Shown here: positions 1-64,000 of the stretch, in pieces
Numbering within the stretch: the first letter of the stretch is position 1
Layout of the letters: the number at the start of each line of letters is the position of its first letter
Assembly (NCBI GenBank): GCA_976226885.1
Contig: OZ320314.1
Span: forward strand, 67,332,001-67,396,000
Origin: Iphione sp. A-MEVVRFRX5
Taxonomy: Eukaryota
Direction: 5' to 3'
DNA length: 64,000 nt
The notes under the pieces: generated by a model
What the model was told of the DNA's origin: nothing
Databases searched by the model: none
What the model saw: the letters and a program-made list of their open reading frames with translations, nothing else
Position numbers and translations under genes: made by a program

Positions 1-254
1 TGGATGGCCCATAGCATCTCATGATTTATACATGCTGTGATTGATCCTTGTTTTCGATTTAAAGACTCCCCAGTTCGCCTGGTAGGTTACTGAGTACTGC
101 TCCCTTTTTAACGCTCGGTTAATTTCGTCCAATATTGATTTTTCTGATCCTGTGTTAACTGGGGGTTCCCGAAATTGAACCAGAATTTGTGGCGTATAAT
201 AACTACTATTCACTGTTACTTCTGGGTTGATTCGACTTTAGATTCTGTCTGCAG

Positions 255-539
255 GTCCACTCGAGTTCTGCAACATGGAGACATTCAATGCCACATGTGA
301 CCGTAACCAAGTATTGCTCATGCGGAGCGCTCGTTACGGTCGGATGAAGATGGGCCGCTGTGTCAAAGGTAATTATGGCTACTTGGGCTGTGCTGCCGAC
401 GTCAAGCCCTACCTGGAGACGAAGTGCTCGGGTCGCAACACCTGCAAACTGGTCGTGCCGGACACATTCTTGCATGAAAGCAAACCGTGCCCTGGGGACT
501 TTACATGCTACCTTGAGATCAGCTACGAATGCCTAAGAG
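255..539 (+). CDS. Host receptor gene, exon encoding a SUEL/rhamnose-binding (Gal_lectin-like) domain; upstream exons lie outside the window
   Basis: tgcag acceptor ends at 254 and GTAAGT donor starts at 540; 285 nt, phase 1-1. PLEFCNMETFNATC...SARYGRM..GRC...LGC..DV...L...CSGRNTC...PCP...YLEISYEC has the 8-Cys SUEL pattern. Confidence 0.88.
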
Positions 540-1613
540 GTAAGTCAAATGGAAATCTGTCTTTTCTCTCTGATCAAAAGTAATGAATGTGAGCATCTTT
601 GGTTCATACTTTGATATCATACATGTAAACACAAGAGACACTCGAGTGAATAGATCGTATTAGCGATTAGCATCATTTGTATGATACATACGTTCTCTGT
701 ATGGCGAACAGAAATCTGTTGCATAAGAGGTAGCGATAATATCGGTCAAAAGTTTAATTCTCACTTTCTTGGAAGGGTCAACGTAATCTATAGTTATCAA
801 CCTCACAAGGCGTCGCTTAGAGTTTAAACAACATAAGGGGAGATATGATATATCACAATCCTCAAAATTCGTTGTTGTAACTTGCTGCTATCATTACTTT
901 TGGTCACTTGAATTTAGACTCATTATTAGTTTTCTTATCTTTGGCTCGAAGACTCCAATTGTGCCTGTGTGGTACTGTTAGAAATGAAATAAAACTTGAA
1001 ACTTGAAAACTGGTTTACGCTCTGTCTCTGTCAAATCTGTATCTGAGAACAAGATATCTGTGCTCACGAGGGGAGCATAATTAAATACTAAAGATGCTTC
1101 AAAAGCCTACCAATTGGGAACGTTTTGATTTTGCTTCTAATTAGCACCATTGCAGATCAAAAGAGATAAAATTTCCCATGAAATTATGGTTTGAGAGCTT
1201 TTAGAAAATTTGGACTTTATCTTTCTAAAATGTTTAATAAGCGTCCTCATATACTTAGGGTTGTTCTGAGCATTCTTTTCACGTTTGGTCCTGGTATGTT
1301 GTTCTCTAGGCAAACCTCAATAGCCTATAAATGTAGTTAATTTGTTTCATTGAAAATGTACCAGAATACAGGTGCAGCAACCATTGTTATTCCATTGTGC
1401 TTTATTCCGTCGCAGAGAAACGAAGCCTTCCTCAGAGACATCTCTCTTCTAGTGCGAGAGATGGTCTTTGAAACTCCTACTATTCTTTATTGCGTTCATT
1501 ATACCGTTATAATAAGGACTGCATTATGTGTCGTCCCCATGTATGTATGTATGTACGTATGTATTGGAATAATATGACTACATCTATGTGTGATCATTCT
1601 TGTGTTGTTGCAG

Positions 1614-2027
1614 TGGCGTCAGGTACGAGGAAAGAATGCCAAGCTTCACGTCTCCTCAAGCTGACTACGCAGTCGAGCGGCTACATCGCCAGCTCTATCA
1701 CCGAAGAAGAGGGGCTTGGTTCTGTCCACTGCCCCTGGTGGATCCGTGTCAATCCGGGCCAGCGTATCCGCATTACACTGCTTAGCTTTGTGGGCGCGGC
1801 GCCAAGCGTGCAGGAAGGCGGCACGGAGAAGCAGTTGGCGCGGCGACAGGAGATTTGCTACGATCTAGCTATCGTGCTCGAGGAGCCTGTCAAGAAGACC
1901 ATCACTGTCTGTCCAGGCGAGGAGCGAGAACGCAGCGTGTTCGTCTCACGCTCTAATAGTATTAAGGTGGAGATTGTACGGCGCAGGTTGCTCAGCTCGC
2001 TCGGGGCCTTCCTGCTCAAGTACGAAG
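1614..2027 (+). CDS. Host receptor gene, CUB-like domain exon
   Basis: ttgcag acceptor, GTAAGA donor at 2028; 414 nt, phase 1-1. SGYIASS...CPWWIRVNPGQRIRITLLSF...VFVSRSNSIKVEI...FLLKYE is a CUB-type pattern. Confidence 0.85.
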
Positions 2028-4612
2028 GTAAGAACCTTAAGGCGTGGACTTCTGGAGGTGATAAGAGGGTGGTGCCACAGGTGAAGCATGTGGTTTAAGT
2101 TCGAGTACAAGGTAAGGTAGGCTTAGCTCCGAAGAGAGTAGGAAGGGAGGAAGTCATATCGGGTAATAGTATTTTAGGCGTTTTATAAATTAAACGGGGT
2201 TAGAAACACAGTTACGAAATATGATACTGCAGTCATCGGGGCATGAAGCCGATTACAAGCAGGACAAGTTCAGTAGGATTGACCTTGACAAATGTAAGCA
2301 ATATCCAGCAGCAGGAGGCAGGACTAAGACGACACAAGCTTAGGCCTAACACAATAACTGTGTTTCCTGTAACATGCTGGGCAAATATAGGGTCCCTAGA
2401 TAGGTGTTTTTTTATATTTCTTTGTTTTCAATGTTAACTGATCCTAAAACTAACTAATGTATGTGGTAATATCACTTATATTGTTTATACTATAAAACAA
2501 GCTTTTTGGGGACCGACTTTCCATGAAAAAAGCCTTTTTGCCATTTTCTCCTGTCTTCCATGGTCTTCAAAGGACACCCCTGTGCGTGAATGTGCGTGAA
2601 AACAAAAACACAGGGTCCCAGACTGGTAATACATGCGGACACCTCCCATACTTGTCCGCACTGCTCCACGGGTGTGGACAGTGGGCCTAAGCAACAAAAT
2701 AGTGTATTATATTGATCTGTAACTTTATTCATTGTCTAGAGATTTACAAAAGGAGAATAAAATGAACATTTCCATTGACACCCAAATAATGGTCAGTCCA
2801 GGTTACAAGAAACACGGGTATTTTTGACAGGCCTTACTGAACAGGTAAATGGAGGCGAACAGATGAGATAGGCAGGTAATATACTCCTACACTTACGCGT
2901 CAATTAGGGGGGGGGCAGGGAAATACATGTATATCCTTCCTACTTTTATGTTTGGGGGGACAATAAATATTGTGCCCCGCCTTGTCACTTTTTATGCAAG
3001 TTTGCTACGAGCTCAAAGCAATTATACCTGTGTTTCCGGTAACATGTTGAACAATATGTAGGGTTGGTAGGTCGATGGATTCTTTCTGGTTTTTCTTTTT
3101 ACATACAAATGTCATTGTGAACAAGCTAGTTAGTGTTTGTCGAGCCTGTTGCTATCACATCTGCTGTTTAGAATTTAATAATATATATATATATCATATG
3201 AAAGCTAATTGTTCAAGGAACAGAATACTCTATGGTATGCGTTTGTAGCTCTATCTATTGTCAAAATATTTTCAAAACAAATGTTTAAAAAATATTCCAA
3301 GGGGTCAAAAATCAGGGTCTGTCGGTTTCCTGGAAACACAAATATTTTAGTAGGCCTAATTTCCTATAATTTCTCCACTGACAGGTGTCTAAAGGTCTCC
3401 CTGCCCCCCCCCCCCCACTGGTTGGTGCCCTTGGTCGCAGATTATCAAATAATGAGCAAATAATGGAGAAACGCTGGTCCAACCTACACTCGTCTAATTA
3501 CTACGACAGAATAACCTTCATTCTTGCATTCTTCTGTACTGATAAAGTTGATCAGGTAGAGAGGAGGGAAGGGAACGGCTTATTACAAGACAGTCGGAAG
3601 ATGAGAGGCTACAAGGCAGTGTACATGTATCTAGACTGGGAACGCCATCACGGCAGCACCAGTGCGTCAGAGAAGGTCACGATTTCGTCTAGTGATCTAA
3701 GTCGGGCATTGTCTCTAGTGTTCTCTAGGGTGTGCCTTACTCGCAATCTGAGAGCGGTAGAGTCTATGTGATAATCGTGTCGAAGGAATTATTTTCCCTC
3801 GTGGTAAGAACTTTCAATCAATTAATTCTATTAATTACTCCAATCTTCAACATCTTAATCATGTATGATGATACAGCGTGCGGTACACATCTGATGTTGG
3901 TTTCTTCTAGACATTAATGTTATTTGTAATATACAATTGCGTCTGCTCAATTCTGAATAACATGATTAATCCGTGGTCGCTTCCGCAGTGCTGATAATTG
4001 GACCTAATGAAAGTGAACCATTATTTGCCTTTCCTAGTGTAATCAGTAATTAGTTAATCAGCCATGCCAATCGATTCACTTTACTCTGTCATCTCCTTGG
4101 CTCACCCATCATGTTCGTCCAATACTTTCCTCTGGCATTCTCCAGCTTCGGACTTTTTAGGGGCCTTTGCTCGATCGTGAGTTCCTATTTCATCTTGCCT
4201 TAAATATAGATTTTTAATTAGGATGCGGTTCTCCGGAGACGTCACATCAATGCTATTTCGGGCATGGAAAGCTGTCGGGACCACCCAGAGATGAATATAC
4301 ATTTGTTCATCTAAAGGAACAAATTTACAACTCAGGCATACGTTCCACGAGTAAACATCTTTATGTCCATATGTTATAATGATTGCAGACCTGTAATAGT
4401 ACATGGAAAAAGAATTCGCTGTCAGAAATGTCTTGATATATTACTGTCGGTATGACCGTGCACATTACAGAGTGACCTGGTAGTTTCAAATGACGGGTAG
4501 ATTAAATATAATGTCATGGCATATTAGCATACCTATGTTGAGAACGTTGTCGCGGGGATGTATGTGTCATGCCCTGGGCGCTATAACTCGCTGAACTGTG
4601 CTTGCTTTGCAG

Positions 4613-4768
4613 CAGTGGGATGCCCAGACGTGAAGCCAATCCCACATGCCCTCATCAAGAGGAAGGGCGAGGACTCCCTGGAGGTTCGCTGCAACCTGAC
4701 GGAGGAGACGTGGTACCTCACCTGCAAGGGAACCAACTGGGTCGGCGACTACGGTAACTGCTCAGACG
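4613..4768 (+). CDS. Host receptor gene, sushi/CCP-like 4-Cys exon (tandem acceptor allows a start at 4613 or 4616)
   Basis: ttgcAGcAG acceptor, GTGAGA donor at 4769; phase 1-1. VGCPDVKP...VRCNLTEETWYLTCKGTNWVGDYGNCS. Confidence 0.8.
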
Positions 4769-6029
4769 GTGAGAGCCTCCTGCTGGTGTAATACGTTCCA
4801 TGCATCTATTACTCGTCGAACCGAAAAAAAGATATGGCGCGGGTCCAACCCAGTCGTCCAACGTACCAGGTTAAATCTGTGGTTAGTTGTGCGAAAAGGG
4901 ATGACCGAAGTTTTAGCGGTAAAATGCTAATAAATATGGAAGATCCCTTACAACGGAGAACATGAAAATTTAGTCATGACAATGTTTATTTCGTTATTGT
5001 TGGTAATGGATTTTTTGCATGTTATATTTGTGTTAACTTCAATCGCTACTTAAGTAATTTTATATTATCTGTGATAATCTTGACAAGATATGTGAATGAA
5101 CTCATTTACATATACATGTGTAATATATAACAGAATTTAAAGGTTTTATGAATACCAATAAATATTAAAATAGCAAAGATCTCTTCCCAGGAATTGGAAT
5201 ACTTTTTTTTAAATGTCAATGTCAGAACTGACTTTGTTCTATAATTAGAACTGATTTTTAATTTACACTTCTTACAGCATCAAAATGTTTTACATTTTAG
5301 AGTGTTAATTTTTGTATTTGGGTCTAAAGCAGTCTCTTCGGGTGGTTGCACTACAATATCTCAGAATGTGAGAGGAGCGTTTACATACCTTTTACACCAA
5401 ATGATACCTAAGTCTGCTCTATAGGTTTCATAGTTTACACTGGTTTGCCGCTCTTGGTTGGCTGTATCTCAAAGACGTTTTCTTTTCAATCGTAAATAGC
5501 TGAGATGCATCTTACCTGTGTCAATGAACTCCTGTATTAGCAGGTTGATTCACTTTCTATGAAAGAGTATAGCCTCATCATTTTGTTCATAACTGGTATA
5601 CTGAATATACCACTGGACAAAATACAATTTACACTCGAAAATACTGACCATGGTACACGATTGTTAGCGCCAAGTGACCAGTAGAGTGCCCTCATACCAT
5701 TAAATTTGTTATATACTAATCAATCATGATTTACAACATATGGTCTGTTATTAACTTAACTGTATGATATTGTGCTTACACATTGTACAGACATCCAAAG
5801 CTCAAAGCATCGGCTGCAGTACTGTTTTTGTTTACATCATTATTGAGTCGTGTAATTTTATTAATACTAGAGTGATTGAAATCTACTCTGTAGGCGAATG
5901 TTTATTCCGGCGTTAACCATGGCGAAGTGAAGCGCGCGAAACACTCAGTATAACTCCCCGCCTAGATATCATATAGATATTCACTTATTTAATGCGTCGA
6001 GGGAATGTGTAATATCGTCGGCCAGTGTA

Positions 6030-8000
6030 CCGATTTAGCCCGTCGTCATGCTGAGGAAACCATGCATGAGGCCGGTGGAGATGGGCTGGGCCGAGCTGGG
6101 CCATGTGACGGGTCCCGCGTCACCGTCATCAATCCTGCATCCTGTGACTTCTGAGACCAGCATGAGTCTGTCCCAATCACATTTCTCATTGATCTCAAAC
6201 ATTCGGCTGGCCACCGTTAAATATGTTCGCTGAAAGTACACTCGTCTGGCAAGGGATCGACGGTAGTTGTCAATTGCATTTCGGCAGTTAAAGTGGTCCG
6301 TTCCTCATTTCTGTCGTTCCTTTTCAGTACAAAGTATGAGAAAACAGAGACAAACCCATGGAGGATAAGCTGTGAGTCCACGATGACTAGATGTGTTGAC
6401 ACACACCTGAGTGCTAATGTTTCTAATATACACAGTTCTGAAGTATACACATGTACACGTAAAACCTGTCCGTCAGCAGAAGTACATACATCTGTTGTAC
6501 ATATTGCATATCCCACTCCACTGATTACATTCAACACAGATATTCAGATTCAGGATACAGGATCTTGATCGAGCAAGCACCTCAAAAATGCATTTATACT
6601 TTTACGTTGCTGTTGACATGTGATTTAAAACATTTGTCATCACAAAGGTCCCTTATTTACACAGGTACATCTCCATTTGGCAGCATACACCAGGATGCTA
6701 ACCCCACACTTTCTTTTGTCCTTTAGAGGCTCATAGGGAACCACAATCACCATGACGTTCGCCTTCCAAAACCATTTACAGGTGTACATGTGTACAAATT
6801 ACCCTTGGATTTTCGACAGGCTTTATTCTAGTAACTGCATATGCAGCTTATTGTCCCCTCTCTGCCATACCTTCGTGACAAAGGGTGGATATAAGAATAT
6901 GCCCTCCAATGACTGTTAGTCTAGGGGTGTTTTACTCATGGAAATTAGTGGAATTAAACTACAGGGAACTCGTGAATAATTTCAGAAAATTAAAGAAGAT
7001 GTTGCCAAATTTGGATGGAGTGTATGGATACACTTTTTGGGGAGTCTGCAGTGGTATGTCTTCTGTTCTTGAACAAACTCTGCTCAGCCTCATCTGTCCA
7101 CTAGGTCAGACTACGGGGGATGTTCACCATGGTGATCAGGGATAGCTCAGAAATTAGCATATATGGATCAATGGAGCATCATTTTGTTTTCTGTCGATGA
7201 AATGGGCTACCTTTATTACAGGGTCGTCCCGAAACAGGAGTTTACTCTTCAGCTACACATAATTACACACCTAGCTGAAGCCTATAATTTTATGTCCATA
7301 TCTATGAAGAAGCATCAAGTATATGTACATACATTCTTTGAGTGTGTGCTTGGCAGAGTGTACCATACAATTACATGGGCCATCTCCATCCTTAGATAAA
7401 AAGGTGGAGAAGAAAATAAACTCAGCCCCTATCTACCGTTCCCCAATATCAGCCGAATTCCCACATTCTCTATATCAAATTAAATGTAGCCGAAAACTAT
7501 GACTAGTTGTCACTACCATCTAATTAACGGAACCAAATTTACTTTGACAGAAAGATGACTTTGCCTGAAATTGACGGCATACATACATGTGTACAATTAT
7601 ACACGTAATTATTGACGTGATTCTTAACACATTCCACGGAATTCCTGTCAGGCATTCAATTTTGTTCTCAAAAAGGACGACAAAATATAAGAGCTCATAC
7701 TTGTCCGTTATCTGTACGATGTCTATAACCTTTCCAAGAGTTGATTCATGCTGATTCTTGGATCTGTACATGGAACATGTGGTGAGATACAATTTTACAC
7801 ATATATTGAGGTACATGTACACTTTGTGCATGCGTACATAGTCATTTGGACCCATACACACTAGAATTTATTGTGTTTTGCTGCACTGGTCAGTATCCAT
7901 GTACACATGTCTCTAGGTGTACACACTTTGTAATCGGCGATCAAGTAAAACGACGAGTATGGCGTCTTCCCCGGTAGCAGTTGACGGGTATCACAGAAAA
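6030..8000 (-). pseudogene. Highly decayed DNA-transposon coding remnant, possibly CACTA/Mirage-like transposase
   Basis: Stop-ridden minus-strand fragments (LFRDDP..., IPLQTPQKVY...KFGNIFFNF...FNSTNFH, ...STGLMHGFL) loosely recall EnSpm/Mirage transposase motifs from memory. No termini found. Confidence 0.25.
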
Positions 8001-8744
8001 GGACGAATAACGTAGTTTGAGTGTTAGTGGGGTGCACATGTTACATGACACCCGCACCTTGCCGTGTATTGAATCAGTCCGCAGTGTGCGTGTGCCACTC
8101 ACCCCAACCTTTAAGCCTGTCGGTGGCACGTCCCAAAGCCCCAGGCCCTTGCGCCTGTGCTCTTGCCTGCCTCAAAGGATGCTGTGAAGGTTTCCCGCAC
8201 CGCTGGCCGTCAGGCGTTGACGGTATTACGGGCGCCTTGAATGCAGGCCGTAGGCCGGAGATAGGGTTGTAATATGTAGCAATCACCACCTCATCACGTC
8301 CAAGACGCCGCCGCTAGATTAAATGTGAATGCGTCACAGAGGTAACCGCCAGCTGGCGTCGGAAACCCACCGTCGAGCCGACTAAACGAGCTTAGCGCGT
8401 ATTTTTCATACTCGTTTTCGGCCTGTACAGGGGGAAGGCGAGGAGAGGCCACCGAACTGCAGAGCAATCGCTGCGGTGGGTTAAGGAGAAACCAGAAATC
8501 GGGTTAGATTGCAACCGTAAATGTTCATTCCGAAGCTTTTCATCTTCACTTGTATCGTTTCCCGCTCCCATTCCTCTGTCTCTTTGCCTGTCTGTCTCGC
8601 TCTAAATTTTTCTCTCTCCCTCTCTCTCTATCTCTCTCTGTCCATCTCTCACTTCCTGTCGATCTCTTCCCACTCGCCTCTGTTCCCTCTGTTCAAATTG
8701 AGAAGCAAGGTTGAATTACAGACTGTTGAACATTTCATTAAACG

Positions 8745-8750
<6 letters not shown>

Positions 8751-8779
<29 letters not shown>
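8751..8779. repeat. (AT)n microsatellite, about 14 units
   Basis: Direct read of the sequence. Confidence 0.95.
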
Positions 8780-8781
<2 letters not shown>

Positions 8782-9022
8782 AATGTATGCATTTGTCCGC
8801 AATCTGTGGTGTCGCGGTTTATATTCTTTGTTCCACGGCCGTAAACCAAGTCGTCCAACCTTTCCCCCCCCTAAGGAAATGAGCAGTTATGAGGAGCTCA
8901 GGTGGTTGTCCATGTGACTCTAATTGTACCATCCATAACTGTCATGAGCTTACCCAAGGCGTGGAGGGCCTCCGATGAACAGCGCCTGCCTGGGGAAGCG
9001 TCGCAGTGGATACCAACTCCTG

Positions 9023-9040
9023 GGGGTGGTTTCAGAATGC
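9023..9040 (+). repeat. Harbinger left TIR
   Basis: GGTTTCAGAATGC core matches 19466-19478 in inverted orientation. Extra gtttcagaatg/gtttcagcatg copies at ~9100 and ~9170, plus four ttaacccc subterminal motifs. Confidence 0.8.
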
Positions 9041-9261
9041 GCAAAAATAATGGGATTAGCACCTTTAACCCCGGAAATTGAGTTAACCCCGAAATGGATG
9101 TTTCAGAATGTTCAAATGTAGTTTGTATTAAAATTTAACCCCCTACTCATGACTTGATACCAGTGCGTTGTTTCAGCATGACGTTTAACCCCTGAAAATA
9201 TAATCTTACTATTTGAGTAGGATTAGTTTGTTTTGAAACTGTCTGGCACGAATGACCTCGA

Positions 9262-11449
9262 ATGAAAATGGCTGCTATTCGTTACCGTGCAAGACGAATA
9301 ATGCGTCGCTTTGTTTATTATGACTGGTACCCACGACGTTTGACGGATCCGCATAATCCACTTGAAATTTTGAGTGAAGATGAAGTGAGAGAACGGTATC
9401 GTTTTTATCCTGACACGTTATATATACTTGCAAGGATCGTTTGTCAGCCCTTGACACAGGACCGTCGGAGAGGGAGTCCATTTCCCCCTCTCATTCAAGT
9501 TCTCATCTTTGTACGCTATCTCGCCACAGGTAAGACCTTTAGTTAATGTCCTGTAAAATGTATTCCCATGTGTAAAATGTATTCCCATGTGTAGACTACA
9601 ACCGCTACAAGTATGAATTTTTTTTTATTTTTTTTTTTAAAGGTGTTCGTGTTCATTCATGCCCCCAAATTTGTTGAAAGGCTGTGTTCGTGCACATTCG
9701 TGTATAAAGAAAAAATTGACGGGCTCTGTTCGTGCTCATTCGTGTCTAAAGAAAAAATTGACGGGCTGTGTTCGTGGTCATTCATGTGTTGTCTAGTGAA
9801 ATGGGGATGTATATGTCTGTGTGAGTGTAAGTGGTAACTGAGTTCGTTGGTGTGCCTTGCCCTATGGTAACAGCTATAGAGTCCATGAAAATTGTGTAAG
9901 AGTTTCATGGCCGAAGTTAGGATTCCATGTATATTATGTCCTTTTCCTTTTCTAGGTACTGAGCAGCTGACAATAGCTGACATATTTCGTGTTAGCAAGG
10001 CATCTGTATGCAGGACTGTGCACAAAGTGGCATATGTGGTGTACAGTTTGATGTTCGAGGAGAGTATTTGCCTGCCAACAGCTGAAGAACGGCCGCGTAT
10101 CATGGCAGGATTTCAGGCCATCGCTGGTATGCCACACATCATTGGGGCTGTGGATGGTACCCACGTGAGGATCATGCGTCCTCGCATGATCCCGGCACAG
10201 TTCGTGAACCGGCATCACCAGTATTCAATCAATGTACAGGTATGAACTGTTACTAAATGCATAAATCAAGAACCCTTAATTACAGTAGGGTACATGAGTT
10301 ATTGTACCATTAAAATTGAGTGGAAAAGGAAATACTCGTCGTTACTAAAGTGTATGCTGACAAAGACAAAACAATGTGAAGACAATGTAGGGTGTAGTTA
10401 GAAATATTTTTATTGCCATCATCATGTCCAAACAGCAAGTCTTCAATAGAAAAACATCAATTTGGGCAGTAAAAACTGTAACTTTTTCCTTAAAAGTCTG
10501 TCCAGCTAGGACAAATCTACTTGCAAATCACTAGAATAGGCACTGTGGCCTTGTACCCTAGAATACACTTGTTACTTTCCCCTTCATATGACTGTAGATG
10601 GTGTGCGACCATGAACAACGTGTGCGAAATATTGTAGCGGGATGGCCTGGCTCCACACATGATTCTCGCATCTACAAAAACAGTGTTGTCTGCACGCGTT
10701 ACCTACCTAACTGTTAGTACCCGACTAAATGTTATGTTATTAAAGTTCTACCATAATTTACTAGTACGATACAGTCTATGATTTCACCTCCAAAATTACC
10801 CAAATTCGAAGTACAGAATAAATTATCTGGGTGCCAAAATGAGTACATCTATATGTATTACAGGTAGTAAAATGTCTATCTGCTGTGCATTATGCTTCGA
10901 CACATCTTAAAAATACTGTAGAGAGACTGGAATGTTCTTGCTCGGCTGATATCGAACATGGCTCATTATACATGTTGTTGATAATAATGTGAACAGTTGA
11001 AAACATTCTTGAACCGATGCAGTATATACAAACTGTTGTGTTCCATTGCAGTGCAGGGTCCTGGCCACATTCTAGGTGATTCAGGGTATGCCTGCACAGG
11101 ACGGACACTGACCCCCTACCGAAATGCTGTAGGTGCTGCTCAGAATGCCTACCAAAATGCGCATACGACCACACGCACCATAATTGAGCACACCTTTGGT
11201 GTAATCAAAAGTCGGTTTGGTGCACTGGGAAAGCGGCTGCGAACCTCGCCCGAGAGGAGTTCGTGCATCATCTCCTGTGCAGCAATACTTCACAACTTTG
11301 CACTGGACCATCGTGACGAGTTGATTGAGACAGTGCCACCCTATGTCCCCCCTCCCGAGGAGCTTGAAGAGGCGGCACTGGAGGTCATTGAACAACCTGG
11401 GTCACAATATCGTGATCTGTATGCCCAGACCTACTTTGGCCGGCGCTGA
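9262..11449 (+). CDS. Harbinger (HARBI1-like) DDE transposase, 4 exons: 9262-9529, 9956-10239, 10598-10712, 11052-11449; about 354 aa
   Basis: Spliced frame is continuous (1065 nt). Motifs ERYRF, RYLATG, GAVDGTHV, INVQ.VCD, WPGSTHDSRI, GDSGY, IIEHTFG..KSRF, CAAILHNF; all three catalytic residues present. The exon 3 donor (GTTAGT at 10713) is the least certain junction. Confidence 0.92.
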
Positions 11450-12073
11450 AGTGCACATGTTTGTTTGTTCAGGTACTCTGGGCCGAAGGTCGACAAGTGT
11501 GCCTCCTGCGAGTGGGGTTGGGTGTTGGCCTCTACTGTGTTAATGGGATATAGTTGAATTCTTGATTGGTAGAAGCTATAGAAAAGCATACTGGGTTGGT
11601 AAGGAGTTTAAAAAAAGCTAGAAGCTCATTTTAACTTCCTGACCAACCCAGTGTTCTTGTCCATAGTTACTATCAGTCCTGAATTGAACTGCATCCCTTT
11701 AGCATGAGAGGCCAACACCCAACCTTCTATGGAAAACCCCACTCGAGTTGGGACACCCGTTGATGTTCTGCCTTGGAGTACCTGAAAGAAAAATGATAGA
11801 GGCACTAGCCTGCCTAGTACAGTTCCTGAGTGAGGCACTTGAAATTATCGGTGCATGTATATCAACGAAAAACCAAAATAAATGCTTGAATGACTTATCC
11901 TCTTACAATGTTCTCCTTTTTTATATCAAATAGTCTATAAAGCGGGTATCTTCATAAGTACAATTCTCTGTAAGACTGAACTGTCAAAAAGGAGAAAACG
12001 AACTGACTACAACAAACCCTAATTGTACTGTCTACTACTACATTGCGTAACGAACTCCAAATCGAGCCCATGT

Positions 12074-15000
12074 CTAGAAGGGGCTTTGTGTGTACTTAGA
12101 AAATTCCTTGTAAATGTGGAAGGGTTCCTCTGGGTTGCTTGGTTGTCCATCCATCGCTCTTGCCTGCGCTGCTGTACACTCAAGTTCGACTGTGCGTGCT
12201 GAGAGGTCCAACATGGCATTTTGTTTATCCGCCAGGTCCATCTGTAAAGGGAAAATGTTAAAAATATCAGCTACCCACTTTACATGCATGTTTGGATATA
12301 CAAGGCAGTTCGTGGATGTTCGTGACATGGACCTATGTCAGAGGGGCACATGCATAATTGACCGAATGCATATAGGCCCATCACTTGCTTCTGATTACCT
12401 CTCTGTTTAACCTAATCAAGCAGACATGAACCATTATTAACATGTGTCTGGACAGCATGTATGAGTAGACATCATGTTTAAGTAATTACTGATCTTGACA
12501 CATACATTCTTGGATTGTCTACCCAGTATGCCTGCTTGCTGTCATGCTTGTATCTGTATATGTGTGGTTATGTATGTATGTACCTGTTTCTGCACCAACT
12601 GGCGTTGTTCCTTCCATAGTTCCTTTTCCTCTTTTACCGCAGCAAGTTTCTCATTCAGGATCTTCACCTTCACCTTCCTCATTTCGGCCTCATCCTTCAA
12701 ACACTTGTGTTGGGCTTTTGCATTGCCAACCTCCAACTTGAGCAGGGCATCCCTATTCTTGTAAATACTCTGAGTGGGGGCTAAATCATAAGAAACAAAG
12801 CAAACAGATATTGAGATAAGGACATGAAAATAGTGCCATGACATTGGCGCTTTCCTAAATGCAGTTTGCTTCATGGTTCCTGGCCCAAACTAAATTGTTA
12901 TTCTTACCTATGGCATGGATATGCAGGACCCTGTACTGAGCCTGACACTACAGTTTACAATTAGAGACTCAGCATGTACCCTTCCATTGCTGTTGGAGGT
13001 TTGACGATAACCTAGAAGTACTGCTTTATTACTGGTTGCTGTGCCCTGCTGGTTCCACCACTATATTAAATGTAATGTCTATTTACCCTTTCTGCCACGC
13101 CTACCACGTTGAGTGCTGGTGGCCTGTGTCACAAGTACCTCGGGATCTTCATCATCTGACTCGGATTCATCCAGGTTGGCTACTGTAAAATAAAAAATAA
13201 ACAAAGCTCTGTCAGTCAGCCACGGAAATTATATATCTGTCTCTTAGGTGACCCCCCCCCCCTAGTATGGCTGTCACTTGACATTTCCGACATTGGCAAA
13301 ATACAGAAGATGCTTTGCAATCAGGCTAGTTTTACACTAAGCTACCTTAAGAGCAGGTGAGGACCAAATACCTATCAAGAAATACTTTCATAAATGTCTC
13401 AGAGTACATGTATTCACTTGGAGTCAATCCTGTCCAAAAGCTAAGATACATTCCCACTGGGCTGTACTTACCGGGTTCCTGTGTGCTAGGCAGATCAACA
13501 GGAGGGGTGGGTGGCAGTGAGTCAGATGACTCCACATCTTCTTCGGGTCTTGTGATGGTTGCTGTTGGGGCACGTCTCTTCAGTTGGGTGTTTTTCTGGG
13601 ATGCTGTGGTCCTCTGCTGTCGAGGCTTCTCTGCACGGCATGCTGACTCCTTCAAGTATGGTGGTCTGGGCACATCTGGAAAGAAGTTCCAATCAATGTT
13701 CATTTACAACATCTTCAGTATGGACTACATTAGTGTACAAGCATAAGCAGTGAACCCCGTTACATACCAGTGCATTTTTCTAAGGTCACCAACCTTTCTT
13801 GGGGCTACTTTGTAGTAACAGAATGACATGAGCATAGTCAATGAGAAATAAATACTAAAACAAATTAAAACATATACACATAAATATTGTTTCCCTCTAC
13901 AAAGCACATAGTATCATTGTGCATGGTACAGATTTACTACTCACCACCAAAGCTGGAGCCGGCGCCAGGAAATCCCTCGCTGCACCCTGGTCTCATGTCC
14001 CTCATCAGCTGCACCTCAGCTTTCACTTTGGTTGTAACAGGACCCGCTCCTGTTTGAAGCTCTTGGTTTGTTACATCCCGCACTGGAGTAGACAGTACAA
14101 TGTGGCGTTTGTGTAGAGTCACGCCGATCTTTGGGTTTTAGCCAACATGTCAAAGAATTGTGCCAAATCTTTGGCCCAAATAACAGTCTCGGTGTGGTCA
14201 AAGTGTCATTCATAGGGAAATATACCACAGTTACATTCAATTGCAGACCATAGAACAGCATCATGTAGTTTATGTGAATGGTGGCCCCTGGGAAATCTCA
14301 AAATACAGTCTCTGATTACATGTCTTCGGGATTTGATGGGTATCAAACAGTGTGGGAAAGTAGTAGGTGGCCTGAGGACTAACAAGGTAGTACAGGTGCA
14401 GTGTCAGTTTGGTGTACTGAAATAACATCACGCATGAATCCCAGCCTGACTCCCATTGGTAGCAAGCTAATCCTTTTCCACCGATTTCCAACTTTGTCTA
14501 GACACAAAAAGAACACTCTGGGCCCAGTCATATAGAACTCCTCCTCAATAGGTACTGGGCGGCCCCTAGCTTGTTCGAGACGGTATCGAGCCACACTGTA
14601 GAGATGTCCCTGGCTAAGGTTGCAGGTATTAGCCTTCACTTGTGCGGCGTGCCAACTTGAGAGCATTACCATGGGTCCAAGACGTAAGACAAAGGAATTA
14701 TAGCAATCCTCCCATTCATGTAAGATATCATCAACAAATCCTTTGACTACAGGCCTAGCTAGCACAGTGACCCTGAAGTCCTCAAACTGTAGTTCGGGCA
14801 CATCCCTTCCTGAAGTACGTGGAAGTAGATAGGTTGCACTTGTTCCATCATCTTCAAGAGATGCCTCCAGCATGTATGGGGAACAGCCACCCATAGAAGA
14901 TGCCTCATCGTCTGCATCCATGTACGTGAAGCTGCGTGGACTACCATCAGGGAAGATAGGACTGGCTAACCCAAAGTCAACTCGAATCGTGATATGGCCA

Positions 15001-18000
15001 TCAACACTACCGGGAACATCTCCATGGTTGTGCCCTCGTCGTCGTTTCTTTGGGGGAGGTGAAAGTTCATGTATTGGTATCAGATCCCTGTATGCACGCT
15101 GCATTGCATCATTTGCCAGTACGTACATATTGTACATTGGCGACCCCAAAACACTATCTGCGTTATCAGTACTTGTCTGGTGGTCTTCTACTCCCCCAAC
15201 CTCTGTGCCACAGTCCTCCTTGGGCTGTGTGTCATCTGAAGGATGGTGTTCCTCCTCAGGTACTTCCATGTCATCACAGACATTAACCCGATTGAAATCA
15301 TTTCCTAAGGCAGAGACTTCAACGTCATCTATTAATATTGTGTTGTCTGTTCCACTCTCCTCTCTCTGTTGATCTATGTCCTCCTGGTGCACACTGTCAC
15401 TACCACCATGCAAAATGTGTGCATCACTGACATACTGGCCAGGGGTCCCAGAGCCAACAGGCCCAGGAAGACATGAACTGCCATCGCCTGCTTGCAAGTC
15501 AATGCTGTCTTGCCTTCCATCACCATCCGCGAGCAGTGGACAGCCACTAACATCACCATCAACAACAATCGATCCATGCTCCTCTATCACCATGTCATCA
15601 ACAATGTCAGTGCTGACAACGGGCCCACAATTATCATGTCGAGGAAGGGTACTTCTGTCTGACTCGTGTATGTCCATCTTCTCAACACTAGTATTAGGAA
15701 GGGCAGCATCTTCTTCGGACATATCAGGCAGATGGCTGCGGTTACTGGGCATACAAGGCACACCACCACAGGAACTGAGAGTCTCGGTCTTCGGCTGCTG
15801 TTTACTTCTTGCAACATCCATTGATGACCCACTGGTCTGCACAGACGTAGTCGCACCCTGTCTTGCGTGACATGAGGAAGTACACAGGCCACTCCGTGTG
15901 TAAATCACTATAGGCCGCACCTTTTGACAGACTAGACAGCGACATTTACATGTGCACCGGGCTGCACGCTCAAGCCGCTGACGTCGCCGACACTCTCTCA
16001 TGCGGGCTGCTTCCTTACAGTTGTAGTCAGGTTCATTTAATTTGCGCTGAACGCGGTAATTCCGCATGTATTCAGCTTTTTTCGCCCTGCGCAACTGCTC
16101 CGGGTCCTCTCTCAAAGCTGAAGGGACCACAAATTCAAAGGTGCATATCAATAGTAATTAATACAGGCCACGAACGTACACGAACATGTTTACGCTTGGA
16201 TCGAACAGAGCGATAATAGGGGAAGTTGTCGAGTACAAGTAAACAGCGGTATGGAATTACATAAAACTACGTACACAAAGAGAAATATATATATTTCCTA
16301 ACATTATGGTGTCTTCTTAGACATACTAACCAGCCTCAGCCATCTGCGAAGAACAGTGACAACTCTTCAGTCCACGCTGAACGCAGCTTTCGGCCCTAAG
16401 GCGCTGGCCGAGAGCTTATACCCGTAACGGGCAAGGTGGTACATAATACACATGCGCATTATTGGTAAAAATTACAAACAAAATTTTGGGACCTGTCAAG
16501 GACACACAGTAAAAAAATTAGGCACACATTTCCTAGTTCTTCATACTTATGTCATTCTTCTTTTTGGCAATATTTTCGACATGGACAGCAGAGTGCCTAC
16601 CGTGGCTGATGATGTCATGTCCTACACACAACTCTGACTACGAACAGACCCGAGGGGATATACGAAATGCACAAGCATTCCTTACCGGGATTGCCTCACA
16701 CAGTTACATATTAGTATGAGCATACTAAAACTAAATACATCCAAAAAATTGTGCAAGTACACTTGGGGAATACCGACAGGTATTTTACAATCAAGCAGCA
16801 TGGCATGTCACCATAAGCAAGGCAAAATATTAACAGGCTATGCATCTGTTAACATAACTTTAATATAACTACTCGGTGGGGCACCAACAAAAAAAAGCTA
16901 TGAGGGCCACACAGCAATGCATAGTAATGTCATCCAAGGTCTAGGATGTAGGACACGTCCTCGCTTTTTCCCAACAACCGCACAGACAAAACATATTAGC
17001 AAGCACTTCTCAACCATAAATACAGTTATCAGTTTCAAACTGAAACAAAAATGTTTTACAACCTACAGGCTATAATGTACTTTCCACAAAATAATTCTCA
17101 AATACAACCAAGGTCAAACATCCTCAGGACAGATGCAAACAACTGTAACTCTCAAATTACATAGCCACGTATTGCCAACAGAACCTAATACTTTTTTAAA
17201 CGTAACATAACCAATCGCAATTTTTGTCTCGGCTGAAAAAACAAGTACTTAGTGTTATCTAACTACACCAACAAAAACACAAGTCCCTCCTCACTGCAGT
17301 CACTTTCCAAAGCTCGCTTTACACAGACCCGCTGGGCATACTATCATCACCATTGCCAGACTCGTCAGCCAACAACCCTGTACTATCAGCTTCACCAGTC
17401 CCTCCAATCTCAGGAGACCGTTCAGTCACGTTCGTGCTGTCTGCTGCCTCTCTCACTACCTCGGAGACCATCTGGGAAACATCATGCACGTCAGCAGGTG
17501 TCCCTGTTCCTCGGTCTGCTCCAGCACTCGAACCTAACAATGTATGAACCGAGGTTGTTTTTTTTCAGGATAAAGAAATGTTTGGATAAGGGGTTAGTCT
17601 TGTCTACAAGGACACTCCATTATGACCTCTGTAGCACTACTAAAGTCCAGTTAGCAAATTCTTGCTATTTTCACCAAGTCAATATTTTTATTTCTGTAAG
17701 TGGGATACATGGGTGCATGCAGGACCCATATGAGGCACAAGGACATTTTCTAAAATTCACCATCTTCTAACAAGGAAGGAACACCATTACCTAGGTGTGA
17801 TACTCACTACTTGGGGTGACACTGCTCTGCCAGAAGGCATACCACCTTGCACGGTTAGCTGCATTATGCTCTGCTATTATCTGCCGAGCTATGGCCTGAT
17901 GGTTATTCGTAGTGTGGCCACATGTCAGCCTGACGTTCAGGGGAGTCATCGGCACTCCATGGAAGAGGTCCACCTCTTCCAAACTGTATGAAGATATGTC

Positions 18001-19242
18001 TCCCATCCCCCGCCGCTCTCTCCAGGCAATCTCACCGATGATAGAGGGCCTTTCGGGCACCAATTCCCGCATCCTCTCAGCCTCAGCAGTGGCGGCTGGT
18101 CAAAAATAAAGGGCTGGGCTATTGGGTCTGTATGTTTTCAGGGAAACCAAAGCGCCTTCACACATTTTCACTCCTAATGACAATATTACAACTTTCTGGT
18201 GGAACACATATACAGACACAGTAAACACATCTCAACCTAAATATTGGGCCAATTTCACTGGAAGTGCCCCTAACAGGAGGCTGACAGCTCCTAACATGAG
18301 GCAGACACAACAGACCAAGGATAAGCCACACTTCACTCAAGTGTATCCTGAAAATGGAAGCCTTATTTCATTTCATTAGTCATCACTTACATTTTTGCTT
18401 TATGTTCTTGATCTTCTGCCTAAATGCCTTCTCTTTACGTGGTTCGTCTGCCTCCCTATGTCATAAACAATTGAAAATTAACAAATCATGTATATTTCAG
18501 GTAATTACATGGGCCAACCATTGCTAAGTGATTACACTTATTTTCATTATGTTAATTTTGCTAGACAATTTCCGACACAGATACAAACACTTCTTGGGTG
18601 GCTGAACTCCCTCTCCACCTATGACTTTACAATAAATGGGTTCTTAATATAATATTAACCTTTACATTATTATGGTATTCTCAATATAAACATTATCTAC
18701 ACAGCAGGATTTGGGATATGTTCAAACAGGGTAGTAACACTCCCTTTCACCAATACGAATGGGTACGAACAACAAACCACCTTTTAACATGCACACACGA
18801 ATAAACACGAAGTCAATCATATGGACACGAATGAGCACGAATGCATTTCTCCCATGCACACACGAATGAACGCAAAAAATTACCACTGCCACGTGTATAC
18901 AAGGTGCTTTCCACAGTAGGCCCCACAAGTGATAACAGTGTCTACGGGCATAGTTCATTCAAGGGGTACAATGTGGGCAAAGTCATACACAATCACAAAT
19001 TATTTTCATAGACATACTTACTCATTAAATTTGGCCAAGCAGCGCTGCCACAGAGCTTTTCGTTTGGCCTTTCCGCCAGGCTTGTCAAGTGGTGTCGCAT
19101 CGTCGAGCTCGTTCTCATTGAAGATCCTAACAGCCAAAAGGGCATCATGTTCGGACCAGTTCGAATCCCTCTGGCGCTTAGTGCCTTTCTGAGTGGGAGG
19201 CACAACATCTTCAGACACGAATGCAGCAGCGGAATCATCCAT
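12074..19242 (-). CDS. Harbinger Myb/SANT-like (trihelix) DNA-binding protein, 7 exons: 19242-19022, 18455-18391, 14082-13945, 13675-13472, 13182-13105, 12780-12584, 12241-12074; about 356 aa
   Basis: All junctions GT-AG and phase-compatible (1071 nt). RDSNWSEHDALL...RKALWQRCLAKFN...FRQKIKNIKQK-LRD...TGAGP matches Harbinger Myb proteins; C-terminal coiled coil. Further small exons cannot be excluded. Confidence 0.82.
14016..16343 (-). CDS. Nested Harbinger cargo gene, exons 16343-16331, 16117-14384, 14287-14016; about 672 aa; basic N-terminus, acidic disordered middle, putative OTU-like cysteine protease C-terminus
   Basis: 1.7-kb open exon with a strong ccttcag acceptor. TATAAG at 16420-16415 precedes ATG. 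A 96-nt GTTAGT..CAG intron removes the stop at 14379. C-terminal DCYNSF ... WATIHINYMMLFYGLQLNVTVVY ... PHCTVY follows the OTU Cys / W-helix-strand / His layout (judged by eye). Confidence 0.7.
17342..17533 (-). CDS. Extra phase 1 acidic low-complexity exon inside the Myb intron (may instead run on to the stop at 17319)
   Basis: ttgttag acceptor, GTATGC donor at 17341; 192 nt open. Confidence 0.45.
17808..18095 (-). CDS. Extra phase 1-1 coding exon inside the Myb intron (ATAEAERMRELVPERP...WYAFWQSSVTPS); unknown domain
   Basis: ctttatttttgaccag acceptor, GTGAGT donor at 17807; 288 nt open, in phase with Myb exon 2. Confidence 0.55.
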
Positions 19243-19465
19243 TTTCCAAAAAATCGACGGGAGCCCAAACACGAATGATCACGAACAGGCAGCAGAATGA
19301 AAAGGCGCGGCAATGACGTCAGCCACGAACCAGCACGAACCAATGAAATGTTCGGACACATCCGTTCCCTAGCAACGGCTAATATCGGTTTTAAGGAATG
19401 CACTTAGCATTTTAATACGGGTATTTATTTAATCATGGTACGCTAAGTCCGATATTAACTTTTAG

Positions 19466-19483
19466 GCATTCTGAAACCGCCTT
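19466..19483 (-). repeat. Harbinger right TIR
   Basis: gcattctgaaaccgcctt followed by CTG. Confidence 0.8.
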
Positions 19484-20460
19484 CTGATGGCAACGTGTTT
19501 ACAAGCAGACACCTTGTACAACCTTCTAATACGACTCTAAATAGACGCCATAGTGGAACTGTATTAGACGCAATCTCTTTGGAACACTTAACATCCAGTC
19601 TTCGATAAGTAAACCGGACTTGAATTATCCCCTGACTCTGATCTAGTCAATGTAAACGCACCACCGAGAAGTCTGTGACTGCTAACGGTGATTACGCCAC
19701 TGGAACAGACTCTTTTGATATCCAACTAGGTTTACCTTCACAAGGAACCGCTAGAGGCCATTATTGAAGGGGATCTGCCGGATTTACGGAGTTTATTCAG
19801 GGACTGAGTAATCCCTAGGGTTGGTGAGTTCGCAGCAACTCAGTTGCTGATAGGTGATATAGGATGAGGGAACGGCGGCGGGTGTTGCAAGAGGTGCTAA
19901 TTCGTATTGGAAGCTGTTACTTTGTACTACAGAAGTTTTGAGAGTGATTATCAGCCAAGACTGGTGCCCCCATTTCACCATGATTTTAAGCCTGTCTGTC
20001 GGACAACCTCTCCACCTCCCCGCGTGTGTGATCCTGACATAGTGGTCAACTATGACAACGAGCGACCTATTCATGACTGTTCTAATGGGTCCTAATGGTT
20101 CCGCTAGGACGCACAGTGGCTCGCTGGTTACCTGTCTTTGTGTAAGACACACTCAGCGCCATGTATCGGTCGCCTCAGTAACGACCCTTCATGTTGACCT
20201 GACTACGGCAAAGACAAACACTGAATGTGGTAGAGAGAGGAAACGTCCAGCTCAGCCATCATCTATGGATTTGGTTGGGTCTATTTGATGCATTGAGCGT
20301 TGAGTGGCTGAGTCGGATACCATGGATATGGACGTCCCTTTGCCGGGACCAATGGCGTCTCTTCATGTGGACCTGGTCCTGTTGACTAAGCGGGTCGGTT
20401 CATTCCCCCTGTCTTCGATCACGCCTGGCCCAAATACAGGCATGACATTATTACTATGGC
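19484..20460 (+). pseudogene. Decayed retroelement remnant (DIRS-like RT/RNaseH/MT), continuing from ~8930-9022 across the Harbinger insertion
   Basis: Removing the Harbinger restores an open frame across the CTG (QWIPT-PDGNVFTSR). Downstream fragments VLEAVTLYYRSFESD and LFDALSVEW resemble DIRS motifs from memory. Many stops. Confidence 0.3.
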
Positions 20461-20974
20461 TGACATAATGCTACTTTTGTTGCATATTCCACATGTTTTC
20501 TGTGACTAATGCTCCATGTCAGGCCCCTCCCCCACATACACCCACCTCTGACAGCGCGTCTTTACGAACACGTTGAGGTCTTACAGCGATCAACTACGGC
20601 ATCATTTGCAGCGTTCCGGACCAAGTTACGCACCAATGGCCGTTAAGTGTAGGGCCTACCACGACATGCGCTATTGTACCGCTGAACGCTTTGGACGAGC
20701 ACGGCTCGTTATTGCGGGGTGCTGGGTGGAACGAATCACAATAGACAGGCTAATTATGACTTTGACGGATGAAACGAATTGCGAGTTCCCTTGCAGCCTC
20801 ACGTATACCGTCATCAATGAACGCATGCTGTTACTTCTCTTTAAAAAAGATTCGTATTGAATGCTATTGAGTGTACTGGGTCAATATATGTTCACACATG
20901 CCATGTGATAACGGTTTGTGTGTCATTTAGATTTATTTGATTACATTAACGTGGTACTCAATTGGCTATTTCAG

Positions 20975-21031
20975 TGTCTTCCTGGAACCTGGCTCATATG
21001 TTTGGCTACTCGACGGAAAGTTTTCCATATG
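20975..21031 (+). CDS. Host receptor gene, 57-nt juxtamembrane linker exon (VSSWNLAHMFGYSTESFPY)
   Basis: tttcag acceptor and perfect GTAAGT donor at 21032; phase 1-1, open frame, joins the TM exon as FPY-GILLVV. Too short to appear in the ORF track. Confidence 0.7.
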
Positions 21032-21573
21032 GTAAGTTGAGAAGGATATGCAAGATATAAAGGCAAGAAAGAAATTAATAACGTGTTTACTCTCAAATTA
21101 TTTATCACCCAGTAGATTTATTTGAATGTCATAATACATTTCTATAGTTTGTATTTACCTGGTTTTGCATGTTTGATAATTTTTGGATAATAGTATATCA
21201 GTACACCGTCAGTGATATATGTTATACTGGATTCTGTAATGAAAAGAGCAGATTGTAACAAGCGTGTTCCAACATATTTCTCTTCATGTATTTCCATTTT
21301 ATGTACTGTCAAGTTTGTTTAATTCAAGGGGTTGCATACGTGTGGAGTAATGTACAACACACAACCTGGAGGCAGATAATGAACGATGGAGAAGCGCAGT
21401 CCAGTGGAGTTTCAGTGCTAAAATATATCATATGGCATTATTCACTGATTGCTTTTCAGCTGATTGCTCCTTCCACCAAGAAGCATAACTGGCATGTTAC
21501 CGGCATAGACAAGCTGCATCCTGTCTAAGGCTTTTCGAGGCTACAACACTCATCTTTGAGCCCCTGTAACTTA

Positions 21574-21923
21574 GGCCAAAAAAAAAGATGTCTTTCTGGT
21601 CACAACCAGCCAAAATACTTATGTAGGGAGGTGGTATCATTTTTTTTTTTAATTTTTACCCCACTTTCTTCCTCTTGTTTTCAATATTAATAAAGATAAT
21701 ATGAGGAATTTTAACCAATTTGCATGAGTTTTACAGTTTTTTTTACTGAATTTCCATGGATTTTTTGTTTTTCTACTGAATTTACCAAAACATGTGGCAC
21801 AAAAACACATACCTAAGGAAACTCAGCCTTGGAAACTTTTTGGGGCCAAAAATTTTTAGGTAGGGTGAGGTTTTACTAGGTAGAGGTAGGTGACCAGAAA
21901 CACACCTATTTCTTGTTTTGGCC
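21574..21923. mobile_element. Tourist-like (PIF/Harbinger) MITE, 350 bp, TTA TSD
   Basis: ggccaaaa...tttctggtcac versus inverted gtgaccagaaa...ttttggcc; TTA on both sides (21571-21573, 21924-21926). Confidence 0.7.
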
Positions 21924-22437
21924 TTACAAGGTATTTGACAAAAAATATCAAATTTGATGTGAATCATTGGTAATATATCTTCTTTATTCTGTTAAAAGCA
22001 AATAATCCTACCTGTAATACAAACACCAACATTTAACCTCCCCATTGATTGCAATGCTAGACAGCTTTGCTTGTCTTTGGTCCAAGTTGCCACATTTTTA
22101 AGGGCACAATGTGGTTGGTAAGACTCAACTCTCACTCACAAACAGAGATTGGTGAATTCATGTGGTACGAAAAAGATAGAGTATATGATAGTCTGCTCTG
22201 AGCTGCTCCCGAGGCTCTCCAACATCACTCAATGATCACAGGTCTAGCCCACGTCGACCAAAATATCCAACATCAGTGGTGGTGATGAAGCCCGTGTACA
22301 TTGGTACTGGTTCTTTAAGGTTATCAGTTGAATCAAAATGCTACGAGGACGTCTAGCAAGATCGAGTGAAATATGCATTTCAACTTGATTATGATTAGAT
22401 GGACACACTACCTTGTTAAATCTTTCCATTGGAAATA

Positions 22438-23146
22438 CAGTTTACTCCCTCCCCGCGGACGCGTCTCGGAAGCGGACGCGTCTCAAATGCGGACGATTTG
22501 ACGCAGAACGGAACCTATTCCCATACATAACCATTATAGGCAGATGTCTCCAATGAGGACAGCTAATTTCACAGAGTCCCTCCCTGTGGACACCTTGAAT
22601 CCACACCTTGAAATGCGAATTCACACCTTGAAATCAGTCTAAACCAATCTATTCTTGGTCTAAACCCCCCAATTCGCGGTCTAAACCTGCCGATTCGCGG
22701 TCTATACCCGCCGGGGGTGTCAATGGCGACCTCTCTGATGCCTCTCACACCCTGGAGAGGGAGGTGGGAGAGGTATGGAGTGTCAATGGCGACCTCTCTG
22801 ATGTCTCTCACACCCTGGAGGGACTGTATCTTTTTGCACTTTTTGGACTTAAAGTCATCAAATTCAGCACTTTTTTGATTTTTAGTCATCAAATTCAGCA
22901 CTCTTTGGACTTTAGGTCATCAAATTCAGCACTTTTTGGACTTTTATTCATCAAATTCAGCACTTTTTGGATGTTTCAGAGTATTTGGTATGTACATATC
23001 ATTTGTAGAGAGAGAGGGAGAAAGGGATTTCATTTTCTAGTTTGACCCCCTGTCTGTACATGTATGCCGCCTCGGAAGCGGACGCGTCTCAAATGCAGAC
23101 GGTTTGGGGCAGAACGAAGGGTGTCCGGTATGGAGGGAGTCTACTG
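22438..23146. mobile_element. Tc1/pogo(Tigger)-like MITE, 709 bp, TA TSD
   Basis: TIRs cagtttactccctcc / cagtagactccctcc (13/15); TA at 22436-22437 and 23147-23148. Internal tandem repeats: 53-bp x2 and about 27-bp tcatcaaattcagcactttt x4. Confidence 0.8.
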
Positions 23147-23479
23147 TACATTTGCGGAAAGTGTTAGAAAAGCAGAATAATACAGGCAATCTATAACCCT
23201 TGGTATACTATGTTTAATGCACCATCTATTTGTCCATTTGTATTTCAGTCCCCGAACTTTCCTTGGGGTTCTAGTTCAGGTTCAGTTTCTTTCTGAAAAC
23301 GAGAAAACGGACAGACGGATAGAGCGGTAAAGCATATCCTAGAAACTGATGAATAGGTCTCGAATAAAAGGATGTATAGAGATGGGCGGACGAATGTTGG
23401 ACTTTGTTTAAAAATTGAAGAAATGTTGTGCAGTTTGACAGTAGACATCTTTTTACTCACTTGGTGCACAGGGCTTTCC

Positions 23480-23950
23480 TAATGCGTGTACAAGTGCATG
23501 TAGCACGGAGAACAAAAAGATGATAGGCTGTTGGAGAATCAGGCTGATACACTGCTATGCACACAATGAAGAGAAAGACCAGCAGTGGGTAACTGGGAAG
23601 TGGGAATTGGAAGCTGGTATTGCGGAAGGCAGGCGATAACGTAGTCTGTTGACTGAAGGCTGACAGTGGATTTAGATGGAGAAGCCACGCCCACGTCTCG
23701 ACCCCGGACAAAAAGCAATGTTGCGACTATTGTAGCATTCTGTTGAATAGGCGATCGACGAATCATTTGGTAGCAAGGCGCTGGAGATAAGCCCTTCGGG
23801 AAGCCTTGTCATCGGAAAATACAGCAGATTCAATACAGTGATGGGAAAGATGGGGTTGGTCAGCAAAGGGATTAGAAACCCGCGGACGTTGAGGCAGCCG
23901 TTCAGTTGGGAGCACCTCCTTGCTTAACCGGTCGTATCTCTGGCGCACAT
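23480..23950 (-). pseudogene. Decayed LINE reverse-transcriptase fragment
   Basis: LQRLATK*FVDRLFNRMLQ*SQHCFLSGVETWAWLLHL resembles the non-LTR RT block (EKI..KQL..HL...QHGF.SG.ST..AL). Confidence 0.3.
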
Positions 23951-25876
23951 CGTGGCTATAGCCTATTGCTGTTCCATTACATTGCCCACTGCTCTAGGGG
24001 GGCCGTCCGCCCGACACCCAATAAAACCAATATTGACTGTAGGAAACAGGTCATTTTCGGCCTCCTGGACTGGTGTGCCGTGGGAGCTGACTTATGAATA
24101 TTCTTGGCTCATAGCAAGCTGTAGTGACTCCTATCCTCCGGGCGAGAGGAGTAAACGTCGGGACCTTACGAGAGGAATGACCGAGAAATCAAAGTGACGT
24201 GGTGTTTGCTTCATGCTGGCTGTACCCCAGGGATGCCAAGCAGGAATGTGTGCCTCGATGTCATCATTAGAGAAGTTCTGGATCAAGAGCCCAGGTCAAC
24301 GCATTGGCCTGTCGCTATCACGTTAGAGAAGAAATCAGGATCCATAATCATTCTTATGTTTCACGTCAACCTCGTCCCTTGACTTCTCGTCACAGGTAGC
24401 ATCCATTGTTCATACATATGTAACTACAGCGCCTGCTGTCGGGCTGATTCCTAGCAAATGAAGGTATTTGTTTCCATTAACGACAAGCCTCCCACCAGAA
24501 TACGGTGGTCACAAAAACTACAGGAACGGTCCTCTTCTTCCCTAACTGTGTAACAATTAAATGGGCCTTTTCATCGTAGGAAACAGAACTGGCAGGAGTC
24601 ATACTGCAGGAAGTCAATGAGATCAGAAAGAAACCTCCCATCTGGGCTACTGTCGAGTGACATATGCTAACTAACCTTGAAGTAGACCAAGCATGTAAAA
24701 TGATGTGCGCGATGAATGGTCATCGATCCAGGAAAATAAAAATAAAACTCATTTTGTAGAGCTGGGGACAAAACCTCACACGGGTACTAGACAGAGACTG
24801 CACAGAGTGGAAATGTCGACACCGGGAAGAAATGCTCAAAAACCGCACAGTTGACGTGAGTTGGCAGCAAACGGCGACTGCGTACAGTCACCAGCCGGCG
24901 GCACACGTGATGAGTCCCGATACGGAAATCCAGCTAATCTGCATATTCATGGCAGAGCTTAAGCTGTGTATCGACCAAACGTCACTCTTCACCCGAGGGC
25001 CTTGTCTGCCAGGCTCCAGCCGAACCGCTACCATAGCAGGAGGCGCCTGCGATTGTAGAAGTGGCTCAAATGCGTTAAATACAAATTAAGCCCAAGCAAA
25101 CTTCACTAAATTGGTGTTTTAACATAAGTTACTTTTAGAGTCCGTTCTTTAAAAGCATTCAGAGGCATTAACTGTCATCAGCATTAACAGCTAAATATAA
25201 ATTGGTAAATGTCGCGGTGGATGTCCAGCACCTACAAAGACAGTAACACGAACTGCTCGAACGGAATAGCAAATGTTAATCGCAGAATTCCCTTACATGG
25301 TTAATCTCACCATCAGATGTTCTTTCTACAATGCCAAATAATATTCACAAAGTAAAAAAAAGTCTGGGAAAGTTTGATAGGTGTACCTACTCAGTAGGAC
25401 TTGCAGTTCACGAGTTATAGGCAGGTATTTTGGTCACATGGTCGACCTTGTTTCGGACGAATGGACATCAAGTCCCCATATCAGAGGGAGAGGAGAGACA
25501 ATCGATACTGTAGTCATGAAAATGGAGGGGGGGGGGTTGGACCAGGTTTTCATACGTTGCGCAGATAGTGATACATCTCCACTTGGACTTTAAAGATCGC
25601 CCTTGAGTTTATGTAAATTAACATGCTCCGACGTCTTTTCTTCACACTAATAGTACTCAAAAGAGATTTTGCCTCTATTTTTTTCCAGAGACTCGCGGTG
25701 AACTGAACATAGGTATTTAAGACGTTTGTTTTGGTTAGGGCTAACAGTTGGTAAAAAGGTATGATGGCCATCTATGAAATTCCGAGTTCCCCCCTTAAAA
25801 TGCAACCTATAAAGAATCACTGAGTGGATTCTATACTTTGCCTGTGTACCTACCGAATATGTGCTTTTGTTTGCAG

Positions 25877-25964
25877 GTATTCTTTTAGTAGTGGCTATTG
25901 GTGTTGCTCTCGGAATTGCCTTCGGGGGCATCATGCTCGTCTTCGTCGTGCTTTATACAAGAAG
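25877..25964 (+). CDS. Host receptor gene, transmembrane exon (GILLVVAIGVALGIAFGGIMLVFVVLYTRR)
   Basis: tttgtttgcag acceptor, GTACGG donor at 25965; phase 1-2. About 26 hydrophobic residues followed by basic stop-transfer residues. Confidence 0.85.
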
Positions 25965-26170
25965 GTACGGCCAGAAATTTTAAAAGGACCCAATGTCTGT
26001 AGTGTTATATGAATGTTATCCACCTCCTCCTTTATATAGATTGTATTTGAAGCCTCATGTCCGTTCAAATGAGCTATTTGAGTTCTCAAAGAAACTTCAC
26101 ATCGATCCTATATGGGTACTGTCTTAATTGGCTGTAATCATCATAACCATGAGTGACCCTCTACTACCAG

Positions 26171-26510
26171 ACACAGGCGGAGGAACTCTCCAGTGGTAGG
26201 GGAGCCGGAACACAGTCAAGTGCTCGAAAACAAGCCGATTGTGCCGACCGGAAGTGCCCTGCCGCTGACGTTCACGCCGTTTGAGACGGCCACCGTGCGC
26301 TTAGCGGCGTGCCCACAGGCCACGTGCCCCTCACCAGCCATGCCGGGCTACGCTGACCCCCCGCGGGATGTTCCTGATACCATGGATACCATCGGAAACA
26401 GCATGTTACGGCAGGAGCCAAACTATGGCAGTAGTGGTGTTACTACCGGTTTCTCCAGCTTCAAACCAGCCAACCGACAACATATTTATGAGAGCCCTCA
26501 CTTTCAGTGA
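26171..26510 (+). CDS. Host receptor gene, last exon: cytoplasmic tail ending ...QHIYESPHFQ*
   Basis: ctactaccag acceptor; phase 2 gives RHRRRNSPVVGEPEHSQ... in frame with ORF 26193-26510; TGA stop at 26508-26510. Confidence 0.8.
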
Positions 26511-29500
26511 TCCCCTCTCCCTGGATTCGGGGGAGTAGATGTATATCATATATGTATATCGTACCGACGTCGTACAGTAAACGATAATCGTAACTGGCCA
26601 TTTTCTGTCTCAGCGGAATCCATCAGATGGCGTCCTAGGCGGTTTTCAGGGTACCCGGACACGAAAACGTTTCCAGGACGGTAGTGAGCGATATATTGAC
26701 CATGGCCAAACCAGACGTCCCCTTTAATATTGTTCATTTTCTTATCGCGTTTACCGTAATACCTTCTCCCAATCTATTCATAAAACACATTATGTAAAAT
26801 GTGCGATTGTGATCTGTGATATCAACTGCAGTCTCTCAGCATGGTGGACTACGGCAGTACGAGCAAGAAGATTATTATGTCGCCCTTTTGGCCAAGAACG
26901 TAGAGGTTTTCCCAAGGATAACCGTCAACCAACAACTGTTTTCACGAAACTCCTCTTCGCTACCACAGATTTCCTCTTTGTCACCATAAACCTCTGTGTT
27001 AATTATACCGTCGGTCTGTCATTCGATGTAGTTCATTACCTACTGTACCTCAGTGTTTTCCTGCATTTGAGCCATCGGGTTTAAAAGGGTAATACATGTT
27101 CAACTGTAAGTCTACGCATTCCTCTGATGGCTCTGGCCTTTTGTGTGAGATATGTTATAAATGTCCAAATAATCCGTTTAATTTCAATCCGACATTTTCG
27201 ATAACAGAAACACACTTTAACCATTTTAGAAGTAGGTCCAATCATAATCGTCAAGTCTATGATTATACACTTTATGTAACTGATCGACAATAAATGATTT
27301 AAAGGAATACGCCCCGTGTACATAAATGTGCGAATGTATTTAGCATTATTACAACGTTTTACTCTCAGTCATGAACTGACTCGAAATTGAATTTGGATGG
27401 TAGAGCATCTGGTGGAATACTTCGGCACTACTATAGTCTTCTGAAACCTAAACAGCAAAGTGTATTCACCCTCATTTGTAGTACAGGGTAATATTTTAAT
27501 GGGGCCATACATTAGAAAGCATCTTAAAAAGGCATCGTTGGTTCTTTTTTTAAAACCATCCCTAATCGAATTATGTCCTTAGTGTTCTTAAAATCTAGAA
27601 AACAATCTGTTCTTTCTAAACGCGTCCTTATTGTAGGAATGTCCCTGTTCTAGAAATGCCTGTGAGGTGGCTTTCCACAGATCGTAACCAGTCCTACATT
27701 TCCATATACTACTTACACAATTTTTATTGACTACTCGGCACCCGCTATTCCTTTGGCCTTCGTTACTTAACCTTTTGTGATTTTTAGGTGAGCTATTTTT
27801 ATTCGTTTGTCATTAATCTTTTCTTTCTGAATGGGACGGGAAGAGAGTCAATTACATTAAATGTCCAACCGTAAAGCTAATCAGGCATATGAATCATGGG
27901 TAATTTAGGAAAGGCAGATTGCCACTGACATTTCACTAACAAGTCAATTACGTGAATTTTAAAAGGGAAGGCCCTTATTAGTCTTAATCACAATAATAAA
28001 GATTAGTATCCGATATTTAGATGGCAAAAGGGGTATTTTAAAGTGCATTATGCTAAATTTGAAATGCTGTCGATCAATTGTGTGTGCATGCATGCCACTA
28101 TTGTGTATGTGTGCGCGTGTGCGCGCGTCATCTGATGAGGTCTGTGCTGTCTGTGTCAAAGGACTCTGATGCGTTTAAAAAGATTGAATCCATGAAATCC
28201 AGTTGGGTTACGCCTAATTTATCACGGCAAGTGCTGGGCGCAAATAGGGAAATATAAACATATGCTACGTATGTCATTTATCCTTGGCGTCTACATCAAA
28301 ATCTTCCAGTTGCAGTTTCTTGCTACACCCGTCAGATGGCACCTCGGGTTGTGCGAGCGAGTAGGAGCGCGTGGGGGTGGGCTGTCCTCTAAGTAAAATG
28401 GTGTGTAAATCATTGCTCTAGTACAGAAGATGGTCCCGCCAATACCTGACGTCGGCGGAAAGCAACTTAATATCTTGGTGGATGATAGAGGATAGGGAAA
28501 AAATAAAAAGAACCGCCCCAATCAGTAGGCATTTATCTGCCTTGCAAGTGAAATGCTTGAAGCTTCTTTAAAGAATGCTGGTATGGGTGCATTATGCACA
28601 CGCAATGTTCCTAATAGTTTTGCCTATGTTACATCATGCAATCCCGAAATTATTCCCTCGACCCCAATTTGAAAAGTTTATTTAGGTGTGCATTAACATA
28701 CCTCAAGTCGAATTGCTGTTAATTTGTTCCATGTTACAAATCGCCCCAAAATATATCCGTTATGAACTGAAATGCATAAATGTTTTCACTAACATTCCGA
28801 GCGTCGCTTGGTTCCTGATGGTAACTAGAGCTCTGCAATGACCAGTATATATATGCTGTACTTTAGCAGTAGCAATCTGACATAATATGGAATACTTTTG
28901 GATCATAACAAGAACTGATGACAGAGGGCACTAGGGTCTATTCCAACCCATCTCAGAGGGAGCCACCGTTTTTTCGTGAGGAACCTCTGCTGCTATATGA
29001 TCTGTGTCCGTTGTATTTACTTATTCCCCTGCTGATTGTCCAGAGCACCTGTTTTGGTAATTAGATTAACTATGAGACATATGTAAATAAAAATATCCCT
29101 TTCCTGATTAATACTGTCGTTTTTGTGTTATGGTAGGGTGGTAAAGCGTTATTGATTATTGATAATTATATTATATGGATATTTAATGCTGTCGATTTGA
29201 AAACGGCTGTAAATATCTGCTCTTAATTAATTTGTACGATAAAAGAGGTTATGTTGAACCATTTCCTATGCAGCCACGTGTGTCATACGCGTGTTGTATT
29301 ATTTTGCTGACAAGTAAGCTATTACTGAGAAAATAATGCTCTTAATTGTTTTACATGTGATTTCCGAAGTATTACTCAAGGACTGTACCATCAGAATTGC
29401 CTTTGGATTTCCATGCCCCTGTAAGAAAACCAGAATAAATTACATAATAATTCTCATAGGAATGACTATAAAGTATATTATATTGTACACGTAGTAGTAC

Positions 29501-32500
29501 TGATGCCTTTTGTCAATAACATAAAAACATATGTAAATTCTGTTTGAATCGCCCCCTCTTATCCAATAGAAACCATGGCGATGATTTTCAATTACTGCTT
29601 CAAGGATAAATGAGGGACTGAGAAAGTCTTGACTGGCAGTCAACGAAGAAATGTGGACGTGTATCCAAAACGCCATCATCGTTCGTCCTATTGGAGTAGC
29701 GGTGACGCAGACACCATACCCAATCACGGTAGTGCTTGCATGCTGTAATTCGTTGGAAGAGACTCGGTAGGTCCCACGCCAGAAGCTTACATGCCCTAAG
29801 CAGGTGACATGCATTATGTCAATGGTCAGCCGGCCTTAACCAAACAGGGTGAAGTAATAGACAGTAAAATATTTGTCTTTCATGTCGTTGTATGCAGCTA
29901 ACATTGCTGATAGTATCTAAGCCTAATGGTAATAACAGTAAAAATATTTGTCTTTCATATAGCTGTAGATCGGTAATCTTTGCAAATATGCTGAAAGTAA
30001 ATGAGTTTTACAGTAATACTGACAGTATTTACTTCTTATATGAAGTCGATGGTTAAACTTTGCACATATGCTGACAGCAACAGAGCCGCACAGTAATAAT
30101 GATGAAGAGAAGGGAGGCAATGACAGAGACGGTCTCGACGAGCTGTCTCAAGCTGATTAGATGCCTACAGGGGGGGAATTAGATGCCATCACTGGCAATG
30201 TTGGGGATCGACAGCTTCCTCGTTTTCCGGGGTTAAATTCATCCAATATCCACTGGCCTTGTAGCCACACGTCTTACTGGGATTTCTGGAAAATCCCCCT
30301 TTCTCGATGAGCAATACAACTCTGAAATACCGAACAGCGAATTTGGCGAGATAGCTTCCGTTGACAAGACCCCTATCTTTTTTACGCAATAGAATAGAAA
30401 CCTGAGGTCCTTATTGCATCATCTGTTTTACAACTTGTGTCAAGGAATAAAACCAAGGATGTCGATAGAGAACCAAAAATAGGTATGTATAGTTGCATCA
30501 ACTCGGTGCGTGTATTAAAATCCAGTATCGATTGGACTATTTTATGAAATCTCTAAATTGATGCCCAAATCTAATCGGCATGATCAATTCCATCGGAATA
30601 TCTTCCAAAAAATCATTTCTAATCAATAACACCTTTGTCTTTTAAACATCTGCAGAATACACATTTTGTCCTTGTTCGAACAAATGTATAGTGGATTCTT
30701 AATATTTGCTACTCCTTGGCTATTGACCCTTTGGGCTGGCAATCCCCTTTTTCCTTTAAGAATAGTCGCATGATTTTAGCGGCCTTCTTCCATAATCTCA
30801 GCAGGCTTCATAATTTTGATGCATTGAGTTTAGCTGTGCATTTGAATAGCTTAATATAATACTTAGCTGTTGCTAATTGAAAGTTTACCCAGGGATTGCT
30901 TCCCAGGCATGTACAGACTGTAGAAATACCAGCCCGCTGCAAGTACACCTTTTAGTGTCTCTATATACCTTACAGTGATCTAAAAGATTGACCAGATCGA
31001 GTAGGAAAAGCTTGATCCTGCAAAAGAGAGCATGAACATGTATCTATGTACATGTCAAGTTGCTGGTTCCAGGTGGTGAAAATGTGGAATAACCTGTCAG
31101 AATCTGGTAAAATCCTTAAAATTGAGCTGACCTCGACTAAAAGAGCAGCTATATAACATCTATAAATGACATCGCTGCCTCCTGACACATGTGTCCCCTA
31201 TATTCTCATGAATGTGTCTTACATGTGTTTGCCTGCTGGTATGTGTAGTATATTCCATCCAACCATTTCTCATGTATTCCATTGTAAGGATAATACTGTT
31301 ATAACTCGTTCTATGTATGTTAGCAGCTTAATAGGAAAGGCCCATGCAAATCTTTTAATGCATCCATTCGCAGCGCTTCCTACATATTCACTCAATTGTA
31401 TGTGTGTCTTAATCCAAAATGTGTTTTTGTCCATAATTGTATAATTGTTTGGCAATACCATGACAATATTAAGCATATTCTCAGACTAAATTCTACAAAC
31501 TGCCATATTCTACCTCGACTTTGTATCTTTTATGTTCACTGCAAGATCTGACAGATTTAATTGTTTACTCTATGAGAAGTGAATACAAAGTTTGAAACTT
31601 GAATCTATTTATAAATACAGTTAATTAGGACAGGCCTACTTCCCTGTCAAAGATTGTGGTCTATTTTCATTTTTTTAAATATAGTTCTTTGACCATTAAT
31701 ACCGCTTCACGAACACATGAAAAACAACACAGAGAAGATTTTTGTTGGATTTGAAGGGCTTCTCTATGTAAAATGCAAGTCAAAAACAGACAGGTTAAAT
31801 TATTCAGTCAAATTCATGTGAATATAATCTATAGTATATAATGTGTATGCCAAGAGTGTTCCCATGAGAGTATCTTGCAAAACAGGATCAGCAAGGTTAC
31901 TGCAAACTATAAAACCCATCCAATCAGTCCAGGACGAGACAAGGAAACAAATGTAGATAGCTAAACCAGTATTACCAGTCTTATTTTCAGCGGCTGAATA
32001 AAAGGTGCACCACCCAACATATCATATTTGATGAAGAAACATCTGTCCGTGCCACTTCAAAGCACTAACACAAACACAAAGATATCAAGAGCATGTTCTT
32101 CACTTTTCGTTAACAGGTGCGTAATCCCCAAAATGCGTTGCTTACTCCCTTCTTCCTTGCGACTGAAACTAACTCAATTATCTCAAATACAGTACCGAAA
32201 AAAATATATGAATCTACGTGCATTAAATCGATTATTCTGTACCCATCACGCAAGTATATGTACACTAACCACCTCTTAGGGGCTCTCCTGAATGTGACTG
32301 GCATCTATATTAGAGAGGTGCTCATACATCGTATCCATACACTCTTTAATACACTTCCCCATATACCTTCAACTGTGATTGATCGCTGAGAGTTCTCTAA
32401 CAGTAATGTACAGTCCTCAGACATTATCTACCATTCAGCCCATGGCCGCACTGGGGTGTTCACCGATCTGCCACTTAAAGCAGCAAAACGCGTGAACAAC

Positions 32501-35500
32501 CACACACACGTACACATCGTTCTAGGCTTATCGAGACAGTATATCACACGGTTTCAAAAAGACGTATTTCCTCCCAAAAGGTATTTAGAAGTTCGTTCCT
32601 TCGACGGAACAAAGTAGTGCCTTGGGGAGCATGTGAAACCAAACTGTTTGGGATTATAGTTCACAGGTGATCCTACAGATGCCTCCACGATACACTGTCG
32701 TTTATCCGGGCAACCGATCGAGGCTCTCATGCAGCCATGCACGCCATATTTAAATTTTACCAAAAAAAAGATCCAGCTATCAAAGGAGATGTCATCCAAT
32801 CTTCTGGAGTAAAAGGGAATGAGATTAAAGTGAGTGTATGCGCCTTCTTAGTTAGAACGACATCAGGAGAAAGCTGTTTTTGTCATTGTCGTTTCAGCTG
32901 ACAAGTGGGCTCATGCATTTGAGTATTAAAATAGTAAAAAGGAAGTTCTTAAAGACACAATGATAGCAGTCTTTTGTCATGGCTACAAGGTACGTCAGTA
33001 CGTGTCAAGTCCGTTCTAGTCCATCAAATGAAACATGTATGCAATTTCTCCTTTTGGTTATCATATCATCACAGTTTTGTGTTGACATCGATGACAAGAC
33101 CTGGACGTCTGTAAATGTGCATCAGACGAACCTCTCCGGCTCGCCTGCCCTTGTCCCCGCGGGCGTCCTGCGGCTTGCCTGCTGTCGTCTGCCAGCCAGG
33201 GCGGTCCAGGTGCCAGGTAGGCAGTCTCACAGCCGGGTGCTTGTCAGTGCACCCTCTTACCGTCATAACCTCCCAACGATGCGAGTTCAGGCATCAAAGG
33301 CTCATCATGTCCAAAGAAATAGCTCAATTATTGCTACTTAGTTTGACAGATCAATCAAGCTTTGCCCTTTTTGTGCACAGTTTTATTGGCTTGGGTACAT
33401 TTTTATCTTATCGCACTGAACCGATGTTTTCCAAACACCTATCATTTTCGCATTATTTATTTGTTTCTTCTTAACCTACCTCTCAAAATTCTGTTCCGCT
33501 CTGTAACAATTTCCCTGCTTTTCCACGGAATGCTCTCATCCACTTCTCAAGTCTGAATAATGTTCTTATACGCTTAATAATGGTTTCGTCACTCGTTTTC
33601 CAATTGATTTCTATTTCGCTCACCTGCACATAATAGAACGCAAAGAAAAATATTCAGCTAAAATTATACTGATAAAATCAACTTTGAGAAGGCTATCGGA
33701 AACTGATCCGCGGTGTGGCTTTCGCCTACGCGGAAAACATTGATGAAAATGCGTAAGATGAACGTCTCCATTAAACTAATGCTGATTTGAACGGATGTCT
33801 TATGGTCATCAGCATTATTTTCCCTTCGTGTGAGAGAAACAATAGACGCACAAAGCATGGGCAGACACAATTTGCATGGGTCTGTCTCTCCGAGCTTCCT
33901 TGGCCAGGCATTTTGACCGAGTACTGTATGTTGGCCGCAGCTTCCAAGATATTCTCATTTCTTTTCTATTTTACCGTGAAAGGATGTATCAACTAGCGAA
34001 TTGTAATAGTATGATATTACCTCATGTATATATCATATCCTTCAGGATTAATTATTATTCTAAATCGCTCAACGCACGTACACAGCGAACCCTCTTGCTG
34101 CTCTTGTCACATTCTACTTTTCAATCACCCGCCATTCAAGACTGTAATTTTCCTCTTTGAATCCTACCGATAAAGCATTTACGACAAAAATACCAAAATC
34201 ATATACATGGGATAATTACCATCAGCTGCGATTATTGCGCCTGGAAGGCAAAAAACTAGTCTAATATAGGAACCTTCGAAAATGGATTACGAATCCCTTT
34301 CTTCGGAGTCAAAAAAACGGGTGCAAATATGGATGGACGTATGAGTACCTGGCTCTTCTGATAAGTACTACGTGTAGCGTTTACAAAGCTATATATGCCT
34401 ACATGTAATACATAAGCTCCGAGGCGTCCGTTTTCAGGAATTAAAGGACGAAGTCGGCTGACTCCTACATAAACCTAACACGTCTGCGGCCTGGGTATTT
34501 TAAGTGGTCGTTTTTTCGAGCACGTTCGATTACTAACAGGTCTAAATGATGTGCAATTATATACACTAAAAATGAAGCAATTTGCCATTGCGGGTACATT
34601 TATTACATAGTACAGCTTATCCTAACTCTTGGCACATTTAAAGATGTATGGGACAGTGTAGGAGTCATACACAAAGAACGTTTTGGTCCTTTTGAGCTTT
34701 TGAATTTTAAGTAAGTGGATTCAGGTATTGTGTAAATTTCAGTCACAATTACTCTTTGCCATTCTCTTAATCATGCTTTGTCCTTGTTAATGAATATTTT
34801 CTCTGTTGCTTCCTTCCTTCCGCACCTTCCCTGCCTCCCCTCCCTCCATGCTTTCACTCCCCCTTTTTTCTACACAAGGTAGGTAAGAGGTGCCCCTCTC
34901 CCACGAATCGACCGAGGCGATGTGTCCGCACTGTGTGAGCCCATCAAACAGACGCTGTTTGTGGACGGCCGGTGAAGGTGCTCGTCACAGATCCACCCTG
35001 ACGGTGAGCAGCTCAAACAGACCGCCTGATTCATCGCGCCAGCCGCCCACAATGGCCTGCTTTATCCATACGAGGGCGTTAAATGTACAATCATCGACCG
35101 TCGCACGCCGTCGAGGAGCCGCACTTCGCAGGGTGAGCTGGCCGCCCTCCCCCACCCCGCAAGGATATCAATAATCGTCGCCGAGAGGATGGTAGGTGTG
35201 GGGGGGGGGGGGGGGCAGACTGTAACTACAACACAACTACCAGGTGACTATTGGTTTCGGTATGTTGACAGAGACTCCCCTGGCCTGTTTTAAGAGCCTC
35301 TGTGGATACCCTGTCCGGAACTAGGGTTTGCACTATGGTAACTGCAGGAAGCAAAGGCAAATGCAACGGTGTGATAGTTCGTACGTGCTGTGAAATAAGA
35401 GACTGTTTACATCAAAAACAAAACCAGGTTAGATTGGCATCTCAATCGAACTCAACGTCAATACGTATATCACCATATGTGAAGAAAATATTCAGTGATA

Positions 35501-36641
35501 TCACATGCCATTGACCCTGATTGTCAATACAGTCAAATATCACACAACAAACAGGCCCCGTCCGCCGCCAAAATAGCCTCTTTCTCATTTGTCTCTATTT
35601 TCAAAATGATTTTGTCAGCTAAATGCAATGTGACATTTTGCATGAACAATATATAGTGTAGCGCCCGCTTCGTATCAGAGACTTAATTCCAATATAAAGT
35701 GAACTGGTTTTATTGCTGAAATATACAACACAAGATCAAGGTGTCAACTGAACTGCCCAGCAGGGCCAACCCTGATATATACCCCTCCCTGCCAATGCTT
35801 GTGCCGCACGCGGCATGTACCCCAATGGGGGAGTCCATAATCCACAATCCACAATCCTCATGCTGCACTGCTGGAATCCACATGCCTCGTGTCGCATGGC
35901 ATACAAGTCAGCCACACGGTGGCCACTACTATAGCATACGTACTTATTGCTTGCAAAGGTCCTACACGATATGTCTTATTCCAGTACTGTTCTCTAGAAC
36001 ATGTAGACGTCAAACCTATATTTATTATTAACTTACCTACCCCAAGTAAGGTAAACGATCGGAAGTAGACAGGTGAAGGCAAGGAGGCAGCCGCAGAATT
36101 GTCGACTGGGTTGGGTAGCAAGAGGAAAGTAGGAGTGCCACAAGTGACACATGACTGTGACTCTGCAACTGATGGCCTGGGCTATCCCTACCACGCCGTC
36201 GGTTACTGACAGAGACAGCCGAGATGTATGGAGTGAAGTTTCTTCTAAGCTGAACCAGGTAATCGATCGTACTCAATAAAGAATTGATGTTGTCACCAAT
36301 CGATTCAGCAACAGGTTCAATTGAAATATCCTAAGAGATCGCCTGTCCAACCACTTTGGACTAGTTTCCATAGATTTCACAGAACGTCAACGTTAACATA
36401 GTCTAATGATCAGATTTGAAGGACATGCCCTCAAAATTAATTACCCCATCACACGCACCGCATATCCATGGGTACAGTCCAACTGTTAATCTATTTAAAG
36501 CATGGGCGCCATCTTTTTTCTGTTTAGGCCTATTTGAGAGACCGTGGCTGTATTTCGCATCCAGCATGGCAACATAGTTGTTGTGGCGGAGGGACGTGTG
36601 AACGGCTGCGCTTGTGATTACATAATATAATAACTTACAAG

Positions 36642-37080
36642 ATGTAGATTACTGTTGTTGGCTGGGTATACTCAATAATGACAGTGAAGATACATTTGAC
36701 AATTCAAAGTACAAGGTGTAGATTTCTGTTGTTGGCTGGGTATACTGAATAATGACAGATTACTGTTGTTGGCTGGGTATACTCAATAATGACAGTGAAG
36801 ACACATTTGACAATTCAAAGTACAACGTGTAGATTTCTGTTGTTGGCGGGTATACTGAATAATGACAGATTACTGTTGTTGGCTGGTTATACTCAATAAC
36901 GACAATGAAGACACATTTGACAATTCAAAGTACGAGGTGTAGATTTCTGTTGTTTATCTGGGTATACTCAATAATGACAGTGAAGACACATTTGACAATT
37001 CAAAGTACGAGGTGTAGATTTCTGTTGTTGGCTGGGTATACTGAATTATGACAGTGAAGACAGGCATTCAACAATTCAAA
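36642..37080. repeat. Composite minisatellite of about 73-bp long units and about 37-bp short units
   Basis: Core agatt(a/t)ctgttgttggctgggtatact(c/g)aataatgac occurs 7 times, with or without agtgaagacacatttgacaattcaaagtac. Confidence 0.9.
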
Positions 37081-37928
37081 ATTGTTCATTGTGCATCGAG
37101 TCTCAGAAGCATGTAAAATTGACTTCATACATGCTTCATGTATGCATGCTGCTATTGTTGTCATAAGTTACTCCTGAGTCTGCATTTCACCAAATCGATC
37201 ATCTTGACTTTGATATGATTGAGACTGTGGCAATGGATATTCCTTTTCAATCTCATTGATTTGCATCAGTATATACAAATCAGTCTTGAAATTTGGGATA
37301 TCCTTGTTGCTCGGTCAAAGAGTTCGAACCTAATGACGGCTGACCTGGTATCTCAGATCGTGTAGTAATGTAATATTTTTATTAGCTATTGTTGTCATTT
37401 GGGGTAGTCTAATTAGCCCTAATTAACCTTAATTAGCCCTGCTTTAAGTCAGATACATTAGCCCATGTCTGGCCATGCTTTAATTGAAATATAGCTACAT
37501 ACTCGTTAAGTATCTATGACATGCACAACTAAAGCACGGCTGCCATCTTTCTTTCTCTTAGGCCTATATCAGTGACCGTGGCTGTATTTTACATACACCA
37601 CAGTAGCAGGGGGTTATTTCACGTTGGTACAATCTGAGAAATGGCTTGCATTGTATTACATTATAGTTTTACTTATTATTACTGATTCTACCAAGTAATG
37701 ACGTATTAAAACATGACGTAAACATAAAAGTATTATTACTAAAAGTGAATATAATCTGAAGTATAATTGGTTGCAGAAATGAAGTGTTTGATCATGATGT
37801 GTTTGATCATGAAATTATCACAATACAATATTAAAAATAATGAAAATAATGTCATCATGAAATACATGTTAAATTAATAAGTGACAATATCTGAAAAGAA
37901 AAAGTAAATCGGTTTGGCATAGAACGCA

Positions 37929-39420
37929 TCAGAGAAGTATGATATTACAATTCGACAATTCGACTTTTTTCCCAGTTTTGATGGGTGACACCAGGGAAAT
38001 ATTCTTGGGAACAACAATGTCTAGCATTTCTTCATCAATCATAGAGGCGATTTCGAGAGTGATGTAATTTGGTTTGAATGGAAAGGGGGAAACTATTTGG
38101 GGGGGAGACACTGGAACTCGTTCTATATCTGACCATCCTGGAGTAGACATTGTGGATGTACTGGGGTTTGTACATATAGGAGTAGATTGTGATGCACATG
38201 GAGTTATTGGCATGGTCGAAGTTGTGGGAATTTTGGACACTTTGGGAGGGGGGCTGCAAAGAATCATCCTCTTTTCCAGATCAAATGAGGGCCTTTTGTA
38301 CAGTTTTACAGCATTGGATCGATGCCCACTCATGGAATTGATGGCCTATTCATCAAATGAGTTCTCGAAGAGGGTGGTGTAACATGTCACTTTGCCTGAG
38401 TGCCCTGATATATTTTTACCTTCGGTACTAAGCCCTCCAGGCTGAATTATTGACACCATGTATCCTGACAATTTGTTGATTCTTACGTGTTGGATGATGA
38501 ACATTACATTGCCATTGACATTTTGCATAGGACACTTGTAAAAACATCCCACTCTGGGTACAGCATCCAAATTAGCTCTGAAAATTTTCACAACACATCT
38601 TTCATTATCAGGCTGGCCATAGTGTTTGACGACCCTGGGGGCTGCTTTAGATGTTACTTTTGCTGTTACAGTTTTGGCTACTCTGCCATTGTATTGTTAA
38701 TATTTGGGACTCTTTCTCGACCAAATGGGTACTGTTCTACCATCAAAGTGACATGTCTTTTCCCCAGAATCTAAACACCGTACAATTGTAAAAATACACT
38801 GCATGTGACAATGCTTGGGCTGTTTCAAATCCAATAACACCTGATTCCCATAGGTGTGATTCTTTGTCAAGAGTGATAGGTCTGCTCGAATGGGTTGGAC
38901 TAGCACACCGCATCCAATGAAACACTTGCGTCTAGCGTCCAGAGCATCATGAAATCGTTTAAAGTTGACATCATCCTGCTTTAGAAGCCAAATATTGGAT
39001 CTCCCCATAACATCTCTCATGTAGCGCTCTATAGATGCTGCTATGTTGGTCAGGGTCCCTGAAAAATATAAATAATATCCATAAGATTCTGGGGCAAATA
39101 CTGCCCTTAGATCTAAGAATCTTAAAACGTACTACATGTACTTACCAGGAGGGTATGCAGACCCATCCCTTTTCCTAATTTTGGTTATGAATCTTGACAA
39201 CCAATAATCTAAAGGGTCCAAATCATCTGTGTCCAAAGCAGGAGCCGGCCCTTCGGGATCCTGTCTTGATCGTGAATATTCATTTTGCCTGGTGCACCAC
39301 TCCTTAAATATACCATGTTACACTGGGATCACCCTCAAGGCTCTGGATTTCTGGAAATCGATCACTTTGGCCTTGATTTGGTTTATCTATGTTTGCAGGG
39401 TGAAGGCATGAGTGCCTACT
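37929..39420 (-). pseudogene. Crypton-type (DUF3504-like) tyrosine recombinase pseudogene, copy 1, with an 87-bp intron (39145-39059)
   Basis: WLSRFITKIRKRDGSAYPP|GTLTNIAASIERYMRD, FKRFHDALDARRK, SHLWESGVIG....QALSHAVYFYNC, HSGKVTCYTTLFENSFDE, SGHRSNAVKLYKR, terminal LSNCNIIL. Frameshifts and stops present. Confidence 0.75.
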
Positions 39421-42400
39421 GATGATATACCTAAAACAGGTGTCCGTTCACTAGGGTACTATTTAAATTACCGTAGGATTTCCCACTTCTCAAGAATGAC
39501 ATGACCACACTTAGAATAATGAGATTTATTCAAAGAGAGATACAATGTGTCATGTACAACAGCAAGGTGTGAAATGGTGACATCCCTGAGGAACCCCTCT
39601 TATATACACCCACTATCCTCAGGATGCTACTCCACCCGTCCCCATACCACACACTGCATGCCAATGCCCATGCCGCATGCCGCACATCATGCCACATCAG
39701 GCACATCGTGGCTACACTGCCCTCCCTCTAGAGGGGTGCTTGTCTCAAGCATTCAACACAGAACCAGTCCAACTTGAACCGGCAACAGAAAAACATCATG
39801 TGCACTGGACATCAACCAGACCCCAGGCAACATTCCTGTCCACAACTCTCTGGAATCCACCTGGACATGTCCATCCTCTGTCGCCACCTCATGCCAGATA
39901 CCTAGCCTCGACCTTGGGTGAGGACTACCCCATGGTTGGAGTGCCACCTAGCAAACTCCAACCCAGTCACCAGTGGCCATGCTCTACGGAAACGCAGGTT
40001 TTGGTGGATGGAGACCTTGACCTGTCCCTGTGTCAGCACCTGCAGGTCCAGGGCACTGCCATATTCAAGCAGCTCCCACCCAGCAGGAAGTGTTGTCCCG
40101 GCCAACACCAGGTGGGCGGTCTCCCAAACATACACCAAGTCTGGGATGGCCTCCTCCAGACCAGCAGGGCTGGAGATGTCCTGCAGTGTCCATGGGGTGA
40201 CGTGCCCACATGCACTCTGACCAGTGTATTCAGGGCTGAAGTCTGAGAGGGCAGCCAGGCAGACACAGGCAAGGGGGGGACCCGGTAACCTGAGGTGCAC
40301 CAGAGGGTTACCCATGCTACGGCCAGCCAGCCCCACCAGCACAGGCATCGAGTGTCCGGGAGCGTTCAGTCCTGTTTTGCCTCTCCCTGTTCTGGGCGCA
40401 TCACCATTGTCCCCCTCGGGCTCCTCTGGTGCTGGACAGGTAGGAGTCGCCTCTTGCTGATCAGAAGTCGCAGCATCCCCGACCGGTCCTGCCTCGCCTC
40501 TCTTTGCCCTGGGTGCAGCACCATCATCCCCCTCCTGTTCTTCTGTTGCCAGAAGGGTGGGTGTTGCCTCCTGCTTATCGGACGTCACAGGGTCAATGAC
40601 CAGGGATGTGTTCCCTTGGGGATAGGTGGCTGTTGCTCCATGACCACCAATGTCTTCTGGTCGGTCCCCTCCTCATCCATGGCAGTGGGTTGCTCTGTCA
40701 CAGGTACCTCTGGACTGCCAGACCCGTATCACTGACCCTGCGAAGTCCCGGGCACTCCTCCTTCATCCTTGTCTGCTGCTGCATGAGCAACCCTACACTG
40801 CCTGAGGTTCCTCTGTGAGGGGCTGATCTGGGGTGGCCATGGGGGTGACAGAGTCCCTTGCTGCTGTCGTGCTGACCACCTGCTGCTCCCTTCCATCCAT
40901 GGCTGGTGGGCCAGTGTTGAGGACAATGCTACAAGGAATAGCCCCTCAGGACCCTCCTCCTCCAAATCATCCTCAAACAGCTCCTGGAAGTCCATCTTCT
41001 CTGCATTGCCCCCCCCCCCCCCCGAGTCTGAGCTGATATCCTTGATCATGTAGACTCCGACAGTTTGCCCTCACCAGCCGAGTCATCAGTGACACCTCCT
41101 GTTGCGCTGCTGGGAGGGGTGTCTCTGGGGGGTGGTTTGGCTTGCTCTGGTCTTCTCAGCTAGTGCCCTACCCCGGGCCGAAGGCCACCTGCCGGTGGCT
41201 GGCAACCCCAATGGTGTAGATGGCCCGGGGTGCCGCCCTGCTGGTATATGGAAGGCCGCCCTGCCCCACCCACCGGTCTCTGGGGTTGCCTAGCACCGGC
41301 ACTTCCCGATGGCCAGAAGGTGCCTGGCAGTCGCCTGACATGAGGGAGGGCTCTGTCGAGTGGCCTGCCTCTCCTGAGGGGGTATCCTCCTGCAGGGACC
41401 CCTCCAGAGTCCTTGGTCTCCATCGTGCTGGTGTCGAAGAGGTCCTGCTCATCGCAGCTGGTATTGTGGAATGCTGAATGACCTCCCTTTGGCATGGCCA
41501 GGACGGCCGCTCGGATGTGCCCTCCTCAGAGGAGCTGGGTGGGAGTGCCGGTGCCTTGCATTTCTTTCCCAAGTATCCTGTCTGGCATCGTGGGCAGTGT
41601 GGGGCCGAGTCCCCCCAGCCTGGAGGTGCCCGGCAGATGATGAGGAGCCTGGCCTAGGCTGGTGTGCGGGGGCCCGGGTGCTGGATGTAGGGGCCACCAC
41701 AGGGGGGGGATTGCCTTCAACTGCCGTGCTGGGGGTGCTGTCCCAGTACTTTCCTTGGTGGTTGGCCCTCTGGCTGGAGGAGTCTGCCCCAGATGAAATG
41801 GTGTCTGTGATGAGGACAAGTCTTTCTTTCGCGCCTTCCCCTCCTTCTTCCGCACCAACTTTAAGTGATCCCCATATTCTTCTGGGCACGGGACTAAATC
41901 TCCCCTAGTCAGATTCAGGCTGTGAAACTGGAGGTACTCAACGTTGATGGACTGGGACAGTGCACGGAGAGCCGCCACCCCATGGATCTTCTCGAGGTGG
42001 TGCTTCCAATCCATCCTCTGGTGGAACGCCAGGTTCTTGCATTTGACCTCTTGGCAGATCCACCTGAAGCCCTCCCGGCGGTGGACATCCTGTGCATGGC
42101 CCTAAAGGTTGGACAGCTGCACGAAGCCCACTCCACACTCCTTGCAGATGTGGGGGGACTCGTTGCTTCATCATTGCTGCTGGGGGCAGGCACGACCTCA
42201 TCCTCACTGCTGGAGGGGAGTGTGGGCTGCTCCTCATCTGTTAGCTGGTTGGCTGTCGATACTTCCTCGGTCATCCCCCAGTCGCACGGGGACAGGACAA
42301 CATGGCACTCTTTCATGCTGCGATGGTGTTGTTCATCGATGGCACTGTGGCAGTCATCCAATGAGGTGTTGTCTGAGTGCCACACACTGCTGCTGCATGG

Positions 42401-43043
42401 CAAGCTACTGCAGCTTGGTGAACTGGTGTGGCATGCGTCAGATGCTGCACGGTATGATGAACCCAGGTGCAGTGGCATGGTCCGAGCTGCAGAGAAAGAA
42501 ACACCATGAGTGCTGTGGCATAACGGTGATGTCCCTCTGATCATATTCCAAATGGACTGGAATTACCCTGCAGCATGCCCCAACCCAGCTACCCAACGTG
42601 GCTTACTACTGCCGCTATGCCCGGTATTATCACCCATAATACACGATCGTTTCACCTCACTGCAGGGATTTGATGCTGCTGCTGTTGGATCACTATGCCC
42701 AGGTGGATTATCCACAACTTCCTGCCACTTGCTAGCTGCCGTTGCATTGCCGCAAAGACATGAATCCACGTGGGAGGGTGCCCGATGTGCTCCAGTGGCA
42801 GTCCAGTTGGCAAATGCTGTGGTATTTAAGCTGATAGTCGTATATTGACAACACAACTTTATGAATGCAGCCTTTTCATAATACACTAGCGGACTTGGTA
42901 TCTTCACCTCTTCACGTCTGATGCAAACAACCAATGTATATACTACTAGACTATCCACACCCGTTCAGAAAGCATGAAAACCGTGCTCTTGAAAATACTA
43001 ATTGACGTCTGAGGCATACAGCTTTGTACAAGATTAGTTTTTC
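38171..43043 (+). repeat. Segmental duplication copy 1 (matches 52914-57786; offset 14,743)
   Basis: Near-identical ORF sets in both copies; roughly 15 substitutions and small homopolymer indels counted by eye. Confidence 0.97.
39525..42566 (-). pseudogene. Decayed 2xC2H2 zinc-finger accessory cassette, copy 1 (80-bp 5' intron 42566-42487, ATG 42478, AATAAA 39530-39525)
   Basis: HICKECGVGFVQLSNL*GHAQDVH and WICQEVKCKNLAFHQRMDWKHHLEKIH at about 41980-42150. In-frame TAG at 42104-42102, frameshifts, and a TpG/CpA-rich composition. Confidence 0.6.
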
Positions 43044-43417
43044 TGGTCAAACAAAGTAAGTGCAGGAGTACTGGACTCGGTGCACATGCACTAAGGGTCG
43101 CTGTGGTACCACAGCCACCCCTGGATTTAAAACAAACTACCCTGGAGTCTCAAAGATCTCTTGTGATTGGATCGGCAGCACTCGGCTGTGGTCCCACAGC
43201 CCAAAAAGTGATACTTTGCTCTCTCCTGGTTGGTGGGTTAGTTGAAAGGGCTGTTAAAGAAGGTAACAATGTATTTTCTTACTCTGTTACTGACAGATGA
43301 TTGGCTAGTGCCTGGATTGGAGAAAAGATATAAATATGAGAGTGAACCTGAATAAAGACAGTTTTGAATCAGGACTCAGAGTTGTCAGTTCTTTATTGAA
43401 CCCAAGTAGAAACTACA
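43043..43417 (+). mobile_element. Gypsy 5' LTR, truncated by loss of its first 103 bp
   Basis: Matches 58043-58417; ends ACTACA; contains TATAAA and AATAAA; followed by the PBS. Confidence 0.92.
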
Positions 43418-43418
43418 C

Positions 43419-43436
43419 TGGTGTCAGAAGTGGGAT
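43419..43436 (+). promoter_or_regulatory. Primer-binding site TGGTGTCAGAAGTGGGAT, complementary to the 3' end of tRNA-Leu
   Basis: Begins 1 nt after the LTR-terminal CA; reverse complement ATCCCACTTCTGACACCA is the known 3' end of metazoan tRNA-Leu(CAA). Confidence 0.88.
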
Positions 43437-43448
43437 CCACTGTACATC

Positions 43449-44311
43449 ATGGCTACCAAGTTTGTGGCAGTTGACGACGAGGTACAGTTGCGCGTACCGG
43501 ATGCGGACGAAGAAGAGGAAGCTGAACCTTACGTGTTAGCCCCAGAGGAGCCACTGCGCACCAACGCCATGAAGCCCGAGCGATTCGATGGCAGCGTAGT
43601 CGACTGGGACAGCTGGATTGTCCAGTTTGTCGAATGGGCAGATGCATGCAAGTGGAGTCCGAACACAAGAGCTTCAGCACTGGCTCTGTCGTTGACTGGC
43701 ACCGCCCGAATGTACTTTGGAGACCTCCCATCGGAGGACAAGGCCGACTTTGAGTCCAGGGTAGCCGCCTTGGAAAAGCGGTTTGGGCGTCGACGTAATC
43801 GAGTGACGGCTATGCAAGACCTGTCCACAATCCGCAGGCAGAAAGGGGAGGATGCTAAGGGGTTTGCTGACAAAGTCCGACGACTTGTACGCACCGCGTA
43901 CCCCGATGTGAGTGCGGAAACACGAGAATTAGCAGCAGTGTCGGCCTTCCAACGGGCACTCCCAGACGACCTGCATTTGAAATGTTTAGAAGCCCAATGC
44001 AAGACCATGGAGGCTGCACTACAGGTAGTGGAGATCCAGGAGCGGTTCCCCGCGAGGAGAGTGAATGCCGTACAAGCAAGTGGCAACAAGGATTCTAACA
44101 GCCCAGCACCCAAGGACATGGTGGAAGTCCTAATGCAGGAGTTTGCCTACGGGAGGAAATGCGACCTCAGAGGTCTCGGCCCAGGGACAATTTGTGTTTC
44201 ATCTGCAAGCAACCGGGTCACTGGAAGAGAGATTGCCCGAAAGCCCCACAGCAAGCATCGAACGCTACAGGGCCCAAACCATCGGAAAACACACAGCAGT
44301 CGGCTCAGTAG
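43449..44311 (+). pseudogene. gag: Gypsy gag with one frameshift near 44145 ahead of the CCHC zinc knuckle
   Basis: MKPERFDGSVVDWDSWIVQF...LALSLTGTA capsid-like region. CFICKQPGHWKRDC (44195-44236) lies in the -1 frame relative to the gag ATG; TAG at 44309-44311. Confidence 0.85.
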
Positions 44312-47300
44312 GCCAGGGGACACCGACTGCATCTGTCCACCGGGAGGTGATAATGGAATACGGCCAGGGACCACATCTCAAGGTAAGCTGTGGTGGGAGG
44401 ACACTCCTACTGCTTATTGATACGGGTGCTGAAGTTTCCATTATGAATCCCTGTGTGGTCCCTGGCCCAGTTGTTAAGAGGGCTGCTGTGAAGGTTATGG
44501 GGGTAGGGGGTCATATCCTGCCAACGGTAGGGAGAGAGGAAGTTCAGGTAGGGATTGCTGGAAAAGAATTCAAACACCACTTCCTGTTAGCAGAGATAGA
44601 AGGGGATGGGATATTGGGGGCAGATTTCTTGACCCAGCATGGCACTGTCATTGACCTGTCAAAGGGTGAGGTTTTGTTTGGGGGGACCCCTAGGGGGAAG
44701 GAACAGACCAGAGGAGTTAAGGTACTGAGGGCAGCCTCCGATATTACGGTTCCCCCTGGGGAAGGGGTGGGGATCCCAGTGTCTCCCAGTGGAGAGGGCC
44801 CATTCTTGGTAGAGGGCTTAGAGGAGGGTCGGTTATTACAAGGGGTGGTAGGAGTGCGCTGCATTGTAAGCCAGGTGCTGCCCGTGTGGAACACTGGGGA
44901 GAGGGAACTGTTGATCCAACAGGGGACATCCCTAGCTCTTGGCTCGCCAGTGCAGAGGGAGGAGGTTACTGACTGCCCTCAAGATCACCCCCTGAAAGTG
45001 TCTACCACCAAGGTGGGGGCAGGAACCGTGATAGATGAGTTGATGGCCACTAAGACAGTTCACCTCACGGGAGGGGAACAGGGAGAGCTGCGGGTGGTGC
45101 TAGAACAGCACAGGGGGGCCTTTGCACAACACAAAGGTGATTTGGGTTGTACGGACGTGGTGCAACATCGTATTTGTACGGGGGAGTCAGGTCCCATTAA
45201 ACAGCAACCCCGGCGCCTGCCCCTGTCAAAGAGACAGGAAGAACAGCAACTAGTAAGGGAGATGGCAGAGGCCGGGGTCATTGTCGAGAGCCAGAGCCCC
45301 TGGGCAAGTCCCTTAGTCATGGTACGCAAGAAGGATGGGACTACTCGTTTCTGTGTCGACTACCGGAAACTAAACCAACAGACGAAGGTTGACGCGTATC
45401 CCCTACCCCGAGTTGATGATTCGTTAAGCGCACTGGCGGGAGCTCGGTACTTTTGCTCGTTAGACTTAGCATCGGGCTATTGGCAGGTTAAGATGGATCC
45501 GCGGGACCAGGAAAAGACGGCCTTCACCACATCCTCTGGGTTGTACGAGTTTACGGTGATGCCGTTTGGGCTGGTCAACGCTCCTGCTACGTTTGAGCGC
45601 TTGATGGACACGGTGCTCAGGGGACTGACCTGGGAGCAATGCCTAGTCTATCTGGACGACGTATTGGTATTTGGGCGGGATTTTGGGGAGACGCTAGCTC
45701 GGTTGGATCGGGTGCTCTCTCGAATTGAGGCTGCTGGCTTAAAATTGAAACCGGCTAAGTGCCGTTTGTTCCTTGAGGAGGTTCCTTTCCTGGGACATCG
45801 GGTGTCCTATCGGGGGAATTCAGCGGACCCCGGGAAGGTGCAGTGTATACAGGAGTGGCCGAGGCCGACCTCCACTACCGAAGTAAGAGCCTTCCTCGGA
45901 CTTTGTTCCTACTACCGCCGACTGGTGGCTCATTTTGCCGACCTAGCAGCACCCCTACACCGGCTGACTAGCCCCCGGACCCGGTTTTATTGGGGCCCCG
46001 AGGAAGAGGAGGCCTTCGAATCTTTGAAACAGGCATTGCAGGCCAGTCCCGTGCTGGGCTACCCGATGCCTAAGGGACGTTTTTATTTGGACACAGACGC
46101 CAGCAATGTAGGGCTTGGAGCCGTGCTTTCCCAAGAGCAGGAAGGCCAGGAGGTAGTCCTCGCATACTTTAGTCGCAGCCTCACGTCACCGGAACGGAGG
46201 TATTGTGTGATGCGGAGGGAGCTGCTGGCAGTGGTAGCTGCTTTGAAACATTTTCATTTTTTTATATACGGGCAGGAGGTCACGGTGCGGACGGACAATG
46301 GGGCGGTTAGCTGGTTGAGCCGTATTCGGGACCCTGAGGGGCAGTTAGCCCGATGGCTGGAGAGAATCGGTCAATATCACCTCCACCTTCAGCACCGGCC
46401 AGGGCGCTTACATGGTAATGCGGATGCTCTATCCCGAATGCCGTGTAAACAGTGCAAGCAAGAGCATGGGGTCGAGGTACGAGTCGTCACCCGAGGCTGC
46501 ACCCAAGGGGCGGCAGATCGCGCCCTTCGGGGTGCGCAGCTGGACGACCCAGATATTGGACCTATCCTGACGCTGAAGGAGGATACGTCTGGTAAGCCAG
46601 AGTGGGAGAACATTTCTCCCTTGTCAAGGGCGGCCAAGAAACTATGGCAGCAGTGGGACCGTCTGGTGGTCCAAGAGGGGCTGCTATACCGGCGGTGGCA
46701 TGAGCTCGAAGCCTCAAGAACACGCTTGCAGCTGGTACTCCCTGCGCAGCGACGAGTCAAGGCTATCGAAGAAATCCACCAAGGCCGGATGGGTAGCCAC
46801 TTAGGGGTAGACCGTACCACCTTCTTGGTGTCTTTGGCATATTATTGGCCTGGGATGCAACAAGATATACAAAACTTCTGTGCGAAATGCCACTGTGCCC
46901 TCCTCACAGTAAACCCCTTCCGCCCACAGACGACGCTGCGCACTTATGTGTCCGGGGAGCCAATGGAGAGATGGTCCATGGACGTGGCCGGTCCATTCCC
47001 CCATACCAAGCGGGGCAACTGTTATATCTTAATGGTGGGGGACCACTTCACTAAATGGCTAGAGGCCTTCCCACTGCCTGATCAGAGGGCAACCCGGATA
47101 GCACAAGTACTAGTGGAGGAGGTGGTCTCTCGGTATGGATGTTTCATGGAGCTCCACAGCGACAGAGGGACCAACTTCTGCGGCGAAGTTGTTTCTGCTC
47201 TGTGCGAGTTCCTGCAAATCCAGCGAACCAAGACGACCCCTAGGCACCCCCAAGGGGACGGATTTATCGAAAGAAGCTTTCGCACGCTAGGGAAAATGAT

Positions 47301-47874
47301 TAAAGCCCACTGCCATGATACCGACGACGACTGGGACGAAGCGCTCCCACTGCTTATGATGGCGTACTGAGCTTCCCCCCAAGCCAGTACTGGCTTCACA
47401 CCTAACTTCCTGATGTTCGGTCGGGGGGTGGTCCTGCCAGCGCATGCGATGGATGGCCTCCCTCTTAGCGAGTGGGAGGGGAAGGAACGGGTGACTATGC
47501 CAGAGTGGGTACAGCGCCTTCAACGCCAGCTGAAGAGGGCTTACCAGACGGTCCGGGAGCACTTGGTAAAGGCTGCACGGACGCAGGCTAGAGGATATGA
47601 TCACCGGGCAAAAGGGGAACCCCTACAGGAAGGGGACGCGGTGTGGTTACACGAAGCTCAACCACCCAGAGGGAAGAGCCCTAAAGTATACTTGCCCTGG
47701 ACGGGTCCATGGCTCGTCACCAAGGTGCTGGACCCAGAGCGATTGGTGGTCCAACGGGCAGCCCGGGCTCGCCCCAAGGTGGTGCACTGGAATCGCCTAC
47801 GACTGTATCGTGGGGAGATACCTCGTTGGATCGCGTCTTGGCTGCGGCGCGCGAATAAGGAAGGGAGCTCGTAA
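44284..47874 (+). pseudogene. pol: Ty3/Gypsy pol (PR-RT-RNaseH-IN) with a single nonsense codon at 47368-47370
   Basis: LLIDTGA protease; FCVDYRKLN, MPFGL, YLDD; DTDAS and RRELLAVV RNaseH; H..H..C..C, MDVAGP, SDRGTNF, GFIER integrase; WTGPW GPY/F motif. YRAS has become Y*AS (CGA>TGA) and the frame stays open to 47874. The 5' boundary (-1 shift from gag) is approximate. Confidence 0.95.
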
Positions 47875-47914
47875 AAAGAAAAAAGTCTTCCAATGGAGGT
47901 CGGACTAGGGAGAG

Positions 47915-48295
47915 CAGAGAGCTCCAGGGAGGGGACACTGGACATCCCCGGGTACGGGACCCAATAGTTCCAGAGGGGGAGGCTGGACATCCATGGGTGT
48001 GGGACCCAAAAGCTCCAGAGGGGGGAGGCTGGACATCCTCGGGTGTGGGACCCAAAAGCTCCAGAGGGGGAGGCTGGACATCCCCGGGTGTGGGACCCAA
48101 AAGCTCCAGAGGGGGGAGGCTGGACATCCTCGGGTGTGGGACCCAAAAGCTCCAGAGGGGGAGGCTGGACAGCCCCGGGTGTGGGACCCAAAAGCTCCAG
48201 AGGGGGGAGGCTGGACATCCTCGGGTGTGGGACCCAAAAGCTCCAGGGGGGGAGGCTGGACATCCCCGGGTGTGGTACCCAAAAGTTCTAGGGGG
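47915..48295. repeat. G-rich 45/46-bp tandem repeat, about 8.5 units, after pol
   Basis: gggacc unit starts at 47956, 48001, 48047, 48092, 48138, 48183, 48229 and 48274. Confidence 0.95.
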
Positions 48296-48706
48296 GAGAA
48301 AAAGGGGGGAGCTCCCGGTTTCGGAAGGGCAGCCCTGCGGCCACTCGCAGTGTAGGCCCGTGGTAGCTGAGAAGTTGACAGACCATGAAGGTGGAACTGA
48401 CGGTGGAGCCGGCCTGGGCCAGAAGGAGACGGAGGTCTGACCAGGCTTTGTCCTCTGGGCGAGCCGGCACGCTATCAGGGGTAGAGCCAACCCGGACCAG
48501 AGTGTAAGAATTAGAACCTGGTCAGGTTATGTCCTCTGGTCGCTGCTACGGGATGACGAGCGGGGTGTTTATAGTTAAGTCTGAGAGCGAATGGAACATA
48601 GAGCGAACACAAGGGACAAATCAGTTAGCTGAAATTTATTTCAAGGTATGTCGGCCACGCAACTACAGAGTATTTAGCATGGGGAGTATAATTGCCATTC
48701 AAAGTC

Positions 48707-49576
48707 CTATTCCTCATCGGAGGAAGATACCAGAATGGGGCAGAAGGGGGCGTCGCCCCAACGAAGCTGACGATACCAGGCTGCCAGGGCGGGAGTCAAA
48801 ATCGCCGAGAAGGGCACATGACCTCCCGGAGGGGAAGTCCCCAGGGGTGAGGAGCCGCAGGAGACGTCATCGCCTGTCTCGGGGGTAGTGCATTCTGGCC
48901 TCGTGACAGCCAGAGACGGAGGCAGTACAGAGTCTTTTCCTGACGGGGCGGGTGACGGCCCCGGGCTTGGAGAGGAGCGTCCCGATCCATCCGCTGGGGG
49001 TGGTGACGCGCCCATCACGGAGAGGTCCTGGTGGGATCCCCAGGGGTCCAGACGACTGCTGGTAAGGGATGAGGGGCTGTCGGTGCTATACCCGGAAGCA
49101 CTGGAGGAGGGAGAAGCCGGTGGGGGCAGCGGGGTGGTGTAGCAAGCAGCCCAGTCTGATGGGGCGGGCATCGTTGGCGGGGGCCGCGCCGAGCCAGGAG
49201 GGGCGACTGGGCGTACCACCAGGTCAATCACGTGAAGCGGTCCCAGGAAGATCAGACGACCCGGAACGGACAAGATGAAGGGGGCATCTATGATCTCATG
49301 GGTGCCGGAAACTCGTACCACCGGCCCTTCTGTATGAATGTTCACGCCAGAGGGAGTTGACCCGGGCAGGGTGGGTCGATAGCGGAGCCTGGGGAAGAGA
49401 AAATAGGCAGGAAAAATGAAGATGGGTCTGGCTGACACTAAACCCCAGGAAGGGGCGATGTTAGATAACACTTAGAACGAATGGAAGTAGAGGAAGAGTT
49501 ATCCAAACACTCACAGGCGATAAGGCCGAAGAGCGGTAGCAGGAAGGTGCCCAAACGCGGTCCCTCGACTGGTCAT
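48707..49576 (-). CDS. Gypsy antisense accessory gene, coding exons 49576-49515 and 49388-48707, about 247 aa; 5'UTR intron 49707-49590
   Basis: GTGAGT donor at 49514 and long-pyrimidine ccccAG acceptor at 49389 join in phase 2. The upstream intron has a GTATCC donor, an actaat branch-like motif, a T25 tract and tttcAG. Protein ends ...PILVSSSDEE*. Confidence 0.68.
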
Positions 49577-49806
49577 GGCTGGGTTTAGGCTGAAAAAAAA
49601 AGGGAGGAACCCGTGAAAAAAAAAAAAAAAAAAAAAAAAACGATTTGTCATTAGTTCAGCTAGTTCAAAGATGTTAAACAGTTGCCATTCCTACATAAGA
49701 TGGATACCTGTAGAACTGGGGTAGCTGGAAGGGGTAGCTGGAAGGATAGAGAAGCCTGGTGAGGTGCATTAAGAGTCCAGATGAAGCAGGCTGGCCGTAG
49801 CCCATC

Positions 49807-50164
49807 TTATTTATATTTGGGGGGAGCGCAGTGAGCCAAGATGATTGGCTACGGCGGGCAGCGAAGATCGTGTATGTGGTGCCACAGATATCATTGGCGT
49901 TCGAGCGATTGGCTGGGAGGATAACCACTTGTACTGTGGTGCCACAGAGATCCAACATAACGGGAGATTGGTGGGATCGGGGGAAATAACCGATACAATG
50001 TATCAGGTGAACGGGCTGTGGAACCACAGGCGGGGAGGGGGTGTCGCCCTCTGGAGGGAGAACGCAGCGAAAGTGCCTGTGGTGCCACAGCCGAAGGAAG
50101 GGAAATAGGGTGGTGTAGCACAGTTTTGTCCTATCCCTACCAGTCCCCTAATGATAATATAAAA
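49807..50164. promoter_or_regulatory. Putative divergent internal promoter of the Gypsy element
   Basis: TATAAAT on the minus strand (49813-49807) and TATAAAA on the plus strand (~50158-50164) flank several ATTGG (CCAAT) boxes and four CTGTGG-NN-CCACAG palindromes. Confidence 0.62.
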
Positions 50165-50736
50165 AGAATGAACCTTCAGCAGTCATAGAGTAAGCAGTTT
50201 CGCTGCGGGCCCACAGATGAGATACGGACGCGGGACACGGGATCTCGCGGGGCGCGAGAGAACCCGTGGTCTCGCGAGACGTGATCAATGGCGGCCCGTG
50301 GCACCACAGCTGGCCACGTGAGGGAGAGAAGAGGCTGAGAAGAACAGCGGGGACGCCGGGGGACAGTGCCAAAAATAAGTCTTTCTGTGTGAACACATCC
50401 GACGGGGCATTGAGAAACAGGAGGACGATCGTGGGCGTGGAACCACAGACCACAGTCTCGGGCAGACACTGCGGAAGGATCGAGTGACTGGGCAAGGAGC
50501 AGCAGTCGCCATCACCGGACTGTGGCCGCGTCCCGCACCTCCATCTCCGACGACAGGTAAGAGCGGCTGAGTGACCACTTCAAGGCAGCCAGCTTGTTGT
50601 CCGTGGTACCACAGTGATTGTCTGCCATTGACTGTTCATCTCTGTGTGTTGTAGTCTGTGGCCCCACGTCCTGACCTAACCGGTACTGTCAACGAGCTTG
50701 TGGTTCCACAACCACCCTGCCTGGCCGTCCCTCTCT

Positions 50737-51498
50737 ATGGCAAGTGGCATGCCCCGGCAGAAAGTGGCACGTCCCCCGCCGCCCCAGGTGGAGGAAGGAG
50801 AGCCCCTGCCCCCTGGTACAGCTTGGTGCGAGCTCTGCACACCCCACCGGGTGTACTGGGCGGGGGAGTCCTTGGAGCGCCATCAGAAGGAGCAGCATGG
50901 GGGCCGTCGACACCGACAGATGGACTGCCTCTTCTGTCCCAGCGTCCTGGGCGAGCCGGGCACCTGGCTCGCCCACTTGTGGCGGCGCCATCCGTGGGTT
51001 GTGGAGAGGGGATTGACGGCCCCCGCCTACCGCAGCCTCTTCGACCATCAACAGGGCGACGCGGGGGAACTTTTCGTGCCCGATGACAACCGGGCCGACG
51101 TCATCATCCGAGCCCGACAGCTCTCCGCCACTCTGGGTACCTTTATGGGGCCGGCAGAAGCAGACGAGATCCTGGAGCGTCGACCGACCCTCCCCGAGCG
51201 GCGCGTCGTCTGGGGGCGACAACTGCCTCCTCTCCTGCCTGAGCACGGCGCACCTCGGACACCGGCGGCCAGACCCCCACCCTGGTCTCTCGGACCATCG
51301 TCTTCGTCGGTAATGGAGTCCACACCCCCGCCGGAGCCCCAGCCGCCCCATACTTCTGGCCGAGCCTGCTGGCGCACCTCACCGGCCGCTGCTGCCGTTG
51401 GACGTCCCGCTTCCCCCTCCGACTCTGGGGAGGGCAGCGTAGGGAGCGATCGCACTCCGCCCGTGCCTCCAGCTCCTGCCGGGCAGGGGTATCTCTGA
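50737..51498 (+). CDS. Gypsy sense accessory gene: two C2H2 zinc fingers plus a Pro/Ser-rich tail; 5'UTR intron 50557-50654
   Basis: First ATG at 50737. CELC-x14-H-x4-H and CLFC-x12-H-x4-H. Upstream cag|GTAAGA donor and tgtgttgtAG acceptor. Confidence 0.75.
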   Translation: MASGMPRQKVARPPPPQVEEGEPLPPGTAWCELCTPHRVYWAGESLERHQKEQHGGRRHRQMDCLFCPSVLGEPGTWLAHLWRRHPWVVERGLTAPAYRSLFDHQQGDAGELFVPDDNRADVIIRARQLSATLGTFMGPAEADEILERRPTLPERRVVWGRQLPPLLPEHGAPRTPAARPPPWSLGPSSSSVMESTPPPEPQPPHTSGRACWRTSPAAAAVGRPASPSDSGEGSVGSDRTPPVPPAPAGQGYL

Positions 51499-51499
51499 G

Positions 51500-52345
51500 A
51501 TGCACCACAAGCGCCCTATGCCTGGGGCCGAGGTGTATCTCCCGTCACCGGAGGCTCGTGGGGGTCAACCAGAGCCGGCAACAGTGGGAGACGAAGCAGC
51601 AGCGCCACTCCAGGGACGCCCGCGTCAGTCGCTAGTCTATTGCGGGGGGGGGCCATCCCTCCTGACCCCTGACTGGAGTCCGGCCGCCCTCCTCGACACC
51701 CTGACGGCTTGGGAGGCCTCTGGACACCCTCATCCATCCAGCGATCGACCCTGGGAGGCAGCCCTCCCGCCAGGACACCTTCAACGACTGGCAGAACGGG
51801 AGCTCACCACGCCTGTGCTCGGCCCGCTGTCTCGTCGAGTCCGGGAGATTCTGGACGGCCGAGTGCCACCCTACCCGGCGGTACGGCGAGCCGTCATGGT
51901 TCCCACTATGGTACGTCTTCCCCAGCGGCTGGAATGGCCCCCTCCCCGCTGGATGGAGATGAGCCCCACCTCGCGCTTCATCGCCAGTTCCTCCTTGGCG
52001 TGGGTTCTGGCCCTGGCGGAGTCGGAGGCATCGCCGCAGCACCTCATCGACCCCCTGGTCAGGCAGCCGGTCCTCGCGTTGGAAGGGATGCGGATCCCTG
52101 ACCGGCCTGAGTGGGGCGACCGTGAACGTGTCACCCGCTGGCACAACCGCTCCATCGAAGCCGCGACCAACCTCCAACCAAGACCCGCGTCCGACCTACG
52201 CGACGACGGCAGCCTCGAGGCGCGAGGCCTTCGACACCTGGGAGCGGGAGGCGCAGGCGGCGCGGGCCCAACAACGAGCGGAGGATCCCACTGTGTGGGA
52301 CCTTCTGGAGGCCCGCCCCCCTCAGCAGCGTCGCACCAACACTGA
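51500..52345 (+). CDS. Second sense accessory ORF, 281 aa, unknown function (may be the frameshifted continuation of the zinc-finger ORF)
   Basis: ATG lies 1 nt after the TGA of the zinc-finger ORF; long open frame with a globular-looking middle (WEAALPPGHLQRL...RFIASSSLAWVLAL...RWHNR). Confidence 0.55.
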   Translation: MHHKRPMPGAEVYLPSPEARGGQPEPATVGDEAAAPLQGRPRQSLVYCGGGPSLLTPDWSPAALLDTLTAWEASGHPHPSSDRPWEAALPPGHLQRLAERELTTPVLGPLSRRVREILDGRVPPYPAVRRAVMVPTMVRLPQRLEWPPPRWMEMSPTSRFIASSSLAWVLALAESEASPQHLIDPLVRQPVLALEGMRIPDRPEWGDRERVTRWHNRSIEAATNLQPRPASDLRDDGSLEARGLRHLGAGGAGGAGPTTSGGSHCVGPSGGPPPSAASHQH

Positions 52346-52647
52346 TGTGATGTGGACGGAGGAGTAGAACAGCCGACCTCCACAGGGTGGTGAGTAGGGG
52401 CCCGAGCGGTTAAAGAATGTTTTTTTATTTTGAGTTGGTGTCGTTGCTTGGGCCTCAAATTCCACGTGAGACTGATATCATCCCAATGATCAAACTTTCC
52501 TCCGAGAGAGTCAGGCAAGATTCAGAGTTTACGTAGAGGTCAAGTTTTGCCCAACACGGGCTTCTCCGTTGTTGAATTCAAAGTATGATGGTGTTTTTTT
52601 TTATATGATTGGTTGGTTGAACTTTTGCGGCCTTAAGCCCCCATACT

Positions 52648-52813
52648 TGATATGACTGTTTCACTGAACTGCCACGGCCGTAAGCCTTACTTCACATTCA
52701 GAGGACTACATACCTCCACATCTGATATGACTATTGCACTGAACTATCATGGCCGTAAGCCTTAGTTCATTTGATATGACTGTGTTACTGAACTACCACG
52801 GCCGTAAGCCGTA
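52648..52813. repeat. Three copies of a 42-bp motif tgatatgact...actgaact..ca(c/t)ggccgtaagcc(t/g)ta
   Basis: Copies at 52648, 52723 and 52772. Confidence 0.9.
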
Positions 52814-52913
52814 GTTCAAGCCTATAAGACTGCATGCTCAGGGACACTCGGATACGTTTGGGATTAGATGCATTGTAAAATTTTAGCAGGTGTTAAGTAA
52901 TGATGGCGAGAGA

Positions 52914-54163
52914 TACATATAGGAGTAGATTGTGATGCACATGGAGTTATTGGCATGGTCGAAGTTGTGGGAATTTTGGACACTTTGGGAGGGGGGCTGC
53001 AAAGAATCATCCTCTTTTCCAGATCAAATGAGGGCCTTTTGTACAGTTTTACAGCATTGGATCGATGCCCACTCATGGAATTGATGGCCTATTCATCAAA
53101 TGAGTTCTCGTAGAGGGTGGTGTAACATGTCACTTTGCCTGAGTGCCCTGATATATTTTTACCTTCGGTACTAAGCCCTCCAGGCTGAATTATTGACACC
53201 ATGTATCCTGACAATTTGTTGATTCTTACGTGTTGGATGATGAACATTACATTGCCATTGACATTTTGCATAGGACACTTGTAAAAACATCCCACTCTGG
53301 GTACAGCATCCAAATTAGCTCTGAAAATTTTCACAACACATCTTTCATTATCAGGCTGGCCATAGTGTTTGACGACCCTGGGGGCTGCTTTAGATGTTAC
53401 TTTTGCTGTTACAGTTTTGGCTACTCTGCCATTGTATTGTTAATATTTGGGACTCTTTCTCGACCAAATGGGTACTGTTCTACCATCAAAGTGACATGTC
53501 TTTTCCCCAGAATCTAAACACCGTACAATTGTAAAAATACACTGCATGTGACAATGCTTGGGCTGTTTCAAATCCAATAACACCTGATTCCCATAGGTGT
53601 GATTCTTTGTCAAGAGTGATAGGTCTGCTCGAATGGGTTGGACTAGCACACCGCATCCAATGAAACACTTGCGTCTAGCGTCCAGAGCAACATGAAATCG
53701 TTTAAAGTTGACCTCATCCTGCTTTAGAAGCCAAATATTGGATCTCCCCATAACATCTCTCATGTAGCGCTCTATAGATGCTGCTATGTTGGTCAGGGTC
53801 CCTGAAAAATATAAATAATATCCATAAGATTCTGGGGCAAATACTGCCCTTAGATCTAAGAATCTTAAAACGTACTACATGTACTTACCAGGAGGGTATG
53901 CAGACCCATCCCTTTTCCTAATTTTGGTTATGAATCTTGACAACCAATAATCTAAAGGGTCCAAATCATCTGTGTCCAAAGCAGGAGCCGGCCCTTCGGG
54001 ATCCTGTCTTGATCGTGAATATTCATTTTGCCTGGTGCGCCACTCCTTAAATATACCATGTTACACTGGGATCACCCTCAAGGCTCTGGATTTCTGGAAA
54101 TCGATCACTTTGGCCTTGATTTGGTTTATCTATGTTTGCAGGGTGAAGGCATGAGTGCCTACT
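52914..54163 (-). pseudogene. Crypton-type tyrosine recombinase pseudogene, copy 2, C-terminally truncated at the duplication breakpoint
   Basis: Same motifs as 37929-39420; lacks the last about 80 codons. Confidence 0.72.
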
Positions 54164-54267
54164 GATGATATACCTAAAACAGGTGTCCGTTCACTAGGGT
54201 ACTATTTAAATTACCGTAGGATTTCCCACTTCTCAAGAATGACATGACCACACTTAGAATAATGAGA

Positions 54268-57200
54268 TTTATTCAAAGAGAGATACAATGTGTCATGTAC
54301 AACAGCAAGGTGTGAAATGGTGACATCCCTGAGGAACCCCTCTTATATACACCCACTATCCTCAGGATGCTACTCCACCCGTCCCCATACCACACACTGC
54401 ATGCCAATGCCCATGCCGCATGCCGCACATCATGCCACATCAGGCACATCGTGGCTACATTGCCCTCCCTCTAGAGGGGTGCTTGTCTCAAGCATTCAAC
54501 ACAGAACCAGTCCAACTTGAACCGGCAACAGAAAAACATCATGTGCACTGGACATCAACCAGACCCCAGGCAACATTCCTGTCCACAACTCTCTGGAATC
54601 CACCTGGACATGTCCATCCTCTGTCGCCACCTCATGCCAGATACCTAGCCTCGACCTTGGGTGAGGACTACCCCATGGTTGGAGTGCCACCTAGCAAACT
54701 CCAACCCAGTCACCAGTGGCCATGCTCTACGGAAACGCAGGTTTTGGTGGATGGAGACCTTGACCTGTCCCTGTGTCAGCACCTGCAGGTCCAGGGCACT
54801 GCCATATTCAACCAGCTCCCACCCAGCAGGAAGTGTTGTCCCGGCCAACACCAGGTGGGCGGTCTCCCAAACATACACCAAGTCTGGGATGGCCTCCTCC
54901 AGACCAGCAGGGCTGGAGATGTCCTGCAGTGTCCATGGGGTGACGTGCCCACATGCACTCTGACCAGTGTATTCAGGGCTGAAGTCTGAGAGGGCAGCCA
55001 GGCAGACACAGGCAAGGGGGGGACCCGGTAACCTGAGGTGCACCAGAGGGTTACCCATGCTACGGCCAGCCAGCCCCACCAGCACAGGCATCGAGTGTCC
55101 GGGAGCGTTCAGTCCTGTTTTGCCTCTCCCTGTTCTGGGCGCATCACCATTGTCCCCCTCGGGCTCCTCTGGTGCTGGACAGGTAGGAGTCGCCTCTTGC
55201 TGATCAGAAGTCGCAGCATCCCCGACCGGTCCTGCCTCGCCTCTCTTTGCCCTGGGTGCAGCACCATCATCCCCCTCCTGTTCTTCTGTTGCCAGAAGGG
55301 TGGGTGTTGCCTCCTGCTTATCGGACGTCACAGGGTCAATGACCAGGGATGTGTTCCCTTGGGGATAGGTGGCTGTTGCTCCATGACCACCAATGTCTTC
55401 TGGTCGGTCCCCTCCTCATCCATGGCAGTGGGTTGCTCTGTCACAGGTACCTCTGGACTGCCAGACCCGTATCACTGACCCTGCGAAGTCCCGGGCACTC
55501 CTCCTTCATCCTTGTCTGCTGCTGCATGAGCAACCCTACACTGCCTGAGGTTCCTCTGTGAGGGGCTGATCTGGGGTGGCCATGGGGGTGACAGAGTCCC
55601 TTGCTGCTGTCGTGCTGACCACCTGCTGCTCCCTTCCATCCATGGCTGGTGGGCCAGTGTTGAGGACAATGCTACAAGGAATAGCCCCTCAGGACCCTCC
55701 TCCTCCAAATCATCCTCAAACAGCTCCTGGAAGTCCATCTTCTCTGCATTGCCCCCCCCCCCCCAGAGTCTGAGCTGATATCCTTGATCATGTAGACTCC
55801 GACAGTTTGCCCTCACCAGCCGAGTCATCAGTGACACCTCCTGTTGCGCTGCTGGGAGGGGTGTCTCTGGGGGGTGGTTTGGCTTGCTCTGGTCTTCTCA
55901 GCTAGTGCCCTACCCCGGGCCGAAGGCCACCTGCCGGTGGCTGGCAACCCCAATGGTGTAGATGGCCCGGGGTGCCGCCCTGCTGGCATATGGAAGGCCG
56001 CCCTGCCCCACCCACCGGTCTCTGGGGTTGCCTAGCACCGGCACTTCCCGATGGCCAGAAGGTGCCTGGCAGTCGCCTGACATGAGGGAGGGCTCTGTCG
56101 AGTGGCCTGCCTCTCCTGAGGGGGTATCCTCCTGCAGGGACCCCTCCAGAGTCCTTGGTCTCCATCGTGCTGGTGTCGAAGAGGTCCTGCTCATCGCAGC
56201 TGGTATTGTGGAATGCTGAATGACCTCCCTTTGGCATGGCCAGGACGGCCGCTCGGATGTGCCCTCCTCAGAGGAGCTGGGTGGGAGTGCCGGTGCCTTG
56301 CATTTCTTTCCCAAGTATCCTGTCTGGCATCGTGGGCAGTGTGGGGCCGAGTCCCCCCAGCCTGGAGGTGCCCGGCAGATGATGAGGAGCCTGGCCTAGG
56401 CTGATGTGCGGGGGCCTGGGTGCTGGATGTAGGGGCCACCACAGGGGGGGGGGTTGCCTTCAACTGCCGTGCTGGGGGTGCTGTCCCAGTACTTTCCTTG
56501 GTGGTTGGCCCTCTGGCTGGAGGAGTCTGCCCCAGATGAAATGGTGTCTGCGATGAGGACAAGTCTTTCTTTCGCGCCTTCCCCTCCTTCTTCCGCACCA
56601 ACTTTAAGTGATCCCCATATTCTTCTGGGCACGGGACTAAATCTCCCCTAGTCAGATTCAGGCTGTGAAACTGGAGGTACTCAACGTTGATGGACTGGGA
56701 CAGTGCACGGAGAGCCGCCACCCCATGGATCTTCTCGAGGTGGTGCTTCCAATCCATCCTCTGGTGGAACGCCAGGTTCTTGCATTTGACCTCTTGGCAG
56801 ATCCACCTGAAGCCCTCCCGGCGGTGGACATCCTGTGCATGGCCCTAAAGGTTGGACAGCTGCACGAAGCCCACTCCACACTCCTTGCAGATGTGGGGGG
56901 ACTCGTTGCTTCATCATTGCTGCTGGGGGCAGGCACGACCTCATCCTCACTGCTGGAGGGGAGTGTGGGCTGCTCCTCATCTGTTAGCTGGTTGGCTGTC
57001 GATACTTCCTCGGTCATCCCCCAGTCGCACGGGGACAGGACAACATGGCACTCTTTCATGCTGCGATGGTGTTGTTCATCGATGGCACTGTGGCAGTCAT
57101 CCAATGAGGTGTTGTCTGAGTGCCACACACTGCTGCTGCATGGCAAGCTACTGCAGCTTGGTGAACTGGTGTGGCATGCGTCAGATGCTGCACGGTATGA

Positions 57201-57309
57201 TGAACCCAGGTGCAGTGGCATGGTCCGAGCTGCAGAGAAAGAAACACCATGAGTGCTGTGGCATAACGGTGATGTCCCTCTGATCATATTCCAAATGGAC
57301 TGGAATTAC
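54268..57309 (-). pseudogene. Decayed 2xC2H2 zinc-finger cassette, copy 2
   Basis: Duplicate of 39525-42566 with the same lesions. Confidence 0.6.
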
Positions 57310-57940
57310 CCTGCAGCATGCCCCAACCCAGCTACCCAACGTGGCTTACTACTGCCGCTATGCCCGGTATTATCACCCATAATACACGATCGTTTCACCT
57401 CACTGCAGGGATTTGATGCTGCTGCTGTTGGATCACTATGCCCAGGTGGATTATCCACAACTTCCTGCCACTTGCTAGCTGCCGTTGCATTGCCGCAAAG
57501 ACATGAATCCACGTGGGAGGGTGCCCGATGTGCTCCAGTGGCAGTCCAGTTGGCAAATGCTGTGGTATTTAAGCTGATAGTCGTATATTGACAACACAAC
57601 TTTATGAATGCAGCCTTTTCATAATACACTAGTGGACTTGGTATCTTCACCTCTTCACATCTGATGCAAACAACCAATGTATATACTACTAGACTATCCA
57701 CACCCGTTCAGAAAGCATGAAAACCGTGCTCTTGAAAATACTAATTGACGTCTGAGGCATACAGCTTTGTACAAGATTAGTTTTTCGTTATTTTCCAATT
57801 GTATTGCATCTTTCCCTTAAACAATTCTAAAAGCTATTTTCTATGAAATACAATTAATGCATCTTTGCCTCATTGTCAACAAACAAGTTTTCAATGCACA
57901 TTTTCAATATAATTCAACCTATGTAAAATCGACTACATAT

Positions 57941-58417
57941 TGTAGTGGTATGCAGGAGCCGGCCGCGAGCTGTGGTGCCACAGGTGGAGGCACGGGCGCA
58001 CGCCCCGTGCGCAGAAGTGTGTGGTGCCACAGTCGGGGTGCACTGGTCAAACGAAGTAAGTGCAGGAGTACTGGACTCGGTGCACATGCACTAAGGGTCG
58101 CTGTGGTACCACAGCCACCCCTGGATTTAAAACAAACTACCCTGGAGTCTCAAAGATCTCTTGTGATTGGATCGGCAGCACTCGGCTGTGGTCCCACAGC
58201 CCAAAGAGTGATACTTTGCTCTCTCCTGGTTGGTGGGTTAGTTGAAAGGGCTGTTAAAGAAGGTAACAATATATTTTCTTACTCTGTTACTGACAGATGA
58301 TTGGCTAGTGCCTGGATTGGAGAAAAGATATAAATATGAGAGGGAACCTGAATAAAGACAGTTTTGAATCAGGACTCAGAGTTGTCAGTTCTTTATTGAA
58401 CCCAAGTAGAAACTACA
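57941..58417 (+). mobile_element. Complete solo LTR, 477 bp, TGTAGT...ACTACA, ATAT TSD
   Basis: ATAT at 57937-57940 and 58418-58421; no PBS follows; four GTGG-NN-CCAC palindromes, ATTGG boxes, TATAAA (~58328) and AATAAA (~58351). Confidence 0.95.
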
Positions 58418-59236
58418 ATATCCAAAAGCCAATTGAACCAAACAGTCATCTTCACTCTGCCCCCATCTACTTGAATTAGGACATTTTGGCTTCGCCTCGC
58501 CATTCTTAACCCTCTTCTCCTAATCGACACATCATAGAAACTGCAGCACGGCCACAATGTTGTGTCATACATTTCTTTTTCATTTAGTGCCTATCATTAT
58601 AAAAAAAAACAAATAAATATATAAACAGATGAACCTTGTATCTCCCTATACATCATGTTTTATGACAGAGGCCATCCCTAAAGAGGACTAGCCTATCTTG
58701 GACCAACTGAAAACTCCTCCATGCGATTGTGCTAGTTAAATATTACGTAGCTTTGACGACATGCGCAATTGTCATAGCTTCTCTGCAACATTATATTTCA
58801 CTCAGGTACGAGAGCGTTGTATCCATAAAATCTTTTCAAATTTTAAAATAAATACTTACAATGTCGATGCTTCCTTTCTCCACCAAAGGCGACTAGATAT
58901 GCATAGACAACTGTTCTGCAACAGAGACATTTGTTTATTTCTAAGCCTCCCTCCAATATGAGTAAAATGGCAAACAGTCATGAATTGGTAGATGAAAGCA
59001 CTTAGTTTTAGTCCGAGGGATAGTCCCCCAGCGGAGTCTCTCTGCAATATTAGGAATTCGAGGACAATGGTAAATGCACCTAGGTTTCATACTTTGACAG
59101 TGTTAAGCCAATACATTATATAGACCCAAAATGTTGTAGAAAAAAACGATACATGTACAGGTGCAGTTCGCACAAGAGGTACATGTATACGCAATGGACA
59201 TCCCTTTTACGGTTAAAAATTTTAGCAGATCCAATC

Positions 59237-62144
59237 TCAGACAGTTGTCCTTGTGTTGGTTATATTATCGATAATGGACTCTAAGAACATCATCAACAGC
59301 TTTACTGAAACCTGGCTTAACCAACACATTAATGACTCAAACATCAAACTTTCAGGATTCCATATACTCAGACAGGATAGAATCTCTGCGAAAAAATCAA
59401 CTGGTGGGGGGATTTTGGTATGTGTAAATAATGAATGTGATGTATCCATTATAGATGATCTATCAATCAACTCTGAAACTTTCGAGTCACTAGCCCTACG
59501 TATCTCATTCAGATGGTGCAAACCTTTCACAATAATAGTAATCTATAGACCACCAGAGGGCTCAGTCAAAGAATTTGTTAATGAACTTTATTCCAGACTC
59601 ACCAGGTGGCAGTTCAAGAGAGATGACTGTGTGCTGCTTCTGGGTGATTTCAATATAGATTGGTCAACCGTAAACAGTAAGTTAAAGTTAATGGCTGACA
59701 TGATGTATGGACTCGGGTTCACACAACTTATTAACGGTAGCACCATGGTAAATTCAGAAAAGACCAACGATCTAATTTTCTCCAACACAGAGGTATTCAA
59801 TGATGCTAGAGTATTAGATTGCTCTTACAGCAATCACCTGGCTATTTCTGTGACTTATAAAACGGGTGTAAGGTGGAAAAACAATTCCCCAGTGCACAAA
59901 ACATATATTGATATGTCAAAATATTCATACAGCAAACTTGCAGAATGTATTAGAGCGTTGAGAATTGATATAATTACAGAGTGCAATCCTCAAGAGACAT
60001 GGGATAGCATATTGAGTCATAAAAACAGGAGTACAAAATACATGTAACATTAAGGTGACAAAAGGCAATGATTGTAAGAGGTGCAAGGTACCCATACCAC
60101 ATGATCTACATGAGTTAATTCGTGACAGACGGTACTTCCTGCAGAAGTGGAAAACACTGGGCGACACTGATGCTAGGAACATCTACAGATACCTGGACAA
60201 AAAGGTAAAAATCGAAGTTCATATAGTCTATCAACAGTATTACTATAATAAGCTTTTACTATATCAGAGAAATCAATCGAAACTATGGAATATTCTACAC
60301 GAGCTCTTAGGTAACAATGTTAAAAAGGACAAAATCAACATAGCCATTAATAATGAAATGTTGCCCAACCATGTTATCTCAGACACGTTCAATGAATATT
60401 TTATAGATACGATAGACAAAATAAAGCAGAAGTGTTCTGTAGTGAGCATCCCTCGAGACCGGATGGGCAATGACAATATCAATATTGTTCCCTTTAGTAC
60501 TCTAGAGGTAACCAAAACTATTAGTAAGATTAAATTGAACAAAGCAAGCAATGTCACAGACATGAACACTAGGATACTCAAAGATGTGCTGATGAACCTA
60601 ATCCCTGATGTCACCACCCTGTTCAACAATATCCTAGAACAGGGTGCTTATATTGATGATTGGAAGGTAGCACGAGTAGTCCCCATATATAAAAAAGGAG
60701 ACAGAAATACCATTTCCAACTATAGGCCGATCAGCAATCTCCCCCTTCCAGGTAAATTATTCGAGCAGATCTTTTGCAAACAATTGATTAAGGAACTTTT
60801 CAGAATAGATTTTTGGAGTAAGCATCAGCATGGCTTCCTTCCAGGGAGGTCCACAAAAACTGCATTAGCTGAAATTATAAAGCACATTCTTGATGGCGTT
60901 GAGCATGGTCATCTTGTAGGGATAATTGCATTTGACCTAACCAAGGCCTTCGACCTCTTGGATAGTCGCATAGTGAGTAAGATACTTGAAGTTGAGGGGG
61001 CCCACAGCAACATCCTATCCCTAATAAAGGACTACTTCAATAATCGGCAACAATATGTGGATGTCAACGAACAAAAATCAGACTTACTGCCCCCAAAACA
61101 TGGCATTCCACAAGGGAGCACCATCGGACCCCAAGGGTTTGCCATGTGTATAAACGATATTGTTAAAGAAGTACCACAGGGTATGTATATCACCCTATAC
61201 GCCGATGACATTACGTTTGTGGTTACAGGCAGAGATTCGAAAGAACTAGAGCACAACCAAACTAAGGCATATGCACACACTATTGAGTGGTGTACAAAAA
61301 AATAACCTCTTGCTAAGCCATGAAAATAGTGCTTTCTGTCTTCTAAACAAAAAACTAGACGGGCTGCATGATATATCTTATCAGGGATACACTATAACTA
61401 GACAAAGAAATATAAAAGTACTAGGGTATATAATAAACAAAGGCTTAACCTGGAAGGAAATGATAAATAACACTATCTCCAAAATGTGGTGCACGTCTTA
61501 CAGACTAGGCAAGCTGAAAAGATGTATACCTGTAAACATCATGACCACGTTATTCAAATTGTATGTATACCCTTTTATTGATTACTTATCGCCAGTATTA
61601 TGTGGCATCAAAAAGAACCTTCTAGAAAAACTGACAAAAAACTACAACAAATGTGCCAGGCTAATGCTATGCAAAAACATACAAGGAAATAGGCAAAATC
61701 CATTCCTAATTCATGATATTGATACATTGGAAAAGAGGATCAAACTAATCACCCTCGCTCTTGTACACAATTTATCGATTACAGGACGAATCCCTATAAG
61801 ACCTATCTCTAAAACACGTTCAGGTTCATGTTTAAGAATACATATGTACAGAACAAAAAAAGGTATTGCACGTAGGTCTTTATTCGAAGTTGGTGCATCA
61901 TGGTGGAATGAATTACCCCTTTTGCTAAGACAATGTACGACAGTGAGTATGTTCTGTAAAAAGTTAAAACAACAATAATGACCTGTAAATAGCATGGTGA
62001 GAGTGTTGAACAGAATGTAAACATGTATGTATATTACCATGTATTTATGATGACTATGTAATATGATATGGCTGTCCAAAAATGAAGAGCTCCACCTGGA
62101 GATACCTTTTTTGACAATAAAAATCAAATCAAATCAAATCAAAT
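59237..62144 (+). mobile_element. 5'-truncated CR1/L2-group LINE: APE endonuclease plus RT (ORF2) with frameshifts near 60030 and 61300 and an (AAATC)n tail
   Basis: FTETWL, RQDR..GGGI, VIYRPP, GDFNI, DLIFSN; WKVARVVPIYKKG, NYRPIS, HGFLPGRST, DLTKAFD, GIPQGS, YADD. AATAAA at 62116 followed by four aaatc repeats. Confidence 0.93.
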
Positions 62145-64000
62145 AATGCCTTTGGTGTGGATTTGTGTTTAGGATTGTCAGTAGGTGCACCATTCGGACG
62201 GGACGACGTTCGTAGAATTTTAGTTTTCAGCAGCCCCTCCCTGTGTTGAGCTGCTATAAATAAGTCAGTATGGTTTGCTCCTTATCTTTATATAGTCGGA
62301 AATACAATGGTCCGGGCAAAAAAAATAGTGTTGCACTAATACGGATAGAAACATGACATCATATCCAGCGTGAAAGAGACACTCTCTTAATATTGATATC
62401 AATCTCTTCCTTTCCAGGCAATACGACTGCTTTCTGGAACATACGTTCTACCAGTTTGTAGGGATAGTAAAAACACGTATACCTACGTACCTGTTTCCCG
62501 TCTCGACTTTATATGACACGAAGCTATTGGGAGTGCTGGGACTTTTTAAAGCTAAGGGCTAAGCTTACTAATGGTGGCGCTTCTGGAAATGGCGTGTCAG
62601 TGGAGAGTAATGAAGGGTAATCAGAGTGATTCGCTCCACCATATTTTTATATGATCAGTACGGCCCTAGATCCTCCTAATTGGCATGATATGTATGTTAT
62701 AAGTGCACCACCATAGCTAACAGGAATACGGATGTGGATGAGGAATGGTTGTTATATAGCTTCTCATTGACTTCGGAAAACCATGTCAGCTGAAATATGG
62801 GGTAGCTACTTGAGGAAACGCTCTGCTCACTAAGAGAAAAGTAAGGATTGAGTGAAGACCAACAAACTCTAACTATTCAGGACAGTATCATCCTAATGGA
62901 CAAGGTATTCCCACAAATGGGCTTTGAGACCATTCCCGCCGTCGGGAGGTTCCTTCAATGCATAAGAGTTACCCACTTGACAAGAGCACATTGACAGCGA
63001 GAGGTTAACTGGATGCTCCGAACCAAGGGCCGCCCGTTGATGAGTCTGCGGGGCTTTCAAGCACATTCTCCTAAATACAGGTAGAATTATGTGTAGTTTT
63101 AAGACGTATATTTTGTGTTTCTGCGTACTGTACCGGACGAAAATCGTAATCATTGCATTTGGTTTTAATTACCAATAAAATCAGTCAAACTATCAAATGT
63201 TCAGTGTGTAACATGGAAATAGAAGATCTCTGCGTAAAGTTAATGCTTATGTAATATGCATGTGATGAGTTTGTGTTCGTATGCATGTCACGTGCATATT
63301 AACATTTGCCTTGTACTCGGCTCTTTTCAATTTTTTGCCATCCCTTTGTTTCTCTCCCTATCTTATTTCTCTCTTGGTCTATCACTCTCAATCTATTTGC
63401 TGCCTATGCTTTTTACAAGTTCGTATGTTTAGGAGTCTCGCACTCCTGTATCTGTTTTCCTTTCCTTGTCTTTGCCTTTTTCTCACTCTTGGAATTAACA
63501 TGGATAAAGCTTTTCATATCTGTGAACTGAGGTGTCGTTGTGTGAATTCCTAAGTAGATGATCATTCAGGACAATTTTACATGCATACCAAAACGATTGT
63601 ACGAATCGAGGATATAATGCCGGGGTGTCGCTTAGGAAAGATGAAAAATGTTGAACTGTCTATTACCCTGAGATAAGGTCACAGCAATTTGATTTTTTTC
63701 AATTAGGATTTTCTAGCTTCGTATATATACAATCATTCTAATATCATATCATATACAGAGAGATGTGTACCTTCATTCAACGTTACGCTGAACTGGTGCA
63801 CAAAACTAGAAACTAGGTGTTGCCAGTAGAGGACTGTTTGATGTAGTTGATAACGACTAGTTATATTCGTCAAACGATAGGTCATGGAACGAAAACACAT
63901 GTATACTACAAGGCAAACGCGAATGAAACAATAGAGATAACGGTGAAATGTGAAAGTCTGACCGTCTAAGAACCGATTCTTTACCTATTAGTGAGAATCA

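Follow-up and report, generated by a model that had tools for sequence, protein, structure and literature searches.

Whether an LTR retrotransposon can carry both a DNA-binding regulator and the sites that this regulator reads is the question raised by this locus. LTR retrotransposons are usually taken to be dependent on host transcription factors. In the window, that is, the whole stretch of 64,000 nucleotides of the Iphione sp. genome analysed here, the first-pass annotation had noted the palindromic word CTGTGG-NN-CCACAG in an LTR and again in front of a zinc-finger ORF, and had proposed that a finger protein encoded by the element recognizes its own LTR and its own promoter. We analysed the window copy (Table 1) together with its relatives among the elements of the 1.18 Gb host genome.

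The window copy belongs to the Ty3/Gypsy group: paired TG...CA LTRs were found in 12 copies, with a purine tract before the 3′ LTR, and 4-bp target duplications were readable in 11 of these 12. Among the 12 close copies (L022–L044), the duplications were strongly skewed to ATAT/GTAT. The primer-binding site (PBS) had 698 exact matches in the genome, compared with 0 for a reversed control. The reported sharing of the word with an LTR holds in so far as a full LTR with four sites is present, but this is a solo LTR, flanked by a target duplication of its own, and does not belong to the window copy; the truncated 5′ LTR of the window copy is 98.9% identical to 58043–58417 of the solo LTR. The window element ends at 52913, approximately 150 bp short of its own 3′ LTR, and a duplicated host segment starts there. 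This duplication of 4,874 bp encloses the element body, the solo LTR lies 155 bp past its second copy, and it may represent a local rearrangement or an assembly join.

Table 1. Positions of features in the window and of the finger region in the sister lineage (window coordinates unless a locus is named)
Feature	Position	Strand	Remarks
CUB-like exon	1472–2098		below cut-off
DDE_Tnp_4 transposase fragment	10988–11449
Open frame, 592 aa	14379–16157	−	basic repeat-like N-terminus; no Pfam match
Frames near the decayed finger pair	38346–39131		no Pfam match; presumably resembling a tyrosine-recombinase (Crypton-type) remnant
Decayed C2H2 pair with helix	41922–42167	−	duplicate near 56665–56910; 30% to sister fingers, E 5e-5; ~3 kb from the frames above
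5′ LTR of window copy	43043–43417	+	first 101 bp missing; two sites kept (43101, 43186)
PBS	43418–43435	+	directly 3′ of LTR
gag-like ORF	43449–44420	+	62–66% identity to sister lineages
pol, Ty3/Gypsy	44134–47874	+	PR-RT-RH-IN order; in-frame stop 47368–47370 in window copy
Tandem array	47920–48299		~45-bp units; after pol
Antisense ORF	48707–49471	−	other side of site array; divergent from finger gene
Predicted promoter of antisense ORF	49808–49971	−	TATA-like ~49810; CCAAT 49844, 49893, 49908, 49967
Site array, ten CTGTGG-NN-CCACAG	49874–50711		flanks unrelated
Finger gene, N-terminal part	50749–51498	+	frame ends early in window copy
Finger gene, C-terminal domain, ~200 aa	51767–52367	+	two further frames in window copy
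Second copy of 38171–43043	52914–57786		99.7% identity
Solo LTR, same family	57942–58417	+	TG...CA ends; own ATAT target duplication
U3 sites of solo LTR	57970, 58019, 58101, 58186	+	upstream of CCAAT 58300, 58316; TATA 58329; AATAAA 58351
LINE endonuclease-RT	59226–61978
Sister finger region	L155 6395–6640		also L125, L126, L128, L131, L140, L142, L144, L161, L163, L164

All 16 positions listed for the word in the first pass do hold it. The ten internal sites lie within two mismatches of CTGTGG-NN-CCACAG, with three exact (49934, 50016 and 50077), four at one mismatch and three at two, and the core GTGG-NN-CCAC is present in nine of them; three of the four sites in the full LTR are exact. In 1000 dinucleotide shuffles of 49700–50760, the mean number of sites was 0.087 and the maximum 2, compared with the ten observed, and for the four LTR sites the shuffled mean was 0.04 and the maximum 1. 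The remaining 62,088 bases of the window contained a single match, in agreement with the earlier remark that no comparable cluster occurs elsewhere. We then compared the window lineage with a subfamily that is ~25% diverged. The eight core arm positions were changed in 5/152 cells (3%) versus 355/1155 elsewhere (~30%), and in the same subfamily the spacers were changed in 6/38 cells and the flanks in 116/388. These differences indicate that the sites are under selection, each kept individually. The U3 and internal sites were also considered as copies of each other, which was ruled out by the identity of their 10-base flanks (0.33 between LTR and internal sites, 0.31 at random positions).

The array leads, as described before, into the finger ORF, which begins at the MPRQ start at 50749, the start conserved across lineages; the window gene itself is broken into three frames, while other copies have a single ORF of ~540 aa. 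This protein consists of the finger pair plus helix (residues 1–142), a variable linker and a conserved domain of ~200 aa. The N-terminal part contains a basic N-terminus, finger 1 (C27-C30-H45-H50), a basic linker, finger 2 (C60-C63-H76-H81) and a helical extension. The two fingers of C2H2 type noted earlier are real, since the C-x2-C...H-x3-5-H ligands are invariant across lineages and the structural model has the beta-beta-alpha fold (pLDDT 79). The fingers of the window lineage are atypical. They fall below the Pfam zf-C2H2 cut-off, the span in finger 1 is 14 residues, a basic linker of nine residues (GKRKR type) replaces the canonical one, structural matches to C2H2 fingers are weak, and similarity to CTCF/Tramtrack-type pairs is weak; the helices are unreadable by the standard code. 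The finger pair gave a dN/dS of 0.12 in the single unsaturated comparison, and in eight others pS was 0.75–0.98 versus pN of 0.09–0.32, values that point to fingers under purifying selection. The C-terminal domain matched no Pfam family, and its model was of low confidence (pLDDT 53). Within the length ranges searched, neither the finger region nor the C-terminal domain had a homologue outside this genome, and the same held for the fingers of the sister lineage, a negative that carries little weight. A search of a 1.84-billion-sequence library with the fingers returned generic multi-finger proteins among the 7 of 150 matches inspected, and the protein atlas gave generic finger clusters only for the finger region.

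The antisense ORF flanks the array on the opposite side; it is kept across lineages and present in all six word classes described below. With a dN/dS of 0.26, it is by this measure under purifying selection; it matched no protein family and had no match in the protein atlas. An antisense ORF is found at the same place in locus L137, in which a sequence match to the window antisense ORF was not detected. The segment predicted as the promoter of this ORF, a function that we infer from its sequence, is interleaved with the first two palindrome sites. A minus-strand TATA was found ~940–990 nt before the finger start in 11/12 close copies, and a plus-strand TATA at this spacing in only 3/12, the latter count standing against the explanation that we favour below.

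Linkage in intact copies had been suggested in the first pass as a check, and it was borne out. Among 16 stretches fetched around matches, 12 contained LTR–interior–LTR copies, with four sites per LTR (once three) and 9–11 internal sites; the other four were diverged or partial, yet held 3–15 sites each. The 12 two-LTR copies join LTR, array and finger gene, indicating that the cassette is part of the element. The array and finger gene were also retained in 7–8 derivatives that lack pol. The pol-less derivatives (L129, L132, L136, L146, L148, L149, L162 and L176) have near-identical LTR pairs and keep gag, and in L148, L162 and L176 the gag of one lineage is joined to the finger gene of another, both of the TCGTGG class. 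One old deleted copy (L157) has the array with the finger gene gone, which counts against the favoured explanation. No close and complete relative without a finger gene was found among the examined elements. L137 (RT 62%) was discarded as a finger-less control, being cut after its antisense ORF, and the distant relatives L133 and L139 (RT 30–34%) have neither fingers nor a shared word.

Next, we compared words and fingers across lineages, the second check suggested earlier. At least 150 loci homologous to the finger protein are present (150 scored of 1070 candidates), and our sample consisted of 20 loci picked according to ORF length class, 40 elements of a single contig located through their PBS, and 20 further stretches. 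Six words were found in one common geometry, xxGxGG-NN-CCxCxx: CTGTGG, ATGTGG, TCGTGG, TYGGGG and TGGCGG form NN-spaced palindromes, and GGGCCCGA is mostly one-sided. In 51/52 copies, the word that prevailed in the LTR also prevailed in the 1.5 kb upstream of the finger gene; the remaining copy had no word at all. For this count 6 loci were skipped (rearranged, or in a stretch without PBS), the data served to define the word classes as well, and the 52 copies amount to about six independent lineages. The ATGTGG lineage has only one internal site at one mismatch. The word tracks residues of finger 2, where positions −1 to +3 read EPG[T/A] with TGTGG, [DE][ED]Q with TCGTGG, HEQ with TGGCGG and DVH with GGGG/GGGC. 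Base 2 of the word is a pyrimidine where position −1 is acidic and G where it is His, and base 4 is G where position +2 is His. The pairing of DVH with two different site forms indicates that the helix is not the sole determinant.

The GGGCCCGA and TGGCGG elements fall into a single RT clade (100/98), with end branches mostly of 0.005–0.02; between their finger domains, by contrast, the distance is ~0.8 changes per site. Such near-identical RT backbones with distant fingers suggest that array, gene and U3 were exchanged as a module. These three parts are contiguous, so co-inheritance is expected, and the exchange therefore speaks for modularity and not for binding. The number of word changes on the trees, which comprise elements of this genome only, did not discriminate: it equalled the minimum for gag (6) and for the finger (5), and was 8 versus a minimum of 7 for RT. 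The branch-length contrast was used instead.

A sister lineage, intended as a negative control (same PBS, RT 54–58% identical), proved to have fingers and a word of its own. GCGGAGG is the top repeat of its 215-bp LTR, occurring 4–7 times near the end, and forms another cluster around the CCAAT/TATA elements that precede a finger gene of a second type. Over the whole element, GCGGAG[G/T] occurs, predominantly on the plus strand, 67 and 75 times per element versus ~6 in shuffled sequence. A single ORF of 2,395 aa spans pol and the finger gene in frame, an ATG preceded by CCAAT/TATA lies in the integrase tail, and 28 of the 150 scored matches were identical in the finger region. These fingers pass Pfam zf-C2H2, with helices RKDNLKR and RKDDLRR, and Asp at finger position +2 favours a following G/T. 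Engineered helices RSDNLAR and RSDDLQR correspond to GAG and GCG, respectively (PMC3607563, Table 2). Read antiparallel, the two natural helices give GCG-GAG as the predicted binding sequence, matching the LTR repeat GCGGAGG; the word had been identified before the fingers were read, with no fitting. A subfamily only 56% identical in the finger domain has the same helices and eight LTR copies of the word. GTGGAGG and GCAGAGG in old sister LTRs were rejected as specificity changes, being CpG-decay products accompanied by helices that are nearly unchanged or decayed. The two finger types aligned with an hhalign probability of 24%, so that their orthology is not established, and the code match supports a strategy of the clade but not the window protein directly. 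The proposal of an element-encoded protein that recognizes its own LTR and promoter thus gains from linkage, from co-variation and from the sister code match, the last with this restriction.

Taken together, it is likely that the encoded protein binds the word sites and, given binding, activation is also likely. The combined reading, in which the two-finger C2H2 protein binds the lineage-specific word in U3 and in the internal promoter and activates both in positive feedback, is fairly probable. Weak basal transcription from the internal region would yield some finger protein, which on the internal array would raise transcription of its own gene and of the antisense gene, and on the U3 sites upstream of CCAAT/TATA would raise genomic RNA. 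The latter location is the usual place of activators and favours activation. The palindromes could accommodate two molecules head to head; as regards dimeric binding, the GGGCCCGA lineage has mostly half-sites, and the sister lineage has a non-palindromic direct repeat. The conserved C-terminal domain would recruit host machinery. The adjoining array, gene and U3 would be swapped as a module between pol backbones, each lineage thereby gaining a private regulator–site pair. Weighing against this reading are the atypical fingers of the window lineage, the RUNX core in most of its sites (see below), the two site forms that accompany DVH and the sparse internal word of the ATGTGG lineage.

The same sites could also be bound without plain activation, with the protein acting in anti-silencing in the manner of VANC, as a copy-number repressor or as a switch between the LTR and the two internal genes, a reading that we regard as unlikely. 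Family-specific words multiplying in tandem U3 repeats do resemble VANC targets, as far as the parts of PMC5735166 covered here describe them. Furthermore, the sister lineage has its sites scattered along the full length of the element, and several sites fall within what is probably the 5′ leader of the finger gene, a place from which a bound protein could repress; the copies are also CpG-mutated, with methylation a pressure. However, private transitions in the sister lineage affected 43/1405 site CpGs and 294/12287 other CpGs versus 445/38031 non-CpG positions, and in the array of the window lineage 51/1446 CpG versus 37/4389 non-CpG positions. Private CpG transitions are thus 2–4 times as frequent as non-CpG ones nearly everywhere, sites included, an excess suggesting that the copies are methylated and the sites not durably protected. 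This weakens a VANC-like reading, in that it argues against lasting demethylation but not against a transient action. In addition, the expansion of U3 sites to 10–14 copies in young lineages fits a gain from binding better than repression.

Improbable, in our estimate, is that host factors bind the sites, RUNX in the window lineage and others elsewhere, with the finger protein acting otherwise (in RNA binding or in guiding integration) and the co-variation reflecting mere neighbourhood. TG[T/C]GGT is the RUNX core consensus, and the RUNX alternative raised in the first pass holds within the window lineage, where the core is found in 16/18 sites; it is found in 8/12 sites of the ATGTGG lineage as well. 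Array, gene and U3 are physically linked, the fingers are atypical, and GCGGAGG is presumably also EGR/WT1/KLF-like. As a site of the whole clade, however, the RUNX core fails: it occurs in 3/29, 0/29, 0/16, 2/27, 0/17 and 0/28 sites of six other elements, and it arises from a spacer bias (TG/CA/TA) common to all lineages. Moreover, six words in one geometry would need a different host factor each time, and in the sister lineage the word corresponds to the code reading of the element's own fingers. From these counts, RUNX may co-bind in the window lineage but cannot alone explain the clade. Binding for a non-transcriptional step, such as bridging of the two LTRs and the cDNA interior for nuclear entry or integration, is very improbable, for although the sister finger gene is in frame with integrase, the sites cluster around CCAAT/TATA and not at the LTR tips, and the window-lineage finger gene is separate from pol.

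Self-activation through U3 and the internal promoter, as favoured here, resembles the foamy-virus Tas/Bel1 system, in which an internal promoter drives expression of a protein that binds DNA of this promoter and of the LTR (PMC4929722, in the part covered here). As in that account, the gene follows the coding region and precedes the 3′ LTR, downstream of the putative internal promoter, and sites are present in the LTR and in the internal region. The likeness is one of layout alone, and a sequence relation is not expected; unlike retroviral Tas/Bel1, the present system has a C2H2 pair in an env-less Ty3/Gypsy element, with words that differ between lineages, 4–14 LTR sites and an antisense gene in divergent orientation. 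VANC proteins of the plant Mutator-like VANDAL transposons were shown to remove methylation and, within the covered portion of that report, share with our system an element-encoded protein whose family-specific short targets accumulate in non-coding regions and evolve with it (PMC5735166). The present case differs in being an animal retrotransposon with C2H2 fingers and no sign of CpG protection. It is a member of neither group.

Between pol and the 3′ LTR, conserved additional ORFs in sense or antisense have been described for Retand (TRP28), Grande, RIRE2 and Boty (PMC7264820, PMC11963269), for rotifer elements (ORF3s; PMC5408684) and for Cer1, whose CERV acts in RNA export (PMC10309623). 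For TRP28 a regulatory role was proposed, with binding predicted but without a target (PMC7264820, PMC11963269). In the sections of these papers covered here, none of the ORFs encodes a C2H2 protein with an assigned target site, and the function of extra LTR-retrotransposon ORFs is treated as an open question (PMC7264820, PMC11963269). Within the open-access literature covered, we found no description of a C2H2 factor that is encoded by a Gypsy element and has cognate sites in its LTR; the searched text of a 2026 preprint on transposases as activators held no mention of retrotransposons or LTRs.

For the clade as a whole, the evidence tips slightly towards a ‘complex’ Ty3/Gypsy group with a swappable module, composed of a two-way internal promoter, its own C2H2 factor and a matching U3 enhancer. 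Several orthogonal self-activating circuits would then coexist in one genome, at least two finger types would have been acquired, and specificity would have been rewritten in finger 2. The extra ORF here has a defined candidate target; one lineage offers a match at the level of the code and another offers six natural word–finger pairs, which makes the question testable with short peptides and oligonucleotides. If the favoured reading is true, Tas-like autoregulation would exist outside retroviruses, the lineages would provide a natural series of protein–DNA co-evolution with an atypical finger pair, and the scattered solo LTRs would be enhancers answering to a transposon-made factor.

Follow-up and report, generated by a model that had tools for sequence, protein, structure and literature searches.

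Between pol and the missing 3' LTR of a Ty3/Gypsy element in the window (the whole 64,000-nucleotide stretch of DNA that was analysed), two outward-facing TATA boxes enclose CCAAT boxes and copies of a short palindrome, TGTGG-NN-CCACA, which recurs in the LTR, and the gene on the sense side encodes a two-finger C2H2 protein with counterparts at the same position in related elements. It is suggested that this region is a divergent promoter acting as the regulatory centre of an animal Ty3/Gypsy element of the 'complex' kind: the sense arm would yield a spliced message coding for an accessory protein conserved in the lineage (ORF A, probably together with ORF B), the antisense arm would yield a spliced, polyadenylated RNA ending short of pol, and a single sequence-specific factor would dimerise on the palindrome at the LTR and the internal promoter alike, alongside a CCAAT-box factor, NF-Y by its consensus. 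The presence of the dimeric factor at both promoters would switch the accessory genes and gag-pol together, and the six sites in the leader of ORF A itself would allow feedback on that gene, so that a foamy-virus-like loop may be envisaged in which a basal internal promoter supplies an accessory protein that acts on both promoters. The motifs, their statistics and the conservation and position of the finger gene are the observations from which we infer transcription, splicing, binding and feedback, and the model as a whole, in which a dimeric factor regulates the LTR and a divergent internal promoter together, is given a probability of about 0.58. The features are collected in Table 1.

Table 1. 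Features of the Gypsy element and its internal promoter region (coordinates are those of the window; transcripts, introns and folds are predictions).
Feature	Position	Strand	Remarks
Truncated 5' LTR	43043..43417	+	Lacks first 102 bp of full LTR; ends ACTACA before PBS
Primer-binding site (PBS)	43419..43436	+	Begins TGG, 1 nt past LTR
gag	43449..44420	+	Broken; CCHC knuckle (44195) in another frame
pol	44134..47874	+	Order PR-RT-RH-IN; in-frame stop 47368-47370 in integrase
Tandem array, 45/46-nt alternating	47920..48299		7 units bear a 2-mismatch palindrome variant
AATAAA	48635..48640	-	67 nt past ORF M stop; then U/GU-rich stretch
Antisense ORF M, 247 aa	48707..49576	-	ATG 49576; Pro/Ser-rich; 272 aa from weak ATG near 49769
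Predicted antisense intron 2 (coding)	49514-49389	-	Acceptor among top two (region with 63 AG); donor tied first of 68 GT
Predicted antisense intron 1 (118 nt)	49590..49707	-	Poly-T pyrimidine tract; top-scoring acceptor; donor tied third of 68 GT
TATA box TATAAATA	49808..49815	-	Same 8-mer as LTR TATA; predicted start ~49785
Four ATTGG/CCAAT boxes	49844..49971		49844, 49893, 49908, 49967; single orientation
Four exact TGTGG-NN-CCACA palindromes	49875..50089		Between TATA boxes; starts 49875, 49935, 50017, 50078
TATA box TATAAAAA	50158..50165	+	Predicted start ~50185-50188
Predicted stem-loop, 5' end of sense leader	50190..50315	+	z = -4.35; 0/200 shuffles
Six further palindromes, sense leader and intron	50204..50710		Starts 50204, 50297, 50436, 50602, 50657, 50699
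Predicted sense 5'UTR intron (98 nt)	50557..50654	+	Best donor of 145 GT; top-scoring acceptor in region with 171 AG
ORF A, 253 aa	50737..51498	+	Two C2H2 fingers, predicted helical segment, Pro/Ser tail
ORF A finger 1	50827-50898	+	Cx2Cx14Hx4H
ORF A finger 2	50926-50991	+	Cx2Cx12Hx4H
ORF B	51500..52367	+	ATG 51500 directly past ORF A stop, other frame; stop 52345
Second copy of flanking DNA 38171-43043	52914..57786	+	99.7% identical; 4.87-kb duplication
Full solo LTR	57941..58417	+	TGTAGT...ACTACA; ATAT target duplication; 4 palindromes, 3 GATTGG, TATAAATA TATA at 58329

The outward-facing TATA boxes proposed by the first-pass annotation are borne out, at 49815 on the minus strand and 50158 on the plus strand: TATAWAW occurs twice in 49807-50737, where shuffled sequence averages 0.03 and 2 of 1000 shuffles have as many. 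The predicted divergent starts lie about 400 bp apart; a bidirectional promoter is defined by two divergent transcription start sites within 1 kb. All four CCAAT boxes are nearer the minus TATA box than the plus one. The plain ATTGG count is weak and not significant (85/1000 shuffles), and the NF-Y-type pattern YSATTGGY occurs three times against 0.27 expected, a number reached in none of 1000 shuffles. The LTR contains the same combination of palindromes, ATTGG boxes and TATA box without being a duplicate, as had been claimed: blastn finds no match between the internal promoter region and the LTR, the longest common stretch once the palindromes are masked is 13 nt around the first CCAAT box (9/200 shuffles), and the likeness after the TATA box is weak (137/2000 shuffles). 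An origin of the internal promoter by duplication of the LTR was rejected on this lack of alignable homology. The alternation of palindromes with ATTGG boxes that the same annotation described holds for the left half of the region (49844-49971) and is lost elsewhere, with six palindromes lying in the sense leader.

Allowing up to one mismatch, the window contains 17 copies of TGTGGNNCCACA, where 3.49 would be expected; none of 100 shuffles reaches that number. The sites are unevenly placed: ten fall at 49875-50710, four in the full LTR, two in the truncated 5' LTR and one elsewhere, and there are six downstream of the plus TATA box and none downstream of the minus TATA box. Every one of the 14 non-redundant palindromes of the element (the ten internal sites and the four of the full LTR) has a 2-bp spacer, and a scan of YGYGG-Nk-CCRCR gave, at k = 2, 14 sites in the element and no other in the window, with 0-1 per region at the other spacers from 0 to 8. 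The half-sites follow the logo (C)-T/C-G-T/C-G-G-T; in every one of the five single mismatches a C replaces the T of position 1 or 3, and a T stands at position 6 of at least one half in 12 of the 14 palindromes (p = 0.0016). That 14 of the 16 YGYGGT half-sites lie inside palindromes, with two lone copies in the internal region and none in the LTR, fits recognition by a dimer, and the dimer geometry appears to be under selection. A minisatellite origin was considered and rejected, because the flanks of the exact sites are mutually unrelated, their identity of 0.32-0.38 falling below the 0.47-1.0 found in all 75 external motif-bearing loci. These external loci (7 viral and 68 from metagenomes) are mostly tandem repeats, none of them matches ORF A, ORF B or the LTR, and one has a weak reverse transcriptase match. 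It is considered very likely that the palindromes are protein-binding sites.

The window copy of the Gypsy element is damaged. The Pfam families RVP, RVT_1, RT_RNaseH, rve and Integrase_p58_C (44134-47367) place the pol domains in the order of Ty3/Gypsy elements, the TG...CA LTR ends, the PBS and the short target duplication (ATAT, at the solo LTR) agree with that class, and the element's pol groups with Gypsy proteins, its relatives pointing to an animal host. In relatives, tblastn matches to gag are located upstream of pol, and a 1-mismatch copy of the PBS sits ahead of gag in one of them, L152. Pfam detected no env family on any ORF scanned. The truncated 5' LTR is 98.9% identical to 58043-58417 and retains two of the four palindromes, ATTGG boxes and a TATA box at 43329. 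The full LTR, in which AATAAA stands about 22 nt past the TATA box, was rejected as the 3' LTR of this element: it is flanked by ATAT at either end and is not preceded by a purine run, and is therefore a solo LTR. The junction at 52914 truncates the element ahead of any 3' LTR, and a search for a polypurine tract found no purine run of at least 10 within 52301-52920. Given that the element's own 3' LTR is absent from the window copy, we infer, rather than see, that two LTRs enclose the accessory module, a placement that is backed by the relatives.

Splice sites on both strands were scored with simple consensus scores of our own, not with a trained model, and the acceptor ranking omitted AGs having another AG within 10 nt upstream. 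On the sense side, the predicted 5'UTR intron agrees with the short intron ahead of an ORF that had been described for each side. The stem-loop at the start of the leader contains upstream ATGs at 50217 and 50288 and TCTCGCGAGA at 50270, with two palindromes in its base region; the whole leader folds with z = -2.38, and Rfam returned no family for the hairpin, the one match being at chance level. The two upstream ATGs and the strong hairpin would hinder scanning to ORF A, which counts against the model. ORF A holds the sole tandem C2H2 pattern in the window (0/1000 local shuffles), Cx2C...Hx3-5H with a hydrophobic core occurring twice, and its Atlas feature matches to zf-C2H2 clusters are 0.91-0.92. 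The Pfam zf-C2H2_4 score of 17.1 bits is under the gathering cut-off of 27, and the 9-aa linker between the fingers is unrelated to TGEKP, the canonical C2H2 linker. A codon model trained on the element's own gag-pol prefers the ORF A frame for aa 1-170 and not for the Pro/Ser tail. No homologue of ORF A was found among 142 candidates, and the sole match in 1.84 billion representatives, P0001, was discarded as a repeat protein without histidines; the protein collections searched held no credible match to the finger gene family, PDB searches gave nothing significant, and single-sequence AlphaFold models were unusable (pLDDT 39 for ORF A and 37 for ORF B). The sense promoter and its gene are considered very likely to be real.

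In ORF B the codon signal stays in frame as far as about residue 235 and near 52205 moves to a third frame (the C tail, 52212-52367). It had no matches in protein searches; compared with the C-terminal domain of the L152 finger protein it comes top of 1279 ORFs, yet the E value of 0.56 is weak, with z at 3.4-4.1 on a segment chosen by eye and 1.7-2.4 on the whole protein. That domain of L152 has no credible homologue in a 301-genome sample. A likeness of ORF B to L081, also seen by eye, was dropped as not significant, and the segment after the ORF A fingers gave no alignment with L081 or L152 (z -0.4 to 0.7). ORF B is probably a second domain or a partner of ORF A, and the earlier description of a 'two-gene' module is therefore approximate: the sense side probably has either at least two ORFs or a single longer one, now broken, that comprises A, B and the C tail.

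Counterparts of the sense gene at the same place in related elements give the promoter better support than it had when first annotated. Prokaryotic assemblies scanned with a pol alignment gave 34 Gypsy loci, evidently eukaryotic contaminants, eight of which carry a C2H2 pair just after pol on the same strand. Finger searches of five of these assemblies gave 16 further contigs; half of these lack pol, and the eight that hold it each have fingers downstream on the same strand, one repeating L088 and another, L145, being circularly permuted. There are 15 distinct contigs with a C2H2 gene 3' of pol, all from one contaminated assembly (G001), and the finger alignment had no match in five other contaminated genomes; nor did scans of the viral collection with pol and the L152 protein find relatives. 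An HMM built from seven relatives, with the window sequence left out, puts ORF A at the top of the 1279 window ORFs (E 1.1e-6). The finger-gene ATG follows a splice acceptor in L077-L081, L086 and L152 and lies 35 nt after a TATA box in L087, L088 and L142, and finger 2 of L077-L080 reads R-x-D-N-x-x-R, a DNA-reading pattern by the finger code. Where a pol locus has plenty of 3' sequence but lacks the finger pair, it mostly belongs to a distant branch. An RT tree of 28 rows, from which loci that were distant, short or duplicated (15) and proteins that were redundant or nearly identical (four) had been dropped, places the element beside L081/L083/L149/L152 with support of 86/89, below the 95 bootstrap mark, and neither shows nor excludes one origin of the finger gene; L081, L149 and L152 form the long-gap group. 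The Gypsy lineage and the 15 sense counterparts sustain the claim of an accessory module in a Gypsy element, and support the promoter-module region as part of that lineage. Its grammar is seen in the family of the window element only, given that the palindrome at 0-1 mismatch is absent from the pol-to-finger gaps of all 11 relatives (one has a 2-mismatch site) and that no comparable palindrome common to the LTR occurs in the three relatives with LTR-side sequence.

The antisense arm departs from the simple layout of one 5'UTR intron and an ORF in that a second, coding, intron is predicted, and even intron 1 may be coding owing to the weak in-frame ATG near 49769. The join of the ORF M exons is in frame and gives 247 aa, against 35 and 50 aa in shifted controls and 21 aa unspliced, and the AATAAA beyond it is the only one on the minus strand between 46087 and 52429. 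Proline makes up 17% of ORF M and serine 15%, and GC is 0.64/0.65/0.64 at the three codon positions; no codon signal was found, the gag-pol-trained model not preferring its frame, and searches returned no credible homologue. Its one weak match (E 0.008) contains two stops and was rejected. In most relatives the pol-to-finger gap leaves no room for an antisense gene; that of the window element may be family-specific or non-coding. Sense and antisense transcription, like co-regulation with the LTR, are predictions; an antisense transcription unit is probably real, and the odds that its protein is functional seem slightly below even.

It could be that the sense arm alone is a real gene promoter and that the minus TATA box gives rise to an antisense RNA that is incidental or non-coding and may damp the element down. 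Non-coding antisense RNAs are described for micropia in the available text of PMC7264820, and the Pro/Ser-rich composition of ORF M, its flat GC by codon position, its lack of a homologue and the short gaps of most relatives would all agree with this. However, the two top-ranked acceptors, a join that is in frame where the shifted controls fail, the AATAAA 67 nt past the stop and the position of all four CCAAT boxes nearer the minus TATA box speak against it, and this alternative is considered rather unlikely. It is a good deal less probable that the finger protein acts on RNA in a Tat/Rev-like manner, the leader stem-loop and the mutually complementary palindromes forming a response element for elongation, intron retention or the export of genomic RNA that is left unspliced. 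The folding of the 5' hairpin, with two palindromes in its base, and of the whole leader fits such a role, as do the long RS-rich tails of the L077, L078 and L080 finger proteins, and given that the element DNA keeps its introns, unspliced RNA would have to be packaged; yet any DNA inverted repeat yields such a fold, and four LTR and four internal palindromes lie upstream of a TATA box, outside the predicted 5' ends of the transcripts. Finally, the region may be a degraded LTR copy, or an insertion of separate origin nested there, rather than a functional part of the Gypsy element. The missing 3' LTR, which leaves the enclosure not directly seen, together with the 13-nt match and the weak post-TATA likeness to the LTR, is in keeping with this. 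It is nevertheless very improbable: alignable LTR homology is lacking, no terminal inverted repeats bracket the module among repeats of at least 14 nt, the CpG observed/expected ratio of the module (0.73-0.79) is near that of gag-pol (0.67) and unlike that of the flanking duplicate (0.35), and the finger gene has the same position in 15 relatives.

Under the preferred reading of a divergent promoter co-regulated with the LTR, a protein encoded by the element is the single likeliest binder of the palindrome, though only tentatively so; another host dimer is somewhat less likely, and Runx less likely again. The fixed spacer, the sharing of the motif between LTR and internal promoter, the sites in the ORF A leader and the absence of the motif from the gaps of 11 relatives whose finger helices differ point to an element-encoded dimer. 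Against this, the helix residues of ORF A (A/E/S/R and E/G/T/A) do not, by the finger code, predict a GG-rich site, and no equivalent shared palindrome is seen in the three relatives with LTR-side sequence. Alternatively, with the anatomy unchanged, the palindromes may be host Runx/CBF sites tuned to one cell type, as in retroviral enhancers, and the finger protein may do something else. The half-site logo, the T>C mismatches and the T at position 6 resemble Runx cores, and the half-sites conform to the TGYGG core to which Runx1 binds, with a preference for TGTGGT (PMC2952845). The dimeric Runx1/CBF site of the GM-CSF enhancer, TGTGG-N4-CCACA, likewise has inverted TGYGG cores but sets them 4 bp apart, a spacing at which, in the available text of PMC2952845, the dimer model already has minor clashes, and a GAG-spaced palindrome bound just one Runx. 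Here the spacer is always 2 (14 sites, against none with a spacer of 4), and there is no excess of lone half-sites, even though Runx can bind well on its own.

Transcription of LTR retrotransposons is generally assumed to depend on factors of the host, and complex retroviruses are known to pair internal promoters with transactivators of their own; the sequence predicts that this element may carry its own on-switch. As an unlikely but wider conjecture, a broad lineage of animal Gypsy elements lacking env would encode its own C2H2 regulator of transcription 3' of pol, acting in the family of the window element as a dimer on the palindrome in both promoters; this would form a self-contained switch with positive and negative feedback, a Tas-like circuit of an origin independent of retroviruses, with the antisense gene as a Bet-like modulator. 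A conserved zinc-finger gene and a countable site in both the LTR and the internal promoter make the question directly testable with one protein, one 12-bp motif and two reporters. Solo LTRs would, moreover, scatter four-site clusters across the host genome, a network that the element could control. In the full-text literature searched, no animal Gypsy element was found described with a gene for a C2H2 pair 3' of pol, nor was TGTGG-NN-CCACA found as an LTR motif; subscription journals, Repbase reports or supplements may contain such a description. Internal promoters, antisense accessory genes and non-env ORF3s are already known in other LTR elements.

The foamy viruses have an internal promoter (IP) upstream of their accessory genes that is unrelated in sequence to the LTR, and the virus-encoded DNA-binding protein Tas/Bel1 activates both in a feedback loop (PMC7390438, as far as its available text goes). 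The resemblance lies in a second promoter before accessory genes, with a feedback that is proposed here and shown there. The window element is, on its Gypsy pol and the lack of a detected env family, not a member of the Spumavirus IP/Tas system: its promoter follows pol in a non-coding gap, whereas the foamy IP lies inside env, and it seems to be divergent, with a palindrome common to the LTR and a C2H2 protein as candidate regulator. In the animal Gypsy-like elements Tor3b and Tor4b of Oikopleura, a RACE-mapped internal promoter, Penv, in or after pol drives the third gene (PMC4402516); some Tor relatives splice from the LTR instead, as the short-gap relatives of the window element probably do. 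The third gene there is an Env glycoprotein, however, and the available text of that paper describes one direction and no common palindromic sites. Bdelloid rotifer LTR elements express a family-specific non-env ORF3 from spliced messages, but this encodes an esterase, exonuclease, coiled-coil or transmembrane protein, and the accessible part of PMC5408684 mentions neither zinc nor a promoter. The portions available of PMC8220671 and PMC2774666 mention accessory ORFs in general terms only. Plant aORF-3R genes (maize Grande gene23, Retand) are antisense accessory ORFs with their own promoter between pol and the 3' LTR; they differ in belonging to a plant lineage, and the available text of PMC7264820 mentions no sense partner gene, zinc fingers or introns. 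The title of a Retand paper cited there names an amplified tandem repeat.

The damaged Ty3/Gypsy element lies beside duplicated DNA. Comparison of positions 38171-43043 with 52914-57786 of the window identified a 4.87-kb duplication, with 14 mismatches and two gaps between the copies. The 5'-truncated LTR adjoins the first duplicate, and 154 bp separate the end of the second from the solo LTR; the arrangement may reflect either a rearrangement or a haplotype or assembly duplication. The minus strand at 41529-42101 holds a C2H2-type ORF that is degraded and has a Pro/Ser tail; it is set in GC-rich, CpG-poor surroundings and is duplicated at 56194-56844 (-). Among the window ORFs it ranks second with the finger HMM built from seven related elements (E about 0.001), and it is possible that it represents a remnant of the accessory region of an older element.

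Within the internal promoter, the minus-strand TATA box is flanked by an imperfect 18-nt inverted repeat (arms 49794-49811 and 49838-49855), one arm of which is the CCAAT box and the other a copy of it whose CCAAT core is broken. The sequence TCTCGCGAGA at 50270-50279, which we take to be a BANP/CGCG element, sits within a perfect 12-bp palindrome and has no second copy in the window. Further features are listed below.

Sequence features at 52390-52835
Feature	Window position
Donor-like GTGAGT	52390
AATAAA, minus strand	52429
TATAAAA with a CCAAT box beside it	52605
Three 65-nt repeats	52647-52835

Among the finger genes of related Gypsy elements, one subgroup (L142, 6702-7589; L144, 5342-6055; L145) has a coiled-coil-like C-terminal region, giving weak matches to Pfam HALZ and coiled-coil models, and another (L077, L078, L125) has a C-terminal 'LGAPS' domain in common; RS-rich tails occur on the finger proteins of L077, L078 and L080. 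Upstream of the finger gene of a further relative, L081, the gap at 7485-8623 holds clustered CRE-like TGACGTC(A) sites together with three CCAAT boxes and a TATA-like box, and no such cluster was seen on the LTR side of this element. In two Gypsy elements more distant than these relatives, L099 and L101, an antisense ORF of ~1050 aa lies downstream of pol (L099, 6109-9255; L101, 13666-16833; both minus strand); it includes a tandem C2H2 pair, and the relatives' finger HMM gave no match to it. Given that at least 16 contigs of G001 found in the pol scan are Gypsy elements, this GTDB genome, titled as a bacterial MAG, contains eukaryotic contamination.

Among palindrome-bearing loci from outside the window, five (L028, L031, L050, L074, L075) form a related repeat family with TTGTGGATCCACAA palindromes scattered in AT-rich flanks and no Gypsy protein match. 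Two viral contigs (L001, 82-207; L003, 6001-6126) hold five TGTGGTGCCACA sites, 23-43 bp apart, in a non-coding gap.

Elsewhere in the window, an open frame of 592 codons at 14379-16157 (-), with a basic N-terminus and an acidic middle, gave no match in a Pfam scan. A broken frame at 37929-39131 (-), perhaps akin to Crypton/DUF3504 genes, ends in a tyrosine-recombinase-like 'SGHSGK' stretch, and a broken LINE-type endonuclease plus RT lies at 59226-61978 (+).
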